In this document: positions 1 to 64,000 of the stretch, piece by piece
Position numbering within the stretch: the stretch's first letter is position 1
How the letters are laid out: every line of letters begins with the position of its first letter
Source of the DNA: a bacterium
GTDB taxonomy: Bacteria; Lernaellota; Lernaellaia; JACKCT01
NCBI GenBank assembly: GCA_963674685.2
Contig: CAXXWT010000005.1
Location: forward strand, 595,450-659,449
Direction: 5' to 3'
DNA length: 64,000 bases
Program-made: the position numbers and the translations under genes
Notes under the pieces: model-generated
What the model saw: the letters and a program-made list of their open reading frames with translations, nothing else
Database searches by the model: none
What the model was told of the DNA's origin: nothing

Positions 1-81
1 CAGAACCCGTTTGCGATCTTTGCCCATTTTGCGCGTTCTGCGTTTTCTGATCGATTCAGTTTTTTTAGAATTGGAAGCCAT
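1..81 (-). CDS. 5' end of an unidentified ORF that runs off the window (MASNSKKTESIRKRRTRKMGKDRKRVL...)
   Basis: ATG at 79-81 (minus) is preceded by AGGTGGTGACC. The frame stays open to the window edge. The N-terminus is very basic and too short to assign. Confidence 0.25.
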   Translation of the reverse strand, partial: MASNSKKTESIRKRRTRKMGKDRKRVL

Positions 82-201
82 GGTCACCACCTGAAAGACT
101 ACAAATCGGCGGTCTGTATAGGCAATCGCGGCCCGAAAGTCAAGATCGGACTCACATTTCGTTGACATTGGGCCTTTGCCGCCCGTAGCATTGCTGGTCC
201 C

Positions 202-583
202 ATGATATTCGAAAACCTGATTTCGCGCCGATTCCAAAAAAGAATAAACCGCTTCGTAGCCCAGATGAATAATGATCATGGAGGTAAAAAGCTGCACGCT
301 GGTCGTTGATCGTCATGGTTTTTTTCCCGACGCCCCGACCACGCGAGGCGCCCGGCATCTCAGGGAATTGACCCGGCGCGCACAATCCGGCAAAAAGGCG
401 GCTGTTTTATTCTGCGTGCAGCGCAGCGACTGTGAAGCGGTTTCCCCGAACCGGGAAACGGATCCCGATTTCGCGCAGGCTTTGCAGGCCGCCGCGAGCG
501 CGGGCGTGGATATCCTGGCCGTGCGCTGCAACGTCGGCAAAAAAAGAATCGCCGTTTTTAACGGAATTCGGATTGAGTTGTGA
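202..583 (+). pseudogene. sfsA: sfsA (sugar fermentation stimulation protein A family) remnant with a large internal deletion and a frameshift
   Basis: Frame 1 (202-309) gives MIFENLISRRFQKRINRFVAQMNNDHG..., which matches the SfsA N-terminus (..RYKRFLADV...DG). Frame 2 (272-583) gives EVKSCTLVVDRHGFFPDAPTTRGARHLRELT...AVLFCVQRSD...GVDILAVRC, the SfsA C-terminal nuclease half. Roughly 110-120 central residues are absent and the two halves are out of frame. Confidence 0.6.
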
Positions 584-2376
584 AAAATAAATCGTTCTGG
601 AAATCATTTGGCGCGGATTTCGCGGTCGTCACAGTGCTGGCCGCGGCCGTCGTTTTCTTTTTGCCCTTCGGAGGCTTCGATTCATCCTCCCTGCCCTCGG
701 CGGATGACGACAGCGTTCGGGCATGGCTTGACGCCACGCTGTTCGACCAAACCATGCGCAGCGCGTTGGAAAGATACGGCGCGCTGCCGGGCCAGAATAT
801 TTATCTTAACGGCGGCATCCCCCTGGGCGCGCATCCCCTGGACGGCGCGTTGTCGCCCTTATCTTTGGCGCTTCACGACCTCGATGCGCTGACGGCGGTA
901 AAAATCAAAACGTTCCTGGCGGTATTCGCCGGGGCCGCGGCGCTTTTTCTGCTGGCCGGGCGGGCGGGCGCCGGCAGACTCGCATCCGCCACGGCGGCGC
1001 TGATTGTCCCCGCATCCGGTTTTGTTCAGCAGCGGATTATTACCGCGCCGCTTGACCTGCAGGTGCTTTTCGCCGCCTATGCCCTGGTCGTCGTTTTATA
1101 CGGATCGTGCGTCACGTCCTATTGCATCACCGCCGCCGTGCTGTTCGCCATCGCCGCCATGCAGTCCGGCTCCCTGATTTTCTTCGCGCCCGTCGCCCTG
1201 GTCTTGGCCGCTCTTATCCGGATCTACAGCGACGTCGAGGAGAAAAAAGACGCCGCCGCGTCGCTGGGTCTGATCCTGATGTTCGGATTGCTTTTTGCGA
1301 CCATCAAATGGCTGCCCGCCGTGGAGCTTTTGAAACTCAGATTCATGGAGTCGGCGGCGAAGAGTTTTCTCGTTCACCCGAACGTGGGATTGATCACGCG
1401 CGCCGGCCGGGGCATTTCCTTGTTGACGCCCGCCTTTGCCGGATGGCTCATCATTCCATTGTTGCTGGCGGCGGCGGCGGGATCGCGCATCGAAGGGCGG
1501 CGTGGAAAATTGTCGGCCCTGAGCCTGATTTTCCTTTTTATCACAATCCTGCCGCATGCTTCTTTGGACGTTAACGGCAAAGCGTCCGCGTGGATGGCGA
1601 TCAGATCCCTTTCCATGCCGCAATCCGTGGCGCCGGTTTTCGCCCTGATGACTCTGGGCGCCTTGTGCGCCCTGGCTTTTCACAAAATCCTCGAATGGAA
1701 AAAACCCGCCGGTTACGCTCTGACGGCGGTCTTTGCGGCGCTTCTGGCATTCGGCCATTTCAGCCGGGATATCCCCGACGGCGGTCAAATGCCCCAAAGC
1801 CCGGACCTGAGCCAATATCAAAATGCGCCGGACCGGGAGCCCGATTTTTTCCCGGTCCAGCTATACGATTCCAGGAAACACAAGGCGCTGACAAGTCATC
1901 ACCCGGCGCTTTTCGTCGCCCGACAGGCCGGCGTCGTCAACGGGCTGCAATTCTACGGCCCCAAAACCCGTGTTTCGCCGAAGATCAAAATTCGATCCGG
2001 CGCCGACAGAACCTGGAAAAACAAGCGATACAAAGGCGAGGTTTACTTCGGGCACAATCGCGGGAAAGTCCTGGATTACCAGGATCGCGGCAACCTCATG
2101 AAAGTATCGGTCAAGGCTTACAAGAAAGATTCCGACTTGATTTTCAACAGAAATTTCGATTCCGGCTGGAGCGCCGAAGGATACGAAACCGGACCTCTCA
2201 AAGGCCTTCTCGGCGTTCACCTGCCCGAACCGGGCGATTACGACATCACATTGGTTCATCGGCCGACCACAGCCCTGTATGGCGCATTTTTAAGCGGCGC
2301 CGCGGTATTTTTTGTCATGCTCTTTTCAGCCGTGGGATGGATCGCGCATAAGAGAAAAATGAAAGTTTGCAAGTGA
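580..2376 (+). CDS. polytopic integral membrane protein, function unknown
   Basis: 598-aa ORF with a GTG start overlapping the sfsA stop. It has many hydrophobic helices, a soluble C-proximal segment and a terminal TM. I recognised no catalytic motif. Confidence 0.6.
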   Translation: MKNKSFWKSFGADFAVVTVLAAAVVFFLPFGGFDSSSLPSADDDSVRAWLDATLFDQTMRSALERYGALPGQNIYLNGGIPLGAHPLDGALSPLSLALHDLDALTAVKIKTFLAVFAGAAALFLLAGRAGAGRLASATAALIVPASGFVQQRIITAPLDLQVLFAAYALVVVLYGSCVTSYCITAAVLFAIAAMQSGSLIFFAPVALVLAALIRIYSDVEEKKDAAASLGLILMFGLLFATIKWLPAVELLKLRFMESAAKSFLVHPNVGLITRAGRGISLLTPAFAGWLIIPLLLAAAAGSRIEGRRGKLSALSLIFLFITILPHASLDVNGKASAWMAIRSLSMPQSVAPVFALMTLGALCALAFHKILEWKKPAGYALTAVFAALLAFGHFSRDIPDGGQMPQSPDLSQYQNAPDREPDFFPVQLYDSRKHKALTSHHPALFVARQAGVVNGLQFYGPKTRVSPKIKIRSGADRTWKNKRYKGEVYFGHNRGKVLDYQDRGNLMKVSVKAYKKDSDLIFNRNFDSGWSAEGYETGPLKGLLGVHLPEPGDYDITLVHRPTTALYGAFLSGAAVFFVMLFSAVGWIAHKRKMKVCK

Positions 2377-2522
2377 CGGTTCGCGCGCCGGAAATACTGT
2401 TTTGATCTGCGTGTCCTGTGTTATAAGAGACTGTCGATAAGTGAAAATACGTCCGATTTTTGCTCATTTTGCGCATTTATCGACGATCTTATAATTAACG
2501 GGTATTTCAAAGGCTGACATTC

Positions 2523-3272
2523 ATGCCTAAAGCATTGCATGCGCTCTTGCCGACGCTGCTTCTCATCGCACTGACGCAGGTTCTCGCCTGCCATTTCTTT
2601 GCGGAAGATGACGAGTGTGATATCGACAATAATGCGGAAAACGCCGATGACGACAATGGCGACGACGATAACGACGCCGATGACGACAGCAATAATGACG
2701 ATGACGATGCGAATGACGATGTGAACGACGATGCGGACGATGATGATGTGAACGATGACGCCGACGACGATGCCGACGATGATTCACAGGGAACTTTCCG
2801 GCTTCTGTCGCCGACGCTGCGTGAAGGTGATTTCATCCCGGCTTCCTATACCTGCGACACCAACCTGGTCGAGTACCCCAACGGAGTTTCGCCGCCCCTG
2901 GGCTGGGTTTATCCTCCCGACGGCGCGCAGTCGCTGGTCGCCCTGATGATCAATGAGTCCGAAGACAACAGAGTTCACTGGGCGCTTATCAATATTCCCG
3001 CCGACTGTCAGTACCTGGACGAAGCCCTGAGTCCCGAGTCCGCGGACCTGCCGGGGGACTCCTGGGAAACCCGGAATGATTTCGACACGCGGGGATATCG
3101 GGGGCCGTGCCCGCCGGTGGGCGTGTTGTACACCTATCGCATCGAGATTCTCGCCCTGGATCGTATGATCGAAAAACCCGCGGATCAGCAAGTCAGCTAT
3201 GCGGCCATTGCGCAGGAAGTGGACGATGCTTTGATTGAAAGCAGTTCCTTTGAAGTGTTTTATCAGCATTGA
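2523..3272 (+). CDS. PEBP/YbhB-family (phosphatidylethanolamine-binding-like) lipoprotein with an Asp/Asn-rich linker
   Basis: Signal peptide with a lipobox-like VLAC, then a ~60-residue D/N low-complexity linker. The PEBP core follows (FIPASYTCD, SPPLGW, HWALINIP, YRGPCPP, YTYRIEILALD). Confidence 0.8.
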   Translation: MPKALHALLPTLLLIALTQVLACHFFAEDDECDIDNNAENADDDNGDDDNDADDDSNNDDDDANDDVNDDADDDDVNDDADDDADDDSQGTFRLLSPTLREGDFIPASYTCDTNLVEYPNGVSPPLGWVYPPDGAQSLVALMINESEDNRVHWALINIPADCQYLDEALSPESADLPGDSWETRNDFDTRGYRGPCPPVGVLYTYRIEILALDRMIEKPADQQVSYAAIAQEVDDALIESSSFEVFYQH

Positions 3273-3290
3273 AATCATAAAGAGGAAAAA

Positions 3291-3593
3291 ATGATCCATC
3301 GAGTCGCACGGATGAAACTGAAAAACCCCAAAGAAGCGAAGGCGGTTTTGGATGAATCCCGGCGCGTGTTTTTATCCTTTCCGGGCGTCGTGGGGTTTTC
3401 CGCCGGCCCCATCAATATCCCCGCGGATTACGAATACGACATCTGCCTGCTCATCGATCTTGAAAACGCGGACATGATCGAAACCTACCGCATGAGCCCG
3501 GGACACCGCGCATTCGTCGATGATTTCCTGAGGCCGAAACTGGAGAAGATGGAAATTTTCAACGTGGAACTGCCCTTAAAAAAGAACGTTTGA
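3291..3593 (+). CDS. Dabb (stress-responsive alpha/beta-barrel) domain protein
   Basis: 100 aa with AAGAGGAAAAAATG upstream. The layout is Dabb-like (HRVARMKLK..., ETYRMSPGHRAFV). Confidence 0.65.
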   Translation: MIHRVARMKLKNPKEAKAVLDESRRVFLSFPGVVGFSAGPINIPADYEYDICLLIDLENADMIETYRMSPGHRAFVDDFLRPKLEKMEIFNVELPLKKNV

Positions 3594-3695
3594 TATTGTT
3601 TTCATCATCGTATCCGGTATTCATGCGTCAGATAAAAGAGGCGAAAAATTTCCAAAAATATAAAAAATATTTTACTCGGCGATCCAAACGCATGG

Positions 3696-5789
3696 ATGCC
3701 CGTTTATAAATACTTTATCAAATTCCGATCCGCCGGCCGTAAAAAGCGCTCGCTGATACTTGCGGCGGCGACTTTTTATCTTTTCCTGAAATGTTATTTA
3801 TTTGCCAACCAACTCGTTGTTCCGGTCATTTCCTCCCTCGACGGCCTTTATGACGATAAAAAGGCATACTGCCTGCTCTTTCTCCAGATTCTGGGATTGA
3901 TCGTCCTGGCCTGCCTGCTGGTATTTATCGTCAGCCTGGCGACGGATCGGCCAAAAGAACAGCCTTTGAAAAAAAATTCCTTGTTTCGACACCCGTTGAT
4001 GACTTTTTTCGCGACCACATCGATTGTTCTCATTGTTGTCGGTTTCATCCCGACGGTTATTGCCAAAGTATTTTTTGACTTCGAAAAAGCTTTCTATGAT
4101 CCGATATGGCCGAGATCGCAATATTTTCATTCCATTGCCCTATTGGCTTTTTGCGTGGGATTTTTTCGGGCGGATATCAAAGTCTCCCGCGACCGGGTTC
4201 ACTGGTGGACGGCGCCTTTTTTTATTTTGCCCTTCCGTTTTTTCAACAGCTTCCCGCTGTTATGGTGGAGTTTTCTTTCCGCCTGGCTCCCGTCGCGCTA
4301 TTGGACTGCCTGGCGCATCCCTTTGACCCTGGCGACATGTTTTTTACCATTGCTTTCCTATCCCGAGTCCCAACCGATCCGCGACACCGTGCCCGCTTAC
4401 AAGGGAAAAGGCATGGTCGAGTTGGAAAAATACGGCGACAATTGCTACCAGATTGTCCGCGTCCCCGGCAAATACGAGTTTTACATGGTATGCACGAGCA
4501 TGATCGGGCATTTTACAAAGGGCGCCAAAGACGTATGGACGATGAAAGACAAAGTTGATTTTAACGTTCATTTCAATGAAGCTTCTTATAATTTCACCGA
4601 TAATAAAGCCTATGTTTTCAATTATCGAAATTCGTCGGTTCATGTCATCGATCTGGAAAGCATGTCCCAAATCGATGCGATACGGGTTCCCAGAAAAATG
4701 TTCCCGACAAGCTCCGTTGATTTCCATCAACTCTATGACAGCGCATCAAAAAGACTTTTTATCGCCGATTCCGCGGGCTTGGTATTGATCATAGATGTCG
4801 ATCGGCCTGAAATTATCCGTTCACTCTATATTCACGGCCCGAACGGCCTTGTCTCGTTTCTTTTGGACGAAGAAAAAAATTGTTTAATCCTTCTATTTTC
4901 ATATTCCGTCGGCATTCTCGATCTGGAGCAGGATTCGATCGTCCGAACGCTCACATTTCGGCACAGAACCGGGGGGATGGATTATATTCCGGAACATGGA
5001 GAAATCTTCGTCAGCTTTCCGGAAATCATGAAAATCGATGCATTTAAGTTTGACGACCTGGAAGTCTTGCGAAGCTATCACGCTCCTTTTGGAGTACGAA
5101 CCATTTGCGCGGACCCGGCCCATGAAGTCCTGATATCAACGTCATTAACCGGCTCGACGGAAGTCAGAAACCTCCTGTCCGGCGAGCTGATCCGGCGAAA
5201 CAAAACTGTCGCCTGGGCGCATTGGATTGAATTATTTCCCGAGATGGGAAAGGCTGTGATCAGCGCCGGAGCCTCCAATACCAGGATATGGAACTACCTC
5301 CAATCTTCCGGCAAACTGCCCTGGAAAACCCGCATGGAGATTGATATTGAAAAATGGCTGAACTATGTGTTCCTCAATGTGCGGCCGTTCAAAAGCATCG
5401 TTGGTGAAATGGCCTCGAAAGATATCAGGAAGACCTCTATGGCCGGACACGATACCAGCATTTTTATGGTGGGACCTTCCGGGGTGGAACGCTCCGATGG
5501 CCAGGCAATATTACAGCTTGCCGGTTATAACGTTTCGGTCATGAATTACGAAGAATTTCTCAAACGAGAGCCCTTCGGGAACTCCGGCGACGTTTTCATC
5601 GTCGATATTGACGGCCCCGATTCGTTGCCGGAAAAAATTATCCGGTCAATCGAGAAAAACAATACCGACGCACGGATAGTAAACGCCACAAGGGATCCGA
5701 ATCGTTGCACCGGCAGCGGATACGATTGTTTCACGATCCCTTATAACGATCCCATAGAAAATTATGAGGATGTAATCTCCTTGAATTGA
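3696..5789 (+). CDS. membrane-anchored beta-propeller-like protein with a degenerate receiver-like C-terminus
   Basis: 697-aa ORF. The N-terminal ~230 aa contain several TM helices. The middle has repeated strand-rich units resembling YVTN/lactonase-type propellers. The C-terminal ~120 aa resemble a receiver fold but lack the N-terminal acidic pair (IFMVGPS...DVFIVDIDGPDS...ARIVNATRD). The gene is visibly AT-richer than its neighbours. Confidence 0.55.
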   Translation: MPVYKYFIKFRSAGRKKRSLILAAATFYLFLKCYLFANQLVVPVISSLDGLYDDKKAYCLLFLQILGLIVLACLLVFIVSLATDRPKEQPLKKNSLFRHPLMTFFATTSIVLIVVGFIPTVIAKVFFDFEKAFYDPIWPRSQYFHSIALLAFCVGFFRADIKVSRDRVHWWTAPFFILPFRFFNSFPLLWWSFLSAWLPSRYWTAWRIPLTLATCFLPLLSYPESQPIRDTVPAYKGKGMVELEKYGDNCYQIVRVPGKYEFYMVCTSMIGHFTKGAKDVWTMKDKVDFNVHFNEASYNFTDNKAYVFNYRNSSVHVIDLESMSQIDAIRVPRKMFPTSSVDFHQLYDSASKRLFIADSAGLVLIIDVDRPEIIRSLYIHGPNGLVSFLLDEEKNCLILLFSYSVGILDLEQDSIVRTLTFRHRTGGMDYIPEHGEIFVSFPEIMKIDAFKFDDLEVLRSYHAPFGVRTICADPAHEVLISTSLTGSTEVRNLLSGELIRRNKTVAWAHWIELFPEMGKAVISAGASNTRIWNYLQSSGKLPWKTRMEIDIEKWLNYVFLNVRPFKSIVGEMASKDIRKTSMAGHDTSIFMVGPSGVERSDGQAILQLAGYNVSVMNYEEFLKREPFGNSGDVFIVDIDGPDSLPEKIIRSIEKNNTDARIVNATRDPNRCTGSGYDCFTIPYNDPIENYEDVISLN

Positions 5790-5800
5790 CGACTTTCGGT

Positions 5801-8800
5801 TCAGCGCCACTTTTCAGGCAGCAAAAGCTCCGTCTCATCGACGCCCCGTCGGGCCAGATCCTCTCTCAACTTGTCGAACTGGCGGGTCAGGACATTGTCC
5901 CGTCCCAGACCGAAACGGTCAATCAAGGCAAGGGATTTTTGATAAGGCTCTAAAGCCTCATCGCTGCTGTCGCCGTCGAGGAGCAAATGTCGCCCGCGCA
6001 CGCTGTGATAGACCACGCTGACTTTGGGATACTCATCGCCGCGAAGCAGTTCCCACGCCTCGTCGAGTCTTTCCTGAGCGTCGGCGCTGCGATTCGCCGT
6101 CATCAGAGCCGCGGCGTATTGACAAAGATCGTAGGAGCGAAACTCCTTGTCGCCCACCTCCTCGTAGATCTTCATGGCCTGCTCGTAATGGACCAGCGCC
6201 TCGTCCGTTTCCCCCTGCCCCACAAGCAGCAGCGCCAGATTGCCCAGCACGATGGCTTCGCTGCGCCGGTTGCCCACTTCACGGTGGATTTCCAAAGCCT
6301 TGCGGTGGTGAATCATGGCCTTATCGGGCTGTTTCGTGTCCTCGTATAAAATCGCCAGATTCGCCAGAGAAATTCCTTCCGAGCGCCGGTCGCCGATTTC
6401 CCCGGCGATGGCCAAAGCCGCGTTGTAAAATTTCGGCGCCTCGTCGAGCCGCCCCAACTCGTGATTCAATCCGCCCAGGTTGTTGAGAACCTTTCCTTCC
6501 ATAACCCTGTCGCCGGCGGCGCGGTGCGCTTCCAACGATTTTTTGTAATAACCCAGGGCGTCGTCGGATTTTCCCTGGTCGTCATATAAAATGCCGATGC
6601 TGTTGAGAACGCGGGCTTCCATCCCGGCCTCGTCGAGCTTGTGAAAAACTTCCAGGGCCGCTTCGTGCATTTTCAGAGCTTCGTCCTTGTTGCCGCGCTC
6701 GTTGGTCAAAATGCCCTTGCTGTGCAGGACAAGCCCCATAAGGCGCAAATTGCCGGCCTTATGCAGATTTGCCAGGGCCTCTTCATAATATTGCTGCGCT
6801 TCGTCCACGCGTCCCATTTCGCGGCACAACATGCCGTAGCGGCCCTGCGCTTCGCCCCGCCTGCCTGCCAGGTGCGGCCTGGATGTGAGTTCCATCATCC
6901 GTTCGAGAGTTTCCCGGCGCTGTTGATTTTTACCCGTCAGCGCCTGCATGGCTTCCAGCAGGTCCAGAATCTCGTATCGTTTTGCGTCCCACTTCTCGTC
7001 TTCCGGAAATTCGCCGATCCATTCGTAAAGCCGCAAAGACCAGCTCAATCCCTCGTCATTCAAATAAAGGCGTCGGCATCTTTTCTGCGCCCTCATGCCC
7101 CATTCGACGGCTTTTTCACTCTTTTGCGCTTCGTGCCAATGCGTTGCGATGATGCCCGACAGTTCGTCGGCGCCTTCCGGGAACAGCTCTTCCAGAGCCT
7201 GGGCCACGCATCGGTGCAAAATGATGCGGTTGTGCCGAAGCAGCGTCTCATAAGCCGTATTGCGCGTGATGATATGTTTGAACTGGTAATTGTCCCCGGA
7301 ACTCATGAGCATGCGACGGATAAAATCGCGGGTTTCGAGTTCGGAAAGAATCACGTCGTTATTGCCATTCAGCGAAAGTTTGTGCGCGACGGTCTTGTAT
7401 ACGTCCAGTGCGAATTCCATGCCGATGACCGAGGCCCTTTGCAATCCCTGCCTTGGTTCGGCCTCCAGATGATCCATGCGGGAACGCGCCAGGGCCGCCA
7501 GACTTGAAGGAACCTGGAGTTTTCCAGGATCCTCGGCCAGCGCCCATCCTTTTTCGGTCATTTGCAGCGCGCCGGATTCGATCATGGACAACACCAGTTC
7601 TTCCAGGCAAAACGGATTGCCCTGCGCCTGTTTGAGAATGAAATCCTCCACCTCCCTTGCCTGGTCCGCCGCGAGAATCTTGGTCATCTCCCCGTACGTT
7701 TCGGCCAGATCCCGGTCGACCTCGTAAGTCGCCGCGATCATATTCCGAATAATGCCCCGGCAGGCCTGCTCGTCGATGGGCGCCAGTTCGATCTCCCGGC
7801 TCTCCACGTACGCCGCGTGGAGTCTGGGCGCCGGCGCGTTCTCCCCTTCTTTTTCCGGCCTGTAGAGCAAAAGGAAAAACAGCGGACGGGGCGTGTCGCA
7901 GTTTTCCACCAGAAACTCCAGAACCTCGGCGGAGGATGCGTCCATCCAATGCGTGTCTTCCAAAATAATCACAGGGGCCTTTTCGCAGTGCCCCAGAGCC
8001 CGAAAAATGTTGCGCAGAGCTATGAGGGTTTCCCGGTTTTTGGCCTGTTCATCCAGGCTCGTCAGGCGCGGATCGTCGTGCGCAATGGAAAGAAGCTCCG
8101 CCAGAAACGGGGTGGAGCTTTTGAGCGCATCTTTAACCTGCGTTTCTTTGACCTGACTCCCGATGGCGGAAAGCTTTTCCTCCAGCTTCGCCCGGGCGTT
8201 TTTATCCCCGATGCCGATGCCGAAATGCGAGCGCAAAAGCGTGGTCCATATCCAGAACGACGGCTGCGCATAGGATAAAGTGCGTCCGTGCAATACCGGC
8301 GGCGCGCTTTGATCCTCCGGGTGCGCCACGCTCATGAGGAATTCGTGCGTCAGCCGCGACTTCCCGATGCCCGCTTCCGCCTTGAGTCCCACGGCAATGT
8401 GCTTGGCGCCGCCGCGGCGGTTTTGCTCCGCGGCGCTTGCCCGCAAAGACCAGGCCCGACTGAGCACGCGCAGTTCTCTGTCGCGGCCGAGCATGGGCGA
8501 TTTGGCCACGCGGGCCGCGCGTTCCCAGCGCTCCTTTTGGCCCTGGCCGACGCCCGTGGGACGGAAAGTGTGAATCGGTTCGGACTTGCCCTTGACGGTT
8601 ATCTCGCCCAGGTCTTCCCAGGCAAACAGATCCCGGCACTGCTCCCTGACGTGCGCGGTGACCTGCACGGTGTCGATTTTCGCGGTGGATTCCATGCGGG
8701 AAGCGAGATTCACCGCGTCGCCGGTGACGGTCATGTGCCCGGAAGGGTCCGGCGCCACGGTGACCCAGCCGGCGTTGACGCCCACGCGGGCCGCCAGCGT

Positions 8801-9187
8801 TATGCCCTTGGGGCCGAGCATGCCGTTGACTTCGCCCAGCGTGTCGAGCATGCGCGTCGCGCAGGTCACGGCCCGTGCGCAGTCGTTCTCGGCGGCCTTT
8901 TGCGCGCCGAAAAGAGCCATGATCAGATCGCCCTCGTACTTGTCCACGTATCCGCCGTGTCCCTCGACCACGCGGGAAAGAGTCTGCATGACGCCGGTGG
9001 TGATGCGATGGACGATCTCGTGATCGAGTTTTTCCGACATGGCCGTAAAGCCGGAAAGGTCCATGAACAGGATCGCCACTTCGCGCCGTTCGCCTTCTTC
9101 GAGCTGCTCGGTTTTATCGGCGGAAGGAACGGCGATGTCGGCAAGCTTCGCCAGATCCTCTTTTATAAGCGACGACCAGTCCTGCAT
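5801..9187 (-). CDS. class III adenylate/guanylate cyclase domain fused to an AAA/STAND-type NTPase and TPR repeats
   Basis: The N-terminus carries cyclase motifs (VAILFMDLSGFT, KYEGDLIMALFGA, GDAVNLASRMES). A P-loop follows (KAEAGIGKSRL), and the long C-terminus has many TPR-like A..Y/EEAL repeats. Confidence 0.85.
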   Translation of the reverse strand: MQDWSSLIKEDLAKLADIAVPSADKTEQLEEGERREVAILFMDLSGFTAMSEKLDHEIVHRITTGVMQTLSRVVEGHGGYVDKYEGDLIMALFGAQKAAENDCARAVTCATRMLDTLGEVNGMLGPKGITLAARVGVNAGWVTVAPDPSGHMTVTGDAVNLASRMESTAKIDTVQVTAHVREQCRDLFAWEDLGEITVKGKSEPIHTFRPTGVGQGQKERWERAARVAKSPMLGRDRELRVLSRAWSLRASAAEQNRRGGAKHIAVGLKAEAGIGKSRLTHEFLMSVAHPEDQSAPPVLHGRTLSYAQPSFWIWTTLLRSHFGIGIGDKNARAKLEEKLSAIGSQVKETQVKDALKSSTPFLAELLSIAHDDPRLTSLDEQAKNRETLIALRNIFRALGHCEKAPVIILEDTHWMDASSAEVLEFLVENCDTPRPLFFLLLYRPEKEGENAPAPRLHAAYVESREIELAPIDEQACRGIIRNMIAATYEVDRDLAETYGEMTKILAADQAREVEDFILKQAQGNPFCLEELVLSMIESGALQMTEKGWALAEDPGKLQVPSSLAALARSRMDHLEAEPRQGLQRASVIGMEFALDVYKTVAHKLSLNGNNDVILSELETRDFIRRMLMSSGDNYQFKHIITRNTAYETLLRHNRIILHRCVAQALEELFPEGADELSGIIATHWHEAQKSEKAVEWGMRAQKRCRRLYLNDEGLSWSLRLYEWIGEFPEDEKWDAKRYEILDLLEAMQALTGKNQQRRETLERMMELTSRPHLAGRRGEAQGRYGMLCREMGRVDEAQQYYEEALANLHKAGNLRLMGLVLHSKGILTNERGNKDEALKMHEAALEVFHKLDEAGMEARVLNSIGILYDDQGKSDDALGYYKKSLEAHRAAGDRVMEGKVLNNLGGLNHELGRLDEAPKFYNAALAIAGEIGDRRSEGISLANLAILYEDTKQPDKAMIHHRKALEIHREVGNRRSEAIVLGNLALLLVGQGETDEALVHYEQAMKIYEEVGDKEFRSYDLCQYAAALMTANRSADAQERLDEAWELLRGDEYPKVSVVYHSVRGRHLLLDGDSSDEALEPYQKSLALIDRFGLGRDNVLTRQFDKLREDLARRGVDETELLLPEKWR

Positions 9188-9520
9188 TATGCTCTTTTCA
9201 CTTTTGTTTTCGGCCTGATAAAAAGTTAAAAATCCCTGATTTTCAAAGCATGAAAGAATATAGCGACAAGATCAAGACATTTTCTGTTCAACCTCGATAA
9301 GCTTTTCGCGGATTCAAGTCAGGGTCCAGGATTCAGGGTTTAGGCTCTCGGCCCTGTAGACATATACGGCACAGCCGCCCCCGGCGGTGCTGTTGTCTAT
9401 TTAATACTCAGACTGCAGCAGCAATAATTTTGCAAGGGATTAAGCCGTCAAACACGACGTGACACGAAGCGGCCTCGTTGCTAAGATATATTTGCCGGAT
9501 ATCATTTTTTCGAGGTTTTC

Positions 9521-11239
9521 ATGGCGCCCGCGGCAAATGCTCTGGAATATGGCGCGATTATAACCGGCCTGGGCGGCGGTTTGGCTCTATTCCTGTACGG
9601 TATGCGAAAGATGGCCGCATCGCTAAAGGTCGCCGCCGGCGGCGCCATGAAAAACATCCTGGCCCGGCTGACGTCCAACCGCTTTTCCGCCGCGCTGGCC
9701 GGCGCCATGGTCACCGCCGTCGTCCAATCCTCTTCGGTCACGACGGTCCTTGTCGTGGGTTTTATCAGCGCCGGGATTTTGGGGCTTTCACAATCCATCG
9801 GCGTGATCATCGGGGCCAACGTCGGCTGCACCGTCTCCGCGCAGATCATCGCTTTTAAAATCACGAAATATTCCCTGTTGCTGGTCGCCGTCGGCTTCAT
9901 TGTGGATATCACCGCAATGAATCGGAAAATCAAGCACTATGGGTCCATGATCATAGGTCTGGGCTTCGTGTTCTTCGGCATGGAACTCATGAGTCAGGCG
10001 ACCTATCCCCTGCGCTCGTATGCGCCGTTTTTGGAAATGCTGCAGTCGCTGAACAATCCGCTGGCGGCGGTTCTGGTCGGAACGGCGTTCACCGCGCTGG
10101 TGCAAAGCTCCGCGGCGACCATCGGCATCGTCATGGTTCTGGCCGCGCAGGGTTTGCTTTCACTGGAAGCCGGCATCGCCCTGGTGTTGGGCGCCAATAT
10201 CGGCACATGCATTACCGCGGTCATCTCCTCCATCGGACGTCCGACTCAGGCGGTCCGCGCCGCGGCGGCGCATGTGATTTTCAACGTGGCGGGTGTGGCC
10301 GGCGTATATTTCCTTATTCCCCAATTCACCGACCTTGTGCGCGAACTGTCGCCGGCGGCAAAAAACCTGACGGGGCTTGCCAAAATCGCCGAGGAAGCCC
10401 CCCGTCAGATCGCCAACGCGAATACCTTTTTCAACGCGGCCAATGCCGCGATTTTCATCTGGTTCACCGGCCCTCTTTCCTTATTTCTCGAGTGGATTTT
10501 CCCGGAAAGAAAAAAGGTCATGGGGCGGCGAATCGAGCCCGAGTTTCTGGACAAGATGTATTTCGATCAACCCGCGCTGGCGCTGGACCACGCCCGCATG
10601 GAGATCCTCAGACTCGGCAAACTCGTTCAGCGAATGTTCGACGATGCGCTTTCCGTCGTCACCAAAGGCGCCGAAGAAGATTTGCGTCGTTTGAGGGCGC
10701 AGGACGACAACGTGGACGCCCTGCACGAAGATATCGTCGCCTACCTGAGCGAGTTGGCTTCGAAAGACCTTATCGACCCGCAGCCGCAAAAGATCCACCA
10801 ATACGTCATGGCGGCGAACTATATTGAAAACATCGGAGACGTCATCGAAACAAGCATGTACAAGGAGGGGCAAAGCCGACTGTATCACCACCTGGTTTTA
10901 GATCAGGCGACCATGTTTTATATCGCGCCGGTTATCGACGAGGCCGGCGTCGCTTTCAAGCTGGCGCAGGAAGCCATTGAATCGCCGGACCCCCACCTCG
11001 AACAAGCCATCGTGAATTCCAAGGCCAGGCTCAGAAGCAATATCGACAATTGTCAGAGCCACATCGTCATGACCTGCGCAACGCGCAAAGACAATCTGGA
11101 CATGTTCAAACTGATCAGCGAAATCCTTACCAGCATGGAAAGAATCCACGCCCTTTCCAGGAGAATCGTCGCCGGCTTGCACGACGACGTCGATGGCGAT
11201 CAGCAATCGGAATTGCCGGAAATTCATGCGTCGCTTTAA
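9521..11239 (+). CDS. Na+/phosphate cotransporter family protein (NptA/YjbB-like) with a C-terminal PhoU-like domain
   Basis: Duplicated Na_Pi_cotrans motifs are present (LFLYGMRKM...QSSSVTTVLVVGF and QSSAATIGIVMVLA). The helical C-terminal domain resembles PhoU repeats. Confidence 0.85.
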   Translation: MAPAANALEYGAIITGLGGGLALFLYGMRKMAASLKVAAGGAMKNILARLTSNRFSAALAGAMVTAVVQSSSVTTVLVVGFISAGILGLSQSIGVIIGANVGCTVSAQIIAFKITKYSLLLVAVGFIVDITAMNRKIKHYGSMIIGLGFVFFGMELMSQATYPLRSYAPFLEMLQSLNNPLAAVLVGTAFTALVQSSAATIGIVMVLAAQGLLSLEAGIALVLGANIGTCITAVISSIGRPTQAVRAAAAHVIFNVAGVAGVYFLIPQFTDLVRELSPAAKNLTGLAKIAEEAPRQIANANTFFNAANAAIFIWFTGPLSLFLEWIFPERKKVMGRRIEPEFLDKMYFDQPALALDHARMEILRLGKLVQRMFDDALSVVTKGAEEDLRRLRAQDDNVDALHEDIVAYLSELASKDLIDPQPQKIHQYVMAANYIENIGDVIETSMYKEGQSRLYHHLVLDQATMFYIAPVIDEAGVAFKLAQEAIESPDPHLEQAIVNSKARLRSNIDNCQSHIVMTCATRKDNLDMFKLISEILTSMERIHALSRRIVAGLHDDVDGDQQSELPEIHASL

Positions 11240-11262
11240 GGCGATGAAAAACCGCAGAAAAT

Positions 11263-11634
11263 GGTTCTTCGAGGATTACCGTACTTCATCATGAAACGAA
11301 GAAGAAAATTATTTTTCGTCCTTGACATTGCCTTTGGGATGGAATTTTTGCTCATAGGTTTTGAAAGGACGTTTTTGATCGACGTCGCGGGCAATCCCTT
11401 CGAGATAAAAGGATTGGAAGACATGTCGACAATTCGGTGATTTATTGGCGGCTTTATCGCGGTCTCCTGACGCCCAAATTGGGAAATGTCCTTTCAAAAC
11501 CTTAAATGACGGGCTTTTCCATCCCAAAGGAAATGTCAAGGATCGACGACCGCCCTTTTGGGCGGCGAAAAATAATTTTCTTCTTCGCAAAGTTGGAGAA
11601 GTGGGCGTTAAAGTACGGTAATCCTCGAAGAACC
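11263..11634. repeat. 372-bp composite imperfect palindrome (MITE-like element or large structured RNA)
   Basis: Four block pairs match as inverted repeats. 11263-11284 pairs with 11613-11634 (22/22). 11298-11318 pairs with 11566-11586 (21/21). 11319-11344 pairs with 11517-11542 (25/26). 11357-11370 pairs with 11488-11501 (14/14). There is also a central hairpin, caatcc...ggattg. Confidence 0.8.
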
Positions 11635-11881
11635 GAAAAAATGCTTTATTCAAATACGGCGGCATCCGGCGGAAATATCAAAAATGATTCATTTCTATAA
11701 ATTTTTCACTGTGGCCAGAAACATCTTTATTTCAAGCAACTTTGATGGTATCAGGATTAGGAATTTCGAGGGATTTGGCGATGACGCCGGATCATTTGAG
11801 AAAAATAATTAATGCTTCAAATAAAAATATCAATATCAGTTTTGCAGGTTTTTAGCATGACACATCGACTGGGGGACTGGT

Positions 11882-13912
11882 ATGGCATCGAAGAATATCG
11901 ACATCTTACTTGTAGAAGACGAACAGAAATTTCGTGAGAACACGCGCAAGCGCCTGGAAAGCAGGGGCTACAAGGTTCACGAGGTCGAGCGCGGCGACGA
12001 CGCCATCAAGCAGGTGCGCCTGTACGATTACGACGTCATTTTGCTCGACCTGAAAATGCCGGGGATGAGCGGCGAGGATACTCTCAAGGAAATCAAGAAA
12101 CACAGTCCGGCAAGTCAGGTCATCATTCTCACCGGCCACGCCTCCTTCCACTCAGCCACGGCGACCGGAAGGCTCGACGCCTATTCATACATTGAAAAAC
12201 CCGTCGAGTTCGAACGCCTCCTCAAGGAAATCGAGGCCGCCAAGCGCCAGAAGGTCAACGTGCTCATACGCGACGACGAGATCGTCGAGAAAAAACCGAA
12301 CCTCTGGACGCGCATGGTGGGCGTCAGCAATTACCGGCCTCTGTTTATTCTTATCGGCTTGTTGATTTTCTTGCTCATCAGCTTTTTGCCCGCACCCAAT
12401 TCCATGGTAAAACTGCTGGGGACGCAAAAAACCGGCGAAATGGGAGACTCCTTAAGCGGCTATGCGGAATATAAAAGCATGTTGAACGGGCAAAACATCG
12501 CCGACTACTACGGGAAATATACGAAATTCCTTAAAGGCTCCGACGGCGGATACCCCGTGGAATTCGCGGTTTTCAAATGCAAAGTCATGGTGGCGGTGCT
12601 GGTTCTCGCCGCTTTCTTCTGGGCGACGGGAGCGATTCCCATCGGATTCACCGCCATTCTCGTCGGCGTCATGATGTACTGGTTCAAGATCATGCCGCCG
12701 GAGATGGTCGCCAAATCCTTTGCGAAGGATTCGGTGCTTTTTATCTTCGGCGTGCTGGCGCTTTCCGTGGGTATCGCCAAAACCGGCCTGGATAAAAGAA
12801 TCGGCGTCCTTTTGCTGGGAATGTCCTCGAACTTGCGGCGCTTTGTTTTTCTCTTCTGTCCCCTGCTGGCCGTCAGCGCATCATTCGTGTCCGAGCACGC
12901 CCTGGTGGCGTTCATCGCGCCGATTATGGTGGCGGTCTATGCCGTGTCCATACGATCGGCGGGAATCAAGGAAGACAAAAACCTCGCTTTGATGCTGATC
13001 TTGATCGTGACCTTCGTCGGAAATCTCGGCGGACCGGGATCGCCCAGCGCCGGGGGACGCAACGCCGTGATGCTGGGCATCCTCAAGGATTACGGCAGCG
13101 CCCCATCGTATCTGGAATGGATGAAATACGGACTTCCCTTCGTGCCCGTCGCGGCGGCGTCCGTCGGTCTTTATTTCTATCTCATGTTCAACAGGAAAAT
13201 TAAAGTCAAGAACCTGAACGTGGCCGAAATCGTGAAAAAGGAATCGGAAAGACTCGGCCCCATGCTCCTGCAGGAATACCTGATGGCGGGCATATTGCTT
13301 CTGGTAATCCTGGGCTGGGTATTTTTGTCGAATACTTACGGAATGGCCGGTCCGGTTCTTTTGGGTCTTGTCCTGATGTCCATGCTGCGCATCACGCGCT
13401 GGAACGATGTCAGCCACATCAACTGGGACGTGGTGGCCCTGTATGCCGCGGCCACGGCCATGGGAAAAGGCCTTGCGGTCACCGGCGCCGGTCTGTGGAT
13501 AGCAAACGGCTTCATTGCGATTCTGCCCGATTCCATGACAAGCGGAACCGGCCTGGCCATGGCCGTCAGCCTGATGACGGGCGTTTTGACCAACTTCATG
13601 AGCGACGGCGCCACGGTCTCCGCCATCGGCCCGATCACAACGCCCATGGCGATCATCTCCGGCACGCATCCCTGGATGATCGGCTTCGCCACCGCGTTCG
13701 CGTCGTCCTTCGCCCACGCCCTGATCATCGGCACGCCCAACAACGCCATCGTGTACGCCGTCGCCAAAGACCCGGATACGGGCAAACAACTCATCAGCCT
13801 GGGAGATTTCGCCAAACACGGCGGCGTCGCCTTTTTGATATCCATGGCCGTGCTTTGGTTCTGGCTGTTCCTTGTTTACTGGCCCTGGATCGGTTTCCCG
13901 GCAGTCGGTTAA
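11882..13912 (+). CDS. response-regulator receiver domain fused to an SLC13/DASS-ArsB/NhaD-superfamily anion permease
   Basis: One uninterrupted 676-aa ORF. Residues 1-~125 form a complete REC domain (E12/D13, D56 in DVILLDLKMPG, ILTGH, IEKP). The rest is a polytopic permease with DASS-like motifs (ATGAIPIGFTAIL, GSPSAGGRNAV, IIGTPNNAIVY). Confidence 0.8.
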   Translation: MASKNIDILLVEDEQKFRENTRKRLESRGYKVHEVERGDDAIKQVRLYDYDVILLDLKMPGMSGEDTLKEIKKHSPASQVIILTGHASFHSATATGRLDAYSYIEKPVEFERLLKEIEAAKRQKVNVLIRDDEIVEKKPNLWTRMVGVSNYRPLFILIGLLIFLLISFLPAPNSMVKLLGTQKTGEMGDSLSGYAEYKSMLNGQNIADYYGKYTKFLKGSDGGYPVEFAVFKCKVMVAVLVLAAFFWATGAIPIGFTAILVGVMMYWFKIMPPEMVAKSFAKDSVLFIFGVLALSVGIAKTGLDKRIGVLLLGMSSNLRRFVFLFCPLLAVSASFVSEHALVAFIAPIMVAVYAVSIRSAGIKEDKNLALMLILIVTFVGNLGGPGSPSAGGRNAVMLGILKDYGSAPSYLEWMKYGLPFVPVAAASVGLYFYLMFNRKIKVKNLNVAEIVKKESERLGPMLLQEYLMAGILLLVILGWVFLSNTYGMAGPVLLGLVLMSMLRITRWNDVSHINWDVVALYAAATAMGKGLAVTGAGLWIANGFIAILPDSMTSGTGLAMAVSLMTGVLTNFMSDGATVSAIGPITTPMAIISGTHPWMIGFATAFASSFAHALIIGTPNNAIVYAVAKDPDTGKQLISLGDFAKHGGVAFLISMAVLWFWLFLVYWPWIGFPAVG

Positions 13913-13938
13913 ACGGATACACACGAAGGGAGTTTGAT

Positions 13939-14424
13939 ATGGATGAAAAAATACGCCTGCTCTTTGTCGACGACGAGGAGAAATTCCTGGAGGCGACGGC
14001 CAAAAGGCTTCGGGTCCGCAACATCGATGTGCAAGCATTCACCCGGGGAGCCGACGCTCTGGAGGCGACGAAAAATCAAAAATTCGACGTGGCTTTGCTC
14101 GATCTGAAAATGCCCGGCATGGACGGCGAGGAGCTTCTGCACAAAATCAAGGAAATGCACCCGCGGATGGAAGTCGTCATCCTCACCGGACACGGCTCCA
14201 TCGATTCGGCCAAGAGGCTGACCCGGGACGGCGCCTACGAATACTTGCAAAAGCCCTGCGAACTGGACGAACTGATTTCCGTTTTGTCCCAGGCATACGC
14301 CAGGCGCATCGTTTCCGCGAAGGAGAGCAAAGCCCGGCGGGTGCAGGAGCTTCTGGACAAGGCCACGGGCTACAGCCCCATCGCCCTGCTGGAAGAACTG
14401 CGTAAGATCGACAAAGAAAGTTGA
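13939..14424 (+). CDS. stand-alone response-regulator receiver protein (no DNA-binding output)
   Basis: MDEKIRLLFVDDEEKF...VALLDLKMPGMDGEE...VVILTGHGS...YEYLQKPCE, with GAAGGGAG upstream. The tracked ORF (13495) was trimmed to this internal ATG because its upstream part overlaps the permease gene. Confidence 0.85.
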   Translation: MDEKIRLLFVDDEEKFLEATAKRLRVRNIDVQAFTRGADALEATKNQKFDVALLDLKMPGMDGEELLHKIKEMHPRMEVVILTGHGSIDSAKRLTRDGAYEYLQKPCELDELISVLSQAYARRIVSAKESKARRVQELLDKATGYSPIALLEELRKIDKES

Positions 14425-14475
14425 GCGAAGAACCGCCGGATTATTCTTGACCGAATTCAAAATGCGGGGATCTTC

Positions 14476-16197
14476 ATGAAAGAGCCGGTCGAAGCCTCAA
14501 AAGCAGTTCCGGAAGACATTTTCAAAGCTTTCAAGCCGCACTCCAAATCCCTCACCGGCCTGCGTAACCGCGTATTGGGACGACTGCTTTTCGTCGCGCT
14601 GATCCCCCTTCTCATTTTGGCCCTCTATCTTCGTTACCAGTTCATCACAACGCTCGAGTCCCGTTCGGAGATTTTTCTGCAAGCCATCGCGAAAGGCCGC
14701 CAGGGCGCGGTGGATCAGATGATCGCCGGAAAAATGGCCGCCCTCAAAAGCCTCGCGAAATTGGTCGATCCCGCGGCTCCGGCGTCGGATAAGGAGATGA
14801 AAGGTTTTCTGGCTCTTTTGCAGGGGATGGACGAGTCGATTCTCGACCTGGGTCTTTTCGATGCGCTGGGAAATCACATTCGTTACGCCGGGCCTTTTCA
14901 GTTTCTCGAAGGGAAAAACTACAAGGATGAAAACTGGTTTATGAGTCTGACGCAGTCCGAGTCGCCATTTTTCATCAGCGACGTTTACCTCGGTTATCGA
15001 AACGATCCTCACTTCATGATCGCCTATCGCATGGAATCCGGCGACGCTCCGTGGTTTTTGCGCATCACCATAAGCCCCGCGAAATTCAACCAACTCGTCA
15101 ACGACGTGCAGGTGATCGAGGGCGTCAGCGCGCTGATCGTCAACCGGGAGGCGGTCTGCCAGTGCGCGCCGGAAAACATCTGCCGGACCATGTCGAAAAC
15201 TCCCGTGTCCCCGCAAATGAACGCCGGCAGCGGCGCCACGCGGATCCACGTCGACAATGACGACTATCTGCTGGCGTGGTCGCGGCTGAAATACGTCAAC
15301 TGGACTCTTATAGTCAGACAAAATCTCGCCGTGGCCAATGCGCCGATCAGGGCCGCCAGCCGCGTGGTGCTGATCATTTTGATCTTCGCGATTTTGTTCA
15401 TCATCATTTCATCCGTTCTGGCCACGCGCAGCCTGATGAACCGTTACGCGCGCGTGGAAAAAGATAGAACGCAGCTCATCGACCAGCTTTTTCAGGCAGG
15501 CAAGCTGTCCACCATGGGCGAGATGGCGGCGGGCGTGGCGCATGAGATCAACAACCCCCTTGCGGTGATCCTCTCGGAACTGGGCGTGATGGAGGACATC
15601 CTCGATCCGACGTTGAGCGAGGAGTTCGACCGGGAGGAATTTTCAAAGCGCATCGAATCGGCGAAACAGGAAATCCGGCGCTGCCGCAACATCACGCACA
15701 AACTCCTGGGCCTGTCTCGGCACAGCGAATCGGTCATCGACAAACACGACGTCAACGAAGTCGTGACTGAAACCGTGGGATTGATCAAAAAGGAACTGAG
15801 CTTCGAAAACATCCAGCTTCTCGTGGATGCCGATCCGGCGATTCCCGTCATCCGCACCGACGGTGAAAAAATCAAACAAGTCGCGCTGAACATGATTCGC
15901 AACGCGAAAGACGCCATCGGAAAAGACGGAAAAATCACCGTCAGCACGCATAACGAGGCGGATTACGTGAGCATCATCATTACCGATACGGGTTCGGGCA
16001 TCAGCGAAAGGAATCTTCAAAAAATATTCATGCCGTTTTTCACCACCAAAGAGGTCGGCAAAGGCACGGGCCTGGGCCTTTCCATCAGCTACGGCATCAT
16101 CACCTCCCTGGGCGGCAAGATCAACGTCACCAGCAAGGTGGGCGAAGGAACGTCTTTCGAAATCATTCTGCCCAAAAAGAACGTCATGACGGACTAG
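14476..16197 (+). CDS. sensor histidine kinase with a Cache-like periplasmic domain
   Basis: Two TM helices flank a ~240-aa extracytoplasmic domain. The H-box is AAGVAHEINNPLAVI and the HATPase_c N/G boxes are present (NMIRNAKDAI, DTGSGI, GKGTGLGLSISY). Confidence 0.85.
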   Translation: MKEPVEASKAVPEDIFKAFKPHSKSLTGLRNRVLGRLLFVALIPLLILALYLRYQFITTLESRSEIFLQAIAKGRQGAVDQMIAGKMAALKSLAKLVDPAAPASDKEMKGFLALLQGMDESILDLGLFDALGNHIRYAGPFQFLEGKNYKDENWFMSLTQSESPFFISDVYLGYRNDPHFMIAYRMESGDAPWFLRITISPAKFNQLVNDVQVIEGVSALIVNREAVCQCAPENICRTMSKTPVSPQMNAGSGATRIHVDNDDYLLAWSRLKYVNWTLIVRQNLAVANAPIRAASRVVLIILIFAILFIIISSVLATRSLMNRYARVEKDRTQLIDQLFQAGKLSTMGEMAAGVAHEINNPLAVILSELGVMEDILDPTLSEEFDREEFSKRIESAKQEIRRCRNITHKLLGLSRHSESVIDKHDVNEVVTETVGLIKKELSFENIQLLVDADPAIPVIRTDGEKIKQVALNMIRNAKDAIGKDGKITVSTHNEADYVSIIITDTGSGISERNLQKIFMPFFTTKEVGKGTGLGLSISYGIITSLGGKINVTSKVGEGTSFEIILPKKNVMTD

Positions 16198-16201
16198 TTT
16201 T

Positions 16202-16236
16202 AATGCGGAATGGCGAATGGCGAATGCGGAATTCGG
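16202..16236. repeat. heptad tandem repeat (AATGCGG/AATGGCG x5) directly after the kinase stop codon
   Basis: The sequence reads aatgcgg aatggcg aatggcg aatgcgg aattcgg, followed by gtctcgg gtctcg. Confidence 0.8.
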
Positions 16237-16334
16237 GTTTCGAATTTCGGGTCTCGGGTCTCGAACCTGTACCTGCAAAAGCGTGTGGCGCAGCGCGGTC
16301 TGACGACCGCAACCAAATGTGCTTGCCAGGCATT

Positions 16335-16392
16335 CCTCCACAGCCTCTGGAAGGCTGTGCCACACGCGATGTCCCGGTTTAAATATTTCAAC
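16335..16392. repeat. dispersed hairpin repeat, copy A (CACAGCC-N7-GGCTGTGCCACAC...AAATATTTCA)
   Basis: Copy A aligns block by block with 49698-49757. The shared blocks are cacagcc, ggctgtgccacac, cgat, cccgg and aaatatttca. Confidence 0.7.
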
Positions 16393-16534
16393 TTGCGTGG
16401 AAGCGTTGCTCGTAAGCCCGAAGGGCGAAAGTTAATAGACAGTATGGACCGACCGGCTCCCTTTCGCAGCATCGTAGGTTAAGCTGCGAAAAGGATTTTC
16501 ATTAGCTCAGAGCTACATACGAAAGGAGCCGATC

Positions 16535-17647
16535 ATGTCCGAGAGTCAATATATCACGAGCGTAGGTATGGATGTCCACAAAAAGAGCATCAACGTTGCC
16601 GTCGTTCTTCCCAATTCGAAAAAAATCGACGCGGAATGGCAGATCGCCAACGAGCCTCGCGCCATCAAAAAGCTCGTAAAGAAGGTTAAGCGCCTGGCGC
16701 CCGGCGAGGCCGTGGCTTGTTATGAAGCCGGTCCCTGCGGTTACGCCTTGAAAAGGAAACTGGACGCTCTGGGTCTTCCGTGCGTGGTGATCGCGCCTTC
16801 CCTGATTCCCGTCAAACCCGGGGAGCGAATCAAGACGGATCGCCGCGACGCTCGGAAGCTGGCCTCCCTTTTCATGGCGGGCCTGCTGACCGAGGTGCAT
16901 CCTCCCGATCCCGCAGAGGAGTCGACGCGGGATCTGACCCGAGCCCGGGAGGACACGAAACAGGATCAGATGCGCGCCCGGCATCGCCTGACCAACATGC
17001 TTCTTCGCCGGGGCATTATCTATACCGAAACCAGGCATTGGACGAAGAAACACTACGTCTGGCTTCGGCAGGTGCGCTTTGAGTCCGATCGGTCGCAACG
17101 GGTTTTCGAACATTATCTGCTGTCTTTGGAGCAGATCGAGGAGCGTCTGGCGGAGTTGGACGCCGCCATCACAGAAGCGGCCCAAAGCGAAGAATACGCC
17201 GAGAAGGCGGGTTGGCTGGGCTGCCTTCGCGGGGTGAGCACGGTGACGGCCATGACGATCCTGGCGGAGCTTCACGATTTTCGGCGTTTTCAAAGCGCGC
17301 CGGAATTGATGTGTTATCTTGGAATGACGCCTTCCGAATATTCGAGCGGCGAAAGCTCGCATCGCGGCGGCATCACCAAGGCGGGCAACGCGCACGTCCG
17401 TCGCCTGCTGATGGTGGCGGCCAAGCATTACCGTCACCGGCCGGCGGTGAGCCTGCATCTGAGAAAGCGTCGGGCGGGTCAGCCGAAGGCGGTGATCGCC
17501 ATCGCGGACCGTGCGGGAGCCCGTTTGCATCGGCGCTATTACAAACTCCGTGAGGGATCGGGAAAACATCCCAACGTGGCGACGGCGGCGGTGGCGCGTG
17601 AACTGGCGGGTTTCATCTGGGCGGTGATGCGTCATGAGGAAATTTAG
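16535..17647 (+). CDS. IS110-family DEDD transposase/recombinase
   Basis: N-terminal RuvC-like motifs are present (VGMDVHKKS, CYEAGPCGY, KTDRRDARKLA). The C-terminal Transposase_20-like region follows (GVSTVTAMTILAELHDFRRF, LMCYLGMTPSEYSSGES, GITKAGNAHVRRLL). AGGAGCC lies upstream. Confidence 0.9.
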   Translation: MSESQYITSVGMDVHKKSINVAVVLPNSKKIDAEWQIANEPRAIKKLVKKVKRLAPGEAVACYEAGPCGYALKRKLDALGLPCVVIAPSLIPVKPGERIKTDRRDARKLASLFMAGLLTEVHPPDPAEESTRDLTRAREDTKQDQMRARHRLTNMLLRRGIIYTETRHWTKKHYVWLRQVRFESDRSQRVFEHYLLSLEQIEERLAELDAAITEAAQSEEYAEKAGWLGCLRGVSTVTAMTILAELHDFRRFQSAPELMCYLGMTPSEYSSGESSHRGGITKAGNAHVRRLLMVAAKHYRHRPAVSLHLRKRRAGQPKAVIAIADRAGARLHRRYYKLREGSGKHPNVATAAVARELAGFIWAVMRHEEI

Positions 17648-18044
17648 ATATTAACTTTTAAGAAGACGGGTGTTTTTTCACGGAACGGAGGTTGAAAGCG
17701 GCGAATGAGAAAGGGTACGACCAGGCCGATGCGCGACCGGGCTATGCGACAGGGCGTTTTGCGCGCCCGGACTCGCGATTGTAGACAGCGTACGGCCACG
17801 ACGGAAAACAGTCATGCGGCCCTGTTTCGGCTTGCCGGAATAACCCGCGGATATCAGAGTGACTCGTCGTCGAAGCATCCCTTCTCGTTCGTCGTTTTGA
17901 GCCTCCGTCGTCAACGGGCTCGTGCATCCCCGCGCGTTACCCACTTATCCACAATCCTGATGAGAGCTTTTAAAGAAGCTAAAAATGGATTATGGATAAG
18001 TGGATAACGCTTAACCTGTGCAGGGCTTGACAGGTCGGTCCATA
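17648..18044 (+). ncRNA. candidate IS-encoded guide RNA region (bridge/seek-RNA-like) in the 3' non-coding arm of the IS
   Basis: About 400 nt between the transposase stop and the right end contain no plausible ORF. Several stems are present, e.g. ccacttatcca (17941-17951) with tggataagtgg (17993-18003), and cgcgaccggg with cccggactcgcg. This is an inference from IS110/IS1111 biology. No covariation model was run. Confidence 0.35.
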
Positions 18045-18350
18045 TCAGCCTGGTGCGTAAGCGCCAGGAAATGCGAATAATAAACATTTATGCGAAGCCC
18101 TCGTTAGAGGGCGACAGGCTTTACGTTGCAAAAAAATCGTGAGGCCACGCAAAGAATTTCAACATTAGTAGTACAGGCGCCCCCGCCTGTGTCAGCCCGC
18201 CATCAGGCGGGCGGCTCATACGATGACCCAAGGCGAAAGCCCTGTGAAAAAGAAAATTATTGTATTATAAAAAATCCATGAAATGTGAGGTCATCATTTT
18301 TCAGGGATGAAGCCCTTCGCTACTGACTTACGCCCGCTTAAGCAGGCTCA

Positions 18351-18385
18351 TTCATCCTTCCTACTTCATCCTTCATCCTTATTAT
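18351..18385. repeat. heptad tandem repeat (TTCATCC-type x5) abutting the stop codon of the Fe-S gene
   Basis: The sequence reads ttcatcc ttcctac ttcatcc ttcatcc ttattat, immediately before the TGA (minus strand) at 18387-18389. Confidence 0.75.
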
Positions 18386-18386
18386 T

Positions 18387-19535
18387 TCAGATGCATCTGG
18401 CCAAAATGTTGATGACATCCAGAACCTCGATGTTGTCGTCGACGCTTTGGAAGATGCGCTGCGCGTCGGGGCAGGCGACAGCCAGGGCCGTGGCGTCGCT
18501 TTCGTAAAATTCTTCGAGGCGGGCTTTGGCGATGGCCTTGGCAAGGTCCGGGTTCGTGATGGGAAGGCCGCCGCCCACGCCGCATGAATCGGCTTTTTCG
18601 CGATGGCGGGAAAACTCCACCGGCGCTTCGCGAAGCACGGCGCCGAGCATGGAGCGCGGCTCGTCGTAGACGCCGAGATAGCGCCCAAGGTAGTCGGCGT
18701 CGTGATACATCACGCGCTGCGGGAACTGTTTTCGCACGTCGAACTTCCCGGCCTTGACCATGGGCCACAGGAATTCGGATATGTGGAAAATCTTGGGCGG
18801 AACCTTGAGACCCATCTGATCGAACTCCACCTTCAGTTCGTACACCGCCGCCGGGCTTCCGGAAATGACCACCTTGCACCGGCCGATTTTATCCACGAGC
18901 TTTTTCGCGTTGGCTTCATATTCCTTGCGCAAACCCAATTCACGCAAAACGGAGCCGCAATCCATCGGCTCGCCGTCGTAACAGGCCACGTAGTCGACGT
19001 CCATGGCCTCGAAAAGCTTGAACGTGTCCTGAATCACGGAAGGATTGTTGTAGATGTGCCCGGCGCCGGGCAGATACACCACCTGCGCGTCTTTGTTGAA
19101 ATAATTGTCCGGCAAAAGGGTTCTGACGCGGGCGCCGAGGTTGTCGCCGAACGGATTATGATGCTGCTTCCAGAACTTGAGAAATTCGACGACCTCCCAC
19201 GGCTCTTTCTGCTCGCCGACCGCCATCTCACGGGCGGCGATCATCACCGGGGGAACTTCGATCAGGTGATCGCAATATTCCCGGCAAAGCAGGCATCCGG
19301 CGCACTGATACATGGTGTAGGCGATCTCCCGGTTGAAATCCAGAATGCCCTCGCGCACCATGTGCAGAAGCGTCATTCGGCCCCAGGGCGTATAGCTTTC
19401 CACGCCCGAGGCGTTGCCCACGGGGCAGGAGAATTTGCACATTTTCGGGCAGTAGGTGCAAAATTCGATTTCTCGAAAATATTTCTTGAACATAGTCGGT
19501 TCCGTTCTCGATATGGCGCGCTCCGGGGTTTTCAC
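18387..19535 (-). CDS. (Fe-S)-binding oxidoreductase subunit, GlcF/heterodisulfide-reductase-like (2x4Fe-4S plus CCG domains)
   Basis: Two ferredoxin-type Cys clusters are present (CTYCPKMCKFSCP, CAGCLLCREYC). Cysteine-rich CCG-type repeats lie in the C-terminal half. Confidence 0.75.
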   Translation of the reverse strand: MKTPERAISRTEPTMFKKYFREIEFCTYCPKMCKFSCPVGNASGVESYTPWGRMTLLHMVREGILDFNREIAYTMYQCAGCLLCREYCDHLIEVPPVMIAAREMAVGEQKEPWEVVEFLKFWKQHHNPFGDNLGARVRTLLPDNYFNKDAQVVYLPGAGHIYNNPSVIQDTFKLFEAMDVDYVACYDGEPMDCGSVLRELGLRKEYEANAKKLVDKIGRCKVVISGSPAAVYELKVEFDQMGLKVPPKIFHISEFLWPMVKAGKFDVRKQFPQRVMYHDADYLGRYLGVYDEPRSMLGAVLREAPVEFSRHREKADSCGVGGGLPITNPDLAKAIAKARLEEFYESDATALAVACPDAQRIFQSVDDNIEVLDVINILARCI

Positions 19536-19558
19536 GCGCCTTTCATGACCTTATCGTT

Positions 19559-20971
19559 TTACAATCCGAGCTTTCCCGGATTCAGGATTCTCTTCGGATC
19601 TATCTGAGCCTTGAAATCCTTTAACCATCCGTGCGTCGGTCCCAAATCCTGCGCGAAGGCCTCGGCGCTCTGCAGGCCCACGCCGCTGGTGTGCAAAAGC
19701 GCCCCTCCCCCGGCGGCCGCCGCCTTGCCGGCCCGCTGCCAGAGTTTGAGGAGCAATTGCTCATCCGATTCCTTGACCGCTTTGGTCGACGCCGTAAATG
19801 TCAACACCGCGCCGTGCGGCGTCGGGCGATTCAAAAACGTCGATAGTTCAAATCTCTTGCCCAGGGCTTTGACCATTTTGGCATACACCGCATTCACGCA
19901 ACTCCACGGGGCGCCCACTTCGATGGCGTCGTGAATGCCTCCGGGCTGCGAAAAGGCGGGACTGTTCCGAAAAACCCTGGAAAAGCGATGCTGCATCCTG
20001 TATTGGGACGGCTGTTCGCCACGGGATTCCCCGCCGCTCTCCTGAAAAATTCTCGCGGCGACTTCGCTTTCCATTTCGGCCCGCGATTTCTTTCCGTCGA
20101 ACACGGCCATGAGTAGATTCCCGCTCAAACGCAGTTTGGAATCGGCGAAAAATTTCGCGGTTTCCTCTTTGTCGAACAAATGCACCGTCGCCGGGCGCAA
20201 GCCTTTATGAAGGATTTTCCGAACGGCCTCGGCGCCGTCGGCGAATTTTTTAAATCGAAAAGCGACATGGAACTGCCTGGGGTAAAAAATGTGAATGCGC
20301 AGTTTGATCCGCGTCATAATCGCGATGGCGCCTTCGCTTCCCACAAGCAGCCGATTGAAGTCCGGTCCCGTCGCCGAACGGGGCGCCGTGCGCGTTTTTA
20401 CGATGGAGCCGTCGGGCAAAACCGCCTGCATGCTCACGACCATGTTCTCGATGCCGCCGTACTTGGTAAAAGCCTCGCCGGCGCTGCGCGTGGCGACCCA
20501 ACCGCCGAGGGTCGAGGCCTGGAAATTCCAAGGGAAATGCCCCAGCGTGAAGCCTTTGCGATTGAGTTCATGCTCCAGATGTTCGCCCAATATCCCCGCC
20601 TGCGCCGAGACGATCAGGGATTCGTCGTCGACGGACAAAACGCGGTTCATGAGTTTCATGTCGCATACGATGCCGCCCTCGATCGCCGCCACGGAACCGC
20701 GCCGGCTGGTCCCGGCGCCGTAAGGCAAAATCGGGATTCTCCACCGGTCCGCCACGCGCATCAGGCGACTGACTTCCTCGACGGCCACGGGCCGGACGAT
20801 AAAATCCGCCGCCGGCGGCGTTTTTCCGGCGCGGCGCTCGATGAGGGATTTCGGGGAAATGTCCTGCGCGTAGAGCAGAGTTTCCACGCTTGTATGCCGA
20901 ACGCGGTTCGCCCCGAATATTTCCTTGAGCCTGTGAAAAAGCTCCACGTTGCCTTTGAATCGGCTTGTCAT
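19559..20971 (-). CDS. FAD-binding oxidase family protein (GlcD/alkyl-DHAP-synthase-like, degenerate active-site loop)
   Basis: The FAD_binding_4 pattern is present (PILPYGAGTS, GILGEHLEHELNRKGFTLGHFP). The C-terminal loop reads LLHTSGVG instead of SHHHGIG. Confidence 0.75.
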   Translation of the reverse strand: MTSRFKGNVELFHRLKEIFGANRVRHTSVETLLYAQDISPKSLIERRAGKTPPAADFIVRPVAVEEVSRLMRVADRWRIPILPYGAGTSRRGSVAAIEGGIVCDMKLMNRVLSVDDESLIVSAQAGILGEHLEHELNRKGFTLGHFPWNFQASTLGGWVATRSAGEAFTKYGGIENMVVSMQAVLPDGSIVKTRTAPRSATGPDFNRLLVGSEGAIAIMTRIKLRIHIFYPRQFHVAFRFKKFADGAEAVRKILHKGLRPATVHLFDKEETAKFFADSKLRLSGNLLMAVFDGKKSRAEMESEVAARIFQESGGESRGEQPSQYRMQHRFSRVFRNSPAFSQPGGIHDAIEVGAPWSCVNAVYAKMVKALGKRFELSTFLNRPTPHGAVLTFTASTKAVKESDEQLLLKLWQRAGKAAAAGGGALLHTSGVGLQSAEAFAQDLGPTHGWLKDFKAQIDPKRILNPGKLGL

Positions 20972-20975
20972 TTCA

Positions 20976-22532
20976 TCAAAGTCCCAGTTTTCCCGGATTC
21001 ATCACGTTGTCCGGGTCTCCCGAATCCTTCACGGCCCTGAAAATGCTCATCAGATCGCCGTGCTGCTCCACCATGTAATCCGCCTTCGACAATCCGATCC
21101 CGTGATGGTGGCTGACGGTTCCGCCGACGCGCAACGTCGCCTCCATGGCCAGCCGCCAGATTTTACGATGCGCTTTTTCCGCTTCGACGGAATCCTTCGC
21201 TGACGACACGAACGTGAAATATATCGAGCAGCCGTCCTCGTAGGCGTGGGAGAAATGCGCCATGAGAAAGGCCCTGGGCCGTATGGCTTCACGAACCTCG
21301 TTGTACAAGGGCATGAGCTTTTTCCACGTGGAGGCGACCTCGATCGTGTCCACGAAAGCGCCGTTGTAGAAAACCTTGCTCATTTTGTAAGAGACATGAT
21401 AGCGGTTTTTGAACCACTTGAGCGCCGGGTCCGGCCCGCAGTTTCTCCCGCCCAGTTTTTCGCACAGGCGGACCGCCGCCTCGTATTCATAGTCGGCGAT
21501 CTCCTCGTCGCCTTCGAACATCAGGATGAGCAGGCATCCTTCCTTACCCAGTCTTTCCAGGAGATTGGCCGCCTCCGACCACCTGGCCACAAACCGCTGC
21601 GCCTTGTTGATAAAGCCCGGCGCCAGGGTGCGCAGGCGGGTCTCGATCTGCGTGAGGGGAATGAAGTCCGTCAGCCCCACGCCGGCGCTTTCCTCGGCGC
21701 CTTTGCTGCCCACCAGCATCGTGTCCAGCTCGTCGTAAAGCCTCATGGCGGCGGGACGCAGGCCGTTTTGCATGATCAGGCGCATGGCCTGCGTGCCGGC
21801 CGGAGCGTCCGGAAACTTGAACGCCACGTATTTCCGCGATTCGGGAAAGGGATGCATCCGGCACGTCAGTTTGGTGATGACGCCCAGGGTCCCCTCGCTG
21901 CCGATCAGCACCTGTTTCCAGTCCGGCCCCGAATCGTATCCCGACACCGGGCTGATCTGCGTGATCCGGCCGTCGGGCTGCACGAATTCGAATCCCATGA
22001 CGATATCTTCGATCTTGCCGTATTTGCTCGAAAGCTGCCCGGCGCTTCTCGCCGCCGCCCATCCACCCAGCGTCGAGCAGTAAATGCTGCTGGGGAAGTG
22101 GCCCAGCGTATAGCCGCGGCGGTTCAGTTCCATCTCGAAGGTCTGCCCCATGATCCCGGCCTGCGCGGTAACGGTCAGATCATCGGCGGAAACATCGAGG
22201 ATGCGATTCATCTTTTTAAGATCGAGCGAGATCCCACCGTGGATCGGCAGCGCTCCCCCGCACACGCCGGATCCGGCGCCGAACGGGATGACCGGAATGC
22301 GAAGTTTCCGGGCCAGTTTGATGATCTGGGAAATCTGCTCGGCATTTTCCGGCCAAACCACCACATCCGCGAAATATTTGGGCCGGCCTTCGGCGTGGTG
22401 CATGAGACTGACGGGGAACATGTCCCGGCTGTTCATAAGGCGGTTGACCATCGAGGCGGACACGTTGTCTTCGCCAACGATGCCGATCAATTCCTGGATC
22501 GTTTCCGGCGCCGCCGGAGCGGGGATTTTCAA
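20976..22532 (-). CDS. FAD-binding oxidoreductase of the alkyl-dihydroxyacetone-phosphate-synthase-like branch
   Basis: The FAD_binding_4 pattern is present (VIPFGAGSGVCGGA, GIMGQTFEMELNRRGYTLGHFPSS). It also has HFSHAYEDGCSIYFTF and SHHHGIG (21093-21113). Confidence 0.8.
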   Translation of the reverse strand: MKIPAPAAPETIQELIGIVGEDNVSASMVNRLMNSRDMFPVSLMHHAEGRPKYFADVVVWPENAEQISQIIKLARKLRIPVIPFGAGSGVCGGALPIHGGISLDLKKMNRILDVSADDLTVTAQAGIMGQTFEMELNRRGYTLGHFPSSIYCSTLGGWAAARSAGQLSSKYGKIEDIVMGFEFVQPDGRITQISPVSGYDSGPDWKQVLIGSEGTLGVITKLTCRMHPFPESRKYVAFKFPDAPAGTQAMRLIMQNGLRPAAMRLYDELDTMLVGSKGAEESAGVGLTDFIPLTQIETRLRTLAPGFINKAQRFVARWSEAANLLERLGKEGCLLILMFEGDEEIADYEYEAAVRLCEKLGGRNCGPDPALKWFKNRYHVSYKMSKVFYNGAFVDTIEVASTWKKLMPLYNEVREAIRPRAFLMAHFSHAYEDGCSIYFTFVSSAKDSVEAEKAHRKIWRLAMEATLRVGGTVSHHHGIGLSKADYMVEQHGDLMSIFRAVKDSGDPDNVMNPGKLGL

Positions 22533-22662
22533 GGCCGTATGCTCCCGGGTTGTTTATGAAAACGCCATGCAATAAAAAGTCTAGGAGTCCTTGCCGCATC
22601 GTGTCAAGTTAATGGAGCTTTCGGAAAGCCTTCAAATATCCGGCGAGGGTGCGCGGTTTTGC

Positions 22663-23202
22663 CTACCGGCCGGCGCCGGCCTGCAGCCACGCGACGAAGA
22701 CGTCGATGGAATCGCGGATCATATCGAAGGAATTATGAAAATCTTCCAGAGAACCTCCGATGGGATCCGGAATGGTCGCGCCGAAATCCCGAGGATAAAA
22801 CTCGCCTAATAGGTGCGTTTTTTCCTTTGCGGCGGGGAAGGATTCGGCGACGTAATCGCTGTGCTGGGGCTCCATGGTTAAAACGATGTCCGCGTAACCC
22901 ACGGGGAGGTGGTCGATTCCGTAAGAAGAGTGATTGCGCAAGTCCAGCCCCGCGTCCATGGCCGTGGCGATCGCCTTGGGATCGGCGGGTTCGCCGGTAA
23001 TATTCAAGGTTCCGGCGGAATAGACCTTGACTCCCTGAATGCCCTTTTCTTCGAGCTTGTGGATCAGATAAACTTCGCCCATGGGACTTCTGCAAATATT
23101 GCCGGAGCAAACGACGAGAATGATCTTCACGCTTTTTGGCGCAGGCCCGAGGCGCATGCGGACCGATGAAACGGCGCTTTCGAGTTTTTCCGGTTCCAAC
23201 AT
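22663..23202 (-). CDS. low-molecular-weight protein-tyrosine phosphatase (Wzb-like)
   Basis: The CX5R(S) P-loop reads VVCSGNICRSPMGE, and the DP loop (IPDPIG) is present. The start could instead be the internal ATG at 23157. Confidence 0.85.
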   Translation of the reverse strand: MLEPEKLESAVSSVRMRLGPAPKSVKIILVVCSGNICRSPMGEVYLIHKLEEKGIQGVKVYSAGTLNITGEPADPKAIATAMDAGLDLRNHSSYGIDHLPVGYADIVLTMEPQHSDYVAESFPAAKEKTHLLGEFYPRDFGATIPDPIGGSLEDFHNSFDMIRDSIDVFVAWLQAGAGR

Positions 23203-23336
23203 ATTAATACCCTCCCGGGATTCAATTCAACCTTAACGGCCGAGGGAAATACCGCAGTTGAATTCAATCCATTAACTTCATCAAATAGGTTAAAGCGAGC
23301 GTCATATATCATAAGCCCGTCGCCGGGCGGGAAACT

Positions 23337-24254
23337 TCAATTCACCGGGGATTTGCTTTCCCCGGATGAGTCTTTCATATGCGTTTCAGGATAAATATCC
23401 TCGTAAACGGGAAACTTCGTGCGCGGCTCGAAACTTCCCCACTTAAACCAATACCGGAAAAAAGAAACGATATGACGAAATGTTTGTCTCCAGGATCTGT
23501 ATGACTCGCGGCCCCATTCATGCGTTACGACCATCCAGGGCACGTAATGCACTTCCCCGAGATTCCATAGGCGGCGGGCCAGGTCGATATCCTCCATGTA
23601 CATGAAGAACCTGGGATCGAACAGGGATTCGCCGTTGATGGAGGATCGGCGGACAATCTGGAATGAGCCGGTGCCGCAGGGAACTTTGAAAACACGGTTG
23701 AAATCGTAATTTCTCAGTTCGTATCGGGCGAGTCTTTTCTCCATTTCCACGCTGTCGGGCAGCAGATTGATATTGAAACGGCGCCTCAGGAGCGTGGAAA
23801 ACGTCGGGAAATCCCTGTTGATGTACTGGCGCGAGTTTTCCGGGTTGTCGTGCCGGACATCGCCCACGACGGAAACGACATGGGGATTATCCTCGAAATA
23901 TCGATCCACGCGATCCAGATCCACAGCGTTGAAAGTGATATCCGGATTCAGGATGACAAAGTATTTCGATTCGACGGCGTTGAAACCGGCGTTGTTTCCT
24001 TTGCCGAATCCCACGTTTCCCTGCCTGATGACCGTCGCTTCCGGAGCGATTTCTTCGATGAAATCCGCCGTGCCGTCCACCGACCCGTTATCCACGACCA
24101 CCAGCGCGTCACGCGGCCCCATGGCGGATTGCGCCGCCCGAACCGTCGGCTCTATACGTTTTTTTGAATTATAAGTGACGATGCAAAAGACGAATCGCTT
24201 TTTGTCACTGTCGACTGACCCCAACCCTGATTTCATATCGGATTCCAATTTCAT
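23337..24254 (-). CDS. family 2 glycosyltransferase (rhamnosyltransferase-like)
   Basis: Motifs are FCIVTYNS, VVVDNGSVDGT, GFGKGNNAG, ILNPDI and YMEDIDLARR. Confidence 0.8.
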   Translation of the reverse strand: MKLESDMKSGLGSVDSDKKRFVFCIVTYNSKKRIEPTVRAAQSAMGPRDALVVVDNGSVDGTADFIEEIAPEATVIRQGNVGFGKGNNAGFNAVESKYFVILNPDITFNAVDLDRVDRYFEDNPHVVSVVGDVRHDNPENSRQYINRDFPTFSTLLRRRFNINLLPDSVEMEKRLARYELRNYDFNRVFKVPCGTGSFQIVRRSSINGESLFDPRFFMYMEDIDLARRLWNLGEVHYVPWMVVTHEWGRESYRSWRQTFRHIVSFFRYWFKWGSFEPRTKFPVYEDIYPETHMKDSSGESKSPVN

Positions 24255-24325
24255 TTTTCAATTCGATATCGGCCAATGGCCAATTATGTATAAGATCACG
24301 GGCCTTGTCGACCCATTAAGACAAA

Positions 24326-25384
24326 TTACCGATTGTAGTTGACTTCGATCCACCGGCGATATTCGCCGCTTTGAACCGCCTTGATCCACTGCGCGTTGCT
24401 GAAATACCAGTCAACGGTCCTGGCCAGGCCGTCGGAGAATTCCACCGACCGCCGCCAGCCGAGTTCGGACTTGATTCTGTCGCAATTGATGGCGTAGCGG
24501 CGATCATGGCCCGGGCGATCCTTTACATGTTGAATCAGGTTTTTGTACTGCCCGGCGGATCGGCCGGTTTTTTGAGCCACGAGTTCACAAAGATGATTCA
24601 CCAGGCGGATATTTTCCCACTCGTTTTCGCCGCCGATGTTATAAGTGCGTCCCGGCTCGCCTTTTTCAAGAATCGCCATGACGGCCGAGTTATGATCGTC
24701 CACAAACAGCCAGTCCCTTACATATTTCCCGTCCCCGTAAACGGGCAAAGCCTTGCCGTCGACCATGTTGAGAATCATAAGCGGCAGCAGCTTTTCCGGG
24801 AACTGATACGGGCCGTAGTTGTTGGAGCAGTTGGAAATCGTGACCGGCAATCCGTACGTGTGGAAATATGCCCTGACGAGGTGATCGGAAGACGCTTTCG
24901 AGGCCGAATATGGGCTTCTGGGATCATAAGGCGTCGTCTCGAAAAAAAATCCCGTTTCTCCCAGACTGCCGTATACCTCATCGGTCGAAACATGGTGAAA
25001 ACGCACATCCCGCCTGTCGCCCCACGCATTTTTGGCCGCTTCGAGCAATATGTGCGTCCCGACGATATTGGTCTGGATAAACGCATCGGGGCCGAGAATC
25101 GATCTGTCCACATGGGACTCGGCGGCGAAATGGACCACGGCGTCGATCGGATATCGCGCAAACAGGGCTTTTACGGCCTCTTTGTCGCGGATGTCGACGC
25201 GCTCGAAATGGTATCTCGATCCTTCATACTTTTCGGCGATATCCGCCAGGCTCATCAGATTCCCGGCGTAAGTCAGGCAGTCCGCGTTGATGACGGAGCC
25301 TTCGAAATCCGTTTGCTCGAAGATATAACGTATGAAGTTGCTGCCGATAAAACCGGCTCCTCCGGTCACCATGATGTTTTTCAT
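24326..25384 (-). CDS. rfbB: dTDP-glucose 4,6-dehydratase
   Basis: Motifs are MVTGGAGFIGSNF, HFAAESHVDRS, YSASKASSDHL and VKDRPGHDRRYAI. Confidence 0.9.
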   Translation of the reverse strand: MKNIMVTGGAGFIGSNFIRYIFEQTDFEGSVINADCLTYAGNLMSLADIAEKYEGSRYHFERVDIRDKEAVKALFARYPIDAVVHFAAESHVDRSILGPDAFIQTNIVGTHILLEAAKNAWGDRRDVRFHHVSTDEVYGSLGETGFFFETTPYDPRSPYSASKASSDHLVRAYFHTYGLPVTISNCSNNYGPYQFPEKLLPLMILNMVDGKALPVYGDGKYVRDWLFVDDHNSAVMAILEKGEPGRTYNIGGENEWENIRLVNHLCELVAQKTGRSAGQYKNLIQHVKDRPGHDRRYAINCDRIKSELGWRRSVEFSDGLARTVDWYFSNAQWIKAVQSGEYRRWIEVNYNR

Positions 25385-25406
25385 GGGCTTTTCCCGTCCT
25401 CAATCC

Positions 25407-26273
25407 TTATTGGGTTCGCCTGGCCTCGAGGCTTTTCAATCTCGCGGCGAAACGCGAAATCTCATCTTGCCAGCCAGGCATCGCGCGGCCGATATCTTTG
25501 ACGAATTTATCGCAGGACATGGCCGAATATCCCGGCCTTTGCGCCGCGAATACGAAACTGGCCATCGTATCGGGCAAAATTTCGACGTCGATATTCATCT
25601 CGGACAAAAAATGCTTCGCCAATTCAAATCTCGAGCAATGGCCGCCCGACGTTAAATGATACAACCCACGCAGTCCCTTCCTCAACGCCTCCAGCGTGCA
25701 ATCGACGATCGTATCCGTATACGTGGGCACGGATATTTCATCCGACACAATTTTCAGCGTGGTATTGGTTTTGGCCCATTGCCGAACCTTGTAGAGGAAA
25801 TTCTGCTTTCCGAGACCGAAAACCCAGCTCACGCGGAAAATCAGGAAATCGTCGCATTCTTCGCGCACAAAACGCTCGCCTTCCAGCTTGGTTTTTCCGT
25901 AATTGTTAAGCGGCGAAGGCTCGTCGGTCTCGACGTACGGAGCTTTCTTTTTCCCGTCGAATATATAGTCCGTTCCGTAATGAACGAAAGGGATGTTCGC
26001 CCTTTTCGCCTCGGCGGCCATATTGCGCACTCCCAGGGCGTTGACCAGGCGGGCGGTTTCATACTCCTTCTCGGCGGCGTCGACGAGGTTGTAAGCGGCG
26101 CAGTTGATCAGGACGTCGGGTTGCGTCAGGTCGATTTGGCGGCAAACCGATTCCCGGTCCCCGATATTGAAATCCTTTTCGTCGGGGGCGATGACGATAT
26201 GCTCCGAGCCTTCGAGTTTCGTTGCGTACTCACGGCCCAGTTGCCCGGCCGATCCGGCGATCAGGATTTTCAC
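25407..26273 (-). CDS. rfbD: dTDP-4-dehydrorhamnose reductase
   Basis: Motifs are MKILIAGSAGQLG, INCAAY, YGKTKLEGE and VPTYT. It overlaps rfbC by 4 nt. Confidence 0.85.
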   Translation of the reverse strand: MKILIAGSAGQLGREYATKLEGSEHIVIAPDEKDFNIGDRESVCRQIDLTQPDVLINCAAYNLVDAAEKEYETARLVNALGVRNMAAEAKRANIPFVHYGTDYIFDGKKKAPYVETDEPSPLNNYGKTKLEGERFVREECDDFLIFRVSWVFGLGKQNFLYKVRQWAKTNTTLKIVSDEISVPTYTDTIVDCTLEALRKGLRGLYHLTSGGHCSRFELAKHFLSEMNIDVEILPDTMASFVFAAQRPGYSAMSCDKFVKDIGRAMPGWQDEISRFAARLKSLEARRTQ

Positions 26274-26839
26274 GAACCTTCCCCTTCATAAGTATAATCT
26301 TCGCCCGCTTCCGATAATCTGGGGTGTTTTGTATCGACGTCCGACAGGATCGGATTTTTATCCGGCCACGCGATGCCGATATCCGGATCATTCCAGATAA
26401 TGCCGCACTCATTTTCCCGCGAATACTCCGCGGTCACCTTGTAAAAAACATCCGCCGTATCGCTCAAGACATAAAACCCATGGGCGAAGCCCCGCGGAAT
26501 CCACAACATTTTATGATTTGAATCGGACAGTTCCAATCCCTCCCACTGCCCGAAGGTCGGCGAACCCCGCCGGATATCCACGGCGACGTCGAAAATTCTC
26601 CCGGTGACGCACCCTATGAGTTTCCCCTGGCCGCAGGGAGGTTTCTGATAGTGGAGTCCGCGAAGAACCCCTTTTGAGGAATTGGAATGATTGTCCTGCA
26701 CGAAGCTTTCACGAATTCCGCCGTCGTGAAACTCGGACTGCTTGCAAAACTCCAGAAAAAAACCTCTTTCATCGGGAAAAACACGTGGAGTGACGATGAT
26801 AAGGCCGGGTAAACGCGCGGATTCAAATTCAAAGGGCAT
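26270..26839 (-). CDS. rfbC: dTDP-4-dehydrorhamnose 3,5-epimerase
   Basis: Motifs are DERGFFLE, VLRGLHYQ, GKLIGCVTGRIFDVAVDIRRGSPTFGQW, and GFAHGF followed by Y. Confidence 0.9.
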   Translation of the reverse strand: MPFEFESARLPGLIIVTPRVFPDERGFFLEFCKQSEFHDGGIRESFVQDNHSNSSKGVLRGLHYQKPPCGQGKLIGCVTGRIFDVAVDIRRGSPTFGQWEGLELSDSNHKMLWIPRGFAHGFYVLSDTADVFYKVTAEYSRENECGIIWNDPDIGIAWPDKNPILSDVDTKHPRLSEAGEDYTYEGEGS

Positions 26840-26853
26840 GCATTACTCCAGAA

Positions 26854-27726
26854 CTATTCGCCGGAGATCTGAATGAGGTAGCGGCCGTAATCATTGTTAT
26901 AATTGCGGCCCAATTCGGCGAGAGCCTCACGGGTGATAAAACCCATGCGAAAAGCGGTTTCTTCGATGCACCCGATTTTCAGACCCTGCCGCCTTTCAAT
27001 CGTGGAGATAAACACACCGGCATCCAGAAGACTGGCGTGCGTTCCCGTATCCAGCCAGGCGAATCCACGGCCTAAAAGCTCGACGTTCAGTCGATCCCGG
27101 CTGAGGTACATTTTATTGACATCGGTAATTTCCAGCTCGCCGCGCGCCGAAGGCTCAATGCTTTCCGCGAAACCGACGACGTCGTTGTCGTAAAAATACA
27201 GACCCGTTACCGCGAAATTGGACTTGGGCTTCGCCGGTTTTTCCTCGATATCGAGCACCCGGCCGTTGTCATCGAAGGAAACGACGCCGTATCGCTGCGG
27301 CTTGTCCACGTAATATCCGAAAACCGTCGCCAGCTTCTCGGCCTGCGCTCTCATAAGAGACCGGCCCAGGATATTTGACAAGCCGTGGCCGAAAAAGACG
27401 TTGTCTCCCAAAATCAAAGCCACGCTGTCATCGCCGATGAACTCCTTGCCGACGATAAAGGCTTCCGCAATGCCTTTCGGCTCGGGCTGGACTTTATAAG
27501 AAAGATTGATGCCGAGATTGGCGCCGTTTCCGAGAATTCGCTCGAAATTTGGCAGATCCTGCGGTGTGGAGATGATCAGAATATCCCGAATTCCCGCAAG
27601 AATCAGCACCGACAGCGGATAATAGATCATCGGCTTGTCGTATATCGGCAAAAGCTGTTTGGAAACGCCTATCGTGATCGGGTACAGCCTGGTGCCGCTG
27701 CCCCCGGCCAGAACGATCCCCTTCAT
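26854..27726 (-). CDS. rfbA: glucose-1-phosphate thymidylyltransferase
   Basis: [18 protein letters not shown]...[17 protein letters not shown]. The tracked ORF (to 27780) was trimmed to the canonical MKGI start at 27726. Confidence 0.9.
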
Positions 27727-28045
27727 TGCAATCCTCCAAAATCTAAAATATATGCCGCGAAAACGATACGGCGGCAACAAGTGACGATTCCAGAATGTAA
27801 ACCCTTAACGCGCCGCAAACTCTTAACAATTTTGACTTTGAGTGTCAACAACGGAAAGACATATTAGCCCCACCTCCGGGATTAAGAAAGCATTCATCAT
27901 CCCCGTAAATGATTTCCAAACAGTGTCAGCATAACCAGTTGATATCATTAAATATTCAAGCAGACTGACGCCGGCGGGCGCAAAATGAATCCGAACTCAT
28001 TGAAAGAAAATATCGGGCTGGGAAAGGGAAATTTGCAGCCGCGTT

Positions 28046-29065
28046 CTAATGGATTTCGGATTCCCGGAATTTTTGAAAATCCAGTTCCCGTTGCATCACA
28101 TCCAGATCATGGTCGGTCATCATGACGGCCAGATCCCTGAAAGTGACCTTCGGCTCCCAGTCCAGGAGCTTTTTCGCCTTGGCCGTGTCGCCGACAAGCA
28201 AATCCACTTCCGTGGGGCGATAGTAACGGGGATCGATTTCCACGTACTTCTTCCAGTCCAGATCCAGGTGTTCGAAAACCACATCCAGAAACTCCCGCAC
28301 CGAGTGCGTCTCGCCCGTGGCGATGACGAAATCCTCCGGCCGGTCCAGCTGCAGCATCCGGTACATGGCCTCCACGTAATCTCCGGCGTAACCCCAGTCC
28401 CTTTTCGCGTCCAGATTGCCGAGATAGAGCTTGTCTAAAACCCCCAGCTTGATCCTCGCCGCCGCCCGCGTGATCTTGCGCGTGACGAAGGTTTCGCCGC
28501 GCCGGGGGGATTCATGATTGAACAAGATGCCGTTGCAGGCGAAAAGATCGTACGCCTCGCGATAATTCACGGTTTGATGAAAGGAAAACACCTTGGCGCA
28601 GGCGTAAGGGCTGCGGGGATGGAATTTCGTGTTTTCGGTTTGCGGCGTTTCGCAGACCTTGCCGAACATTTCACTGGACGACGCCTGGTAAAATCTGGCC
28701 TTGGGGCAGAATCGCCGGACTCCCTCCAGCAGGCGCAGGGTCCCCAGGGCGTCCACGTTCACCGTGTAGATCGGCTGATCGAAGGACACGCGGACGTGGG
28801 ACTGCGCGCCGAGATTGTAGATTTCATCGGGATTGATTTCCTGCAACAGGGCGCCCAGGTTGCCGCCGTCGGAAAGGTCCGCGTAGTGAAGAAAGAGTCT
28901 GGCGTCTTCATCATGCAAATCGCGATAAAGATGATCGATTCTTTTCGTGTTAAACGAACTGCTTCGACGGATGATTCCATGGATCACGTACCCTTTGTCC
29001 AAAAGAAGCTCCGTCAGATAACTTCCGTCCTGCCCGGTGATGCCGGTGATCAAGGCTTTTTTCAC
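28046..29065 (-). CDS. gmd: GDP-mannose 4,6-dehydratase
   Basis: Motifs are [35 protein letters not shown] and NHESPRRG. Confidence 0.9.
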
Positions 29066-29331
29066 TGCAATTTCCTCTATTTCCTAATGAGACGCCGACC
29101 GATGACAAACAATGATCTTTTCAAAGTCCCGGCCAAAAGTTTTTATCAAATCCCCATTGTTTCCACAAGCCGCCGGCGGCTTTTAAACCTGCGTCATGAA
29201 ACCGGCTTTTTCGGATTCTCAAGGGAAGTGGAATAAGAGATGCAATAATGAGTGCACAAATCCAATGTTCATCGCAAGATCCCATCAAAACGGCATCAAG
29301 TGACGGGACGATTTCACTAATCGCTATCGCT

Positions 29332-29503
29332 GTCATTCCGAGGGATGTCGAGGAATTACGTGAGTGCCGCCATTGTCATTCCGAGCGAAGTCGAGGAATC
29401 CCTTAAAAGAAGCGTGTGAATAATCTTAACGTGTACAACATGGCAAGGCGTCAGCGCCTCATTGAAGGGATTCCTCCACTCGCTTCGCATCGGTCGGAAT
29501 GAC
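29332..29503. repeat. GTCATTCCGAGCGAAG...GGAATCCC palindromic intergenic repeat (with an extra half copy)
   Basis: There is a half copy at 29332-29357. The left arm gtcattccgagcgaagtcgaggaatccctt (29375-29404) faces the right arm aagggattcctccactcgcttcgcatcggtcggaatgac (29465-29503). The same family occurs at 51886-51992. Confidence 0.8.
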
Positions 29504-29537
29504 ATTTTCGCACAACTCGATCTTATCGACAGTCTCT

Positions 29538-30566
29538 TCAGCGGGAATAATAGCAAAACCCCCTGTTGCAATCGAAACCGTTTCTCTTTTCGAAAAGTTT
29601 CATGCAGGCTTTTTCATAACCGGCTTCGCCGGGATCGTTTTCCAAGAAATCCAGCGCGGCTTTGACGGTGAGAAAGTCCCGCCTTTTTTCCGAAAGGGTT
29701 TTTTCTCTTCCCACGATTTTCACGGCCTTAAGACCGGATTTTTTAAAATTGCGTAAAAAGCACAATCCGCATTTATGCTTGAAGCGCTCCAGGGAATAAA
29801 AAGAAAGCGCCGCTTTTTCCAACCCGGCGCGGCGTTTGCCCGTCGCGTCGCGGACCTCAATTTCTCCCGGCCGCAGGGCGCAGGGGTTGTCATCGGGACC
29901 AAAGGCGTAGGCCGCCCGGCGAAGGGCTCTCGGACCTCGATCCAACACCGTCGAAGTCAGCTTATGGCGCATCGCCGCAAACGCCGAATCTTCCTTGACG
30001 TCCTCGACGACGCGATGTTCGTACATGCAAAAACCGTCTTCGAAAAAACATCCCGAATTCAGCGCAAAGGCCTCCATCTCCACATGGGGACTCCACTCGG
30101 AAACGATCTCGTTGAGTTCTTTTTCATTCAAATGCGTGCCCAGAATCACACGTTCGCACCCGGCCTCGTGATAAAACTTCACCGCGCGGCCGTTGAGCGC
30201 GTGCCCCAGGACGCTGGCCGCCAGGGGAATGTCGCCGAAGCGTTTTTTTAAAAAAGCCATGAGCGAGGCGTCGCCGATGATCAGCCCGAAACGGCCCATC
30301 TCCCGGACTTTTTCCAGTTGATCGAAAAGCAAAGGCAGAACATCCGGCGCGTAATACATGTTGAGCGTGAAGAAGATCCGGCATCCGACGCTTTGCGCCG
30401 TTTTCAATAGTTCGGCGGTCGCTTCACCGCCGGACAGATGGGAATCCCGGCGGCTGATCACAGTGGAAGGATCGACGGGAGGCAGGCCGCAATAAAACTC
30501 CCGGGCTCCCAGGGCGCATAGCGGCCGGATGTCTTCAGGAGAGTTTATGGGAACCATTATTTCCAT
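29538..30566 (-). CDS. peptidase U32 family protein (UbiU/UbiV-, RlhA-, TrhP-type)
   Basis: MEIMVPINSPEDIRPLCALGAREFYCG... has U32 TIM-barrel-like N-terminal motifs. Cys clusters follow (NSGCFFEDGFCMYEH, HKCGLCF). The tracked ORF was trimmed to the ATG at 30566, and the CDS overlaps the upstream gene by 10 nt. Confidence 0.7.
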   Translation of the reverse strand: MEIMVPINSPEDIRPLCALGAREFYCGLPPVDPSTVISRRDSHLSGGEATAELLKTAQSVGCRIFFTLNMYYAPDVLPLLFDQLEKVREMGRFGLIIGDASLMAFLKKRFGDIPLAASVLGHALNGRAVKFYHEAGCERVILGTHLNEKELNEIVSEWSPHVEMEAFALNSGCFFEDGFCMYEHRVVEDVKEDSAFAAMRHKLTSTVLDRGPRALRRAAYAFGPDDNPCALRPGEIEVRDATGKRRAGLEKAALSFYSLERFKHKCGLCFLRNFKKSGLKAVKIVGREKTLSEKRRDFLTVKAALDFLENDPGEAGYEKACMKLFEKRNGFDCNRGFCYYSR

Positions 30567-31369
30567 GGCGCGCTTCCGGCATCGAGAAGAATTTGGTCGA
30601 TCCCCTTTTGACCGATATCGCCGGGGATTTCGGTGCTTCGATAAACAAGGGCGTTCGCCTGAAACCGCATGGCGAGGGGAAATCCCCGCTTTTTGATGCG
30701 GATGTCGTTTTGGCGGCACCACCTGGCGCACGGCCTGACTCCCAGGGCGCTTTGGCCATTGGGATCGGCGGCGAGATTCGCGTGCGGGCATGACCGGGTC
30801 CATGTCAAAACCACGTACGGCCAGCGCAACGTTCCGGGCAAAGGGGATTTTTCGGCTCTATCGCCGAGCCGGCGGGATTCCCACTCAATCCGGGCAAAAC
30901 CCGCCTCGGCGATATAGTCGGCGAAAATTTGAGATTCCACGTGAGACGAAGCGGGCGGATATCTTGGATCGCGGCGCTGCTTGTTTAACAGGCGGCCGAA
31001 GATTTCCGGGAAAGGATAGTGCCCGTCGCGCAGAAGTTGGTGGACGCCCCAGTCGTTGACGCCGATTGCCATCCCCGGATTGACCCGCGCCAGTTTGTCC
31101 AGGAGTTTTTCGACATGGCGCAATCCTTCATCGGCGACTGGGGGCGTCAAAAAAGTCGTTACGGGCTTGCGCGTCTTTTCCAAAATCTCTTCCAAAGCGT
31201 TCCACTTCGGCAGAAGCCTTTCGCAAAACTCCTCGCCCACCGCGAGAAAATCGACGCGCTCCGGGAGATTTTCCAAATCTCCGGTGCGTTGAACATGCAT
31301 CCCGATGGATGTGTTTTCGGGAAATTCCAAAGGCCATTCGATGGGCATCGGGGACTCGGCCGGGCTCAT
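30557..31369 (-). CDS. second, divergent U32-like protein (putative partner subunit)
   Basis: 270 aa, with VNDWGVHQLL and GRLLNKQRRDP resembling the U32 barrel. The Cys cluster is TRSCPH...VRPCARWC. It is translationally coupled on both sides. The assignment is weaker than for 29538-30566. Confidence 0.5.
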   Translation of the reverse strand: MSPAESPMPIEWPLEFPENTSIGMHVQRTGDLENLPERVDFLAVGEEFCERLLPKWNALEEILEKTRKPVTTFLTPPVADEGLRHVEKLLDKLARVNPGMAIGVNDWGVHQLLRDGHYPFPEIFGRLLNKQRRDPRYPPASSHVESQIFADYIAEAGFARIEWESRRLGDRAEKSPLPGTLRWPYVVLTWTRSCPHANLAADPNGQSALGVRPCARWCRQNDIRIKKRGFPLAMRFQANALVYRSTEIPGDIGQKGIDQILLDAGSAPWK

Positions 31370-31686
31370 GAAGTGCGCTGCCGGTGAAGCATCCGCTCTT
31401 CGAATTTCATATTGCTGTCGATAAGATCGCGGAAAAACTTCTCGATGAATTCCGTGTCCAGATTTTCTTTTTTCGCCCAGGCAACGCGCGTTTCAACGAT
31501 TTCCTGAACGCGGTCGGCGACCCAAAGATCGATTTCGGAATTGATTTTGAGCTGCGCAATCTGTTTGGCGATATCACGCCTTTCGGCAAGAATGCGAATC
31601 ATGGCGCGATCATGCGCGTCGATCCGCGACCGTAATTCGGCGATCTTGGCGTCCATGCTCTTTTGTGATGTGGAGTCCTTTTTCAT
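31366..31686 (-). CDS. chorismate mutase (AroQ, type II)
   Basis: Motifs are LRSRIDAHDRAMIRILAERRDIAKQIAQLK and FIEKFFRDLIDSNMKFEE. Trimmed to the ATG at 31686. The stop overlaps the start of the U32-like gene (ATGA). Confidence 0.75.
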   Translation of the reverse strand: MKKDSTSQKSMDAKIAELRSRIDAHDRAMIRILAERRDIAKQIAQLKINSEIDLWVADRVQEIVETRVAWAKKENLDTEFIEKFFRDLIDSNMKFEERMLHRQRTS

Positions 31687-31801
31687 GGTCGGCGCCTTTT
31701 GTCGTTTCAAGCAAGCGAAACCCGGATAAAGACAAGCATAATAAGGGTGACCAAGAAAACGCAATCAGTCAATGTCGGCGCTTTACGCTTCGCCTGATTT
31801 A

Positions 31802-32638
31802 TCAACAGGCCGGTTTTATATAGCGGCCGTGCACCCAGCCTTCCACATCCGCATCGCCGCTTATCGGCTCCAGAACCAGAACGCGCCGCCAGTCGCCGTC
31901 GTCATCCAAGACTTCCAGCCGCGTGTTTTTCGGCAGCGGGCCGCACGAAAGTTTGTCATACCGCGTTCCCGCACCCGCCCGAATGTTCAGGACGGTTGAC
32001 GTGATAAAGATTTCCGGAACTTCACTCGGATCGTCACGGCCCATGATCTGTGAGCGAAAACTGATCATGGGAAAAGCGGGGCCCGGGTCCACCTTCCTGT
32101 CCGGGGCGATATCATCATGCCCCAGCACGTCGCGGAAATTGTATTTCACATGCAGGGCTTCGGCCGCGCGCGCGGCGGCCTCGATCTGCTCGGGTGTATA
32201 GGCATGCCAGCCGCTTGCCGCGGATTCGTTTTTGTGAACCGCCTCGACGACCTGATCATCAGGATACTCGGCGCCGAACCATGACGCCCAGCGCCCGCCG
32301 CGTCGCATCAGTCTGCCCGCGTTGTCGAGTTCTATTCCGATGCTGTGCAAATTGAGTTTTTCCAGACCGCGCCAGCGGCTCTTGCCGGCGTGCCAGGCGG
32401 CGCGATTGAAGGAAACAAGTTGTGTGATTTCACCGTTTCGGGCGACAACCAGATGCGCGGAGGCGTTGCCGGAAGGCTTTTTCGTGCTCAGGGTTTTTAT
32501 CGCCGACTCGGCGTCGGCGCCCGCCGTGTAATGCATGATCAGATAAACCGGCTTGATGACCCCTCCCCTGTTGGGACTTTGAACGTACGCAACCGCGCAG
32601 CCGTCATCTTGCACCAGCCGATGACTGACAATTTTCAT
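31802..32638 (-). CDS. N-acetylmuramoyl-L-alanine amidase (Amidase_2/AmpD-PGRP type) with a C-terminal SH3b-like domain
   Basis: Amidase motifs are IMHYTAG, AHLVVARNGEITQLV, AWHAGKS, IGIELDN and HDDIAPDRKVDPG. The C-terminus reads LNIRAGAGTRY...VLDDDGDWRRV. Confidence 0.8.
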   Translation of the reverse strand: MKIVSHRLVQDDGCAVAYVQSPNRGGVIKPVYLIMHYTAGADAESAIKTLSTKKPSGNASAHLVVARNGEITQLVSFNRAAWHAGKSRWRGLEKLNLHSIGIELDNAGRLMRRGGRWASWFGAEYPDDQVVEAVHKNESAASGWHAYTPEQIEAAARAAEALHVKYNFRDVLGHDDIAPDRKVDPGPAFPMISFRSQIMGRDDPSEVPEIFITSTVLNIRAGAGTRYDKLSCGPLPKNTRLEVLDDDGDWRRVLVLEPISGDADVEGWVHGRYIKPAC

Positions 32639-32703
32639 GAGCTTTCTCCAATCAATCGACTCCCGGAAAACCGGGAGCCGTAAAACGACCTTTTTATTGA
32701 TGA

Positions 32704-33579
32704 CTAGAGCTTTACCGTCCGATGACTGACATTTCCGTCGTCGCCGATTTCGACCAGACGGGCCAGATAGCCTTTGTGCAGGAGTTTTTGCGTGGGCTTG
32801 CCGGCCTTATTGAGTTTGTATTCTTTGCATATGGTCGTGGCTTGACCGCCGGAAAAGATATACGGGATTCGATAATTTTTGGCGATATCGGTCTTTGAAA
32901 AATCCATATGCCGATGTTCATGGCCGAAAAAGAGCATATCGACGCGGCCCGCCAGCGTGTGCATCAAAGCTTCGCCGTCCTTCAACCAGTGGCATTGTTT
33001 TTCATAGAGCTTCTGGATCCATTTGGCATCGGGATAAATGAAAGGATGATGATGAAGGTGCACGATAACTTTCATATTCTTTCTTTTTTCAGGATCCATG
33101 TTGTCCGTTTTATCCAAAACGCCCGAGAGGTTGTGAATCTGCTTCGAACCTAGTTCTCCGTCGGCCAGCAAACCGTCCCAGAAATCGCATTCCGCTTTCA
33201 TGGAATTCAGGCCGATGAACATGTTGCCGAAATCGTCATGCTTAACATACGGATAGCTGACGTTTTCAAATCCGTAAAACGCGTTTTTAAAGTACTTGAG
33301 CCGTTTTCTCTCGGCGTGATTCCCATTCCAGCCGTAATCGTGATTGCCGGGCGCCGGCCAGAATGTAAACAAGGGATTTTCGGTCAATGGTTTTAGAATT
33401 TCTCCTGCTTGCCCGAATTGCTTTTTCTGGCCGTCGTCCACGATATCGCCCGTGGCCAGAATGATTAACTTACGGTCGCCGAATTTCTTCATGATCTTTT
33501 TAACGATCTTTTCCAGACGATCCGCGGCTCCCGGTTGTCCCACGTGCAGATCACTCAGATGCAGTATTGCGCTTCCCAT
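32704..33579 (-). CDS. calcineurin-like metallophosphoesterase
   Basis: Motifs are HLSDLHVG, ATGDIVDDG, GNHDY, VHLHHHP and GHEH. Confidence 0.75.
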   Translation of the reverse strand: MGSAILHLSDLHVGQPGAADRLEKIVKKIMKKFGDRKLIILATGDIVDDGQKKQFGQAGEILKPLTENPLFTFWPAPGNHDYGWNGNHAERKRLKYFKNAFYGFENVSYPYVKHDDFGNMFIGLNSMKAECDFWDGLLADGELGSKQIHNLSGVLDKTDNMDPEKRKNMKVIVHLHHHPFIYPDAKWIQKLYEKQCHWLKDGEALMHTLAGRVDMLFFGHEHRHMDFSKTDIAKNYRIPYIFSGGQATTICKEYKLNKAGKPTQKLLHKGYLARLVEIGDDGNVSHRTVKL

Positions 33580-33773
33580 GACATGACTCCTTTCGGCGGC
33601 GGACAGGCGCCCCCATGCCGTTGATGAAACATGTAAAGCTGAAAAGTCGCCTCAAGCTTTAACATGACACAATGAATTTGAATTGATGATATTGATAACA
33701 GAAAGTTAAGTCAACTTGATCGCGGAGCTTCCGCCGTTTAACTCAATTTGTCGGTATTTTCCGTGAGCGTCCC

Positions 33774-34370
33774 TCAAAGGGATTTGCCCGCCACGACGGC
33801 TTTGTTGAGAAAAGTTTTCGGCCGCGCAACAATCTCCAGCCCGGCCTGCCGGATATCATCCATCATTTTTGCAAACGCCTTTTTCGAGACATGAAAAGGA
33901 GGTTCCACAATGAGAATGCGCCCGCCGGGTAAAAGCATCGACTCCAGTTCGCCGAAAAACGCCGGGGAGTTCGGCACTTCGTGAACCATCCACATCAACA
34001 ATACGAAATCGACTTTTTCATCGGCGCCGATGCGATCCGCTTCGCACCGGTGAAGCGTGATGCGACTTTCAAACGGCGTGTCTTTTATTTTGTCCCTGAC
34101 TTTATCCAGCATGCCTTCCTGCAGATCACAGGCGATCACGCGGCCGCTTTCGCCGACCATCTCGGCCATGTCGATGGTAAAAAAACCCGGACCGCAACCC
34201 ACATCCATGACGCGCATGCCTTCTTTGACGTACGGCGCCAGAATCTTCTTCGGATTCTGAAACCATCGGCGCCATTTCGTGTCGAGGCTGTCAGCCCTGG
34301 AAACCGGGCATACATGATGAGCTTTATTTTCACTTTTTGGATCGGGTGAATTCTTTGCGCCCGCGTTCAT
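33774..34370 (-). CDS. class I SAM-dependent methyltransferase
   Basis: Motif I reads VMDVGCGPGFF, followed by an acidic post-I residue (ACDLQ) and the motif LIVEP. Confidence 0.8.
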   Translation of the reverse strand: MNAGAKNSPDPKSENKAHHVCPVSRADSLDTKWRRWFQNPKKILAPYVKEGMRVMDVGCGPGFFTIDMAEMVGESGRVIACDLQEGMLDKVRDKIKDTPFESRITLHRCEADRIGADEKVDFVLLMWMVHEVPNSPAFFGELESMLLPGGRILIVEPPFHVSKKAFAKMMDDIRQAGLEIVARPKTFLNKAVVAGKSL

Positions 34371-34467
34371 TGCCTTTTCCTTTCTCGAATGCGTTTAGCG
34401 CCTAGACTTTTAAATGAAAAAAAGGTTTTTCGAAAATTAGTGAATCGATCTGCTGTTCCTCTAGTCG

Positions 34468-34797
34468 CTATCCGCAGCAGACGCAGTAGCTGACCTCGCA
34501 GACTTCCGAGTAATAGACTTCCTGGCTGGAGCAGTATATGTCGCACTCGGCATAGCTGTAATCCAGACCTCCGCCGGACAGGGCGTTCAGGCCGTAACCC
34601 TCGCAGTAGTCCTGCGCCAGATCATGCTCGTCGTCGTAGCAGTCGTTCGTCTGGTCGTCATCATCGGCATCATCGTCCGCATCGTTATCGTCGTCGTCAT
34701 CGTCATCGTCGTCATCGTCGTCATCGCCGCAGGCAAAAACGAAGCAAAAAGACAATGTCAGCATGAATATCAGGGTCAACCAGACCGTGTTTCTCAT
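34468..34797 (-). CDS. small lipoprotein with a poly-Asp linker and a Cys-rich C-terminal domain
   Basis: The signal peptide has lipobox VFAC. About 25 nearly pure D/N/A residues follow, then a ~60-aa domain with 8 further Cys that ends SYCVCCG. Confidence 0.55.
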   Translation of the reverse strand: MRNTVWLTLIFMLTLSFCFVFACGDDDDDDDDDDDDDNDADDDADDDDQTNDCYDDEHDLAQDYCEGYGLNALSGGGLDYSYAECDIYCSSQEVYYSEVCEVSYCVCCG

Positions 34798-34817
34798 TTT
34801 TTTTTCTCCTTTATGAC

Positions 34818-35801
34818 TTATGACTCGCGGTGAAAAAACCGCGCCAGATAACCCGCCGCCGCGGAAGGAATAACCACGGCGTCGCCGGCCAGCGTAGCCA
34901 ATACGGCCAGAACCGTAAAGCGGGGACCTTCTTCATTGTGGCATAGCGTATAAAAACGGCGGCGCAGAAAAACATGAATTCCCTGCATTCCGAACGATAC
35001 GATGTTCAGCCAGGCGTTGCCCAAAGCCAGCGCCAAAAAAAACATGGGGATGCTCATGACGCCGCAAAAAGCCGCCAGCCCCTCCCTCGGCGTGGTGGCC
35101 GCCGTGTCGAACGAGCGCGGGCGTTTCAGCTTCGCCCACTGGTAGGAGCGTTTGGCGTAATTTTCGAGATTTTTTCCAAAAGTCGGAAAGTGGTGCTTGA
35201 CGACCATCGCGTGATCGACCTCGATCCCGCGCGCGCCGTCGAGCCGGTAACCGAATTCGTAATCCTCCACGTCGGCGCCCTCGAAACTCTCGTCGAATCC
35301 GCCCGAGGCCAGAAAAGCTTCGCGCCGAACCGCCGCGCACGCGGTTTCCAGGCTGCCGAAACGCTCGACGCCCGTGAACCAATCATGACAACGCAGCGCT
35401 TTGTATCGGGGAAAAAATCCGTCGACGGCCGGTTCCTTGTCGTAGACGCCGGAAAGAGCGACGAGATTTTCGTCGTCGCAAAAACGCTTTCGTACATGCG
35501 CCGCCAACCCGCTGCGGACAATGACGTCGGCGTCCAGGAATAAAAGCACTTCGCCGCGGGCCGCCCGGGCGCCTTTGTTGCGCGCCGCCGCGGGACCTTT
35601 GCCGGGAGCGTTGGAAAGCACGTGAAAACCGGCCGCGGCCAGCACATCCGCCCCGCCGTCCGCGGACCCGTCGTTAACGGCGATCAACTCGATGCGCTCT
35701 TCGGAGATCTCCGCCGCCGAAAGAGCCTCGACGAGCCTGGGCAACGTCGACACCGAATTATGAAAGGGAATGACGATGCTGATGAAAGGATCGTTGGGCA
35801 A
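34818..35801 (-). CDS. family 2 glycosyltransferase
   Basis: Motifs are ISIVIPFHNS, IAVNDGSADG, FLDADV and a C-terminal TM segment. Its start lies 4 nt from the upstream gene's stop. Confidence 0.8.
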   Translation of the reverse strand: MPNDPFISIVIPFHNSVSTLPRLVEALSAAEISEERIELIAVNDGSADGGADVLAAAGFHVLSNAPGKGPAAARNKGARAARGEVLLFLDADVIVRSGLAAHVRKRFCDDENLVALSGVYDKEPAVDGFFPRYKALRCHDWFTGVERFGSLETACAAVRREAFLASGGFDESFEGADVEDYEFGYRLDGARGIEVDHAMVVKHHFPTFGKNLENYAKRSYQWAKLKRPRSFDTAATTPREGLAAFCGVMSIPMFFLALALGNAWLNIVSFGMQGIHVFLRRRFYTLCHNEEGPRFTVLAVLATLAGDAVVIPSAAAGYLARFFHRES

Positions 35802-35804
35802 AAC

Positions 35805-37175
35805 TCAATCCGCGCCGGAATGGAAGTAAAAACCGACGGCCTGGCCTTCGCCGCCCGCCCCGCAATCGTCCTCGACGCTGAAACTCAAATCGATTTGCCC
35901 CTCATATGCGTCGGGCAATGTGATTTCCTCGGTGAAAGTCTCGCAGGACGCGTTGGGAAAATCAAATTGAATGGCGCGGCTCTCGCCGCCGTGACGGCAA
36001 AAGGCGATTCCGTGAGCCAGATTGCAGTCCGCGTCGCTTATCGTCAGGCGCACTTTGACCTCGGAATCTTCCGGTACGTCGACCGGCGCTTCCTGCGCGA
36101 TATCGTCGACGAGAATCTCGATGCCCGAAACGGCCGGGGCGGCGTTCGCATCGGCGCAATACGGCTCGCGCATCCAGTCGTGCCCGGTGATGGGCGAATC
36201 GGAATTTTCGATCACCGGCGTCGGGATATTGACGTTCAAATCCTGAACGCTCAGATTGCCGTCGTCCAAATCCCCTTCGACAAATAGAAGGAAATCATCA
36301 CCCGGTGAAAAGCGGGGCATCGTGGATTCGGTATAAACAACCTGCCGGTTGGCAACTTCCTCGTCCAGATCCCATATGTAAATCCTCGAGTCGCTATCAT
36401 AGGCCAGCATCCGGCTGTCGCCCGACCAGATGGGAAACCGCGCTCCGCCGATCCAGGTCAATTCCAGATTCTTTTCGATCTCGTAAACATATGTCCGTAT
36501 TCCCTTCCCGCCGTTTTCCCAAACCACCATCGGCGCCGCCACCAAAAGACCGTCGGGGGAAAATGCGGGCATGAGTCCTGGATCATCGCCGGCGGTCTCA
36601 AATTGCCCCGCAAAAGAAAGATAGATATGCCTGGCTTCGCCGGATTGCGTGTTGCGTATAAAAAGGCCCTCTTGCGTGGAGTAGGCGATCTGATTCATGG
36701 CCGCATCATAACTGCCCCGCGTCGCGGATTTGGCAATGAGTTCCGATCCGGCGGAGCTGACGGCGCATTGGCGCAAGTCGCCTTCTTTGGAATAAATGAT
36801 CCGCCGTCCGTTAGGCGAAAGAAACGCCGAAGCCGTCGCCTCGGTTTGAGTCCGCGACCCGTCCCGCATGACAAAGGACGTCGTCTCATCATCGAGCGTC
36901 AATAAAAATGAGTCCGCTCCCGCGGCGATATCAAGGCCGATGAAATCGGCTTCAAAAAGAGTCGATATCTTCCCCGCGGCCAAATCCGACAGATGAACTC
37001 CCGGCAGGTCATTATAAATACCGCCCCAGATAACGACCTCGTCGATAACGTACTCGTCGTCCTGCTCTTGCGCCGGGCCGTCATCGGTTTCAGTATTCAG
37101 GGATTTTAAGCTGCATGCGCTGATGAGGCAAAAAACGATTATTGCATAAAATCCAATGATGATCCGCCGACGCAT
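35805..37175 (-). CDS. lipoprotein with a TolB-like PD40/WD40-like beta-propeller and a C-terminal Ig-like region
   Basis: Lipobox ISAC. PD40-type motifs recur (LSPNGRRIIYS, FSPDGLLVA, WSGDSRMLAY, RFSPGDDFLLF). Confidence 0.65.
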   Translation of the reverse strand: MRRRIIIGFYAIIVFCLISACSLKSLNTETDDGPAQEQDDEYVIDEVVIWGGIYNDLPGVHLSDLAAGKISTLFEADFIGLDIAAGADSFLLTLDDETTSFVMRDGSRTQTEATASAFLSPNGRRIIYSKEGDLRQCAVSSAGSELIAKSATRGSYDAAMNQIAYSTQEGLFIRNTQSGEARHIYLSFAGQFETAGDDPGLMPAFSPDGLLVAAPMVVWENGGKGIRTYVYEIEKNLELTWIGGARFPIWSGDSRMLAYDSDSRIYIWDLDEEVANRQVVYTESTMPRFSPGDDFLLFVEGDLDDGNLSVQDLNVNIPTPVIENSDSPITGHDWMREPYCADANAAPAVSGIEILVDDIAQEAPVDVPEDSEVKVRLTISDADCNLAHGIAFCRHGGESRAIQFDFPNASCETFTEEITLPDAYEGQIDLSFSVEDDCGAGGEGQAVGFYFHSGAD

Positions 37176-37283
37176 TCAAACTCCATGGGCTCACGGTGCG
37201 TTATTATTTACACGCCGCGGAATCGGCGCGTCAAGAACGTTTCAGAAGCATTCATAAATACCGGGCCGATGATTGTCTGAGGG

Positions 37284-39341
37284 TTATTCCGCCACAAAAT
37301 TGATCTGGGTTTGCGCTTTTTCCTCGCCGTCGACGAGTAAAATGAAATTTATCAAGCCCAAATCCTCGTCAAAAGCTCCGCGGCTTCTGGCCCAAATGGT
37401 CCTTTGTCCCGTAAAAATAGGGATTCCAACGATCTCACTCAGGTTGTCTTTAAAAAACCGATTCGGGCCAAGCCAGTCGCTTCTGACGGGCTCGAACTGC
37501 AGGCTGTCGACACGGCCTGTGGCTTCGAAAATTTCGATCCACTCGGGATGATCGCTTTCGACTCGGACTTCATGCCCGCTAGCCCACCGGCCTTCGTCAT
37601 CTTGGACGTCAATCGTCAGGGCAATCAATTTTCGGCCGTCGTTTTTCACATCCTCGACAATACCCATCCACGGGCCGATGTCCGCTTGCGATACTGCGCT
37701 GACTTTATCGTAAACATCCAGCTTCAGATCGACAGAGCCGCAATCGCCGTCTATGATCAGTTCCCGCATATCGTGCGTGATTTGAGGCGTCAGGCCAGGA
37801 GCGTATTGATAAAGCACCTGTATGTTCAATTGATCAAGAGCCGCATCGGAATTGAGAACTTCCAGTTCAACTTCATTGATTTCGCCTAATTGCTGATAAT
37901 CGAGATAGCCGCTTAGATCGATTGGCTCACCGGGATGAAATGAGACACTGACATCATCAGCCCAATCGGCATCTTTCCCCACGACGCGCACGCGTATGGA
38001 AACATCGCCGGGAGATTCCGCTTCAAACTGCAAAATGAGCCCGAGGATCGGATAAGGTTCCCTGATTCGCGTCGATAGCCCAAGTGGATTGACCAGGTTT
38101 CGCGTCAGAACTCCGGTGGAAGTGAGCGGCGGATCCCAACGGCACTGGTCGCAAAGAAAAAGACCGAAGCCAAAAGGGTATAATTCCAGAACGTCGCCGG
38201 CATCGAGAACAAAACCGCGATCGTCTCCAAAAACCGCTTCTTTTTCATAGTTTATATTGTCGGAAACGGATTCATAGACCGGCACGTATACTTCAAGATA
38301 ACCTCCACCTGTCGCGAAGCCCAGCTGATCCGCGTAATTCATAATCAAAGAAGCGTTTTCGCCTTCGACTTCCTCCAGAGAAAGAATACGGCCGTCGTCA
38401 TCCCAGTAGTAAGATTGGCTGCTGACATCGATATGATGCCACTGCCCGTCAAACATGAGTTCCGCGGTGACGTGCCCTTCCAAAGAGTTTTCTCTGGTCT
38501 CGGACACATTCCAACCGATCAATTGCGCCAGGGAAAGAAAGACATTAGCGTGTTCGCCGCATTGTCCGTATCCCCAACCTTGAAAAATGTCGGGGACCAT
38601 ATAATTCCTTTCGAAACTTTCTCCCGAGTCCAAAGGGGGCGCAAAAAACTGAAGCCAGCGCCCGACAAATTCAAATAGCTTCAATGCGGTTTCTCGCCGT
38701 GAAAGGCCGGCCGTTTCGTTGTCCAGCCATTGCCGGATACTATCCACGCTGCGAAAATCGGGCTGGTTTGACGTGCGAAGGTTTATTTTCGAACAGGTTC
38801 GGCCGCCGGTGTTCTCCAATCGAATGTAAACGGGTGTTGAAGATCCGTTCGCGGAAGGCAGTTGCAGCGTCGCCGGGAAAGCATCAAGGTTTTCATCGAC
38901 GATTCGTTCCGCATCCGAGGACCGTATCTCGAATTCCGAAGAATCCTCCAACTCGCCATCAACATATAAATCGACCTTATGGAAGCCGTCTCCAAGATCC
39001 AATTTTCGAACACGACTCACCGGAGTGGTTTCATCATCAATAATGAATTCTGCGTCGAGATCGACAATATCTTCGTCGATAGTCAGGTAAACATCCGGCG
39101 AAAAATAACGTACGCCGTTTAGCGGACCTTCAATGATGCGATCCGGAAATCCATAAGATTCGGCATCATCATCGTCAGGTGAATCCGTATCATCGTCATA
39201 AACATTGTCATCCGCGTCGTCGTCCGAATCGTCATCCGGCTCCATTGACCGTCCGATTTCATCGTCATCGCTGTCGCACGCCGCTCCGGTAAAAAAAATA
39301 CTGACAAATAAAATAATGAGAGCCAATTGCTTTAGAGCCAT
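37284..39341 (-). CDS. transglutaminase-like (Cys-His-Asp) domain lipoprotein, paralogue 1
   Basis: Signal peptide plus an Asp-rich linker. The candidate triad context is GYGQCGEHANVF...LEGHVTAEL...GQWHHIDVS. It is collinear with 39474-41525 along its whole length. Confidence 0.65.
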   Translation of the reverse strand: MALKQLALIILFVSIFFTGAACDSDDDEIGRSMEPDDDSDDDADDNVYDDDTDSPDDDDAESYGFPDRIIEGPLNGVRYFSPDVYLTIDEDIVDLDAEFIIDDETTPVSRVRKLDLGDGFHKVDLYVDGELEDSSEFEIRSSDAERIVDENLDAFPATLQLPSANGSSTPVYIRLENTGGRTCSKINLRTSNQPDFRSVDSIRQWLDNETAGLSRRETALKLFEFVGRWLQFFAPPLDSGESFERNYMVPDIFQGWGYGQCGEHANVFLSLAQLIGWNVSETRENSLEGHVTAELMFDGQWHHIDVSSQSYYWDDDGRILSLEEVEGENASLIMNYADQLGFATGGGYLEVYVPVYESVSDNINYEKEAVFGDDRGFVLDAGDVLELYPFGFGLFLCDQCRWDPPLTSTGVLTRNLVNPLGLSTRIREPYPILGLILQFEAESPGDVSIRVRVVGKDADWADDVSVSFHPGEPIDLSGYLDYQQLGEINEVELEVLNSDAALDQLNIQVLYQYAPGLTPQITHDMRELIIDGDCGSVDLKLDVYDKVSAVSQADIGPWMGIVEDVKNDGRKLIALTIDVQDDEGRWASGHEVRVESDHPEWIEIFEATGRVDSLQFEPVRSDWLGPNRFFKDNLSEIVGIPIFTGQRTIWARSRGAFDEDLGLINFILLVDGEEKAQTQINFVAE

Positions 39342-39473
39342 TAGGAAATCCTTTGATGCTTATCCTGGAAAAACCTATCATTTCTCAGCCCAGATGGCTA
39401 TTTAGATAAATCCATAATTCTTCTTAAGCTAAAAAATCGCCTCTTCAACAAATGGAGATCGCAAAACGAGAGG

Positions 39474-41525
39474 TCAGTATCGCTCTTGGGCTGTAAAGTC
39501 GACTTGCGTGTCCGCCATTTGCTCACCGTCAACGAGCAGGGAAAAGCGGACGGGACCGAGATCCTCGTCATAATCATCGCGGCTTCTTGCCCAGAACACC
39601 CATTGCGGCGTCCCGCGCGCCTCATATGCGTCGGTCGCGTATGGTTTTTGACCGAAAAACCGCCTGGGACCGCGCCAGCGGCTTATCACCGGTTCGATTC
39701 CCTGAAAATCGACGCGGCCCATGGATTCGATGATTTCGATCTGGTCCGAGTGATCCGAAACGACTTCAACATAATGTCCCTGAGCCCACTGGTCTTCGCC
39801 GCTCATCAGATCGGCATCCAGCGCTACGAGAGCCTTGGCATTGTTCAAAACGGCCGGGAAACCGTCACCCGTTTTGGCGGCGGAAAATCGAACATCGCTG
39901 ATTTCACTCACATCGTTATGAAGCTGAAACTCCATATTCAATCCATCGCAATCGCCCTGCGCGTTCACGGACAGGTTGTCCGGCGAAATCTGGGGTGTAA
40001 TGCGTGAAGAGTATTGGAAAAACGCTTCGATCTTTATTTTACCGCCGGCCGTTTCATCTTCGGAAATTTCGATATGGATGTCATGGATCTGGCCCAGGGT
40101 TTCGTAATCCAGGTATGGGCTTAAATCCACAGCCGTTTGATACGCAAAAACGACGTTTACCTCGACAGTGATTTCCGAAATGACGCCTTGAATTGTTAAC
40201 TTGACGGTCGCATTCCGGCCTTCGTTACTATCCGATTGCAAAAGCAGGCCCAGGATCGGATAAGGTTCATGAATGTTTGTGGAGACATATTCCTCGACAT
40301 TTACAGTCCGGCGCAAAACGCCCGTTCCCGTCAAAATGGGATCCCAATCACAGTCCACGCACATGGCAAGTCCGAATCCGAACGGGTACAGTTCAAGAAC
40401 ATCATCCGGTTCGAGCGAAAAGCCCGCCTCTCCCCTGAACTGAGGCTCGAAACTTTCGCTGGTATTATCCTGTGCGCTTTCGTACTGCGGCAGATACATT
40501 TCCATGATGCTTCCGCCGATGGAAAAACCGAACTGGTCCGTGTAATCGAGGATCAAAGACGCATTGTCGCCCTCGATTTCCTCCAGCGATAAAATCCTTC
40601 CGTCGCGGTCGGGATAATAGGCGTGGTTGCCGACATCGAAATGATGCCATGATCCGTCGTATCGGACTTCAGCGCCCATGTGGCCGGACAAAGAATTGAT
40701 CCGCGTGCCATCGGCATTGAATCCGATCATCTGCAAAACGGAAACGAAAATCTCCGAGTGATTCTCGCACCATCCGTAACCCAGACCATTGAAGAGCCCG
40801 GGGAACGTATAATCACGCCAGGCCTGCTCGTCATTTCTCGGAGGGGCGCTGAAATAAATCCAATGCTCGACAAAATCCAGGGTAAACAAAGCCTTTTCCC
40901 TGAATGTCATTCCTTCCGTTTCCTCCTGAAGCCACAGTTGCAAACTTTCTGCGCTTGTGAAATCCGGCTGCCCGGACGTTCTCAATCCAATATCCGCGCA
41001 TGCGCGATCGGAGGTATTTTTCAATGTGATACGAACCGGCGACATGGCTCCGCCGGCCTCCGGGAGCAGAAACTCAGCCGGAATTGTTTCGAGATTTCGG
41101 TTTTCGATGAGCTTCGTTTCCGCACTTAAAATCTCGAAAGTGGAGCTTTCCGCAAGCACGTCGCCGATGTATAAATTGACATAATGCCGTCCGTCATCGA
41201 GTTCCAGCCATTGGATACGGCTCAACGGCCGCGGATCGCCGTCCACCTCCACATACCCGCTTTGGCTTACAACTTCTTCATCCAGAGTGAGCAAAATTCT
41301 CGAATTGTAATAGCGCACCCCGTCGATGGGACTTTTTATGAGTCTTTTATAAAAAACCGGGGTATCCGGCGGATCGTCGAATGAGTCGTCATCCATGTCA
41401 TCGTCATCGTCCGCGACGGGCGCGTCGCTCAAACGCGATTGATCATCATCGTCGCCGGCGCACGACACGCACATTATGGCGATGATTCCGACCACAAAAC
41501 ACAATGATAAGAGCGTCTTCGACAT
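39474..41525 (-). CDS. transglutaminase-like (Cys-His-Asp) domain lipoprotein, paralogue 2
   Basis: Signal peptide plus an Asp-rich linker. The triad context is GYGWCENHSEIF...LSGHMGAEV...GSWHHFDVG. It shares DGRILSLEE[VI]EG.NASLI, VLELYPFGFGL and EPYPILGL with paralogue 1. Confidence 0.65.
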   Translation of the reverse strand: MSKTLLSLCFVVGIIAIMCVSCAGDDDDQSRLSDAPVADDDDDMDDDSFDDPPDTPVFYKRLIKSPIDGVRYYNSRILLTLDEEVVSQSGYVEVDGDPRPLSRIQWLELDDGRHYVNLYIGDVLAESSTFEILSAETKLIENRNLETIPAEFLLPEAGGAMSPVRITLKNTSDRACADIGLRTSGQPDFTSAESLQLWLQEETEGMTFREKALFTLDFVEHWIYFSAPPRNDEQAWRDYTFPGLFNGLGYGWCENHSEIFVSVLQMIGFNADGTRINSLSGHMGAEVRYDGSWHHFDVGNHAYYPDRDGRILSLEEIEGDNASLILDYTDQFGFSIGGSIMEMYLPQYESAQDNTSESFEPQFRGEAGFSLEPDDVLELYPFGFGLAMCVDCDWDPILTGTGVLRRTVNVEEYVSTNIHEPYPILGLLLQSDSNEGRNATVKLTIQGVISEITVEVNVVFAYQTAVDLSPYLDYETLGQIHDIHIEISEDETAGGKIKIEAFFQYSSRITPQISPDNLSVNAQGDCDGLNMEFQLHNDVSEISDVRFSAAKTGDGFPAVLNNAKALVALDADLMSGEDQWAQGHYVEVVSDHSDQIEIIESMGRVDFQGIEPVISRWRGPRRFFGQKPYATDAYEARGTPQWVFWARSRDDYDEDLGPVRFSLLVDGEQMADTQVDFTAQERY

Positions 41526-41585
41526 GAAAAATATTTTATGCGCAATAAATCACTGTCGCAAGTGAGGATCGGCGGATGGGCGCCT

Positions 41586-42854
41586 TCATTTTTTGATGCG
41601 AATCAGCAGGGAATTGCGGTGCGCTTTCAAACCTTCCATTTCGGCCAGATCCGCGGCCTCGGCGTACAAGGTTTGCGCCTTCCCCAAATCCTCGATGTGA
41701 ATCCAGGTGCTGATTTTGAGGAAATTGAAAACCGATAATCCTCCGAAGGATCGGGCCGCGCCGCCGGTGGGAAGGACATGATTCGGTCCCGCGCCGTAAT
41801 CGCCCAGAGCCTGCGCCGTTTTTGAGCCGATGAAAAGCGCGCCGTAATTTTTCAGTTTCGATGCGATCTTTCCGGCGTTCGGCGCCATGACCGATAAATG
41901 CTCCGGCGCTATAAGGTCGCAGATTGAAATCGCGGTTTCGACATCCGGCGCCACGGTGAAAAAGCTGTTTTGCAATGCCCGGCGGGCGATATCCGCCGTG
42001 GGCAAATCGGCAAGCTGCGCCGCAAGTTCTCTTTGCACGCCCAGCGCCGTCTTCTCATCCAGCGCGACCAGGGCGACCATGGCGTCGGGATCGTGCTCGG
42101 CCTGCGCGAGCATATCCGCCGCGACGCACGCGGGATCGGCGCTTCCATCCGCAACGACCACGTATTCCGAAGGCCCCGCGGGCATATCGATTCTCACCTG
42201 CCCGCTGACAAGCCTTTTCGCCGCGGTCACGAAAGCGTTGCCCGGTCCCACGATAACATCGCAGGCGGGCACGTCCCCCGCTCCGAAGGCCAGAGCCGCA
42301 ATCGCCTGCGCGCCGCCGATGCCTAAAAGAAAATCCGCTCCTGCCACTGCGCACGCCGCCAGAATCTCGACTTTCGGTCCGGGCGAGGCGACCCATACGG
42401 TTTTCACTCCCGCCGCGCGGGCCGGGATCACGGTCATCAGCACGCTGGAAGGAAGCGGATAACGGCCGCCGGGCGCGTAGCAAGCGGCCCGCTCGACCGG
42501 CCTGACGAAATGCCCCGCTTTGCCGCCTTCGACATCCGCGGACAAATCCACCAGGCATTTGCGCTGGGCCTTCGCAAAAGCATCAATCCTCGCGGCGGTA
42601 TTTTTTAAAAGCGCGCGTTTTTCCGCGCACAAGGATTCATAAGCTTGTTCGAAGTCGCCGCGGTCATAAATCCATTTTTCGTTGCTTTCGATATCACCGA
42701 AGCGCCGCCCGTATTCCACGAGGGCTTCGGCGCCGCGTTTTCGAATATCTTCAATAATCTCGAACGCCGCTTTGGAAGCTTCGAGATCGTCGGCGATCTC
42801 CCGCCGGACTCGGATCTGATCGGCTGCGACGCGCTTCAGCAACGATTCACTCAT
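41586..42854 (-). CDS. hisD: histidinol dehydrogenase
   Basis: Motifs are YAPGGRYPLPSSVLM, GPGNAFVTAAK, QAEHDPDA and GDYGAGPNHVLPTGG. Confidence 0.9.
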   Translation of the reverse strand: MSESLLKRVAADQIRVRREIADDLEASKAAFEIIEDIRKRGAEALVEYGRRFGDIESNEKWIYDRGDFEQAYESLCAEKRALLKNTAARIDAFAKAQRKCLVDLSADVEGGKAGHFVRPVERAACYAPGGRYPLPSSVLMTVIPARAAGVKTVWVASPGPKVEILAACAVAGADFLLGIGGAQAIAALAFGAGDVPACDVIVGPGNAFVTAAKRLVSGQVRIDMPAGPSEYVVVADGSADPACVAADMLAQAEHDPDAMVALVALDEKTALGVQRELAAQLADLPTADIARRALQNSFFTVAPDVETAISICDLIAPEHLSVMAPNAGKIASKLKNYGALFIGSKTAQALGDYGAGPNHVLPTGGAARSFGGLSVFNFLKISTWIHIEDLGKAQTLYAEAADLAEMEGLKAHRNSLLIRIKK

Positions 42855-44125
42855 TTTGACTTTCCCCGCGTCTCTTTCGCGTTGCCCGGCCTTCTGGAAA
42901 TTTTCAGGGAGCGCCGGTCCAGTTCACGCTCGACTTCATCGAGCCCTACGCCTTTGGAAACCATTTTCGCCAGCGTAAAATAAATCAAATCCGCCGCTTC
43001 CCAGACGATCGCGTCTTTCGACTGCGCGTCGGCCAGTTCGCCGGCTTCTTCCAATAATTTCGCCTTGAGCAAATCCGCGTCGCGAAAAAGCCGCGCCGTG
43101 TACGAACCTTGCGGCGCGTTACTCAAACGCCCGGCCAGGCGGCGCGCCAAATGCGTGATCCCGGCGTCGTCGCCCCAGCACGTCCGCGTATCGAGATGGC
43201 AAAACCCGCTTCCGCCTTGCGCGACCGTAAAACGCAAAGCATCCCGATCACAGTCCAGATCCACGCGCAGCAGTTTTTGCGTCGCGCCGGAAGTTTCCCC
43301 TTTGATCCATAAACCACGCGAGCGCGAGTGATAAACGCCTCGCTGCCTTTTCACGGCTTCGCGCAGGCTTTCCAAATTCGAATACGCCAGGCCTAGCGCC
43401 ACGCCGTGCGCGTCGACGACCACCGTCGGCCACAAACCGTCGGGCCTGTCCGATGAAAGCGGCGCCGCGATGGCGTCGCCCAGATCCATGCGCCCGCTGT
43501 ACAAAGCCATGCCCACCTGCGCGTCGGCGCCCAAGGCGTCGGCTTCGGCGATTTCCTCCGGCGTCGTAAAACCGCCGGCGACGGTCAATTGCGCGTCGCC
43601 GCAGGCTTCTTTCAGGGCCGCCACGCGCTTCATGGCCGTTCCCTTCATCCGCCCTTCCCGCTCCACGAATGTCACGAGAAATCCGCCGGCATACTCTCGA
43701 AGCTCTTTCATCCGATCGATGATTCCCGTCCCGGTTTTCGTGCGCCATCCGTCCACAACGACCTCGCCGTCCACGGCGTCCAGCGCGGCGACGACGCGAT
43801 CCTTAGGAAGCTGCTTTAGAATCTCGGGCGTAGCGGCGGTTCCCAAAACGACTTTCGTCACGCCCGCGTCGAGCCAGTCCAGCGCCGACTGCGCGTCGCG
43901 GATTCCGCCGCCGACGCGGCAAGGCGCGACGCGGACCAGCTTCTTTATCACTTCCGCGTTGTCGCCTTGCCTTAGCGCCGCATCCAGGTCCACCACGGCG
44001 ATCTCTCCGGCCAGGCGAAATTTTTGGGCGATGGGAATCGGGTCTCCGGCGTCGATGGCCTTTTCTTTTCCGCCGATAAGTTGCACGGCATGACCGCCCA
44101 TCAGATCAATGGAAGGAATAATCAC
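42851..44125 (-). CDS. hisA-hisIE: trifunctional fusion: HisA-type ProFAR isomerase + phosphoribosyl-AMP cyclohydrolase (HisI) + phosphoribosyl-ATP pyrophosphatase (HisE)
   Basis: The N-terminus reads MIIPSIDLMGGHAVQL...VDLDAA...VGGGIRD (HisA/HisF barrel). The middle reads YHSRSRGLWIKGETSG...DCDRDALRFTV...CHLDTRTCW (HisI). The C-terminus reads GSYTARLF...EEAGELA...EAADLIYF (HisE). Confidence 0.85.
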   Translation of the reverse strand: MIIPSIDLMGGHAVQLIGGKEKAIDAGDPIPIAQKFRLAGEIAVVDLDAALRQGDNAEVIKKLVRVAPCRVGGGIRDAQSALDWLDAGVTKVVLGTAATPEILKQLPKDRVVAALDAVDGEVVVDGWRTKTGTGIIDRMKELREYAGGFLVTFVEREGRMKGTAMKRVAALKEACGDAQLTVAGGFTTPEEIAEADALGADAQVGMALYSGRMDLGDAIAAPLSSDRPDGLWPTVVVDAHGVALGLAYSNLESLREAVKRQRGVYHSRSRGLWIKGETSGATQKLLRVDLDCDRDALRFTVAQGGSGFCHLDTRTCWGDDAGITHLARRLAGRLSNAPQGSYTARLFRDADLLKAKLLEEAGELADAQSKDAIVWEAADLIYFTLAKMVSKGVGLDEVERELDRRSLKISRRPGNAKETRGKSK

Positions 44126-44877
44126 AAGCGCACCTCCACGCCGTTTTCTTTCAAGTATTTTTTCACGTCGCCCACGGTATATTCCCCGTAATGAAAAATC
44201 GAAGCCGCCAAAACCGCGTCGGCGCCGGCCCGCACCCCCTGCAGAAGATGCTCCGGGCTGTCGGCGCCGCCGGAGGCGATGATCGGCACATTGACCGCAT
44301 CCGCCGCCGCGCGCAGAAGCTTAAGATCATACCCTTCCCGCGTGCCGTCTCTATCCCAGCATGTGAGAAGGATTTCCCCGGCGCCTTTATCGCAGGCGTC
44401 TTTCATCCACTGCACGACGTCCAGTCCCGTATCGTCGGCGCCGGAAAGCACGACGACCTGCCATCGGCCTTCGGCGACGCGCTTGGCGTCCACGGCCAGA
44501 ATCGTGCATTGCCTGCCGAACCGCCGGGCGATCACGTTCAGCAGTTCCGGATCCTTGACGGCGGCGGTATTGATTCCGACCTTGTCCGCCCCGGCCTCCA
44601 GGAGATTTTGCGCGTCTCGGGCGCTGCGCACGCCCCCTCCCACGGTGAGAGGAATCGACAGCGCTCCGCGCACTTCTTCGACGGTTTTGAGCGCCGTCCG
44701 GCGTCCTTCCGGCGTAGCGGACACGTCCAGCAGGACCAATTCGTCGGCGCCCTGCTGCTCGTAGGTTTTAGCCCGCTCCACCGGGGAACCGGCGTCGCGA
44801 AGCCCTTGAAATTTCACGCCCTTGACCACGCGCCCATCCGCTACGTCCAGGCAGGGGATAATTCTTTTCGTCAGCAT
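44122..44877 (-). CDS. hisF: imidazole glycerol phosphate synthase, cyclase subunit
   Basis: MLTKRIIPCLDVADGRVVKGVKF. Trimmed from the tracked ORF (45240) to the ATG at 44877, and overlaps the hisH stop by 7 nt. Confidence 0.9.
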   Translation of the reverse strand: MLTKRIIPCLDVADGRVVKGVKFQGLRDAGSPVERAKTYEQQGADELVLLDVSATPEGRRTALKTVEEVRGALSIPLTVGGGVRSARDAQNLLEAGADKVGINTAAVKDPELLNVIARRFGRQCTILAVDAKRVAEGRWQVVVLSGADDTGLDVVQWMKDACDKGAGEILLTCWDRDGTREGYDLKLLRAAADAVNVPIIASGGADSPEHLLQGVRAGADAVLAASIFHYGEYTVGDVKKYLKENGVEVRL

Positions 44878-45479
44878 GCCGCGTCCTCCCGATCCAGCCA
44901 GCGTTTCAAAAGCCCCAGCCCCCACGGTCCCGAAAGCTCCGGGTGAAACTGGCAGGCCAGAATCGATCCGCGCTCCATGGCGGCCACGAAGGACCCGCCG
45001 TAATCGGCCCGGGAGGCCGTCCATCCCGGCGGCTGCTCGCAAAGGCGGTAGGAGTTGGCGAAATAGGCATAGCCGGCTTGAAGCAGCGCGCATCCGGGCG
45101 TAGGCTCGGTCATGTTCCAGCCCAGTTGCGGCACGCGAAGGCAATCGGGGAAACGCCGTACTTTTTCCGGGATGATTCCAAGCCCTTCGACTCCGGGATC
45201 CTCCTCGCTGGCCGCGCAAAGAAGCTGCAGACCCAGGCATACGGCAAGCGTCGGCCGGTTTTGCGCAAACCGTTTTTGCAGCGGCTCGACCAGTCCATTT
45301 TTTTCAAGCATTTCCATTCCGGCGGCAAAAGCGCCGACGCCGGGCAAAACCGCATGCGTCGCCGCGGCGACTTCGCCGGGATCATCGCTAAAATACTCCC
45401 GGGCGCCCGCGCGGCGCAGACCGGCCACTACGGAAGCGAGATTGGCGACGCCGGTTTTAATCACCAGCACTTTTCTCAT
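44871..45479 (-). CDS. hisH: imidazole glycerol phosphate synthase, glutamine amidotransferase subunit
   Basis: Motifs are LPGVGAF, AVCLGLQLL and QFHPE. Confidence 0.9.
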   Translation of the reverse strand: MRKVLVIKTGVANLASVVAGLRRAGAREYFSDDPGEVAAATHAVLPGVGAFAAGMEMLEKNGLVEPLQKRFAQNRPTLAVCLGLQLLCAASEEDPGVEGLGIIPEKVRRFPDCLRVPQLGWNMTEPTPGCALLQAGYAYFANSYRLCEQPPGWTASRADYGGSFVAAMERGSILACQFHPELSGPWGLGLLKRWLDREDAAC

Positions 45480-46066
45480 GCGAGGATTCCTTTCGTGCTG
45501 GGAACCTGCCCGGAACCATCAATGGCCAAAGCCTGTTTCAACGCCAGCGCCACGGCCTTGAAAGCCGCTTCGGCCCGGTGGTGGTCGTTATCGCCGTACA
45601 GCACTTCCACGTGCAAAGCGATGCGCGCTTCACTTGCAAAACTGCGCAAGGCGTGGGCGATATTTTCACTGGACAGATCGCCGATCTTCTCCCGCGCAAG
45701 CCCCAGATTGACGACGCCGCAGGCTCTTCCCGATATGTCCACCGCCGCGCGTGCCAGCGCCTCGTCCATGGGCGCAAGAGCCCATCCGAAACGCGCGATG
45801 CCTTTGCAGTCGCCCAGGGCCTGCCGAAGCGCCGATCCCAAAACGATGGCGCAGTCCTCCACGGTGTGATGATCGTCCACGTTAAGATCGCCCTTGCAGG
45901 AAAGCTCAAGGTCCATCCGCCCGTGCTTGATCAGCGCATGCAGCATGTGATCGAAAAAACCGACGCCGCTTTCGATCTTCGCTTTGCCCTCACCGTCGAG
46001 AGTCAGCGCGCAAGCAATGTCCGTCTCACTGGTTTTTCTCGTGATGGTCGCCTGTCTTTTTGTCAT
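45476..46066 (-). CDS. hisB: imidazoleglycerol-phosphate dehydratase (monofunctional)
   Basis: Motifs are TRKTSETDI, GFFDHML, DDHHTVED and GDNDHHRAEAAFKA. There is no N-terminal HAD phosphatase domain. Confidence 0.9.
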   Translation of the reverse strand: MTKRQATITRKTSETDIACALTLDGEGKAKIESGVGFFDHMLHALIKHGRMDLELSCKGDLNVDDHHTVEDCAIVLGSALRQALGDCKGIARFGWALAPMDEALARAAVDISGRACGVVNLGLAREKIGDLSSENIAHALRSFASEARIALHVEVLYGDNDHHRAEAAFKAVALALKQALAIDGSGQVPSTKGILA

Positions 46067-47466
46067 GGCAAAAGCTCCTTAAATTCACGCCAGTCGCTTA
46101 TCACGCGGGCGGCGCCCGCGGCGTGCATTTCACTTTTTATGTTTTCGAAATTTTTCTTTGATTCGGCAAAGCCCAGGGGCAAAGCGCCGGCCCGGCGCGC
46201 GGCGGCGACGCCGCCGGCGAAATCGGCGATCACCCAGTTTCGCTTTGGCGCATTTGATTCAAGAACCGAATCGAGTTGCGCGCCTTTTTCATCGATGACG
46301 TTGACTAAATATCGTCGCGATAAACTATCAATCACATCCTGATTAATATTCGATTCGATGACTTTAATAATGATGCTTTCCGGTCGGCATATCGTTTCGA
46401 GCGCCCGCGTCAGGCGCTGAAAACTTTCCTCGTCGCCCGGGCACGTGATGCGTATTCCGGAATCGAATCCTTCCTGCTTTGGGAAATAGCGCACGGCAAT
46501 GCCGAAACCCGCCATGGCGTCGAGCATCCAAAGCGGATCATGAAAACGGGCGTAAACGAAATTCGCGTGAGAATTCGTCGGCCGCGCGCCAAGATCACGC
46601 AGAAAGTCATGTAATCGCTTTCGCTCTTCACGGGCGCGGGCCACATAGCTGTCCACGTACTCACCGCCTTCGGCAAGACCTTTTTGCGCCAGCGCCAGCG
46701 ATGCGCTGGAAACGGGAAACGGCAATCCGCCGCGCCGCAAAGGCTCGATCAAATGCGCGGGGCCGGCAAGATACCCCACACGCAGGCCCGCCATTCCCCA
46801 CGCCTTGGAGAAGGTGAATATGGCGACAGCGTTGGGCAGGCTTAAAACATTTGCCGTCAAATCCTTATCCGCAAAATGCGCATAGGCCAGATCCACCAGC
46901 AAAAGCGCATGCGGCGCCGCCAGACTCATTCGTCGCAAATCCTCGGGCGTCGCGATGCATCCCGTGGGATTGTTCGGCGAGGTCACGACGATGATTCCCG
47001 TGTCGTCATTGACGGCGGCCAGAACGTCATCCGTGGGAAAATCATCTCCCGGCCAGGGCACATTGACCACGCACCCTTCGGCCAGCTTCGCAAAGTAAGC
47101 GAACATCTCGAAATAAGGCCGGGGCAATATCATTTCCCGGCGCGCGTGCAGATAGACGCGGCAGCAGCGCATGATCGCGTCGTCGCCGCCGGCAGTAATG
47201 AGAATCTGCTCAGGATCGACGCCTAAATGTTTTGCGATCATCCGCTCCAAAGGCCGGGCGCTGGTATAGCGGTTCAGATGCTCGGCGTGGGCGTCGCCGA
47301 AAACCTCGAAAACGGACGCCGGCGGCGCCAGTCCCTCATTGGCGTCGAGCTTCAAATCCGTCGGCGCGGCGCCTTTGGGCGGCGCATACTCCCGCAGGCC
47401 CTCCATAAACGCCGCCGGGCGTGGTTTGGGTCCACTACTTTGCGTCATGCTTTGACCCCCATTCAC
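46063..47466 (-). CDS. hisC: histidinol-phosphate aminotransferase with a ~100-aa C-terminal HAD-like remnant
   Basis: Class II aminotransferase motifs are present (LDANEG, TSPNNPTG, FSKAWGMAGLRVGY). The extra C-terminal segment reads WVIADFAGGVAAARRAGALPLGF...AGAARVISDWREFKELL. Confidence 0.85.
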   Translation of the reverse strand: MNGGQSMTQSSGPKPRPAAFMEGLREYAPPKGAAPTDLKLDANEGLAPPASVFEVFGDAHAEHLNRYTSARPLERMIAKHLGVDPEQILITAGGDDAIMRCCRVYLHARREMILPRPYFEMFAYFAKLAEGCVVNVPWPGDDFPTDDVLAAVNDDTGIIVVTSPNNPTGCIATPEDLRRMSLAAPHALLLVDLAYAHFADKDLTANVLSLPNAVAIFTFSKAWGMAGLRVGYLAGPAHLIEPLRRGGLPFPVSSASLALAQKGLAEGGEYVDSYVARAREERKRLHDFLRDLGARPTNSHANFVYARFHDPLWMLDAMAGFGIAVRYFPKQEGFDSGIRITCPGDEESFQRLTRALETICRPESIIIKVIESNINQDVIDSLSRRYLVNVIDEKGAQLDSVLESNAPKRNWVIADFAGGVAAARRAGALPLGFAESKKNFENIKSEMHAAGAARVISDWREFKELLP

Positions 47467-48338
47467 GAAACGAGCTGATCCGGCGCGGTCACCACGATGT
47501 CGGCGCCGCCCCGGGCCTTGATCCTCGGGATCAGAAAAGGCAATTCATCCCTCGGCACGGCGGCCTTCACCGCGTACGCGTCCTCGCCGAAAAGCGGCGC
47601 AACGGTGGGCTTTTTCATGCACGGCAGAAGCTTCACCAGTTGATCCAGCTTATCCGCCGGAACATTGACCTCGATCATGACGCGCTTTCTGGCGTTAAGG
47701 ACCGATTCCATAAGCAGGACGAATCGCTCGATGGCTTTTTTCTTCTCCCGGTTTTTCAGGGCTTTCGGATTGGCGTAAAAACGCGTGGAGGAATGCATCA
47801 GCACATCCACGATCTCCAGGCGCGCGGCCTTAAGCGTGGTCCCGGTGGCGGTATTGTCGATGATGCAATCCGCGTCTTCCGGCGGGAAAACCTCCGTGGC
47901 CCCGTAGGAACGCACGAACGAGGCTTTCATCTTCCGTTTTTTAATCCAGGCTTTGGCGAGCTTTTCATATTCCGAAGCCACCACCAGGCGGCGCTTGGGG
48001 AGCTTGCCGTCTTTGAGAAATTCCGCGTGCGCCGCCGCCACGACGCGCACCGGATCGAGCTGCGTATCCAGCAGTTCGACCAGGTCGGCTCCGAGTTCCG
48101 CCACCCAATCCGCCCCTGCGAATCCGATGTCCCGGGAACCGAGATGCAACATCTCGACGATGTTTTGAGGTTTCAGGATTTTCGTTTCGAATCCGGGAAG
48201 GCAGACCCGCGGCCTGTAATCCCGCTGAACCCAGTCGGTCCGAATCCCCGCATCGGCCAGCAAGTTGGTCACGCCCTTCGCCATGCGGCCTTTCGGCAAT
48301 GCCAGGCGAAGCGTCGCTGAATTGTTTTTCCCGAACAT
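47463..48338 (-). CDS. hisG: ATP phosphoribosyltransferase (long form with a regulatory domain)
   Basis: Motifs are LRLALPKGRM, DIGFAGADWV and DNTATGTTLKA, plus a C-terminal HisG_C-like ~75 aa. The RBS is AAAGGGGAATCAAATG. Confidence 0.9.
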   Translation of the reverse strand: MFGKNNSATLRLALPKGRMAKGVTNLLADAGIRTDWVQRDYRPRVCLPGFETKILKPQNIVEMLHLGSRDIGFAGADWVAELGADLVELLDTQLDPVRVVAAAHAEFLKDGKLPKRRLVVASEYEKLAKAWIKKRKMKASFVRSYGATEVFPPEDADCIIDNTATGTTLKAARLEIVDVLMHSSTRFYANPKALKNREKKKAIERFVLLMESVLNARKRVMIEVNVPADKLDQLVKLLPCMKKPTVAPLFGEDAYAVKAAVPRDELPFLIPRIKARGGADIVVTAPDQLVS

Positions 48339-48360
48339 TTGATTCCCCTTTTTAAAAACG

Positions 48361-48390
48361 CAATAAAAAACCGGCTTTTTAAGCCGGCGT
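48361..48390 (-). terminator. intrinsic terminator of the his attenuator
   Basis: The minus-strand RNA reads CCGGCUU-AAA-AAGCCGG followed by UUUUUUAUU. It lies ~25 nt upstream of the hisG start. Confidence 0.7.
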
Positions 48391-48422
48391 TTTGGTTTTT
48401 GCTTGACGATCAGGCTACACCA

Positions 48423-48470
48423 TCATCCGGCCCTTTCATTGGGCGAATGGTGATGGTTATGTCGCGTCAT
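48423..48470 (-). CDS. histidine-rich leader peptide of the his operon (MTRHNHHHSPNERAG)
   Basis: The ORF reads ATG ACG CGA CAT AAC CAT CAC CAT TCG CCC AAT GAA AGG GCC GGA TGA, giving 4 His codons in 15. An in-frame ATG at 48479 would add MIR. The His-codon stretch (ACCAUCA) can pair with the downstream UGAUGGU. AAGGGCCGG at the ORF end can pair with the terminator's left arm. Confidence 0.55.
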   Translation of the reverse strand: MTRHNHHHSPNERAG

Positions 48471-48485
48471 ACGAATCATGAGCAA

Positions 48486-48514
48486 AATCTATGGCTTTCG
48501 TAATATTTTGTCAA
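48486..48514 (-). promoter_or_regulatory. candidate sigma70-type promoter of the his leader
   Basis: On the minus strand, TTGACA (48514-48509) is followed by a 17-nt spacer and TAGATT (48491-48486). The leader ATGs lie just downstream. Confidence 0.4.
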
Positions 48515-48667
48515 TCTGAAAGCGGGTTTTTCAATTCTCCGCGATCCGGGCTTACGCTTTGAGCGCTCCGATGGTTCATTTCAAGGTTGATAAATTCATT
48601 CCCATCAGATATTAGGTCAAATGTCACGTTTCTTTATAAATTTCCTTGAATTTAACGAGGAACTCAG

Positions 48668-49666
48668 TTGAAAAAAATTGTCATTACGGGAAGCGCCGGA
48701 TTTATCGGATTTCATCTTGCCAAAAGATTTCTGGATGAAGGGCGCGAGGTCGTCGGCCTCGATAATTTCAACGATTACTATCCGAAAGAGATCAAAAAGC
48801 AGCGCGACGCGATTTTGCGCGAAAATCCTCGTTTCATCTCACGACACGTCGATATCGCCGACACCGCTTCAATTGAAAAAGTTTTCAAGGAATTCGAGGT
48901 CGATCTCATCGTCAATCTCGCGGCGCAGGCCGGCGTCCGCTACGCGCGGATCAACCCCATGGCTTACGTGCGGTCCAACCAGGTGGGATTTGCCAATATT
49001 CTCGAAATGGCGCGCCATCACGGCGTCAAACGAATTTTATATGCCTCGTCATCTTCGGTCTACGCCGGCGTCAAGGAGACGCCCTTTCGCGAGGATCAGC
49101 CCGTGGACCGGCCTATCAGCCTTTACGGCGCCACGAAGAAATCCAATGAACTGGCCGCGCACTGCTACACGCATCTATACGGCATACAGACCATCGGCCT
49201 GCGTTTTTTTACGGTTTACGGTCCATGGGGAAGGCCGGATATGGCCATGTGGATTTTTGCGGAAAAGATGCTGGCGGGCGAGCCCATACCGGTTTTCAAT
49301 TACGGCGACATGCGCCGGGATTTCACGTACATCGACGACATTGTGGACGGGGTGGCCCGGCTGTCTTTCGCCGAAGGGCTTAAACCCTATGAGATTATGA
49401 ACATCGGCAATCACCGAAGCGAAAAGCTCATGGACCTCATCGACCTGATCGCAAAAGGCCTGGGCGTGGACGTGAAATGCAACATGCTTCCCATGATGCC
49501 CGACGACGTTCCGGCGACCTATGCTTCCATCGAGCGGATCAACAAGGCCTGCGGCTTCGAGCCCAGAACCACGATCTCAGAAGGCGTCCCCAAATTTTTG
49601 GAATGGTACCGGGCTCATCCCGATCTGGCCGAAATCGTAAAAAACTGGCGGGACAAGTCAAAGTAA
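48668..49666 (+). CDS. NAD-dependent epimerase, UDP-glucuronate 4-epimerase-like
   Basis: TTG start after GAGGA. Motifs are ITGSAGFIGFHL, GLDNFNDYY, YGATKKSNE and RFFTVYGPWGRPDMA. Confidence 0.8.
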   Translation: MKKIVITGSAGFIGFHLAKRFLDEGREVVGLDNFNDYYPKEIKKQRDAILRENPRFISRHVDIADTASIEKVFKEFEVDLIVNLAAQAGVRYARINPMAYVRSNQVGFANILEMARHHGVKRILYASSSSVYAGVKETPFREDQPVDRPISLYGATKKSNELAAHCYTHLYGIQTIGLRFFTVYGPWGRPDMAMWIFAEKMLAGEPIPVFNYGDMRRDFTYIDDIVDGVARLSFAEGLKPYEIMNIGNHRSEKLMDLIDLIAKGLGVDVKCNMLPMMPDDVPATYASIERINKACGFEPRTTISEGVPKFLEWYRAHPDLAEIVKNWRDKSK

Positions 49667-49697
49667 ATCAAGGCTGTGCTCGGGGAAGAAGAAACCT

Positions 49698-49757
49698 CTC
49701 CTGCACAGCCGGGGGCGGCTGTGCCACACACGATCTGCCCGGGCGAAATATTTCACC
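49698..49757. repeat. dispersed hairpin repeat, copy B (CACAGCC-N-GGCTGTGCCACAC...AAATATTTCA)
   Basis: Copy B aligns with 16335-16392. The stem is cacagccg/cggctgtg. It runs directly into the 14-mer array. Confidence 0.7.
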
Positions 49758-49826
49758 TTTCACCTTGCCCCTTTCACCTTGCCCCTTTCACCTTGCCCCT
49801 TTCACCTTGCCCCTTCACCTTGCCCC
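49751..49826. repeat. tandem array of a 14-bp unit TTTCACCTTGCCCC (two 7-bp half-units), 4 perfect copies plus a 13-mer and a leading half-unit
   Basis: Units lie at 49758-71, 49772-85, 49786-99 and 49800-13, with a 13-mer at 49814-26. The array ends on the first base of the cysC stop codon. On the minus strand it reads (GGGGCAAGGTGAAA)n. Confidence 0.9.
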
Positions 49827-50428
49827 TATATATAACCCAGGTCTTTCAAGCGTTTCTTGATCTTCGCTTCTTCTTCCTCGCTGTACTGCGCGCCGTCCAG
49901 CTTTTCGAGATAACCGAGAATTTCCAGAGTCTGAATGATCCTGTCATGGCTTTGCTCGGGAGTTTCATTCGCCGTATCCACGCGAATTTCCGCGTCTTCC
50001 GGCGGTTCATAGGGATCACTGACGCCGGTGAAGTTTTTGATTTCGCCCGCCAGGGCTTTTTTGTACAGGCCCTTGGGATCGCGTTCTTTTAGAACATCAA
50101 TAGGGCAGTCCACGAAAACCTCCACGAATCGCCCGATCAATTTGCGGTTTTGATCCCGGATGGCTTTGTAAGGACTGATGGCCGCGGCGACGGCGATCAC
50201 ACCGTTTCGCGTCAGCAGATTGCAGACGTATCCGATCCGCAAAATGTTGATGTCCCGGTCTTCCTTGGAAAAAGAAAGGCCTTTGCTAAGGTTGGTGCGC
50301 ACTTCGTCCCCGTCGAGGACTTCGACGTTCAGCCCGCGCTCTAACAACGTTTCCTCGACCATTTCCGACAGCGTCGATTTTCCCGATCCCGATAATCCCG
50401 TGAACCATAAAGTAAATCCTTTTCTCAT
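49826..50428 (-). CDS. cysC: adenylyl-sulfate (APS) kinase with a ~25-aa C-terminal extension
   Basis: Motifs are [24 protein letters not shown] and FVEVFVDCP. The extension reads [23 protein letters not shown]. Confidence 0.9.
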
Positions 50429-50438
50429 CGCTTAACTC

Positions 50439-51830
50439 CTATTGATTCTTTTCAATGATGGATGTTCCGATCATGTCCTCGGGCACGTCCAGATCAAAAT
50501 AGTCGAGGATGGTCGGGGCAATGTCGTAAATCGAATATTTATCGCACTTCGTCGTCTTCTGGCCTTCGGGAAGGCTCAGGATGAAAATGCCGTTGTAATC
50601 GTGGTTGGCGTCGTCGGGGCCGGTGTCGTTTTCAAAGATATGAATTTCCCCGGTTCCGATCTGCGCGGCGCTGCGCCAATTGAGATCGCCGAAATAAACG
50701 ATCAGATCCGGCGCGACGTTTTTCACTTCCCTGTACAGATTCTCCGGGCGATGCACGACGGTGCCGATGTTCTCGCCCTTCTCGTCGACGATTCCCTCAA
50801 AGTCTTTTTGAAGCTGATCCCGGAATGCGTCATAATCATCGGATTCGATCACGCCCTGCGGCTCGCGGCCTTTGACGTTGATAAAAATGCGGCTGTAATA
50901 ACCGCCTTCGCCCCAGACTTTGGTTCGCGACCAGTCGATCATGTCGTTTTTCAATCGTCCCGGCTCTTTGGGCTCTTCCTTCAAGACCAGGTAGCCTTTT
51001 TGGATCAGCCACTCGTTGATGCAGATGGCGCCGACCATGGATTTCGCGCCGTGATCCGACACGACCATGACCGCGGTTTCGTCATCCAGAACCGCCAGCA
51101 GTTCACCGATTCGCTCGTCGAGGTATTTGTAGTAATCCCGGATGGCGTATCGATACTTGGAATCGGATTCGTGCAGGCGGTGGTTTTTCGCGTGGTAGCG
51201 CCAGAAGCCGTGATGGATGCGGTCCACGCCCATTTCCACCATCATGTAAAACTCGTGCTCGCCCTTTTTCAGCGCATCGAGAAAAACCTTGAAGCGCCGC
51301 TCGGTCATCTCGTAAATCTGATCGAGCAGCCAATCCTTGTCATTGGTGCGAAATTTCCGCACGTCGATCACGTAATCGCCCCCGGCGGCCTTGTCGATCA
51401 GCGCGGCGGCTTCCGGCGGGGACGTCCATTGCACGTCCTTGCTCGGCGCCAGGAAACTGCTGACCAGCACGCCGCGCAGTGGTTTCGGCGGGTAGGTCTG
51501 CGGCACGCCGAGAATGAAGCTGGAAAGGCGCTTGCGTGACAGATAATTCCAAACGCGTTTTTCTTTCACGTAATCGTTGTTGGCGAAAAACAGGTCGTCG
51601 TAGCCGTGATCGGCGCGGTTGCGGAATCCGTAAAAGCCGAGCTGCCCCGGGTCCTTGCTCGTCATCATGGCGGTCCACGCCGGAACCGTGATGGGAGGAT
51701 CGGTGCTGCGCAGAGGCGCGTAATGCCCCCGGTCCATCAGGCTCTTCAAATTCGGGAGGATCGACGCGAATTCATCGAACACCAGCGTCGGTTCGGCGCA
51801 ATCCAGACCGATAACGACCATTTTTTTCAT
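50439..51830 (-). CDS. alkaline-phosphatase-superfamily protein, type I phosphodiesterase/nucleotide pyrophosphatase-like (paralogue A, no signal peptide)
   Basis: Motifs are VVIGLDCAEP, PPITVPAWTAMMTSKDPGQLGFYGF, DRIHH and VVSDHGA. Confidence 0.75.
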   Translation of the reverse strand: MKKMVVIGLDCAEPTLVFDEFASILPNLKSLMDRGHYAPLRSTDPPITVPAWTAMMTSKDPGQLGFYGFRNRADHGYDDLFFANNDYVKEKRVWNYLSRKRLSSFILGVPQTYPPKPLRGVLVSSFLAPSKDVQWTSPPEAAALIDKAAGGDYVIDVRKFRTNDKDWLLDQIYEMTERRFKVFLDALKKGEHEFYMMVEMGVDRIHHGFWRYHAKNHRLHESDSKYRYAIRDYYKYLDERIGELLAVLDDETAVMVVSDHGAKSMVGAICINEWLIQKGYLVLKEEPKEPGRLKNDMIDWSRTKVWGEGGYYSRIFINVKGREPQGVIESDDYDAFRDQLQKDFEGIVDEKGENIGTVVHRPENLYREVKNVAPDLIVYFGDLNWRSAAQIGTGEIHIFENDTGPDDANHDYNGIFILSLPEGQKTTKCDKYSIYDIAPTILDYFDLDVPEDMIGTSIIEKNQ

Positions 51831-51885
51831 AATTCACTCCCTTGATTTAATGACAGTCGAAAATGTTGAATTTTGCAAAAAGCGT

Positions 51886-51992
51886 GTCATTCCGACCGGA
51901 GCGAAGCGTAGTGGAGGAATCCCTTCAAGAAAAACGAACCGGTTGCTTAAAGGGATTCCTCGACTCGCCCTGACGGGCTCGCTCGGAATGAC
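51886..51992. repeat. GTCATTCCGA...GGAATCCC palindromic repeat between the RHH gene and AP paralogue A
   Basis: The left arm gtcattccgaccggagcgaagcgtagtggaggaatccctt (51886-51925) faces the right arm aagggattcctcgactcgccctgacgggctcgctcggaatgac (51950-51992). Confidence 0.8.
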
Positions 51993-52034
51993 ATTGCGTT
52001 GGTCTTTCAATCGGTGCATTTATCGACAGCCTCT

Positions 52035-52259
52035 TTACAGATACCCGAGATTTTTCAGCCGCTTCTTGATGGCGGCGATCTCCTCAGCGGTCAATTCCTC
52101 GGCGGCTTTATCACTTCGCCCTTCGCTCATTTTCTCGCTCACCAGGTCACGCAGAACGTAAACGATGAACTCCGTCGGGCTGGAAAAGCCCGAATCCCCT
52201 ACGATCACGCGGATTTTATCATAAAGTTCGCGCGGGATTTTGATCGTCACTTTGCTCAT
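52035..52259 (-). CDS. small ribbon-helix-helix (CopG/Arc-like) protein with an acidic linker and a KKRLKNLGYL tail
   Basis: MSKVTIKIPRELYDKIRVIVGDSGFSSPTEFIVYVLRDLV fits a beta-alpha-alpha RHH. The tail reads AEEIAAIKKRLKNLGYL. Confidence 0.6.
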   Translation of the reverse strand: MSKVTIKIPRELYDKIRVIVGDSGFSSPTEFIVYVLRDLVSEKMSEGRSDKAAEELTAEEIAAIKKRLKNLGYL

Positions 52260-52361
52260 AAAGCACTCCTATAAGGCTCCAGATAGGCTCTGATTGGAGT
52301 GTACGCTTCGATAAATGCCTTGTCAACGCGAAAAAAGGAGGAAGGAGAAAATATGATGGAG

Positions 52362-52691
52362 GAAGGAAGAAGGAGGAATTCGGAATAGAGCCCGCCAGGG
52401 CGGCATAATTCAGCCCATCAGGGTGACAGAACAGAGCCGCGCACGAAGCCGCGCCGCCAGGCGCGGCGAGAGTAAGCGGGTAAATAGCAGCCCTGCGAAA
52501 GCGTCGGACTCAAGTCGTGATTCAATTCAGCACGTAAAGGCGACGCAATTCAGCCTGAAGGGCGTTATAATATCAGCCCCGGGCGTCAGCGCAGGGGATA
52601 AAGGGATTCCTGGGCATCAACTTTGCGCTGATGGGGCAACCCCCATGCAAACGGGCACAGGAGTCCGCCCTTTATTCCTCCTTCTTCCTTC
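52362..52691. repeat. inverted-repeat-bounded GC-hairpin-rich element in the divergent intergenic region
   Basis: A perfect 18-bp IR is present: gaaggaagaaggaggaat (52362-52379) faces attcctccttcttccttc (52674-52691). The interior contains several GC stems, e.g. gccgcgcc-gcca-ggcgcggc and agcccgcca..ggcggc, the latter also found at 18195-18216. Confidence 0.75.
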
Positions 52692-52694
52692 ATA

Positions 52695-52738
52695 TTTCAT
52701 CCTTTCATCTTGCCCCTTTCGCCTTGCCCCTTTCCCCT
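52695..52738. repeat. degenerate copy of the TTTCACCTTGCCCC array ~30 bp upstream of AP paralogue B
   Basis: The sequence reads tttcatcc tttcatcttgcccc tttcgccttgcccc tttcccct. Confidence 0.75.
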
Positions 52739-52769
52739 TAAACAATTATCCTGACAAATCTTCGATCTC

Positions 52770-54083
52770 ATGGAGATGAACATGGGAATTTTTTCGCGAA
52801 AGAAAACCAAGGCGATGGTGGTCGGGCTGGACGGCGTTCCGCATACGCTGCTCACCGACCTGATGGAAAAGGGCGTGATGCCCAACATGAAAAAGATCAC
52901 CGCGGCGGGCAATCTGCGCCAGATGGAAGTCACTGTGCCGGAAATATCGGCGGTGAGCTGGCCCAGCTTCATGACCGGCGTCGATCCGGGAACTCACGGC
53001 ATCTTCGGCTTTTCCGAACTGCGTCCCAACACATACGACATGTTTTTTCCCTGCTACAGCGACTTAAAAGCGCCGGCGATCTGGGACACGTTGGAAAAGG
53101 ACGGCAAGCGCTCCGTGGTTTTGAATCAGCCCGGCACGTACCCCGCCCGCCGCATAAACGGCGCGCTGGTTTCCGGATTCGTGGCCATCGAACTTCACAA
53201 GGCGGTTTTTCCGGCCAAATACATCGGAAAACTGCGCCGCCTCGATTACGAAATCGACATCGACACAAGCCGCGCCCGCGACAATCATAAATTCGCCATG
53301 CAGGATCTGGAGCGCACGCTGGAAGGACGCGTCAAGGCGGCGCAGCTTCTATTGGAGCAGGAGCAGTGGGACTTTTTCGAGGTCGTGGTGACCGGCACGG
53401 ACAGGCTGCATCATTATTTATGGCACGCGCTGGTCGATGAGAACCACGAGTTGCATGAAAAAGCGATCGATTATTACCGTAGCGTCGATAAATTCGTCGG
53501 GCAAATGGCCGACGCCTACGCACGGGCCGCAAAAGACGATTCCTTGGGCGGCTTTTTCATGCTCAGCGACCACGGATTCTGCGCTTTGGAAAAGGAAGTC
53601 GCCCTGACGCGCTACCTGGTCGAAACCGGTCTGATGGCTTTCGAGACCGACGCGCCGGAGCAACTGGGCCAAATCAGCGAATCCTCGAAGGTGCTGGTCA
53701 TGGACCCGAACCGCATCTACGTTCATCGAAAAGACAAATTTCCCAAAGGCGGCGTCGACGCGGCGGATGTCCCCAAGGTGATTGAAGACACGAAAGCCGC
53801 TCTTGAAGAACTTACGTACGACGGCAAGAAGCTGGTGCGCCGGCTCTTCGACCGGGAGGAAGCTTTCCACGGCCCGCTGGCCGGCCAGGGGCCCGACCTT
53901 GTGGCCGTGTCCATCGATGGATTCGACTTCAAAGGCGGCGTGGACCGCTCCGAGGTTTTCGGACATTTCGGCCTGTCGGGTATGCACAATCAATATGACG
54001 CTTTTTTGTGGACCACGAAATCCGTGAACGAGATTCCGCAAATCACGCAAGCGGCGGGGCTGATTCTCGATCATTTACGTTAA
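52770..54083 (+). CDS. alkaline-phosphatase-superfamily protein, type I phosphodiesterase/nucleotide pyrophosphatase-like (paralogue B, cytoplasmic)
   Basis: Motifs are MVVGLDGVPH, VPEISAVSWPSFMTGVDPGTHGIFGF, TDRLHH and MLSDHGF. The start is ambiguous among ATGs at 52770, 52776 and 52782. Confidence 0.75.
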   Translation: MEMNMGIFSRKKTKAMVVGLDGVPHTLLTDLMEKGVMPNMKKITAAGNLRQMEVTVPEISAVSWPSFMTGVDPGTHGIFGFSELRPNTYDMFFPCYSDLKAPAIWDTLEKDGKRSVVLNQPGTYPARRINGALVSGFVAIELHKAVFPAKYIGKLRRLDYEIDIDTSRARDNHKFAMQDLERTLEGRVKAAQLLLEQEQWDFFEVVVTGTDRLHHYLWHALVDENHELHEKAIDYYRSVDKFVGQMADAYARAAKDDSLGGFFMLSDHGFCALEKEVALTRYLVETGLMAFETDAPEQLGQISESSKVLVMDPNRIYVHRKDKFPKGGVDAADVPKVIEDTKAALEELTYDGKKLVRRLFDREEAFHGPLAGQGPDLVAVSIDGFDFKGGVDRSEVFGHFGLSGMHNQYDAFLWTTKSVNEIPQITQAAGLILDHLR

Positions 54084-54256
54084 GTTCCATGCATAAACTG
54101 ACATTTCAATTCGCCACAGCCGCGAAATGACCCCATCTTTCCTTTGAGGCAATAAGTTTGCCTGCTTGTTATCGGCCCAGGGTAATCATAGCTTGCTTGA
54201 TACCGCCGTACCGAAAGAGTATTGTCTGTTTCGTCGCAATATTGGCGAGGCTTTTT

Positions 54257-56365
54257 ATGCGAAAAATTACTCGATTCACCCTGCTTGTCACCGCGCTGCT
54301 GCTCGTCGCAACGCCGGCTTACGCGTACGTCGGCCCCGGCGCCGGTTTCGCTTTTATCACGAGCTTCTTTTTCCTGATCGCCACCTTTTTTGTCGCCCTT
54401 TTTTCGGTCATGATCTGGCCGATTCGCTTTCTGTTTATCTGGCTGCGCCGGCGGCGTGCGCTCAAAAACGCCAAAGTCAATAGAGTTGTGGTTCTGGGAC
54501 TGGACGGCATGGATCCGGATCTTACGGAGAAATGGATGGCCGAAGGCCACCTGCCGAATTTCAAAGCGCTTTCGGAAAAGGGGAGTTTTTCCCGGCTGCA
54601 AACCACGTATCCCGCGGTCAGCCCCGTCGCCTGGTCAAGCTTCATGACCGGCGCCAATCCGGGGCGGCACAGGATTTACGATTTTCTTTCCCGGGATAAA
54701 AACACTTATCTACCCACGTTGTCGTCCGCCTATATCGGCAACGCAAAAAAGACCATCAAACTGGGAAAATACCGAATCCCCGTCGGCAAGCCGGATATCC
54801 GCCTCCTGCGTAAGAGCAAGCCCTTCTGGGTCGTCCTGAGCGATCATGGCGTGCGCTCTTCGATTTTGCGCGTTCCCATCACTTTTCCGCCGGACAAATT
54901 CAAAGGTGTGCAGCTTTCGGGCATGTGCGTGCCGGATCTGCTGGGCAGCCAGGGGACGTTCAGCTTTTTCACGACCCGCGCCATCGACATGGGCGACGAC
55001 GCCGAAGGCGGCGTCGTTTTGCCTTTAACAAAAAGCGGCAAGGAATACCTGGGCGAAATCAAGGGACCGCCCAATTCGCTGGTGGAAGGCTCGCCGGACA
55101 TGATTCTGCCGTTCAAACTGAGCAAGGGCAAAAACGGCGCTTGCAAACTGACGCTTCCCGACAAAACCTACTGGCTTGAAGTCGGTAAATTTTCCGGGTG
55201 GTTGCCGGTGAAATTCAAAGCCGGCCTGGGAATCAAAGTTTCGGGCATCGCGCATTTCCTCGTCACCGAGTTCGGCGATGAAGTCAGCCTCTATGTGACG
55301 CCGATCAATTTGGATCCGGAGCGCCCGGCCTTTCCCATCACCAATCCGCCGGCCTATTCCATGTACCTGGCCAAGCAGATCGGCCCGTACGCCAATTTGG
55401 GGCTGGCCGAGGACACGTGGGTTCTCAACGAAGGTTTGCTGACCGACGACCAGTTCCTCAAGGAATGCGAATTGATCCACGAGGAACGGGAGCAAATGTT
55501 TTTCGACGCGCTGGAGAAAACTCGGAGCGGCGTGGTCGTTTGCGTGTTCGATGATACGGACCGGATACAGCACATGTTCTTCCGCTACCTCGAAAAGGAC
55601 CACCCGGCCCTTTCCCATTACCCGGAAAGCGACCGCAAGGACGCGATCCTCGATCTTTACAAAAAGACGGACGTCATGCTCGGGCGCGTGATGAACCAGA
55701 TCAAAAAGGACGACGCCTTTTTCGTGATGAGCGACCATGGATTCAAGCCGTTCGTCCGCGGCGTCAACCTCAACACCTGGCTTCACCAAAACGGCTATCT
55801 GGCTCTTAAACCCGACAGCAAAAAAGGCAAGTGGCTGTCAAACGTCAACTGGGAAAACACCCGCGCCTATCAGGTCGGCCTCGGCGGATTTTATCTGAAC
55901 CTCAAAGGCCGCGAGGCCAAAGGCATCGTCGAGCCTGGCGCGGAAGCCGAAGCGCTGATCCGGGAATTGATCGAAAAACTGACGAACCTGCCCGATGAGG
56001 AGAGGTCCGAGATCGGCATCAACGACGTCTGGGCGGCCACAGACATTTACAAGGGCCCCTACGTGGGCGAGGCGCCGGACCTGATCATCGGATATAACGT
56101 CGGATATCGCGCGGGTTGGGACGGCGTCACGGGCGTCATCACGGACAAGGTCTTCGACGACAACGTCAAAGCCTGGAGCGGCGATCACTGCATGGATCCC
56201 CGAAAAGTCCCCGGCGTATTGTTTTCAACTTCGAAAATAACAAAAGACTCCCCGTCGATCATGGATATCGCCCCGACAGTCCTGGGGCAGCTCGGCGTCA
56301 AAAAGCCCGGGTACATGGACGGCGAATCACTTATGGAGCAAGGTTCCAAGGAGGCGGTCTCATGA
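54257..56365 (+). CDS. alkaline-phosphatase-superfamily protein (paralogue C) with an N-terminal two-helix membrane hairpin
   Basis: MRKITRFTLLVTALLLVATPAYAYVGPGAGFAFITSFFFLIATFFVALFSVMIWPIRFLFIWLRRRR is followed by VVLGLDGMDP, YPAVSPVAWSSFMTGANPGRHRIYDF and MSDHGF. Trimmed to the ATG at 54257. Confidence 0.75.
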   Translation: MRKITRFTLLVTALLLVATPAYAYVGPGAGFAFITSFFFLIATFFVALFSVMIWPIRFLFIWLRRRRALKNAKVNRVVVLGLDGMDPDLTEKWMAEGHLPNFKALSEKGSFSRLQTTYPAVSPVAWSSFMTGANPGRHRIYDFLSRDKNTYLPTLSSAYIGNAKKTIKLGKYRIPVGKPDIRLLRKSKPFWVVLSDHGVRSSILRVPITFPPDKFKGVQLSGMCVPDLLGSQGTFSFFTTRAIDMGDDAEGGVVLPLTKSGKEYLGEIKGPPNSLVEGSPDMILPFKLSKGKNGACKLTLPDKTYWLEVGKFSGWLPVKFKAGLGIKVSGIAHFLVTEFGDEVSLYVTPINLDPERPAFPITNPPAYSMYLAKQIGPYANLGLAEDTWVLNEGLLTDDQFLKECELIHEEREQMFFDALEKTRSGVVVCVFDDTDRIQHMFFRYLEKDHPALSHYPESDRKDAILDLYKKTDVMLGRVMNQIKKDDAFFVMSDHGFKPFVRGVNLNTWLHQNGYLALKPDSKKGKWLSNVNWENTRAYQVGLGGFYLNLKGREAKGIVEPGAEAEALIRELIEKLTNLPDEERSEIGINDVWAATDIYKGPYVGEAPDLIIGYNVGYRAGWDGVTGVITDKVFDDNVKAWSGDHCMDPRKVPGVLFSTSKITKDSPSIMDIAPTVLGQLGVKKPGYMDGESLMEQGSKEAVS

Positions 56366-58362
56366 ACCGCGAATTAAAATATCTGATTATCGCGACGGCG
56401 CTGGTCATGCTGCTCGCCGGCGGCTGTGGTTCCGGCAAAAGCGCCCCGGCAAACGGCGAGGCCAAAGTCATGGTTCTGGCCTTTGACGGCCTCGACCCGA
56501 TCCTTCTCAATCAATGGATGGACGAGGGCGCTTTGCCCAATTTCGTCAAACTGAAAAAGGACGGCGATTTCAAAAAGCTGGGAACTTCGATCCCCCCGCA
56601 AAGCCCCGTGGCCTGGTCCAATTTCATTACCGGCCAGAATCCGGGCGGACACGGGATTTTCGATTTCATTCACCGGGATCCCAAGACCTATCTGCCGTTT
56701 TTATCCACCACGAAAACGCAGGCTCCGGAAAAATTCTGGAAACTCGCGGGCTATCAAATTCCCGTGGACGAAGGCAGCGTCACGTTGATGCGCCAGGGCA
56801 AAGCCTTCTGGCAATACCTTGCCGACGCCGGCGTGCCGGCCACCATTTTCTCCATTCCCAGCAACTATCCGCCGGTCGAAGGACCGTTTCGCTCGATATC
56901 CGGCATGGGAACGCCGGATCTGATGGGCGGCTACGGAAGCTTTTCCTATTTCACGGACGACCCGACGATTCCCAAAGAGGGCGAAGAGGTCACCGGCGGA
57001 CAGGTTTACCAGGTCTCGGTGGACAATGGAGAACTCAAAGCGGCGATTACGGGTCCGAAAAATACATTTAAAGTCGTCCCCGAGGGCGAATATCCGCCCG
57101 ACAGCACCGTCAAATTCACCGTCCACATCGATCCGGAAAACGACGCGGCGACGATCGATATTTCCAGGCAGCGCATCCTCCTGAATCGCGGCGAATGGTC
57201 CGACTGGGTGGGGATCGAATTCGAGATGATCCCCTACGCGGTTTCCGTCAAAGGCATCGTCCGGTTCCTATTGAAAAGCGCGCACCCGCACATCGGTCTT
57301 TACGTGTCCCCCATCAATATCGATCCGCGTGATCCGGCCCTGCCGATCAGCACGCCTCCCGAATATGCGCAGGAACTGGCGGATGTCGAGGGAGGTCCGT
57401 TCTACACGCAGGGCATCCCTGAAGACACCAAGGCTTTATCCCACAACATTCTGACCAACGAGGAGTTTTTGCAGCAGGCCCATACCGTTTTGTCCGAGCG
57501 GCTCAAGCTCTATGATTACGAGCTATATCGCTTCCAACGGGGATTTCTGTTTTTCTATTTCTCTTCTTCCGACCAGCTCACGCACATGTTCTGGCGCACC
57601 ATGGACCGCAATCACCCGGCTTATGATCCGGAAAAAGACGCCGCCTATCAGGGAGTGTTGAAAGACACCTACATGCGGATGGATAAAATCCTGGGCAAAG
57701 CCATGGACAAATTGGGCGACCAGGACGTTCTGATGGTGATGAGCGACCACGGCTTCGCTCCCTTCTACAAGTCGTTTCATCTGAACTCATGGCTTTTGGA
57801 AAACGGGTACGTTCAACTGCGTGACCCTGATGATCGAAGCGCAGATTTTCTCATGAACGTCAACTGGTCCGGCACCAAGGCCTATGCCCTGGGGATCAAC
57901 GGGCTTTATCTGAACCTGGGGGGGCGGGAAAGAATGGGCGTGGTTCCGGTTCACAGGGCCGACGCGCTGCTGGATGAGATATCCAATAAGCTCCTCGAAG
58001 TCGTCGATCCGGAAAACGGGAAAAAGGTCATCGCCAAAGTCTACAAAACCTCCGAAGTGTATAAGGGGCCCTATAAAAACCTGGCGCCGGATCTGATCAT
58101 CGGCTACGCGCGCGAATATCGCGGAAGCTGGCAAACCGCGCTGGGCAACTTCCCGGAAGGCGCGCTGATCGTTCCGAACAAAGATGAATGGAGCGGCGAT
58201 CACTGCATGGCGGCGGAAGTGGTCCCCGGAAGCCTGCTGGCCAATCGGCCGGTCAAATTGTCCGATCCGAAGCTGTACGATTTGCCCGTGACGATTCTGG
58301 AGCTGTTCGGTATCGAGCGTCCCAAGGATATGATCGGACACAATATATTTACCGGCAAGTAA
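56362..58362 (+). CDS. alkaline-phosphatase-superfamily lipoprotein (paralogue D)
   Basis: There is an ATGA overlap with paralogue C. The signal peptide has lipobox LLAGGC. Motifs are MVLAFDGLDP, IPPQSPVAWSNFITGQNPGGHGIFDF and MSDHGF. Confidence 0.75.
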   Translation: MNRELKYLIIATALVMLLAGGCGSGKSAPANGEAKVMVLAFDGLDPILLNQWMDEGALPNFVKLKKDGDFKKLGTSIPPQSPVAWSNFITGQNPGGHGIFDFIHRDPKTYLPFLSTTKTQAPEKFWKLAGYQIPVDEGSVTLMRQGKAFWQYLADAGVPATIFSIPSNYPPVEGPFRSISGMGTPDLMGGYGSFSYFTDDPTIPKEGEEVTGGQVYQVSVDNGELKAAITGPKNTFKVVPEGEYPPDSTVKFTVHIDPENDAATIDISRQRILLNRGEWSDWVGIEFEMIPYAVSVKGIVRFLLKSAHPHIGLYVSPINIDPRDPALPISTPPEYAQELADVEGGPFYTQGIPEDTKALSHNILTNEEFLQQAHTVLSERLKLYDYELYRFQRGFLFFYFSSSDQLTHMFWRTMDRNHPAYDPEKDAAYQGVLKDTYMRMDKILGKAMDKLGDQDVLMVMSDHGFAPFYKSFHLNSWLLENGYVQLRDPDDRSADFLMNVNWSGTKAYALGINGLYLNLGGRERMGVVPVHRADALLDEISNKLLEVVDPENGKKVIAKVYKTSEVYKGPYKNLAPDLIIGYAREYRGSWQTALGNFPEGALIVPNKDEWSGDHCMAAEVVPGSLLANRPVKLSDPKLYDLPVTILELFGIERPKDMIGHNIFTGK

Positions 58363-58373
58363 AGGAGAGTTTT

Positions 58374-58565
58374 ATGTTCGGACCGAAAGTAAAATTGGAA
58401 AAGGAACTTTTCGAACGCGTGAAAAAATTTGCCGGCCGGGCCGGTTATTCTTCGGTGGAGGAATTCGTCAGCCATGTGCTGGAAAAGGAACTGGCGCAGA
58501 TCGACGAAGGCGAAAGCGAAGAGGAAATCAAGAAGAAACTCGCGGGACTCGGTTACATCAGCTAA
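58374..58565 (+). CDS. small ribbon-helix-helix protein, paralogue of 52035-52259, with a KKKLAGLGYIS tail
   Basis: The RBS is AAAGGAGAG. The protein reads MFGPKVKLEKELFERVKKFAGRAGYSSVEEFVSHVLEKEL...GESEEEIKKKLAGLGYIS. Confidence 0.6.
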   Translation: MFGPKVKLEKELFERVKKFAGRAGYSSVEEFVSHVLEKELAQIDEGESEEEIKKKLAGLGYIS

Positions 58566-58577
58566 AGGACGCTAAAC

Positions 58578-59399
58578 ATGCTGAGAATTTCCAATGCGTT
58601 GGGATTTGTTTTCAAAGGCGTGATGGCTCCTTTCCGGTCGCTTCCCCTGACCGGAATGGTCGTCATCAGCGTGCTGACCGGCGTGCTGATGCTGATCATC
58701 TATAAATATACGTCCGACCAAAAGGGCATCACCGGCGCAAAGAATAAAATCAAAGCGAACTTTTTGGCGATCATGCTGTTTTCCGACAGTTTCATCGTTC
58801 TGCTGAAATCCATCGGGCGTATATTGCGGTGGAATCTTGTTTATATGGGCCACAACCTGCGCCCGCTGGCCGTGATGATCGCGCCGGTTCTTCTCCTGCT
58901 TGTGCAACTGAATTTCTGGTACGGCTATCGCCCGGTCGAGGTCGGAGAATCCGCTCTGGTGAAGGTCAAAACCGCCCGAAACGTGGATTTATCCTCAACG
59001 GACGCGGTGCTGGAAGCTCCCGAAGGCGTTACGGTCGAAACGCCCGCCGTCCGGGCGCCCCAAACGGGCGAAGTCACATGGCGCGTCGCCGGAGCCAAAG
59101 AAGGCGCCTATAACCTGATCGTTAAAATCGGCGATGAATTGAAAGAAAAGCGCGTTGTTGTCGGACCGCCTTCGAAGCTTCATGCGTTAGCGCCCCTGCG
59201 CCATAACGGCAATTTTGCCGACGGGCTTTTATATCCCGGGGAAAAGAAACTCACCGGATCCATCCGCTCGATCAGCGTTCAATACCCTGAAGTCAAAATG
59301 AATTTCTTTGGCTGGCATACTCACTGGATCATCGTTTACTTCATTCTTTCCATCGTCGCCGGACTGGGCATGAAGGGACTGTTCAAGGTCGACATTTAA
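58578..59399 (+). CDS. membrane protein of unknown function (N-terminal TMs, central beta-rich domain, C-terminal TM)
   Basis: 273-aa ORF 12 nt after the RHH gene. It has hydrophobic segments at both ends and no recognisable catalytic motif. Confidence 0.55.
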   Translation: MLRISNALGFVFKGVMAPFRSLPLTGMVVISVLTGVLMLIIYKYTSDQKGITGAKNKIKANFLAIMLFSDSFIVLLKSIGRILRWNLVYMGHNLRPLAVMIAPVLLLLVQLNFWYGYRPVEVGESALVKVKTARNVDLSSTDAVLEAPEGVTVETPAVRAPQTGEVTWRVAGAKEGAYNLIVKIGDELKEKRVVVGPPSKLHALAPLRHNGNFADGLLYPGEKKLTGSIRSISVQYPEVKMNFFGWHTHWIIVYFILSIVAGLGMKGLFKVDI

Positions 59400-59504
59400 C
59401 GGACAGCAACGATATATATTACCGGTGCACCATGTCGATTGTCGCGAGGCCGTTGTGCGTCGATATTGGATTCCACTAAACGTATTGAATCATGAAGTGG
59501 AATG

Positions 59505-61967
59505 TCAGCCGATAATCCATCCGACAAACTTGCGTAGCCAGGAACTTCTTTTTTCTTTTCCTTCGCCGTATCCGTAACCGTAACCGTACCCGTATTTATG
59601 GTCATAGCCCTTTTCTTCGCCGCCATAGCTATATCCGTCGCTTCCATATCCGTACCCGTATCCATAGCCGTATTTTTTACCGTATCCATACGACCGGTAG
59701 CGGGAAGCGCCTGTGCCCGTGGAAACCCGGTTAAGAATAATTCCCTTGATATCCGCGTTGACTTTTTGCATATGAGACAGCAATTGCGTCAAGGAATGCC
59801 CCTGTGAACGGCCCGATCGAACGACAATGTAAACGCCGTCCACCCAGGAAGACAATACAATCGGGTCGGCGAACAGCATGCCCGGAGGCGAATCCAGAAT
59901 CACGTAACGGTAACCGGCCTTGTCCGCCTTTTCCTGGAGAAGTTTTTTCATTTCATCCGAACTGAGAATTTCCGCCGGGAAGTTCGTGGTTTTTCCCGCG
60001 GTCATCACGTCCAGATTGGGCTGGAGATCCTTGTGGATGACTTCTTCGAGAGTCGCCTCGCCGGTCAGCACCTCGACAAGACCGATCGAGGTCTCGATAT
60101 CAAGCTTCTGTTCCTTGTGCAGGCGCGGATAGCGAAGGTCGCAGTCGATGAGCAAGGTTCTCTCGCCGCTGGCTCCCAGGGCGACGGCAAGGTTCATGGA
60201 TGTCGTGGATTTGCCCTCGCCGGGAAGCGGGCTGGTCATGAGGATGCGCCAGATATCCGTTCCCCTGGCCGTGAATCTGACATGCGCCCGTAAGAGCCCC
60301 GTTGCCTCGGCCAGGGGCGACTTAAACTCGGTCTGGCGACTTAAGGCCAGATCTTCGGATTGAACCTGTGGAATTGTCGTCACCACCGGGATTCCGTATT
60401 TTTGTTCGAGCTTGTCGGGGCTGGTGATCGGATCGATTTGATAATCTACATATATCGCGATAGCAATTCCCGACATCATTCCCATCATCATGCATATTAA
60501 AACAATCAGTTTCTTTCTGGGTTTGATCGGCCATCGAGGAGCTTCCGCGGGATCGATAATCGTGACATTGCTGACGACTTGGGCTCTGCGAATTCTTGCT
60601 TCCTCGTACGATTTGAGCAGGAAGAGGTATAATTCAGCGTTCACCGTCGAAGTTCTCGCCAAAGCCGCCAGTTGGCGTTCGGTCTCGGGGAGATCCTTCA
60701 GCTTATCCTCATATTTGACGATCAGCTCTTCGATGGTTTTCATTTCTTCGTTGATGGGCTCTAAAGCGTTGTCGATAATCTGGCTGATGCGGCTTTTCAT
60801 GGCGTCAATCTGAGTTTCCAGACTCTGAATCTTCACGTTTCCCTGGGCTAATTCACTGCTCAATGTATCCAAATTCACCATGGCGTCGGAAAGCTGCTTC
60901 ACCATGCCGGTCAGCACATCGTCGGAATAACTTGATAGATCCGCCAGTAAATAGCGACTGATTGATCCGCTTTTCAAGCTCAGACGGACGGCCAGGACGG
61001 ATTGCTTTTTAATTTCAAGATCGCTTTTTTTAATTTCCAGGCGTGAAATCTCGTTAATCAGCACCTTGGCCTCGTCCTGAAGAAGAAACACTCCTTTTTC
61101 GCTTTTATATTCGTTAAGAGCTTTCTCGCCGTTTTCCAGATTGTCGCGAATCACCGCCAGTTGCGTTTCCAAAAACTCCATCGTCTGACTGGCTTCCTTG
61201 CCCAACTCCCGGATGTTTCTATCGATATAAGCCTGGGTCAAGGCATTGGCGATGTCCCGGCTTCTTTCCGAACTTGGATTGAGCACGTTGACAAACAGCA
61301 CATCGCCTTTCGACAAGGCGCCCAGCCCCGCCACTTCGATGGCTTGCCGGAAATAAGTGACGGCGCTCTCCATGGTGACGCGGGTGATTTTAAGAACTTC
61401 ACTGAAATCCGGGTTCTCGGCGGCAATTAATATATCGACCAGCGGCGATTGAATCTGCTGTCCCAGTTTGGCTTGACCCAAAGGACCGAAATCATTGGAT
61501 TCCAGTTCATATTCGCCATTTTTAAAGTTAACGGTAACCACTTCATTGATCAGTTCGTCGGAAAACGACAAACGTTCGAATTCCAAGGCGTATTTTTCTT
61601 TGAGTTTCTCAAAGTTATCGCTGTAGGCATAGTTTAACTTGAGCTTTTCCACCACTTCCTGAACCAGCGTCCGACTCGACAGGATAATCCTTTCCCGATC
61701 GATTGCGGATCTTTTCATTCCACCAAAACCTACGCCGAGATCGGTGAAATCCATTGCTCCGCTGTATTCATCGATGGAAATAATGGCCGTGGCCTGATAT
61801 GCTTCCTGCATAAAAAAGACACTGATGACGCCAATGCATGCAGCCAGAAAGGTTATGGCGGCGATAAGCCGCCACCGACGCATGATAACGCCGGCGATGG
61901 TGTCGAGGCGAAAAAGATCGCTTTCGAGGATGGAAGACTGCGGGGATGGGGGCAGAGTATTATTCAT
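59505..61967 (-). CDS. polysaccharide co-polymerase/tyrosine autokinase (Wzc/GumC-like, PCP-2a) with a (GY)n tail
   Basis: An N-terminal TM plus Wzz-like coiled-coil periplasmic domain is followed by a second TM. The BY-kinase Walker A is PLPGEGKSTTSMNLA. The C-terminal tail is Tyr-rich. Confidence 0.85.
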   Translation of the reverse strand: MNNTLPPSPQSSILESDLFRLDTIAGVIMRRWRLIAAITFLAACIGVISVFFMQEAYQATAIISIDEYSGAMDFTDLGVGFGGMKRSAIDRERIILSSRTLVQEVVEKLKLNYAYSDNFEKLKEKYALEFERLSFSDELINEVVTVNFKNGEYELESNDFGPLGQAKLGQQIQSPLVDILIAAENPDFSEVLKITRVTMESAVTYFRQAIEVAGLGALSKGDVLFVNVLNPSSERSRDIANALTQAYIDRNIRELGKEASQTMEFLETQLAVIRDNLENGEKALNEYKSEKGVFLLQDEAKVLINEISRLEIKKSDLEIKKQSVLAVRLSLKSGSISRYLLADLSSYSDDVLTGMVKQLSDAMVNLDTLSSELAQGNVKIQSLETQIDAMKSRISQIIDNALEPINEEMKTIEELIVKYEDKLKDLPETERQLAALARTSTVNAELYLFLLKSYEEARIRRAQVVSNVTIIDPAEAPRWPIKPRKKLIVLICMMMGMMSGIAIAIYVDYQIDPITSPDKLEQKYGIPVVTTIPQVQSEDLALSRQTEFKSPLAEATGLLRAHVRFTARGTDIWRILMTSPLPGEGKSTTSMNLAVALGASGERTLLIDCDLRYPRLHKEQKLDIETSIGLVEVLTGEATLEEVIHKDLQPNLDVMTAGKTTNFPAEILSSDEMKKLLQEKADKAGYRYVILDSPPGMLFADPIVLSSWVDGVYIVVRSGRSQGHSLTQLLSHMQKVNADIKGIILNRVSTGTGASRYRSYGYGKKYGYGYGYGYGSDGYSYGGEEKGYDHKYGYGYGYGYGEGKEKRSSWLRKFVGWIIG

Positions 61968-63043
61968 TATTGGTTGATTTGATTCCGAATGTAATAGTAA
62001 TCGCGGCCGGCTCCCAGAGGTTGGTACACCAGGGTGTTGAGCGTGGGGGAGATCAGCTGAATGACCTCGTTCCAGGATCCTAAAACCGTTTTGGGCACGT
62101 AGACGATGTCGCCGGGCTGTAAATTCAGCAGACCGGGATCAACCTTCAGTTTCAAAGCATCCTTGATATTGACGCGATAGGCGTAGAGCCCCTCCGGACC
62201 TGAACGCATCACCGCCACCGATTTCTTTTTCGCGCCGAGTCTGAATCCCCCCGCCGACGAAATGGCGGAAATCAGGTCAAGCCCCGTTCCTGTTATACTG
62301 ACCGCGCCGGGAGACGTGACATATCCCAGGACAAAAACGCGCATGTCTTCCACGGTGGGTATATACAAGATATCATTTTTCGCGAGATAAAGATCGACGT
62401 TGCCCCGAGTCAGGATTGTGCGGATGTTGATAATAAACGTCTTGCCGTTCCGGCTCAGATACGCGCGATCAAGGCCTCCCCCAGGGGTTTGCCCGCCGGC
62501 CAGAGCGATGGCCATGGGAACGTCGGTCTTCTGGAAGATCGGGTAGCGGCCGGGGCGCGTCACCGCTCCGAGGATCGTGTACAATTTGGACGATACTTCT
62601 ACGGGCTCGATATCCACCTGGGGATCGAGTATGACATATTCCTGGAGTTTATCCGCCAGCAATTGGCGGGCTTCCTGCAAAGTCAGTCCACCCAGTTTAA
62701 TGTGCCCGATCTGGGGCATGAAAATCGTACCGTCGTCTTTGACGATTTTATCGCCGCCGAATTCTCCATATCGCCATATGGTAATTCTGATTTTGTCGTA
62801 AGGTCCGATGGTGTAAATGATATCCCGCTCTTCGACATCGGCCAGATTTTGCACCTGAGGCAAAATGGACACCATCGGCGGCGCAACAGGCGGCGGGGTT
62901 CCGATGGGGTCTTTATCGGAGCATCCGAAAATCGACGTGAGAAAAAAAAGGATGAGCAGTAAAGACGAGGCCGGATAACGCAAAAGCGCCCTGGGAACGA
63001 ATCGGGCCAAGTATTTGTGTTTATTCAAATCCACGACTGTCAA
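61967..63043 (-). CDS. polysaccharide export outer-membrane lipoprotein (Wza-like; Poly_export plus SLBB)
   Basis: Lipobox IFGC. Motifs are YTIGPYDKIRITIW, DGTIFMPQIGHIKLGGLTLQEA and SLBB-like GDIVYVP. The stop overlaps the wzc-like start (TAATG). Confidence 0.85.
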   Translation of the reverse strand: MTVVDLNKHKYLARFVPRALLRYPASSLLLILFFLTSIFGCSDKDPIGTPPPVAPPMVSILPQVQNLADVEERDIIYTIGPYDKIRITIWRYGEFGGDKIVKDDGTIFMPQIGHIKLGGLTLQEARQLLADKLQEYVILDPQVDIEPVEVSSKLYTILGAVTRPGRYPIFQKTDVPMAIALAGGQTPGGGLDRAYLSRNGKTFIINIRTILTRGNVDLYLAKNDILYIPTVEDMRVFVLGYVTSPGAVSITGTGLDLISAISSAGGFRLGAKKKSVAVMRSGPEGLYAYRVNIKDALKLKVDPGLLNLQPGDIVYVPKTVLGSWNEVIQLISPTLNTLVYQPLGAGRDYYYIRNQINQ

Positions 63044-63365
63044 ATGCCAATCCCCATTAAACCTGCGTTTATTATTGAAATTTTACCGTCCACCTAAGTC
63101 TTAATCCGATCCGAAACCTCGAACTCCAACACATCACTGAATCGCTAAATACCCAAACGGGCCGACTATTTAGCATATTTGTTTGGCTTTGTCTCTAGTT
63201 TTAGTCTTTTTTTGGCCTCAATCATGAAACAATCTAAGAATTTCAATAATTTACAAATTTCTTTCTGTTATATTACTTGAACTATTCCTCACAGCCAGGT
63301 CCGATCCACGGCCCCGCGCCATCCTTTTGTCAATTCCCGGGTTTTCCCCGCGCGGTCGCCCGCCG

Positions 63366-64000
63366 TCAAACCGTGGCGATCGGCGTGACGGGCGAACCGA
63401 CGGCCCCGGTCAGCCGAAGCGGCGGCGCCGTCAATAAAAAGCGCGACCGGTTATTTTCTTTAAGCCATTTTGCCAAATCCGCCAACAACCACAACTCGCC
63501 CAGATGCACTCCCAGGCGAAACAAACACAACTCATGCAAAGGCAATATCATGCCGCCATGATCCTTCGGCAGCTCTTCGCCCACCGCTTCGACGGCAAGA
63601 TTGTCCGACGCAATGGCCGCAATTTCGGTGTCGGCAATCCATTTCAGGAGGCGCTTATCCCGCCCGTCGAGAACGGCGCATGCGTTCTTGAGTGAATCGT
63701 CGGGTTTACCTTCATTGCGAAGAATCATGTTGTCGAAGCCCGTCCAGAAACAGACGATATCTCCGGCTTCGACTTCGACGCCGCCCTGCTCCATGATCCC
63801 CATCAATTTATCGTACCCGACTTTTTTGCGCGGAAATTCTCCGCAATGGCTACGCAGATCGACCATCACTCCACGGCCCTGCACGCCGTGCGCGGCCATG
63901 TTTTCGATGCCCAGCTTCTTCGCGGCCGTGGTCTTGCTTTCCTTATCCAGAACCACATCCTCACCCGCGCGATACCCGTTGTAATAAACGGGCTCCGACT
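63366..64000 (-). CDS. cyclase-family (kynurenine-formamidase-like fold) protein, 5' end outside the window
   Basis: The frame stays open upstream of the tracked GTG to the window edge (...SEPVYYNGYRAGEDV). Motifs are GRGVMVDL, GDIVCFWTGF and PLRLTGAVGSPVTPIA. Confidence 0.55.
   Translation of the reverse strand, partial: SEPVYYNGYRAGEDVVLDKESKTTAAKKLGIENMAAHGVQGRGVMVDLRSHCGEFPRKKVGYDKLMGIMEQGGVEVEAGDIVCFWTGFDNMILRNEGKPDDSLKNACAVLDGRDKRLLKWIADTEIAAIASDNLAVEAVGEELPKDHGGMILPLHELCLFRLGVHLGELWLLADLAKWLKENNRSRFLLTAPPLRLTGAVGSPVTPIATV

Follow-up and report, generated by a model that had tools for sequence, protein, structure and literature searches.

A receiver-DASS permease fusion encoded beside a free receiver and a Cache-type histidine kinase: a possible two-component module acting on transport

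What does a two-component system control when one of its receivers is joined to a membrane permease? This question is raised by a locus in a 64,000-nucleotide stretch of bacterial DNA (hereafter, the window), in which positions 11882–13912 of the forward strand form one uninterrupted open reading frame (676 aa plus stop), as an earlier note made from the sequence alone had reported. Pfam searches of the encoded protein identified Response_reg (aa 8–117, E = 1.9e-27) and Na_sulph_symp (aa 234–670, E = 1.9e-35), with CitMHS also matched (E = 5.9e-27), and the AlphaFold2 (AF2) monomer model had a pLDDT of 85.4 and a pTM of 0.78. A protein from a public assembly (P0001) was 100% identical. The fusion of PF00072 and PF00939 was kept in 117 of the 120 best relatives listed (55–100% identity) and was intact in all 80 genomic loci retrieved (metagenome-assembled genomes, MAGs, labelled with approximately ten phyla); a relative was encoded by 289 GTDB species genomes. 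Locus counts given below refer to these 80 loci, among which the position of the free receiver was scored in 75. Because the fusion is kept so widely, the direct joining of receiver and permease is real and ancient. The earlier note had named two observations that would speak against it, a missed stop or frameshift and orthologues that are always split; conservation of the triad as a module defeated both. An assembly or annotation artefact merging two separate genes was thus ruled out by cross-species conservation and is given practically no probability, since the same single reading frame recurred in 80 independent genomes or MAGs and the fused relatives share an invariant linker length.

The receiver domain (aa 1–125; 11882–12256, forward strand) adopted a (βα)5 fold in the AF2 model, with α5 running on to residue 130, and its best matches among solved structures were NtrC1 and other NtrC-family receivers. 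The acidic pocket (E12/D13/E14), the phospho-acceptor D56 (LLDLKMPG; nt 12047–12049), T84 (ILTGH), and K106 (IEKP) were found where the earlier note had placed the receiver residues, and five catalytic positions (D13, E14, D56, T84, and K106) were invariant across 118 homologues; judging from this alignment, the domain has a complete and conserved putative phospho-acceptor site. It is followed by a coupling segment (K106–P153; 12197–12340, forward strand) consisting of the long α5, a short amphipathic helix (LWTRMV), and a juxtamembrane motif (GVSNYRP), with helices modelled at residues 110–130 and 141–146. The segment was exactly 48 residues long in 118 of 118 homologues, while the adjacent periplasmic loop varied from 59 to 74 residues. 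Linkers that pass on signals mechanically typically have such a fixed length, and the segment may act as one here.

The permease (aa 153–676; 12338–13909, forward strand) begins with TM1 (aa 153–172), next to which lies a conserved extracytoplasmic loop (approximately aa 178–224). Foldseek aligned it to NaS1, NaCT, and VcINDY with target-normalised TM-scores of 0.75–0.82. In an HMM alignment to NaCT, both SNT signature positions were occupied by other hairpin-tip motifs, namely SEH (aa 337–339; nt 12890–12898, forward strand) and SDG (aa 574–576; nt 13601–13609, forward strand). The designation 'SLC13/DASS-type' in the earlier note therefore holds for fold and Pfam family, but the fusion protein did not reach the curated TIGR00785 cutoff and lacks both SNT motifs; it belongs to an uncharacterised DASS subclade. 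Given these replacements, the characterised DASS proteins are no guide to transport chemistry here. The two loop motifs that had been recognised earlier were present and nearly invariant, namely the GSPSAGGRNAV-type L5ab motif GGPGSPSAGGRNA (aa 383–395; nt 13028–13066, forward strand) and the L10ab motif IIGTPNNAI (aa 615–623; nt 13724–13750, forward strand). Since these and the hairpin-tip motifs were all invariant or nearly so among homologues, the permease is under strong constraint and seems functional in both binding and transport. Within the same subclade, the N-terminal slot was filled by a receiver, a degenerate receiver, a Usp domain, or nothing.

The fusion gene is followed by a free single-domain response regulator, REC2 (161 aa; 13939–14424, forward strand; Pfam E = 1.4e-27), and a sensor histidine kinase (573 aa; 14476–16197, forward strand), which start 26 nt past the fusion stop codon and 51 nt past REC2, respectively. 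Both are preceded by a ribosome-binding site, and no terminator-like signals above chance were found between the triad genes. REC2 has the key residues D11/D12, D55, T83, and K105, an extended α5 (aa 109–140), and a C-terminal helix (aa 147–159) carrying the motif SP-x3-L-x2-LR-x-(L/I)D. Its AF2 model (pLDDT 92) matched best, over the full length, the receiver-plus-linker structures of NtrC1 and DctD, and REC2 is essentially the fused receiver and linker minus the permease. In 70 of the 75 scored loci it was the next gene after the fusion, and in 69 of these it had the tail; its length was nearly constant (~162 aa), and the term 'orphan' that had been applied to it is thus inappropriate for a conserved, fixed-size partner with its own terminal motif. 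Covariation between the two receivers, computed without phylogenetic control, was concentrated in the kinase-docking helix α1 (positions 16, 24, and 27), which would be consistent with one kinase common to both.

The kinase comprises TM1, a periplasmic dCache domain (approximately aa 63–280), TM2 (aa 297–317), a DHp domain with H356 in HEINNP (nt 15541–15558), and HATPase_c. Pfam detected HisKA and HATPase_c; the dCache_1 match was weak in the window protein (33.8 bits, below the cutoff of 45), but this domain is on record for a 59%-identical orthologue. The nearest NCBIfam models were AtoS/ZraS. Kinases whose sensor domain is homologous adjoined the fusion in 76 of the 80 loci, and together with the position of REC2 this conservation indicates that the receiver-permease, the free receiver, and the Cache kinase constitute a conserved module. 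Genes for CBS-pair proteins were inserted into the operon in approximately 54 of the 80 loci, with no copy in the window. The Na/Pi cotransporter with a PhoU domain (Pfam; 9521–11239) is indeed present upstream of the fusion, as noted earlier, but it was not a conserved neighbour across the related loci.

The fusion and the conserved kinase operon suggest that a two-component signal controls transport directly, not via gene expression. We give an even chance to the triad being one two-component module with the transporter itself as its main output, and direct phospho-gating of transport is, we infer, the best-supported reading. Post-translational control of the permease is indicated indirectly by the invariant linker length, by the modularity of the N-terminus, and by the CBS-pair partners in the operon. 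In such a scheme, a periplasmic ligand bound by the kinase would trigger autophosphorylation on H356, and the phosphate would pass to D56 of the fused receiver and D55 of REC2. DASS permeases are dimeric, elevator-type transporters. Dimerisation via the TM1-containing scaffold would bring the two fused receivers together under the dimer axis, where phosphorylation could rearrange the receiver dimer (α4-β5-α5 face and α5 coiled coil) in the manner of NtrC1 and DctD. The rigid linker would then relay this change to the scaffold; alternatively, it might shift the receivers so that they enter or leave the path of the transport domain as it moves. By either route, switching of transport would take only seconds and need no new gene expression. 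REC2 most likely tunes the switch, either by forming a heterodimer with the fused receiver or as a competing phosphate acceptor, and this sink or competitor role is likewise one that we infer.

Transport regulation is not the only role that the fused receiver could have. The permease might instead be the input, with substrate occupancy or the transport cycle setting kinase access to the fused receiver, so that the fusion would be a phosphate sink or scaffold governed by flux, and REC2 the true diffusible output. REC2 is conserved as well as the fusion, its terminal motif could be a docking helix, and the two receivers apparently have a kinase-docking surface in common; furthermore, transporters serve as co-sensors in DctA/DcuB with DcuS, the CbrA SLC5 domain, and the Kuenenia Amt-kinase fusion, and a flux-type signal would be a sensible second input for a kinase that owns a periplasmic Cache sensor. 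We nevertheless consider this reading doubtful, because the known cases link the transporter-like module to the kinase rather than to a receiver, Usp and CBS domains at or beside the N-terminal slot usually mark regulated transporters rather than sensors, the transport-relevant motifs are preserved throughout, and the conserved neighbourhood shows no evident REC2 target. The receiver might also need no phosphorylation and have a structural role in dimerisation or assembly, or bind a ligand or partner as a pseudo-receiver, with the kinase serving REC2 only. This is very unlikely: the five catalytic residues invariant in 118 sequences at 55–100% identity would be hard to explain, even though the degenerate receivers of two divergent fusion clusters, P0127 (DD to NC and D56 to E) and P0135 (DD to ES), imply that the domain can function without a canonical acidic pocket.

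The other question is whether transcription is the real output, with an unlinked NtrC-type sigma54 activator as the principal partner of the kinase, both receivers as auxiliary sinks or feedback components, and the fused one doing no more than fine-tuning or localising the permease. The earlier note had stated that the locus lacks a DNA-binding regulator. This was true of the window, where no sigma54/AAA+ regulator gene was found within the 64 kb and no DNA-binding output domain in the 37 open reading frames scanned against Pfam, and of the closest relative (L001/L082), where no sigma54 activator was within reach. It did not extend to all related loci: NtrC-type sigma54 activators were encoded in approximately 17 of 80 (~20%), including two fairly close ones (L004 and L006) in which the gene directly follows REC2. 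Both receivers belong to the NtrC class, the AtoS/ZraS-type kinases pair with NtrC-family regulators, and in a published model of a Desulfobacteraceae cluster the DASS genes are controlled at the level of transcription (PMC11887813). Against this stand the ~80% of loci without such a regulator within reach, the absence of a sigma54 -24/-12 match upstream of the fusion gene, and the covalent joining of receiver and permease by a linker of invariant length in every lineage, which transcriptional output would leave unexplained. We therefore regard transcription as the principal output as unlikely; because of the activator-encoding loci, the kinase may still have a transcriptional branch, perhaps through a partner unlinked in this genome.

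The best lead to the substrate came from Desulfobacula toluolica Tol2, whose orthologue (CCK80087.1, UniProt K0NN26; 691 aa, 57% identity) is named 'response regulator modulated sodium/sulfate symporter' in UniProt, where the REC + DASS architecture is thus already annotated. It probably corresponds to TOL2_19410, a member of DASS group Cii found in the membrane protein fraction, and Cii members of D. autotrophicum were induced at <100 μM sulfate (PMC5840216). Its cluster has been described as a putative 'DASS-type sulfate transporter gene cluster' of Desulfobacteraceae, with Cache kinases proposed to sense sulfate (PMC11887813); sulfate was assigned from expression and proteomics only, and the fused receiver is discussed in neither paper (PMC11887813, PMC5840216). 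Since the orthologous clusters of sulfate reducers are treated as sulfate-uptake systems and group Cii responds to sulfate limitation, our best guess is that the permease moves an inorganic oxyanion, for instance sulfate, together with H+ or Na+. The sulfate assignment is weak, because many of the lineages that have the fusion family are not known to reduce sulfate and no sulfur-metabolism genes lie in the window. The Desulfobacula REC + DASS gene is likewise followed by a receiver gene (162 aa) and is flanked by dCache kinases, and the window triad corresponds to the minimal core of the Desulfobacula cluster, which is much larger (a second, unfused DASS, extra kinases and receivers, and REC-CBS, CBS, and Usp proteins) and is ordered kinase-fusion-REC2 instead of fusion-REC2-kinase.

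In line with the earlier note, no characterised REC-gated DASS/SLC13 transporter was found in the literature searched, and the known systems resemble the module only in part. NtrC1 of Aquifex aeolicus and DctD of Sinorhizobium meliloti provided the best sequence and fold matches of both receivers, including the long α5. Their receivers undergo a phosphorylation-dependent change in dimer geometry that is relayed via the coiled-coil linker to an AAA+ sigma54-activator domain, whereas here the linker enters permease TM1 in the fusion and terminates as a short helix in REC2. Pairs of paralogous receivers served by a single kinase, with one receiver standing alone as a single domain, are also seen in CheY1/CheY2 of S. 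meliloti, where a phosphate sink operates, and in PixG/PixH of Synechocystis, which reportedly act antagonistically (PMC11181946); these belong to CheA-type chemotaxis kinases with motor or pilus outputs, and a sink role for REC2 is only hypothetical. A transporter physically linked to a His-Asp phosphorelay likewise occurs in the CbrA SLC5-kinase fusion, the Ks-Amt5 Amt-kinase fusion, DctA/DcuB-DcuS, and BceAB-BceS, but there the transporter is an input on the kinase side, whereas the window transporter is fused to a receiver on the output side. VcINDY, LaINDY, human NaCT, NaDC1/3, and NaS1 have the fold, Pfam Na_sulph_symp, and the L5ab/L10ab motifs GxxN and TPxN in common with the window permease, which differs from the SLC13/DASS proteins of known structure in its low identity (~20%), SEH/SDG in place of both SNT motifs, an extra conserved periplasmic loop, and the N-terminal receiver. 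Yeast Pho90 (also Pho87 and Pho91), whose structures were among the Foldseek matches (~18% identity over the fold alignment), offers a structural precedent, a phosphate transporter with a cytosolic N-terminal regulatory domain on a dimeric DASS-fold elevator. In this eukaryotic protein transport is regulated by an SPX domain, which responds to inositol pyrophosphates, whereas a phosphorelay receiver occupies this position in the window fusion.

The fusion gene (11882–13912, + strand) was an uninterrupted ORF, as the earlier note had read it, and encoded a protein of 676 aa with Pfam matches to Response_reg at aa 8–117 (E 1.9e-27) and Na_sulph_symp at aa 234–670 (E 1.9e-35), together with a match to CitMHS. 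An identical protein was present in a public assembly, and PF00072 and PF00939 were both found in 117 of the 120 best relatives listed (55–100% identity, about 675–700 aa), the remaining three being shorter entries. A GTDB scan with one genome per species retrieved 289 genomes containing a relative of the fusion, and the best 80 loci of these were examined; the MAGs behind them were labelled as Myxococcota, Acidobacteriota, Desulfobacterales, Zixibacteria, Ignavibacteria, Calditrichaeota, Planctomycetota, and others. Receiver and permease shared a single frame in all 80 of these best loci, which excludes the possibility, raised in the earlier note, that orthologues are always split. In addition, the segment from K106 to P153 was exactly 48 residues long in all 118 aligned homologues. 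Together, the single frame, the domain pairing among the best relatives listed, and the invariant linker ruled out an assembly or frameshift artefact, to which we assign a vanishingly small probability.

The fused receiver scored 96.1 bits against PF00072 (cutoff 30.2), and its catalytic residues, E12/D13(E14), D56 (in LLDLKMPG), T84 (in ILTGH), and K106 (in IEKP), lay where they had been placed earlier and were invariant in 118 homologues. A stand-alone receiver had been described directly downstream; this gene, REC2 (13939–14424, + strand; 161 aa), begins 26 nt past the fusion stop codon, with the ribosome-binding site GAAGGGAG. REC2 scored 96.5 bits against the same cutoff, and its own quintet (D11/D12, D55, T83, and K105) was invariant in 66 homologues. 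Across loci, REC2 was strikingly even in size (mode 162 aa), with the conserved C-terminal motif G-x-SP-x3-L-x2-LR-x-(L/I)D. AlphaFold2 models of both receivers had the (beta-alpha)5 order, with Foldseek matches to receiver structures at a target-normalised TM of ~0.9. The REC2 model (pLDDT 92) consisted of the receiver, a 32-residue alpha5, and a final helix, and its closest full-length structural matches were the NtrC1 and DctD receiver-plus-linker structures, the same class that was matched by the fused receiver.

The AlphaFold2 model of the whole fusion, built from a 118-sequence alignment (pLDDT 85.4, pTM 0.78), began with the (beta-alpha)5 receiver, whose alpha5 ran to residue 130, followed by a short amphipathic helix (aa 141–146), a conserved juxtamembrane motif (G-x-x-N-x-R-P), TM1 (aa 153–172), a conserved extracytoplasmic loop, and finally the DASS core. 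This core matched the DASS fold, which consists of a scaffold and a transport domain with two re-entrant hairpins (Foldseek E 1e-14 to 1e-16), and the target-normalised TM of the fusion model to NaS1, NaCT, and VcINDY was 0.75–0.82; yeast Pho90 and ArsB were also matched. Na_sulph_symp scored 123.2 bits (cutoff 27) and the cutoff of NCBIfam TIGR00785 ‘dass’ was missed (161.8 vs 198.6 bits). The permease motifs GGPGSPSAGGRNA (aa 383–395) and IIGTPNNAI (aa 615–623) were found as reported earlier. In the DASS/SLC13 family, SNT (Ser-Asn-Thr) signature motifs lie at the hairpin tips and bind Na+ and substrate. HMM alignment to human NaCT placed S337-E338-H339 at SNT-1 and S574-D575-G576 at SNV/SNT-2; both signatures are thus replaced, and the SEH and SDG triplets were invariant in 118 sequences. 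The L5ab and L10ab loop motifs were kept in the profile alignment to NaCT, and SNT was retained in a distant relative (P0273). By fold the permease is therefore a DASS protein, though one from a divergent subclade (Marietou clade C) in which no member is biochemically characterised. Neither its coupling ion nor its substrate can be read from VcINDY or SLC13.

The kinase gene (14476–16197, + strand; 573 aa) begins 51 nt after REC2 and contained HisKA (42.8 bits) and HATPase_c (85.1 bits) domains, with H356 of the DHp domain in HEINNP and the N, G1, and G2 boxes present (NAKDA, DTGSGI, and GKGTGLGL). Its HEINNP H-box is in keeping with the bifunctional kinase/phosphatase type. The gene matched the earlier description as a Cache-type histidine kinase; the dCache_1 match fell below the Pfam cutoff in the window (33.8 vs 45 bits), yet dCache_1 is on record for orthologues. 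An IS110-family transposase gene (DEDD_Tnp_IS110 and Transposase_20; 16535–17647, + strand) lies directly 3' of the kinase gene and has a mirror-image antisense ORF at 16502–17635. This transposase may be behind the rearranged, minimal order of the locus, which is without the extra genes of two related loci, L004 and L006.

Upstream of the fusion gene, the Na/Pi cotransporter already recognised from the sequence was located at 9521–11239 and also carried a PhoU domain. Farther upstream, a 1128-aa protein (5801–9187, − strand) paired a catalytic domain of the adenylate/guanylate cyclase type with an AAA_16 (STAND-type) ATPase and numerous TPR repeats. Neither the cotransporter nor the cyclase occurred in any of the 80 related loci, and both were ruled out as functional partners. 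An imperfect long palindrome (11263–11634) lies between the Na/Pi transporter and fusion genes, with four nested inverted-repeat arm pairs (19–26 nt, 95–100% complementary) over ~370 nt, and a 118-aa minus-strand ORF (11309–11665) overlies it. The palindrome arm had no second copy within the window and no above-chance Rfam match, and candidates for its identity are a MITE-like remnant and a large hairpin with a regulatory role. Rfam matches to riboswitches or other RNAs upstream of the fusion gene were at chance level only, as were the sigma70 promoter and terminator scans, which do not define the transcription unit.

Among the window's other genes, no informative metabolism, whether sulfur, dicarboxylate, or another pathway, was found. 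Four paralogous type I phosphodiesterase/nucleotide pyrophosphatase (PF01663) genes clustered at 50439–58362 (50439–51830 on the − strand; 52770–54083, 54158–56365, and 56116–58362 on the + strand, the last two overlapping by ~250 nt), which, together with the Na/Pi-PhoU transporter, hints at phosphate scavenging. A histidine operon included a 424-aa ORF (42851–44125, − strand) in which His_biosynth (HisA/F-type), PRA-CH, and PRA-PH are fused, and this region had the highest G+C of the window (about 62%). Five large ORFs (456, 685, 683, 598, and 697 aa), located at 35805–41525 (− strand), 580–2376 (+), and 3696–5789 (+), had no Pfam match at E ≤ 1e-5.

Conservation of the fusion, free receiver, and kinase, which the earlier note had proposed to check, was assessed by running window proteins with tblastn against the 80 loci. 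Of the 75 loci with enough flank, 70 had a REC2 homologue starting no more than 400 nt beyond the fusion on its downstream side, 69 of them with the tail, and a kinase with a homologous sensor domain adjoined the fusion in 76 of 80. The commonest order placed the kinase first, then the fusion, then REC2; in the window and in L001/L082, its closest relative (83% identity), the kinase instead came last, after fusion and REC2. Unbiased clustering of neighbouring ORFs yielded four recurrent families, namely DASS, kinase, REC2, and a CBS-pair protein, the last being present in ~54 of 80 loci, mostly between kinase and fusion, and missing from the window and its nearest clade. No DNA-binding output domain was detected in the 37 window ORFs scanned, and no sigma54/AAA+ regulator in the 64-kb window; the claim that the system has no DNA-binding regulator thus held within the window but not for all related loci, NtrC-type sigma54 activators being found in ~17 of 80. 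Such an activator directly followed REC2 in L004 and L006 (65–66% identity), and beyond it the L004 cluster contained another activator, another Cache kinase, a double receiver, and an additional DASS that is not fused. The larger clusters (L004, 10653–18419; L081 of Desulfobacula toluolica, 13147–21249) comprised a tandem pair of NtrC-type sigma54 activators, an additional Cache kinase, a REC-REC double receiver, and a second DASS paralogue of 615–641 aa with a ~170-aa N-terminal extension lacking a Pfam domain.

The permease part alone was searched against 1.84 billion cluster representatives, and the matches were scanned with Pfam. Receiver fusions were found in several clusters at <50% identity (P0125, P0133, P0135, and P0162; P0162 shared just 30%), and one relative (P0127) had a degenerate receiver, in which the acidic pair was replaced by N-C and the phospho-acceptor D by E. 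A Usp domain occupied the place of the receiver in P0129 (47% identity), and three relatives at 42–44% identity (P0128, P0130, and P0134) had nothing at the N-terminal position. A radical-SAM domain formed the N-terminal module of an 881-aa permease relative (P0233). In a neighbour-joining tree of the permease domains, computed without bootstraps, the unfused and Usp forms were nested among the receiver fusions, so that the N-terminal position behaves as a modular regulatory slot; the same unbootstrapped tree hints that the subclade may have started out with the receiver fusion, some members later losing or swapping it.

Overall, the receiver and permease are covalently linked, with an intact phospho-acceptor site and a linker of invariant length, and a single Cache kinase and a single free receiver, a paralogue of the fused one, are inherited together with the fusion. 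In a comparison of 42 non-redundant loci, using a statistic that ignores phylogeny, the two receivers of the same genome agreed beyond shuffled pairs mainly in alpha1, at positions 16, 24, and 27; alpha1 is the helix with which receivers dock on kinases. This covariation and the genomic linkage are the observations that bear on the predicted phosphorylation of the receivers by the kinase. In the proposed mechanism, the kinase would phosphorylate both the fused receiver and REC2. Two receivers would hang from the TM1 scaffold helices of a DASS homodimer, and phosphorylation would alter the geometry of the receiver dimer, as in NtrC1 and DctD. Gating would follow either from passage of this change to the permease by the rigid linker or from a new position of the receivers with respect to the transport domain as it moves. 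REC2 might compete for phosphate, drain it as a sink, or form heterodimers. Post-translational control of the transporter by several inputs would be in line with the Usp swap and the CBS partners. Direct gating of transport by receiver phosphorylation has about an even chance of being correct, and the earlier note's interpretation, that the phosphorelay may gate transport rather than control transcription, is partly supported.

An alternative is a chiefly transcriptional system with an unlinked NtrC-type partner. The kinase is AtoS/ZraS-like and activators occur in about 20% of the loci, as such a system would have it; however, activators are missing in most loci, and no sigma54 promoter was found upstream of the window's fusion gene, window-wide matches being below chance expectation, and we regard this explanation as unlikely. 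Somewhat less unlikely is a transceptor, in which the permease would modulate phosphate flow to REC2 and REC2 would be the real output, while a receiver working independently of phosphorylation appears very improbable. In its most far-reaching form, to which we give a little under an even chance, the gating reading would make the locus the first example of a His-Asp phosphorelay with a secondary transporter as response regulator, in which an NtrC1-type receiver dimer gates an elevator-type DASS permease, the free paralogue is a competitor or heterodimer partner, and the system is widespread (at least 289 species genomes and approximately ten phylum labels) and overlooked.

Regarding the substrate, the D. 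toluolica orthologue (CCK80087.1/K0NN26, 691 aa) is annotated as ‘Response regulator modulated sodium/sulfate symporter’. Its neighbourhood comprises a REC-dCache kinase, the fusion, a 162-aa receiver, a dCache kinase, and another receiver, followed by a 615-aa DASS, REC-CBS, two CBS proteins, and Usp. The upstream kinase (L081, 7911–9956) is listed with Response_reg before dCache, HisKA, and HATPase_c, suggesting an N-terminal receiver, an unusual order for a hybrid kinase. The counterpart of this neighbourhood in PMC11887813 is the ‘DASS-type sulfate transporter gene cluster’ of Desulfobacteraceae, for which the Cache kinases were proposed to sense sulfate and the CBS proteins to form a second control level, with no mention of a fused receiver. 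In PMC5840216, TOL2_19410 was placed in DASS group Cii (lengths up to 691 aa) and detected in membrane fractions, and the D. autotrophicum Cii members were induced below 100 uM sulfate; a receiver on TOL2_19410 is not mentioned there. From length and genome position, we infer that TOL2_19410 is the 691-aa D. toluolica protein; HRM2_38300 and HRM2_38230 of D. autotrophicum may also carry the receiver, given their grouping with TOL2_19410, the supplement of PMC5840216 giving no lengths. Support for sulfate as substrate or signal thus consists of expression and proteome correlations in sulfate reducers. On the basis of that literature only, the substrate may be an oxyanion, most likely sulfate; this is a weak guess, since many other lineages also have the family and sulfur genes are absent from the window.

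Known targets of response regulators are transcription, enzymes, motors, and proteolysis. The earlier note knew of no characterised receiver-gated SLC13 transporter, and in the full-text literature searched we likewise found no experimental work on receiver-gated DASS transporters or REC-transporter fusions, and no demonstration of a secondary transporter directly controlled by a covalently attached receiver. If confirmed, the mechanism would bring two-component signalling an additional class of output that is both fast and post-translational. Mechanistic studies of DASS/SLC13, a medically relevant family (NaCT, NaDC, and NaS1), would then gain a naturally switchable elevator transporter. The orthologous clusters of sulfate reducers are the current candidates for the switch that moves uptake from high- to low-affinity mode and back, and a phospho-gated DASS, if real, would govern sulfate respiration in these organisms at its first step. 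For two-component or transporter specialists, the finding is notable and directly testable, and the window's minimal three-gene version is convenient for reconstitution because it has no CBS, Usp, or second transporter.

Set against the Desulfobacteraceae cluster (PMC11887813), in which DASS genes stand with Cache kinases, receivers, and CBS/Usp proteins, the window holds a DASS, kinase, and receiver core but neither CBS nor Usp nor a second DASS gene. The fusion gene is a new member of a family already annotated but uncharacterised. Databases already list the REC-DASS architecture, and papers on sulfate reducers have discussed the cluster. Two-component output and DASS regulation would each gain a new variant from the proposed mechanism.

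Follow-up and report, generated by a model that had tools for sequence, protein, structure and literature searches.

What might one short peptide be doing at the ends of an APS kinase and two small ribbon-helix-helix (RHH) proteins of the same locus? In the window, by which we mean the whole 64,000-nucleotide stretch of bacterial DNA analysed, three ORFs terminate in [IV]K.[KR]L..LGY[IL], namely CysC, RHH-A and RHH-B, with the tail sequences originally read for them in the preliminary description. When all six frames of the 64 kb are scanned, L..LGY[ILVM] turns up nowhere but at these three ORF ends and once inside CysC (LEILGYL, at the normal end of the kinase). Shuffling the window 200 times with a first-order Markov model gives the motif 0.08 times on average, wherever it may fall, and once at most, and never at an ORF end; the likeness of the three tails is real, and beyond chance. 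A DNA comparison of the tail codons of cysC and RHH-A gives an identity of 24/33; where the residue is the same, as it is for 9 codons, 5 differ synonymously. To judge from these codons, the likeness is held at the protein level, as had been proposed, and is not a recent DNA copy. The literature searched holds no description of this shared-tail system. The features of the locus are listed in Table 1.

Table 1. Features of the tail-bearing locus, in window coordinates
Feature	Position	Strand	Basis or remark
cysC, APS kinase, 200 aa	49826..50428	-	PF01583 E 2.4e-61, residues 3-151
CysC tail, residues 176-200: linker, predicted helix 184-196 and LGYI cap	49829..49903	-	lies outside solved APS kinases
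AP463, soluble PF01663 alkaline-phosphatase-superfamily paralogue, tail-less	50439..51830	-	PF01663 E 3e-44
RHH-A, predicted ribbon-helix-helix autoregulator, 74 aa, tail-bearing	52035..52259	-	homologues, AF2, upstream operator
RHH-A tail LTAEEIAAIKKRLKNLGYL	52038..52094	-	family consensus LTxEEIxAIKxRLKNLGYL
Predicted operator array ACTCCAATCAGAGCCTATCTGGAGCCTTATAGGAGTG	52264..52300	-	one inverted and three direct GGAG-type half-sites
Predicted promoter TTGACA-17 nt-TACACT, sigma-70-type, of the RHH-A/AP463/cysC operon	52298..52326	-	overlapped by the operator
AP437, second soluble PF01663 paralogue, tail-less	52770..54083	+	PF01663 E 5.6e-37
AP735, PF01663 paralogue	54257..56365	+	PF01663 E 4.2e-35
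AP665, PF01663 paralogue	56365..58362	+	PF01663 E 4.8e-34
RHH-B, 63 aa, tail-bearing RHH-A paralogue	58374..58565	+	ends ...GESEEEIKKKLAGLGYIS
RHH-B tail SEEEIKKKLAGLGYIS	58515..58562	+	sequence
MEM273, membrane protein, last gene of the conserved module	58578..59399	+	synteny

CysC is the true outsider among the three carriers. Its P-loop is intact, it scores 259.1 against NCBIfam NF002059 (cut-off 244), and its body matches standard APS kinases (PF01583; PDB 5cb6, 7yq0, 2gks) with 55% identity and a TM score of ~0.96 normalised to the target. All solved APS kinases end at about residue 175 of the CysC query, and none has a counterpart of residues 176-200, in agreement with the earlier remark that the protein runs ~25 residues past the usual end. 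Of the 120 closest homologues, 119 have this 25-residue extension (consensus YSxEEExxIK[KQ]RLKDLGY[IL]). RHH-A and RHH-B are paralogues of each other (full-length BLASTP E 3e-11; 33% identity in alignment A1), so that the description of the carriers as three otherwise unrelated proteins stands for CysC and falls for the RHH pair. In ~30 loci an RHH-B orthologue is found, always with AP665 on one side and the membrane protein on the other, and all those listed end in ..GLGYIS. The tail is ancestral in both paralogous RHH families, and the best reading is that it was grafted onto one clade of APS kinases and, in other genomes, onto PF01663 enzymes and degenerate CysC-like proteins.

The tail itself is best read as a portable module of ~20 residues, an acidic or Ser/Thr-containing linker followed by one amphipathic basic helix. 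The helix has a conserved face I-K-x-[RK]-L-x-x-L and is capped by G-Y-[ILF] at the C-terminus or adjoining it; many family members carry 1-20 additional residues beyond GY[LI] (GYLD, GYIS, GYLPSPLQEQ and the like). In the RHH-A, CysC and RHH-B families alike, its conservation far exceeds that of the surrounding linker. Conservation is one-sided, positions 1, 4, 5 and 8 and the GY being constant while positions 3 and 6 vary, which is the pattern expected of a docking helix.

A relative of RHH-A is encoded in at least 528 species genomes. There are 446 full-length homologues, and the tail is present in all 120 of those among the matches listed, with L68, G72 and Y73 invariant. The AF2 model has helices at residues 10-20 and 28-44, a disordered stretch at 47-53 and the tail helix at 58-71, and the linker between fold and tail varies in length among homologues; neither a Pfam RHH match nor a PDB match was found for the protein. 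The predicted promoter, matching at 10 of 12 positions, is the best promoter-like site in 49600-59600. The direct half-sites of the array are spaced 10-11 nt apart, and the array finishes just ahead of the RHH-A start codon. Arrays of the form ACTCC-N4-GGAGT occur upstream of RHH-A in many phyla, and a relaxed form of the palindrome occurs 84 times in 1.21 Mb, with 40 of these occurrences within 200 nt upstream of an RHH-A gene. By these sequence features RHH-A is a genuine, classical DNA-binding autoregulator with a conserved operator. Tandem half-sites one helical turn apart over a promoter normally need contacts between dimers, and by analogy the RHH-A tail could be just an oligomerisation helix of the kind found in the Mnt repressor of phage P22, where a C-terminal helix behind the RHH domain tetramerises the protein. 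RHH-A likewise has an N-terminal RHH fold, a linker, a single C-terminal helix and an operator of repeated half-sites calling for dimer-dimer contacts. However, it has no detectable sequence relation to Mnt, its tail helix has only ~14 residues, and enzymes carry the same tail, which is without counterpart in Mnt. A second comparison is with RHH-type type II antitoxins (ParD, RelB, FitA), in which conditional cooperativity arises as a disordered C-terminal tail takes up its fold on the toxin. RHH-A shares with them the flexible linker and C-terminal helix, the first place in the operon and the predicted autoregulation via a promoter-overlapping operator, but the genes around it encode metabolic enzymes (Sat, PF01663 proteins, CysC) and no toxin, and its family is conserved chromosomally across phyla beside sulfate genes.

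The locus belongs to a widespread, uncharacterised cluster. The gene order RHH-A, (sat), AP, cysC, AP, AP, AP, RHH-B, membrane protein recurs in more than 10 phyla (Planctomycetota, Krumholzibacteriia, Latescibacterota, Desulfobacterota, Myxococcota, KSB1 and others), and the link drawn at the outset between the tail, PAPS synthesis and PF01663 paralogues is borne out by it. The window itself contains neither cysD nor sat. Elsewhere, AP463 orthologues lie between sat and cysC (L001, L005, L014, L069 and others) and AP437 orthologues come after cysC (L005, L012, L014, L069 and others); no PDB relative of AP463 was found by sequence. AP735, AP665, RHH-B and the membrane protein form a conserved module. 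AP735 has its probable start at the ATG at 54257, inside ORF 54158-56365, and begins with hydrophobic segments followed by RRRR; it is probably membrane-anchored. AP665 has a lipoprotein-like signal (…LLAGGCGS) and is probably exported. MEM273 starts 12 nt past the RHH-B stop codon and has no match in Pfam or NCBIfam, and its orthologues (23-38% identity) lie directly 3' of RHH-B in ~25 loci. The cluster sits in a polysaccharide-export locus.

Across 64 reference-genome loci the tail is present on CysC in 21/21 loci with soluble AP463/AP437-type genes and absent in 43/43 without them (21:0:0:43), although phylogeny accounts for part of this split, all tailed CysCs belonging to a single clade; the exceptions are two metagenome loci (L111, L116) with an AP463-like gene and a tail-less CysC. 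RHH-A retains its tail with no AP gene within 10 kb in Halanaerobiales (sat-cysC-RHH-A) and in Aminicenantes (beside a sulfate ABC transporter), and its neighbours are always genes for taking up or activating sulfate (sat, cysC or a sulfate ABC transporter). The tail without AP genes in these two groups counts against the interaction reading given below. Orthologous loci from many phyla keep the tail, and so the two objections foreseen in the preliminary description, a tail lacking in relatives or scattered on unrelated proteins irrespective of neighbours, fall away.

A search across genomes, as had been suggested, enlarges the set of carriers. A tail profile run against 1.84 billion representatives gives 290 matches at E <= 1e-3, which include PF01663 enzymes (P0312, P0349, P0367, P0371, P0377) and CysC-like proteins whose P-loop is degenerate but which retain the tail (P0293, P0363, P0335); both fit a portable interaction module. 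Tailed AP enzymes occur in ~20 metagenome loci, some of them with neither sat nor cysC in range. Tailed AP enzymes also adjoin genes that, on reading by eye, look flippase- and O-antigen-ligase-like. In five loci (L117, L118, L129, L147, L151) a small tailed RHH gene comes immediately 3' of a tail-less AP gene, and L125 has a tailed AP, a tailed RHH and a CysD-like protein ending QKLRALGYL in three consecutive genes. CysD-like proteins of this kind, ending ...MQKLRALGY[LM] beside tailed AP and RHH genes, are colinear with the C-terminus of E. coli CysD, the small subunit of the heterodimeric ATP sulfurylase (...SMELKKRQGYF), which also has a basic helix and then G-Y-hydrophobic; the leucine register differs in E. 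coli, however, and homology to the tail is unproven. A looser L+xLGY[LI] ending is also found on predicted exported lipoproteins, for which a single cytoplasmic partner is no explanation.

Most likely the tail serves for binding, either among its carriers or to a partner that they share. As a protein-protein interaction helix it would have two roles and couple regulators with enzymes; this is the account we tentatively prefer, at somewhat less than even odds. A precedent lies in sulfur assimilation, where the C-terminal tail of CysE docks into CysK in the cysteine synthase complex and is copied by CymR and CdiA-CT, so that unrelated proteins, a transcription factor included, dock on one enzyme by a common short C-terminal peptide. 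The preliminary description proposed the same logic. The CysK-binding tails, though, depend on Ile at the C-terminus and go into CysK in extended form, in contrast to a capped helix ending in L, I or F or with extra residues, and the CysK gene is no part of the conserved cluster.

A possible but distinctly less probable explanation is that the helix is structural, packing in cis or within a homo-oligomer on each host without a shared partner; the likeness would then come from common descent of a small, mobile, exon-like C-terminal piece together with a generic helix-capping pattern, LxxLGY being presumably a Schellman-type cap. The AF2 monomer model of CysC (mean pLDDT 92.8, pTM 0.89) places the tail confidently in cis, with pLDDT ~85 in the linker and 93 in the last 10 residues, and this predicted placement keeps a purely structural role alive. 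Tail-bearing kinases also differ from tail-less ones in the body, having L instead of K/R at position 29 and T instead of Y/H/W at position 167, on helices 17-30 and 157-170, which suggests packing of the tail on CysC itself. Likewise, L..LGYL can be an ordinary internal element, as in the CysC LEILGYL and in ..LSELGYLRF of an AP437 orthologue, and the looser versions on lipoproteins point the same way. However, host surfaces as unrelated as an RHH domain, a P-loop kinase and an AP fold would not keep the face I-K-x-R-L-x-x-L-G-Y constant across families and phyla, the degenerate CysC-like proteins have lost the P-loop and kept the tail, and in RHH-A a disordered linker of variable length parts the tail from the fold.

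It is rather improbable that the tail is an amphipathic membrane-targeting helix of the MinD/FtsA kind, so that CysC, both RHH proteins and the soluble AP enzymes would gather at the inner membrane and AP735, AP665 and MEM273 would act there on a lipid-linked substrate. The position would be right, the tail being extreme C-terminal, basic and amphipathic with acidic residues ahead, like E. coli MinD (...EEEKKGFLKRLFGG); hydrophobic moments are comparable (0.25-0.48 vs 0.11-0.57 for MinD/FtsA targeting sequences), and the probable membrane-bound proteins, the polysaccharide-export setting and the flippase- and ligase-like genes beside tailed AP enzymes would suit it. Yet membrane-targeting helices conserve amphipathicity, not sequence, and no variation is seen among phyla in L, G and Y of the tail; the RHH-B tail has a net charge of 0, the hydrophobic face consists of just 3-4 residues, and a constitutive membrane anchor is awkward on a DNA-bound repressor.

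Less probable still is a ligand-controlled switch, in which the K/R cluster would make the tail an autoinhibitory lid or sensor for APS, PAPS, PAP or sulfate, docked on CysC in one state and freed in another, and a co-repressor-binding element on RHH-A. The conserved basic residues, the confident cis-docked state of the CysC model, the constant sulfate neighbourhood of RHH-A and the persistence of the tail on P-loop-less CysC-like proteins, as a sensor might persist, are in keeping with it; against it, ~15 residues are very small for a specific nucleotide site, and tailed AP enzymes away from sat and cysC are a misfit for a sensor. Very improbable is a C-terminal degron or a protease or chaperone tag (HbYX/GQYL-like, ClpX C-motif-like) co-regulating the stability of pathway proteins, for although many copies end in Tyr followed by one hydrophobic residue (GYL/GYI ends that we take to resemble GQYL/HbYX tails), the extra residues after GY[LI] in many members mean that no free carboxylate is needed at a fixed distance, joint degradation of a repressor and the enzymes under its repression is incoherent, and most host phyla are not known to have 20S proteasomes.

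With the tail as an interaction helix, the favoured reading, its two roles would be as follows. RHH dimers would assemble through it into higher-order complexes on the tandem operator, as with the C-terminal helix of Mnt, RHH-A acting as autorepressor of the sulfate-activation operon and RHH-B within the AP735-AP665-membrane-protein module. Because the pathway enzymes share the same binding face, the tail would also recruit CysC, and elsewhere AP enzymes, to these RHH assemblies or to a common receptor, for which an AP-superfamily domain is the most plausible candidate. This would couple transcription of the cluster with PAPS supply and with the AP enzymes.

Re-reading of the sequence gave the three tail-bearing reading frames and their endings exactly as in the preliminary description (see the table). 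Translated in all six frames, the window shows the pattern L..LGY[ILVM] nowhere but at the ends of these three ORFs and, once, inside CysC (APS kinase), at the point where APS kinases normally end. The mean in 200 Markov-shuffled windows is 0.08 occurrences anywhere and 0 at an ORF end; scan and shuffles together rule out a chance or low-complexity origin. Over the tails, the DNA of cysC and that of RHH-A agree at 24 of 33 positions, and of the nine codons that specify a shared residue five differ synonymously. Synonymous differences this frequent exclude a recent DNA duplication or gene conversion between the tails, and their likeness is therefore maintained at the protein level, as had been proposed. 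The further claim that the three proteins are unrelated fails for the two small ribbon-helix-helix (RHH) proteins, RHH-A and RHH-B. These can be aligned from end to end (33% identity in alignment A1; BLASTP E 3e-11) and have in common the pattern V.I...LY......G[FY]SS..EF[IV].[YH]VL, and CysC is the only truly different host among the three. Across host families, the tail helix keeps positions 1, 4, 5 and 8 ([IV], [RK], L, L) and a G-Y-[ILF] cap, while positions 3 and 6 are variable and the residue at position 7 depends on the family, RHH-A having N, CysC D and RHH-B G. One conserved helix face on unrelated folds has the look of a docking or oligomerisation helix.

Tail-bearing genes, promoter elements and related genes. 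Positions with an L-number are those of the reference-genome or metagenome loci compared, the others those of the window.
Feature	Position	Strand	Remarks
CysC	49826-50428	minus	200 aa, tail at C-terminus
RHH-A	52035-52259	minus	74 aa, C-terminus ...LTAEEIAAIKKRLKNLGYL
RHH-B	58374-58565	plus	63 aa, C-terminus ...GESEEEIKKKLAGLGYIS
Sigma-70-like promoter	52326-52298	minus	TTGACA-17 nt-TACACT, best such site in the region
Candidate operator array	right after the promoter, up to the RHH-A start codon	minus	ACTCCAATCAGAGCCTATCTGGAGCCTTATAGGAGTG
X (Planctomycetota)	L032:11405-12322; L074:11561-12511		between sat and cysC; TAPSH and DHGE motifs
Small TPR-like proteins, predicted exported lipoproteins	L037:9146-9625; L046:329-820; L056:1629-2246	minus	looser ending L+xLGY[LI]
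A sulfatase and a PF01663 protein, predicted exported lipoproteins	L041:6258-7751; L040:4939-6918	minus	looser ending L+xLGY[LI]

The tail is an ancestral, integral part of the RHH proteins, since it is present in 120 of 120 RHH-A homologues among the matches listed (446 full-length homologues were found). It has the consensus LTxEEIxAIKxRLKNLGYL, is preceded by a linker of variable length, and includes the invariant residues L68, G72 and Y73. At least 528 species-representative genomes code for a relative of RHH-A, and most of them are MAGs from Planctomycetota, Halanaerobiales, Krumholzibacteriia, Latescibacterota, Desulfobacterota, Myxococcota, Thermotogota, KSB1, Aminicenantes and Eisenbacteria. 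Source databases label the homologues as 'Arc/MetJ-type RHH' or 'CopG family'; no curated Pfam RHH model matches the RHH proteins at E <= 0.01, and their sole NCBIfam match is CdrS (E 0.0039, 17 bits vs a cut-off of 100). No PDB relative of RHH-A was found by sequence, and Foldseek gave no significant match to its model. In this AF2 model, residues 1–9 (with the conserved VTIKIPR) are non-helical and are followed by helices at 10–20 and 28–44, a disordered stretch (47–53) and a helix at 58–71. The N-terminal extended segment and two helices of an RHH protein are thus present, the model being of a monomer and the beta-ribbon forming in the dimer only. The Mnt repressor is built in the same way (helices, linker, C-terminal helix), and the modelled architecture is compatible with Mnt-like tetrameric RHH repressors, in which the C-terminal helices join two dimers by a four-helix bundle.

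RHH proteins bind repeated or palindromic operators at their own promoters, and such an array is found in front of RHH-A. Its GGAG-type half-sites are three direct ones, 10–11 nt apart, and an inverted one. The array overlaps the -10 element and together with the promoter spans 52264-52326 (minus strand). Similar ACTCC-N4-GGAGT arrays, tandem or inverted, lie 5' of RHH-A in many phyla (loci L001-L086). In 1.21 Mb of fetched loci, 40 of the 84 relaxed palindromes lie no more than 200 nt in front of RHH-A, and one or more precede the gene in this way at 38 of 83 loci. Architecture and operator both look typical of RHH proteins, and RHH-A is predicted to be a genuine DNA-binding autoregulator; the conserved operator would define a previously undescribed family of RHH-type regulators that always neighbour genes for sulfate uptake or activation. 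Tandem sites one helical turn apart normally need contacts between neighbouring RHH dimers, for which a C-terminal helix on a flexible linker, as modelled here, is the obvious candidate.

In its body, CysC is a complete, standard APS kinase, with a match to PF01583 that spans the whole kinase domain (E 2.4e-61) and a score of 259.1 against NCBIfam NF002059 (cut-off 244). Its model aligns with structure 5cb8 in Foldseek (E 3e-19, rmsd 1.4 Å over 176 columns), with the tail outside the alignment. By sequence and structure comparison, all solved APS kinases end at about residue 175 of the window CysC and none has a counterpart of the tail; the extension of about 25 residues past the usual end, noticed in the preliminary description, is therefore real. 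The tail (pattern YSxEEExxIK[KQ]RLKDLGY[IL]) is found in 119 of the 120 closest homologues (71–82% identity, 199–203 aa) and is thus old on CysC too. Tailed CysCs form one clade. At metagenome locus L111, a 71-aa RHH protein encoded downstream of a tail-less cysC bears a CysC-type tail (YTSDEEEEIKRRLRALGYIG), and Halanaerobiales have cysC followed by RHH-A. Because of these two arrangements, we suggest that CysC acquired its tail when cysC fused with the 3' end of an RHH gene lying downstream.

The AF2 model of CysC (pTM 0.89) gives linker and tail a pLDDT of 85–93. Tailed and tail-less CysCs also differ at position 29 (tailed L, tail-less K/R) and position 167 (tailed T, tail-less Y/H/W), which lie on helices 17–30 and 157–170. 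Confidence and substitutions together point to a tail that packs on CysC itself or on a partner subunit. A purely structural tail, packing in cis on its host, agrees with both, and the model confidence is the strongest counter-evidence to the interaction model preferred below. Such packing leaves the same helix face on unrelated hosts unexplained, however, and seems rather unlikely.

A profile built from the RHH-A and CysC tails was searched in 1.84 billion representative proteins. The 290 matches at E <= 1e-3 include RHH proteins, CysCs, fragments from contig ends and some 16 false positives of low complexity. They under-sample RHH-B tails and sulfatase or TPR endings, which this profile scores poorly, and one profile therefore does not serve all three tail types. 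Other hosts are PF01663 enzymes (alkaline-phosphatase or AP superfamily) of 520–575 aa (P0312, P0349, P0367, P0371, P0377) and CysC-like proteins with an intact tail and a degenerate P-loop (P0293, P0326, P0345, P0347, P0363, P0335, P0285 and L088:308-847), for example LTGASPALAASV in place of GLSGSGKST. P0293 is flanked by genes like those of AP463 and AP437 (PF01663 paralogues of the window), which is the position of cysC in the window; the P-loop-degenerate proteins may be pseudo-kinase APS/PAPS sensors or scaffolds. A metagenome scan with an alignment of three tail-bearing AP enzymes gave tailed AP enzymes at about 20 loci, often as tandem pairs. On two contigs examined separately (L087, L089), tailed AP enzymes adjoin polysaccharide-type genes, as read by eye from the flanking proteins. 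Small tailed RHH genes lie directly 3' of tail-less AP genes at metagenome loci L117, L118, L129, L147 and L151, and at L125 three consecutive genes, for an AP enzyme, RHH-A and a CysD-like PF01507 protein, have the motif ending. From this distribution the tail appears to be a portable module.

A looser ending, [ED]..L+xLGY[LI], closes several sulfatase, PF01663 and TPR-like proteins in the 80 reference loci. Most have lipoprotein signals, and those scored fit the tail profile poorly; they are possibly related rather than established members. In Planctomycetota, the small TPR-like lipoproteins with this ending are divergent from RHH-A. A kinship between the endings of exported lipoproteins and the tail would exclude a partner confined to the cytoplasm. 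E. coli CysD (L155:4422-5330) ends in ...SMELKKRQGYF, and the CysD-like PF01507 proteins at L097:6647-7498 and L125:512-1339, whose genes adjoin tailed AP and RHH genes, end in ...MQKLRALGY[LM], colinear with the E. coli end. A C-terminal basic helix plus G-Y-hydrophobic may be an old feature of sulfate-activation proteins.

Comparison of the window proteins with the ORFs of 80 reference-genome loci, and placement of RHH-A homologues on their contigs, gave a recurrent gene order: RHH-A(tail) - sat - AP463 - cysC - AP437 - AP735 - AP665 - RHH-B(tail) - MEM273 (sat, ATP sulfurylase; MEM273, a membrane protein). The full cluster is present at L014, L069, L073 and L080, and at L012 and L020 only sat is missing from this order; in the window, also without sat, the genes are split into two divergent operons. 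Planctomycetota have RHH-A - sat - X - cysC (no tail) - AP735 - AP665 - RHH-B - MEM273, where X, a small sulfatase-like AP-superfamily protein (305–316 aa, PF00884 E ~6e-10), occupies the slot of AP463 in window-type clusters and may be a sulfate- or nucleotide-handling enzyme of the pathway. Halanaerobiales have only sat - cysC (no tail) - RHH-A, and one Aminicenantes genome has RHH-A and a sulfate ABC transporter in divergent orientation. Sulfate uptake and activation (sat, cysC, sulfate ABC transporter) is the constant theme around RHH-A, and the AP735-AP665-membrane-protein module that around RHH-B; an AP-superfamily enzyme beside PAPS synthesis is a recurring theme. All four AP paralogues of the window belong to PF01663; AP463 and AP437 are predicted to be soluble, AP735 membrane-anchored and AP665 a lipoprotein. 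No solved relatives of AP463 and AP735 were found by sequence, and no recognisable sulfotransferase is among the cluster genes examined.

At one Myxococcota locus (L041:9992-12381), sat and cysC are missing between RHH-A and AP735, and the end of the RHH-A frame and the beginning of the AP735 frame have 4 nt in common. A database protein, P0316, reads as RHH-A with its tail continuing directly into the N-terminal membrane segment of AP735, which suggests tight translational coupling of regulator and membrane AP enzyme. The RHH-A/AP463/cysC operon of the window is inverted relative to the AP437 to MEM273 genes. Both its flanks, at 49742-49836 and 52687-52753, carry the 14-nt tandem repeat CCTTTCACCTTGCC (on the first flank 5 overlapping 39-nt matches, or roughly 7 units, and on the second 3, or roughly 5 units), which may mark a rearrangement or insertion boundary. 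Nested inverted repeats at 51885-51993 (23-nt arms 51910-51932/51943-51965; 14-nt arms 51885-51898/51980-51993) occupy the 204 nt that separate RHH-A from AP463, the slot of sat in most other genomes; they may represent a remnant, a small repeat element, or an attenuator or terminator. A Wzc-like polysaccharide co-polymerase/tyrosine autokinase (59505-61967, minus strand) has an unusually long C-terminal Tyr cluster built of GY repeats (...YGYGKKYGYGYGYGYGSDGYSYGG...KYGYGYGYGYGEG...).

Among 64 non-redundant reference loci containing cysC, the CysC tail is present at all 21 with a soluble AP463/AP437-type gene and absent at all 43 without one, a split to be read with caution, the tailed CysCs being a single clade. 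Host phylogeny is not the whole explanation, because one planctomycete locus (L025) has both CysC tail and soluble AP gene while its relatives have neither. Specific docking of the CysC tail on AP463/AP437 is a weakened proposal, given two metagenome counter-examples (L111, L116) with the order RHH-A - sat - AP(460 aa) - cysC and a tail-less CysC, and given that AP enzymes are themselves tailed.

C-terminal oligomerisation or docking helices of RHH proteins are a known kind, as are C-terminal docking peptides common to sulfur-metabolism enzymes and regulators. Type II RHH antitoxins have an adjacent toxin gene, whose product the tail binds; the neighbours of RHH-A in more than 80 loci are instead Sat, PF01663 enzymes, CysC or a sulfate transporter, and RHH-A is not of this type. 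The predicted membrane-bound components of the cluster make a MinD-like membrane-targeting helix attractive, and the hydrophobic moment of the tail (0.25–0.48) is similar to that of the C-terminal amphipathic basic helices of MinD and FtsA. This measure does not discriminate, and for a targeting helix it is atypical that the sequence hardly varies and that the RHH-B tail has no net charge; we find this reading very unlikely. That the tail is a ligand-controlled switch we consider highly improbable. CysK-docking tails (CysE, CymR, CdiA-CT) have an invariant C-terminal Ile, whereas the present ones end in L, F, M or an extra D, E or S, or are longer, and a CysK gene is not part of the conserved cluster in the loci compared; proteasome-activator tails (HbYX/GQYL) have Tyr exactly penultimate, whereas here many end in GYLD, GYIS or GYLE or run on for up to about 20 residues. 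A degron can be given hardly any credit, the extra residues after GY[LI] in many members excluding a strict C-terminal insertion of either the HbYX/GQYL or the CysK type.

Our preferred model, a tentative one with somewhat less than an even chance of being right, has two parts. Through the tail, RHH dimers would form higher-order assemblies on the tandem operator, and tail-bearing enzymes would engage the same site as the RHH tails. Other tails could make up that site, or it could lie on a receptor, for which an AP-superfamily domain is the most plausible candidate. In either case the repressors would be coupled, physically and in regulation, to PAPS supply and AP enzymes; tail binding, its partner and the feedback are what we infer from the observed motif, conservation, synteny, operator and host range. 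RHH antitoxins bridged by their toxins, and CymR with CysK and CysE, are analogues. A more far-reaching proposal, which we think decidedly unlikely, is an undescribed sulfation (or APS/PAPS-using) machinery that is made of AP-superfamily enzymes in place of canonical sulfotransferases, and whose enzymes titrate their own RHH repressors via the shared tail. CysC, AP enzymes, P-loop-less CysC-like sensors and RHH repressors would then compete for, or co-assemble at, the tail-binding site, and enzyme abundance or ligand state would directly set operon transcription, as if the conditional cooperativity of antitoxins had been moved into a metabolic pathway.

A full-text literature search found no description of the tail, the RHH family or the cluster. 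What appears to be new is the tail module itself, its simultaneous presence on APS kinases, AP enzymes and two RHH families, and the cluster that it marks, which joins PAPS synthesis with four AP-superfamily paralogues. A new family of sulfate-assimilation regulators, of RHH type and with a readable operator, would be defined, and this would be the second case, after CysE/CysK/CymR, of short C-terminal peptides wiring sulfur enzymes to transcription factors. As an interaction module, the tail would give simple and testable access to an uncharacterised cluster in hundreds of mostly uncultivated species; even as a helix packing in cis, it would be a useful genome marker for the cluster.

Follow-up and report, generated by a model that had tools for sequence, protein, structure and literature searches.

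Genes of the locus

Four genes of the window (the whole 64-kb stretch of DNA that was analysed) encode enzymes that match PF01663 in a Pfam search, all far over its 23-bit cut-off, and are here called A to D. A lies at 50439..51830 on the minus strand (463 aa, 152.5 bits), and the others lie on the plus strand: B at 52770..54083 (437 aa, 128.5 bits), C at 54257..56365 (702 aa, 122.6 bits) and D at 56362..58362 (666 aa, 118.9 bits). An ATG at 52782 may be the true start of B. The motifs quoted in an earlier, sequence-only reading of this DNA are found in all four proteins, which can be aligned with one another. The alkaline-phosphatase (AP) superfamily, whose nucleotide pyrophosphatase/phosphodiesterase (NPP) branch is covered by PF01663, has seven catalytic positions (the first Asp, the Thr/Ser nucleophile, D..H, DH and the last His); the six metal ligands and the nucleophile are kept in each protein, the nucleophile being Thr48 in A, Ser60 in B, Ser122 in C and Ser81 in D. 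In family alignments all seven positions are invariant in 124 A, 12 B and 70 D sequences, while for C five are invariant in 203 sequences and the D493/H494 pair in 21 sequences. The four enzymes with shared motifs of that reading are thus confirmed, intact and with conserved catalytic residues in each.

Pairwise identity among A to D is only 26–38%, against 50–78% between each and its own orthologues in other phyla (Acidobacteriota, Planctomycetota, Gemmatimonadota, Calditrichota, Schekmanbacteria, Lernaellota and others). By this measure they are old orthologous groups and not recent paralogues. A orthologues are 60–78% identical across phyla, and B is 74% identical to its Lernaella orthologue, which likewise lies upstream of C. 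The pair C and D (38% identity) share a beta-rich insertion of about 200 aa. Their reading frames overlap by ATGA, as had been noted, with an AAGGAGG site upstream, and the stop of B overlaps the start of C in several loci.

No sequence relative of A or D was found in the PDB, NCBIfam holds no equivalog for the A to D families or for two further proteins of the locus, R63 and M273, and a literature search found no characterised member of any of these. Type I (formylglycine) sulfatases (PF00884) are rejected as an identity, the nucleophile context being [ST]-x-[PV]-[AS]-W and not C/S-x-P-x-R; A alone matches PF00884, at 24.4 bits, under the 25-bit cut-off. PhnA (TIGR02335) and cofactor-independent phosphoglycerate mutase (TIGR01307) are rejected at 21–27 bits versus cut-offs of 407 and 330. 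PADLOC models of anti-phage defence (e.g. PglZ-containing BREX) gave no match for A to D, R63, R74 or M273.

The cysC gene (49826..50428, minus strand) starts 10 nt past the end of A and encodes an APS kinase (PF01583, 206.7 bits versus a 21.1-bit cut-off) with the P-loop motif GLSGSGKST. The R74-A-cysC unit begins with R74 (52035..52259, minus strand), a 74-aa ribbon-helix-helix (RHH)-like protein ending in EEIAAIKKRLKNLGYL. Upstream of it, at 52264..52326 on the same strand, are a promoter-like site, TTGACA-17-TACACT, and a palindrome, CACTCCAATCAG...CTTATAGGAGTG, that covers the -10 and the R74 ribosome-binding site. The palindrome is conserved in locus L084 (RNA fold -24.9 kcal/mol, z -6.5) and more weakly in L085 and L087. 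R74 orthologues stand directly upstream of Sat or A in these three loci and in many metagenome loci. A second RHH-like protein, R63 (58374..58565, plus strand, 63 aa, ending in SEEEIKKKLAGLGYIS), follows D; its family makes up 392 representative clusters in a library of 1.8 billion proteins. Matches to PF01402 (RHH_1, cut-off 20.5 bits) are weak for both R74 (E 0.029, 14.8 bits) and R63 (E 0.11, 12.9 bits), and R74 orthologues match the CdrS model at E 9e-5 to 1e-3 with scores far under its cut-off. R63 and R74 end in an invariant GLGY[IL] tail, GLGY being invariant in 157/157 R63 tails. CysC has a C-terminal extension with the same tail, which is found on just these three ORFs of the window, all at this locus. 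The tail is also present on the A-linked cysC of L005, L009, L071 and L084–L089.

M273 (58578..59399, plus strand) is a three-transmembrane, DUF106/Ylp1-type membrane protein of the Oxa1 superfamily; it is predicted to have a coiled coil on the cytoplasmic side and, between TM2 and TM3, an Ig-like insertion. M273 of the window alone has no Pfam match, while 13 of 38 relatives match PF01956 (best E 7.7e-6) and the family profile matches MJ0480 (PDB 5c8j) at E 1.1e-9 over TM1, coiled coil and TM2; by these profile matches it belongs to DUF106. Its AlphaFold2 (AF2) model (pLDDT 91) has helices at 23–45, 48–67, 72–115 and 250–264, and segment 45–95 holds 8 Lys/Arg versus 2 Asp/Glu. Foldseek gave matches to the Ig-like domain only, so the Oxa1 fold is assigned from the sequence profile and not from the fold search. 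R63, R74, M273 and the GLGY tail are parts of the same system as the four enzymes, and had been missed in the sequence-only reading.

Predicted locations of the four enzymes

Topologies were predicted from hydropathy and charge distribution, for C also from an AF2 model and for D also from the signal peptides of its homologues. A and B have no hydrophobic segment (highest 15-residue Kyte-Doolittle means 1.60 and 1.47) and are predicted to be soluble and cytoplasmic, bearing out the lack of signal sequences. C begins with two hydrophobic helices that have AYVGPGAG between them and RRRR after them; in its family the AYxGPGAG loop is invariant. The C model (pLDDT 77.9) has a helix at 2–17, the loop, and a continuous helix at 27–70 that runs into the catalytic domain. 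We predict an M13 procoat-like hairpin (signal-like helix, loop, transmembrane helix, basic residues) that anchors C in the membrane with its catalytic domain on the cytoplasmic side, in agreement with the topology first suggested. D has a hydrophobic segment at 4–24 and the lipobox MNRELKYLIIATALVMLLAGG-C22 (LLAGGC, Cys22), and nearly all of the 65 homologues compared begin with a signal peptide then Cys, or with a Tat RRxFLK signal; D is predicted to be an exported lipoprotein, consistent with the lipobox already noted.

The four enzymes had been proposed to occupy different compartments. They are indeed predicted to be spread over compartments, but the locations number three, not four, since A and B share the cytoplasm.

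Conservation and linkage to sulfate activation

C is encoded by at least 584 species genomes, and C-D-R63-M273 forms a near-universal core in the 80 species genomes compared; of the 50 loci that are 15 kb or longer, 48 contain D, 49 contain R63 and 49 contain M273. The order A-CysC-B-C-D recurs across phyla. Sat-A-CysC-B-...-C-D is found in L089, L095, L122 and L139, and one Schekmanbacteria contig (L087) has R-Sat-A-CysC-B-C-D-R63-M273 as a single same-strand row. The genes are thus not scattered and unlinked in related genomes, and it seems that the four enzymes serve a single pathway distributed over compartments, as had been supposed.

The gene immediately upstream of A is Sat in 24 of 57 loci, the one immediately downstream is cysC in 24 of 63, and B follows cysC in 21 of 80 A-centred loci. 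Four contigs (L009, L116, L126 and L131) have Sat::A fusion ORFs. In 16 of the 80 species genomes a cysC gene is found no more than 10 kb from the C-D core, against an expectation of about 0.5% for any single-copy gene of a 4-Mb genome. The system is therefore truly linked to APS kinase, and more strongly than supposed. Genes for the synthesis of PAPS, the activated sulfate donor, for PAP phosphatases and for sulfotransferases are strongly enriched beside the core, whose neighbours include Sat::CysC, CysN::CysC, CysD, a CysQ-type phosphatase, PF13469/PF00685 sulfotransferases and sulfate ABC transporter genes. Of the 80 loci, 33 carry one or more genes for sulfate activation, sulfate uptake or sulfotransfer; roughly half of the long loci lack any sulfur gene within 10 kb. 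In seven loci a PHP-domain protein, its best NCBIfam match being 3′,5′-nucleoside bisphosphate phosphatase, comes after M273 or A. Since A is found alongside CysQ (L082, L110) and alongside this PHP protein (L119, L135, L155, L168), A is not simply a PAP phosphatase.

A classical sulfotransferase of about 200 aa is encoded beside the core in 17 of the 80 loci, usually adjoining C. With relatives of each as tblastn queries, Sat, CysQ and the small sulfotransferase were not found in the window. The stated absence of sulfotransferase and ATP sulfurylase from the window therefore stands, but for the sulfotransferase it is limited to this lineage. The 11 loci with B and the 17 with the small sulfotransferase do not overlap among the 80 (about 2.3 overlaps expected by chance), an exclusivity that is statistically weak and confounded by phylogeny.

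The flanking genes had also been reported, and all are present as stated: beyond cysC, the window has Wzc and Wza genes 100 bp downstream on the opposite strand, but their neighbourhood is not conserved. Wza was matched in none of the 80 related loci, and the sole 'Wzc' match (L003, 26% identity) is a ParA/MinD-family P-loop ATPase. Their proximity therefore gives no evidence that the polysaccharide they export is the target.

A candidate PAPS-coupled module and its rivals

On balance, and with some reserve, we read the locus as one copy of a widespread, undescribed, PAPS-coupled module spanning the inner membrane, whose enzymes transfer or hydrolyse phospho- or sulfo-esters; a sulfated envelope component is probably made or processed by it. 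We infer the substrates and the role of each protein as follows. One unit, R74-A-CysC with Sat in relatives, would make PAPS. Within it A would be a cytoplasmic two-metal NPP-type esterase, functionally coupled to ATP sulfurylase, that removes a by-product, most plausibly pyrophosphate, and so would pull unfavourable sulfate activation forward. The second unit would be B-C-D-R63-M273. B, often translationally coupled to C, stands where other lineages have the small sulfotransferase, and would act at or just after the PAPS-consuming step. C would work at the cytoplasmic surface of the membrane, anchored by its procoat-like hairpin, and D would be its exported lipoprotein counterpart with the same unusual insertion domain. 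The two would carry out one and the same reaction, transfer or hydrolysis of a phospho- or sulfo-ester, on a single membrane-bound substrate, C at its inner and D at its outer face. M273 may insert or hold the C hairpin, or give a path across the membrane. R63 and R74 would be regulators or adaptors, and the GLGY tail of R63, R74 and CysC probably serves as a docking peptide. It counts against this reading that enzymes of the NPP type with Ser/Thr nucleophiles catalyse phosphoryl transfer, and we know of no efficient sulfuryl transfer by such chemistry.

Sulfur or phosphorus scavenging is an unlikely explanation. Under it, D and the exported sulfatase-family neighbours would be hydrolases that free sulfate or phosphate from organic esters in the surroundings, A, B and C would do so within the cell, and genes of sulfate uptake and assimilation would adjoin only through one starvation regulon. 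Exported sulfatase-family proteins are the commonest neighbour (25/80 loci), sulfate ABC transporter genes adjoin the core in Terriglobia loci, and a Sat::A fusion could channel freed sulfate into activation. The classical sulfotransferase and the PAP phosphatases nearby, however, point to PAPS consumption and not to sulfur assimilation, and no sulfite reductase or CysH cluster is among the recurrent neighbours. Scavenging is also at odds with the Ser/Thr nucleophiles throughout, where real sulfatases have the formylglycine motif CxPxR, and it leaves the invariant membrane hairpin, the DUF106 protein and R63 unaccounted for.

It is quite improbable that the four enzymes are nucleotide housekeepers only, NPP-type pyrophosphatases for the breakdown of ATP, APS, PAPS, PAP or cyclic nucleotides, with no dedicated sulfated product. 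The family name and some database names do contain 'nucleotide pyrophosphatase', and the solved folds closest to the C model are Xanthomonas NPP, PhnA and ENPP1, but identity to NPP is only 12–13%. An APS or ATP hydrolase fused to ATP sulfurylase would run a futile cycle, and PAPS is absent from the periplasm, the predicted location of D; the C-D-R63-M273 architecture and the adjacent sulfotransferase would likewise be unaccounted for.

Decoration of the polysaccharide exported by the adjacent Wzc/Wza, as the sequence-only reading had it, is very improbable and finds no support in the conservation described above, for although an NAD-dependent epimerase adjoins cysC and some related loci have GT2, GT4 and methyltransferase genes, minimal loci of the form Sat::CysC-CysQ-sulfotransferase-C-D-R63-M273 contain no glycosyltransferase or export gene, and the upstream neighbours in the window are a histidine operon.

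Comparison with known systems

The module that we favour resembles several known systems in part. Xanthomonas axonopodis (Xac) NPP and PhnA have the same PF01663 domain, two-metal site and Thr/Ser nucleophile, and give the best fold matches to the C model (E 5e-11 to 4e-10, target-normalised TM-score about 0.6). They differ in sequence, at the low identity given above, and in lacking the insertion of C and D, the PAPS-linked context and the predicted anchoring at the cytoplasmic face; the PhnA model TIGR02335 gives 22–27 bits against its cut-off of 407.

EptA/MCR, LtaS, OpgB and BcsG are also membrane-attached Ser/Thr-nucleophile metalloenzymes, and transfer phospho-headgroups to envelope targets, so that EptA-type transfer is a plausible model, by analogy, for D and its exported neighbours. 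EptA, LtaS, OpgB and BcsG themselves have PF00884, five N-terminal transmembrane helices, a periplasmic domain and lipid-headgroup donors, whereas the module has PF01663 enzymes, a two-helix hairpin and predicted cytoplasmic domain in C, a lipoprotein in D, and the PAPS link. Phosphoethanolamine or glycerophosphate transferase (EptA, LtaS, OpgB) was accordingly rejected as an identity, C having two N-terminal helices and PF01663 and D being a predicted lipoprotein.

Bacterial PAPS-dependent sulfation loci include NodPQ/NodH and the mycobacterial CysDNC-CysQ-Stf, and like the present loci they encode Sat or CysDN, CysC, a PAP phosphatase and often a classical sulfotransferase together. To our knowledge no described sulfation locus has an NPP-like pair on both sides of the membrane, and we know of none with a DUF106 protein, a GLGY-tailed RHH protein or a fusion of an AP-family enzyme to ATP sulfurylase.

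Archaeal Ylp1 (MJ0480, DUF106) shares with M273 the three-transmembrane core and cytoplasmic coiled coil. DUF106 has been described as an archaeal and eukaryotic family (PMC5868721), whereas M273 is bacterial and has the Ig-like insertion, and its gene always accompanies those of two specific enzymes; its insertase role is putative. The N-terminus of C resembles the simple hairpin substrates of the superfamily, as in YidC with M13 procoat (PMC5868721). The substrates known for the Oxa1 superfamily are simple membrane proteins whose translocated regions are small (PMC5868721), and C, with a loop of just 7–9 residues, fits that type.

Finally, some eukaryotes, among the stramenopiles and haptophytes, have fusions of ATP sulfurylase and inorganic pyrophosphatase (PMC2275785), which, like Sat::A, join a hydrolase to ATP sulfurylase. 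They have been interpreted as pulling an unfavourable reaction forward (PMC2275785). The partner in Sat::A differs in having an alkaline-phosphatase-superfamily fold instead of being a family I or II pyrophosphatase, and pyrophosphate hydrolysis by A is putative.

Four enzymes and their predicted locations

The genes for A (50439-51830, minus strand, 463 aa), B (52770-54083, plus strand, 437 aa), C (54257-56365, plus strand, 702 aa) and D (56362-58362, plus strand, 666 aa) are all intact, and each product matches the alkaline-phosphatase-superfamily model PF01663 far above the Pfam threshold. The motifs quoted in the sequence-only reading were found in all four and could be aligned, and the ATGA overlap that it proposed between C and D is there, with an AAGGAGG site upstream. 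The start of cysC, the APS kinase gene, lies 10 nt past the end of A on the same strand. All four proteins agree at the first Asp, at D..H, at DH and at the last His, and at the nucleophile position A has Thr where the other three have Ser. By alignment-based counts, the catalytic positions are invariant in 124 A, 12 B and 70 D sequences, and in 203 C sequences, for which the D493/H494 pair was scored separately and is invariant in its own alignment of 21. Since the catalytic residues are identical among the four and invariant across the families, A-D look like active enzymes under selection.

Pairwise identity among A, B, C and D is only 26-38%, while each shares 50-78% identity with orthologues in distant phyla; on sequence comparison these are four old families, not recent copies. 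Searches with C and with A each gave at least 8,000 candidates, nearly all at E <= 1e-10, and the relatives go only by the database names 'alkaline phosphatase family protein', 'nucleotide pyrophosphatase' and 'AlkP superfamily phosphohydrolase/phosphomutase'. NCBIfam holds no equivalog for A-D, the PhnA, iPGM and sulfatase models scoring 18-27 bits against cut-offs of 330-481. Single-sequence searches of the PDB with A and with D found no sequence-level relative, a C profile matched only a sulfatase C-terminal stretch and the PhnA N-terminus there, and an exact-sequence look-up with D found no identical record. The folds nearest to the AlphaFold2 model of C (pLDDT 77.9) are Xanthomonas NPP, PhnA, ENPP1 and PafA, at 12-13% identity.

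Where four compartments had been proposed, we predict three locations: the cytoplasm for A and B, an anchor at the cytoplasmic face for C, and export for D. As had been claimed, A and B have no signal sequence (a hydrophobic segment is absent from both), and D has its lipobox. Its homologues carry a signal peptide with Cys (lipoboxes were judged by eye) or a Tat motif; in related loci that also have B (L004, L029, L034, L067, L075 and L079), D often bears a twin-arginine (RRxFLK) signal, replacing or joining the lipobox. In the model and alignment of C, the N-terminus runs from helix 2-17 through an AYxGPGAG loop, which is invariant, into one uninterrupted helix, 27-70. Lys/Arg residues number three ahead of the first helix, none in the loop and six past the second helix, a distribution by which the catalytic domain should be cytoplasmic. 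The layout is like that of M13 procoat, with or without signal-peptidase cleavage; the A-x-A directly ahead of the loop could be a signal-peptidase site too.

Gene order in related genomes

In a scan that took one genome from each species, at least 584 species genomes encode C; they come from Acidobacteriota, Planctomycetota, Gemmatimonadota, Lernaellota, Schekmanbacteria and other phyla, many of them poorly studied. Carriers of the core include the cultivable Acidobacteriaceae bacterium KBS 96 (L065) and the MAGs L026 and L044. We compared 80 of these genomes around C, with 10-kb flanks. The core order is C-D-R63-M273, where R63 is a small ribbon-helix-helix-like protein and M273 a membrane protein; in Terriglobia it is D-R63-M273-C. 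Of the 50 loci that reach 15 kb or more, 48 have D, and R63 and M273 are each found in 49.

Clustering of the neighbouring genes, with a Pfam check, gave four groups that recur beside the core. The first activates or takes up sulfate, and contains cysC, either by itself or in a fusion (Sat::CysC, with the ATP sulfurylase Sat, or CysN::CysC), CysD and sulfate ABC transporter genes. The second concerns the use of PAPS (activated sulfate), and comprises a CysQ-type phosphatase, a PHP protein and a PF13469/PF00685 sulfotransferase of about 200 aa, which usually adjoins C and is without a close solved relative (best match SULT1A, E 0.007). The third consists of exported sulfatase-family proteins with TxPSH replacing the formylglycine motif, and the fourth, occasional, of GT2, GT4 and methyltransferase genes. 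Of the 80 loci, 16 have cysC no further than 10 kb from the core, where about 0.5% would be expected for a single-copy gene in a 4-Mb genome, and 33 of the 80 have at least one gene for sulfate activation, uptake or sulfotransfer. In several lineages the PHP-domain protein follows M273 or A (L001 15221-16069, L003 15374-16234, L004 15954-16805; also L119, L135, L155 and L168). Among NCBIfam models it matches 3',5'-nucleoside bisphosphate phosphatase best, scoring 212.7 bits where the cut-off is 400; a PHP-domain gene is absent from the window.

For A and B, the comparison drew on exact-sequence look-ups and on 80 metagenome loci surveyed around A. Sat is directly upstream of A in 24 of the 57 loci with room to see it, cysC is directly downstream of A in 24 of 63, and B comes after cysC in 21; an orthologue of R74, the window's second ribbon-helix-helix-like protein, is often first in the row. 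Sat and A form one ORF in four contigs (L009, L116, L126 and L131), the fusions of L126 and L131 being 85% identical. B is often translationally coupled to C, and the locus L087 (Candidatus Schekmanbacteria) has R-Sat-A-CysC-B-C-D-R63-M273 as a single same-strand row. These gene orders and this full row place the four paralogues together in distant lineages, which answers the question, raised by the sequence-only reading itself, of whether they are scattered and unlinked in relatives. Among the 80 C-centred loci B occurs in 11, the small sulfotransferase in 17 and both in none. As separate observations, L089 has between B and C (10433-12634) a 733-aa protein in which a NifS-like aminotransferase is fused to a SelD-like (AIRS) domain, and many soil-type metagenome loci (L120, L128, L132, L141, L144 and L146) have two tandem A-like genes, of about 490 and 570-610 aa, without an adjacent cysC.

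Elsewhere in the window, the upstream histidine operon has HisA and HisIE covered by one ORF and a HisF ORF with an N-terminal extension of about 120 aa (42851-44125 and 44122-45240, both minus strand). Three consecutive large minus-strand ORFs (35805-37175, 37284-39341 and 39474-41525; 456, 685 and 683 aa) adjoin GT2 and methyltransferase genes and have no Pfam match at E <= 1e-5. No Rfam family was found in 48000-60000 at E <= 0.1.

R63, R74, M273 and the GLGY tail

Four further parts, absent from the sequence-only reading, were found here: R63, R74, M273 and a C-terminal tail on CysC. R63 (58374-58565, plus strand) is a 63-aa ORF between D and the next gene, ending in ...SEEEIKKKLAGLGYIS; its 74-aa paralogue R74 (52035-52259, minus strand), upstream of A, ends in ...IKKRLKNLGYL. 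Both look like ribbon-helix-helix proteins from their sequences, with matches to such models below threshold. Apparent fusions of R63 to larger proteins (P0307, P0322, P0323 and P0326) look like read-through or start-codon artefacts and were set aside.

CysC (49826-50428, minus strand) has an extra C-terminal extension bearing the same tail, which ends just these three ORFs in the 64-kb window. GLGY is invariant across 157 R63-family tails. The consensus, ...SEEE[IV]KK[RK]L.GLGY[IL]x, is shared by CysC and both ribbon-helix-helix-like proteins, with L005, L009, L071 and L084-L089 among the further loci that have it, and the tail is also seen on 13 of 37 exported Thr-type sulfatase-family proteins, on a membrane protein of 97-99 aa and on a cytosolic sulfatase-like protein (L086). 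It resembles the last helix of APS kinase itself (...LE.LGY[IL]). The tail may act as a docking peptide, or its tyrosine may be a site of modification.

A palindrome, CACTCCAATCAG...CTTATAGGAGTG (52264-52301, minus strand), extends over the -10 element of R74 and its ribosome-binding site. L084 has it conserved (RNA fold z -6.5), L085 and L087 in weaker form. It could serve as an operator for a ribbon-helix-helix protein, or fold into a hairpin that masks the ribosome-binding site. Between R74 and B, the divergent region also holds two 46-nt arms (52334-52379 and 52674-52719), purine-rich and pyrimidine-rich, 78% complementary and 294 nt apart.

M273 (58578-59399, plus strand) has no Pfam match by itself. 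A profile of its relatives finds the archaeal YidC-like MJ0480 (PDB 5c8j; E 1.1e-9), and among 38 relatives there are 13 with a match to PF01956 (EMC3/TMCO1). Its model (pLDDT 91) runs TM1, coiled-coil hairpin, TM2, Ig-like domain and TM3, which is the DUF106 architecture (PMC5868721) with an added domain, predicted periplasmic. Foldseek with this model matched Ig-like domains only, so the DUF106 assignment rests on the profile searches.

A possible pathway and its alternatives

We lean, by a little, toward a PAPS-coupled pathway of ester transfer or hydrolysis that spans the inner membrane; any single role within it is much less sure. PAPS would come from CysC and Sat, with Sat elsewhere in the genome, and A would be coupled to Sat. 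The closest precedent for the Sat::A fusion is the ATP sulfurylase of some eukaryotes, fused to an inorganic pyrophosphatase that pulls the reaction forward (PMC2275785), and by this analogy our first guess for A is that it removes PPi. We also considered A as a replacement for CysQ as PAP phosphatase; because A occurs alongside CysQ (L082 and L110) and alongside the PHP phosphatase (L119, L135, L155 and L168), a simple role of this kind is unlikely. B may act at the PAPS-consuming step, on the weak evidence that no locus contains both B and the small sulfotransferase. C and D are 38% identical, have an insertion domain in common and are predicted to lie on opposite sides of the membrane, which suggests that both perform one kind of reaction, each at its own face, on a single membrane-bound substrate. 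M273 might insert or hold the C hairpin, or give a path across the membrane. Chemistry is the main weakness of this PAPS-coupled reading: two-metal enzymes with a Ser/Thr nucleophile catalyse phosphoryl transfer.

A bolder and improbable reading, which would be categorically new, makes the module a relay carrying activated sulfate across the cytoplasmic membrane. B and C would load PAPS-derived sulfate, or a phospho-sulfo headgroup, at the inner face, the acceptor being either a lipid carrier or the GLGY tail at its invariant tyrosine; crossing would occur at the assembly of C hairpin and M273, and outside, D and the exported Thr-type sulfatase-family proteins would hand the load to envelope targets. 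If true, alkaline-phosphatase-fold Ser/Thr enzymes would be transferring sulfuryl or phosphosulfate groups, a DUF106 protein of bacteria would have been recruited to a job beyond general protein insertion, and sulfation would take place outside the bacterial cytoplasm. It is likewise unlikely that the enzymes scavenge organic sulfate or phosphate esters in co-regulation with sulfate assimilation, and we give little credence to nucleotide housekeeping and nothing more. That A-D decorate a Wza/Wzc polysaccharide, the link drawn earlier, is very improbable: Wza is in none of the 80 C-centred loci and the only 'Wzc' match (L003) is a 26%-identical P-loop ATPase of the ParA/MinD family, so neither is conserved beside the core and both were ruled out as parts of the system. 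The window's own Wzc (59505-61967, minus strand) ends in a tyrosine cluster with an unusually long GY-repeat run (...YGYGKKYGYGYGYGYGSDGYSYGG...KYGYGYGYGYGEG...).

For these families, the comparative evidence provides a first functional lead, sulfate activation. If the PAPS-coupled module makes a sulfated envelope component, environmental bacteria would have a widespread trait that has gone unrecognised; should A help ATP sulfurylase, the thermodynamic obstacle to activating sulfate would have found a new solution. With one enzyme pair as its dedicated partners, a bacterial Oxa1 protein of the DUF106 type would bear on the evolution of membrane insertases. The short tail common to CysC, small ribbon-helix-helix-like proteins and exported enzymes is new, and a candidate docking or modification signal. 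We found no description of the module in Pfam, NCBIfam, PADLOC (where no defence model matched) or the searchable literature; it is built from known superfamilies, inside a known kind of pathway, PAPS-dependent modification.
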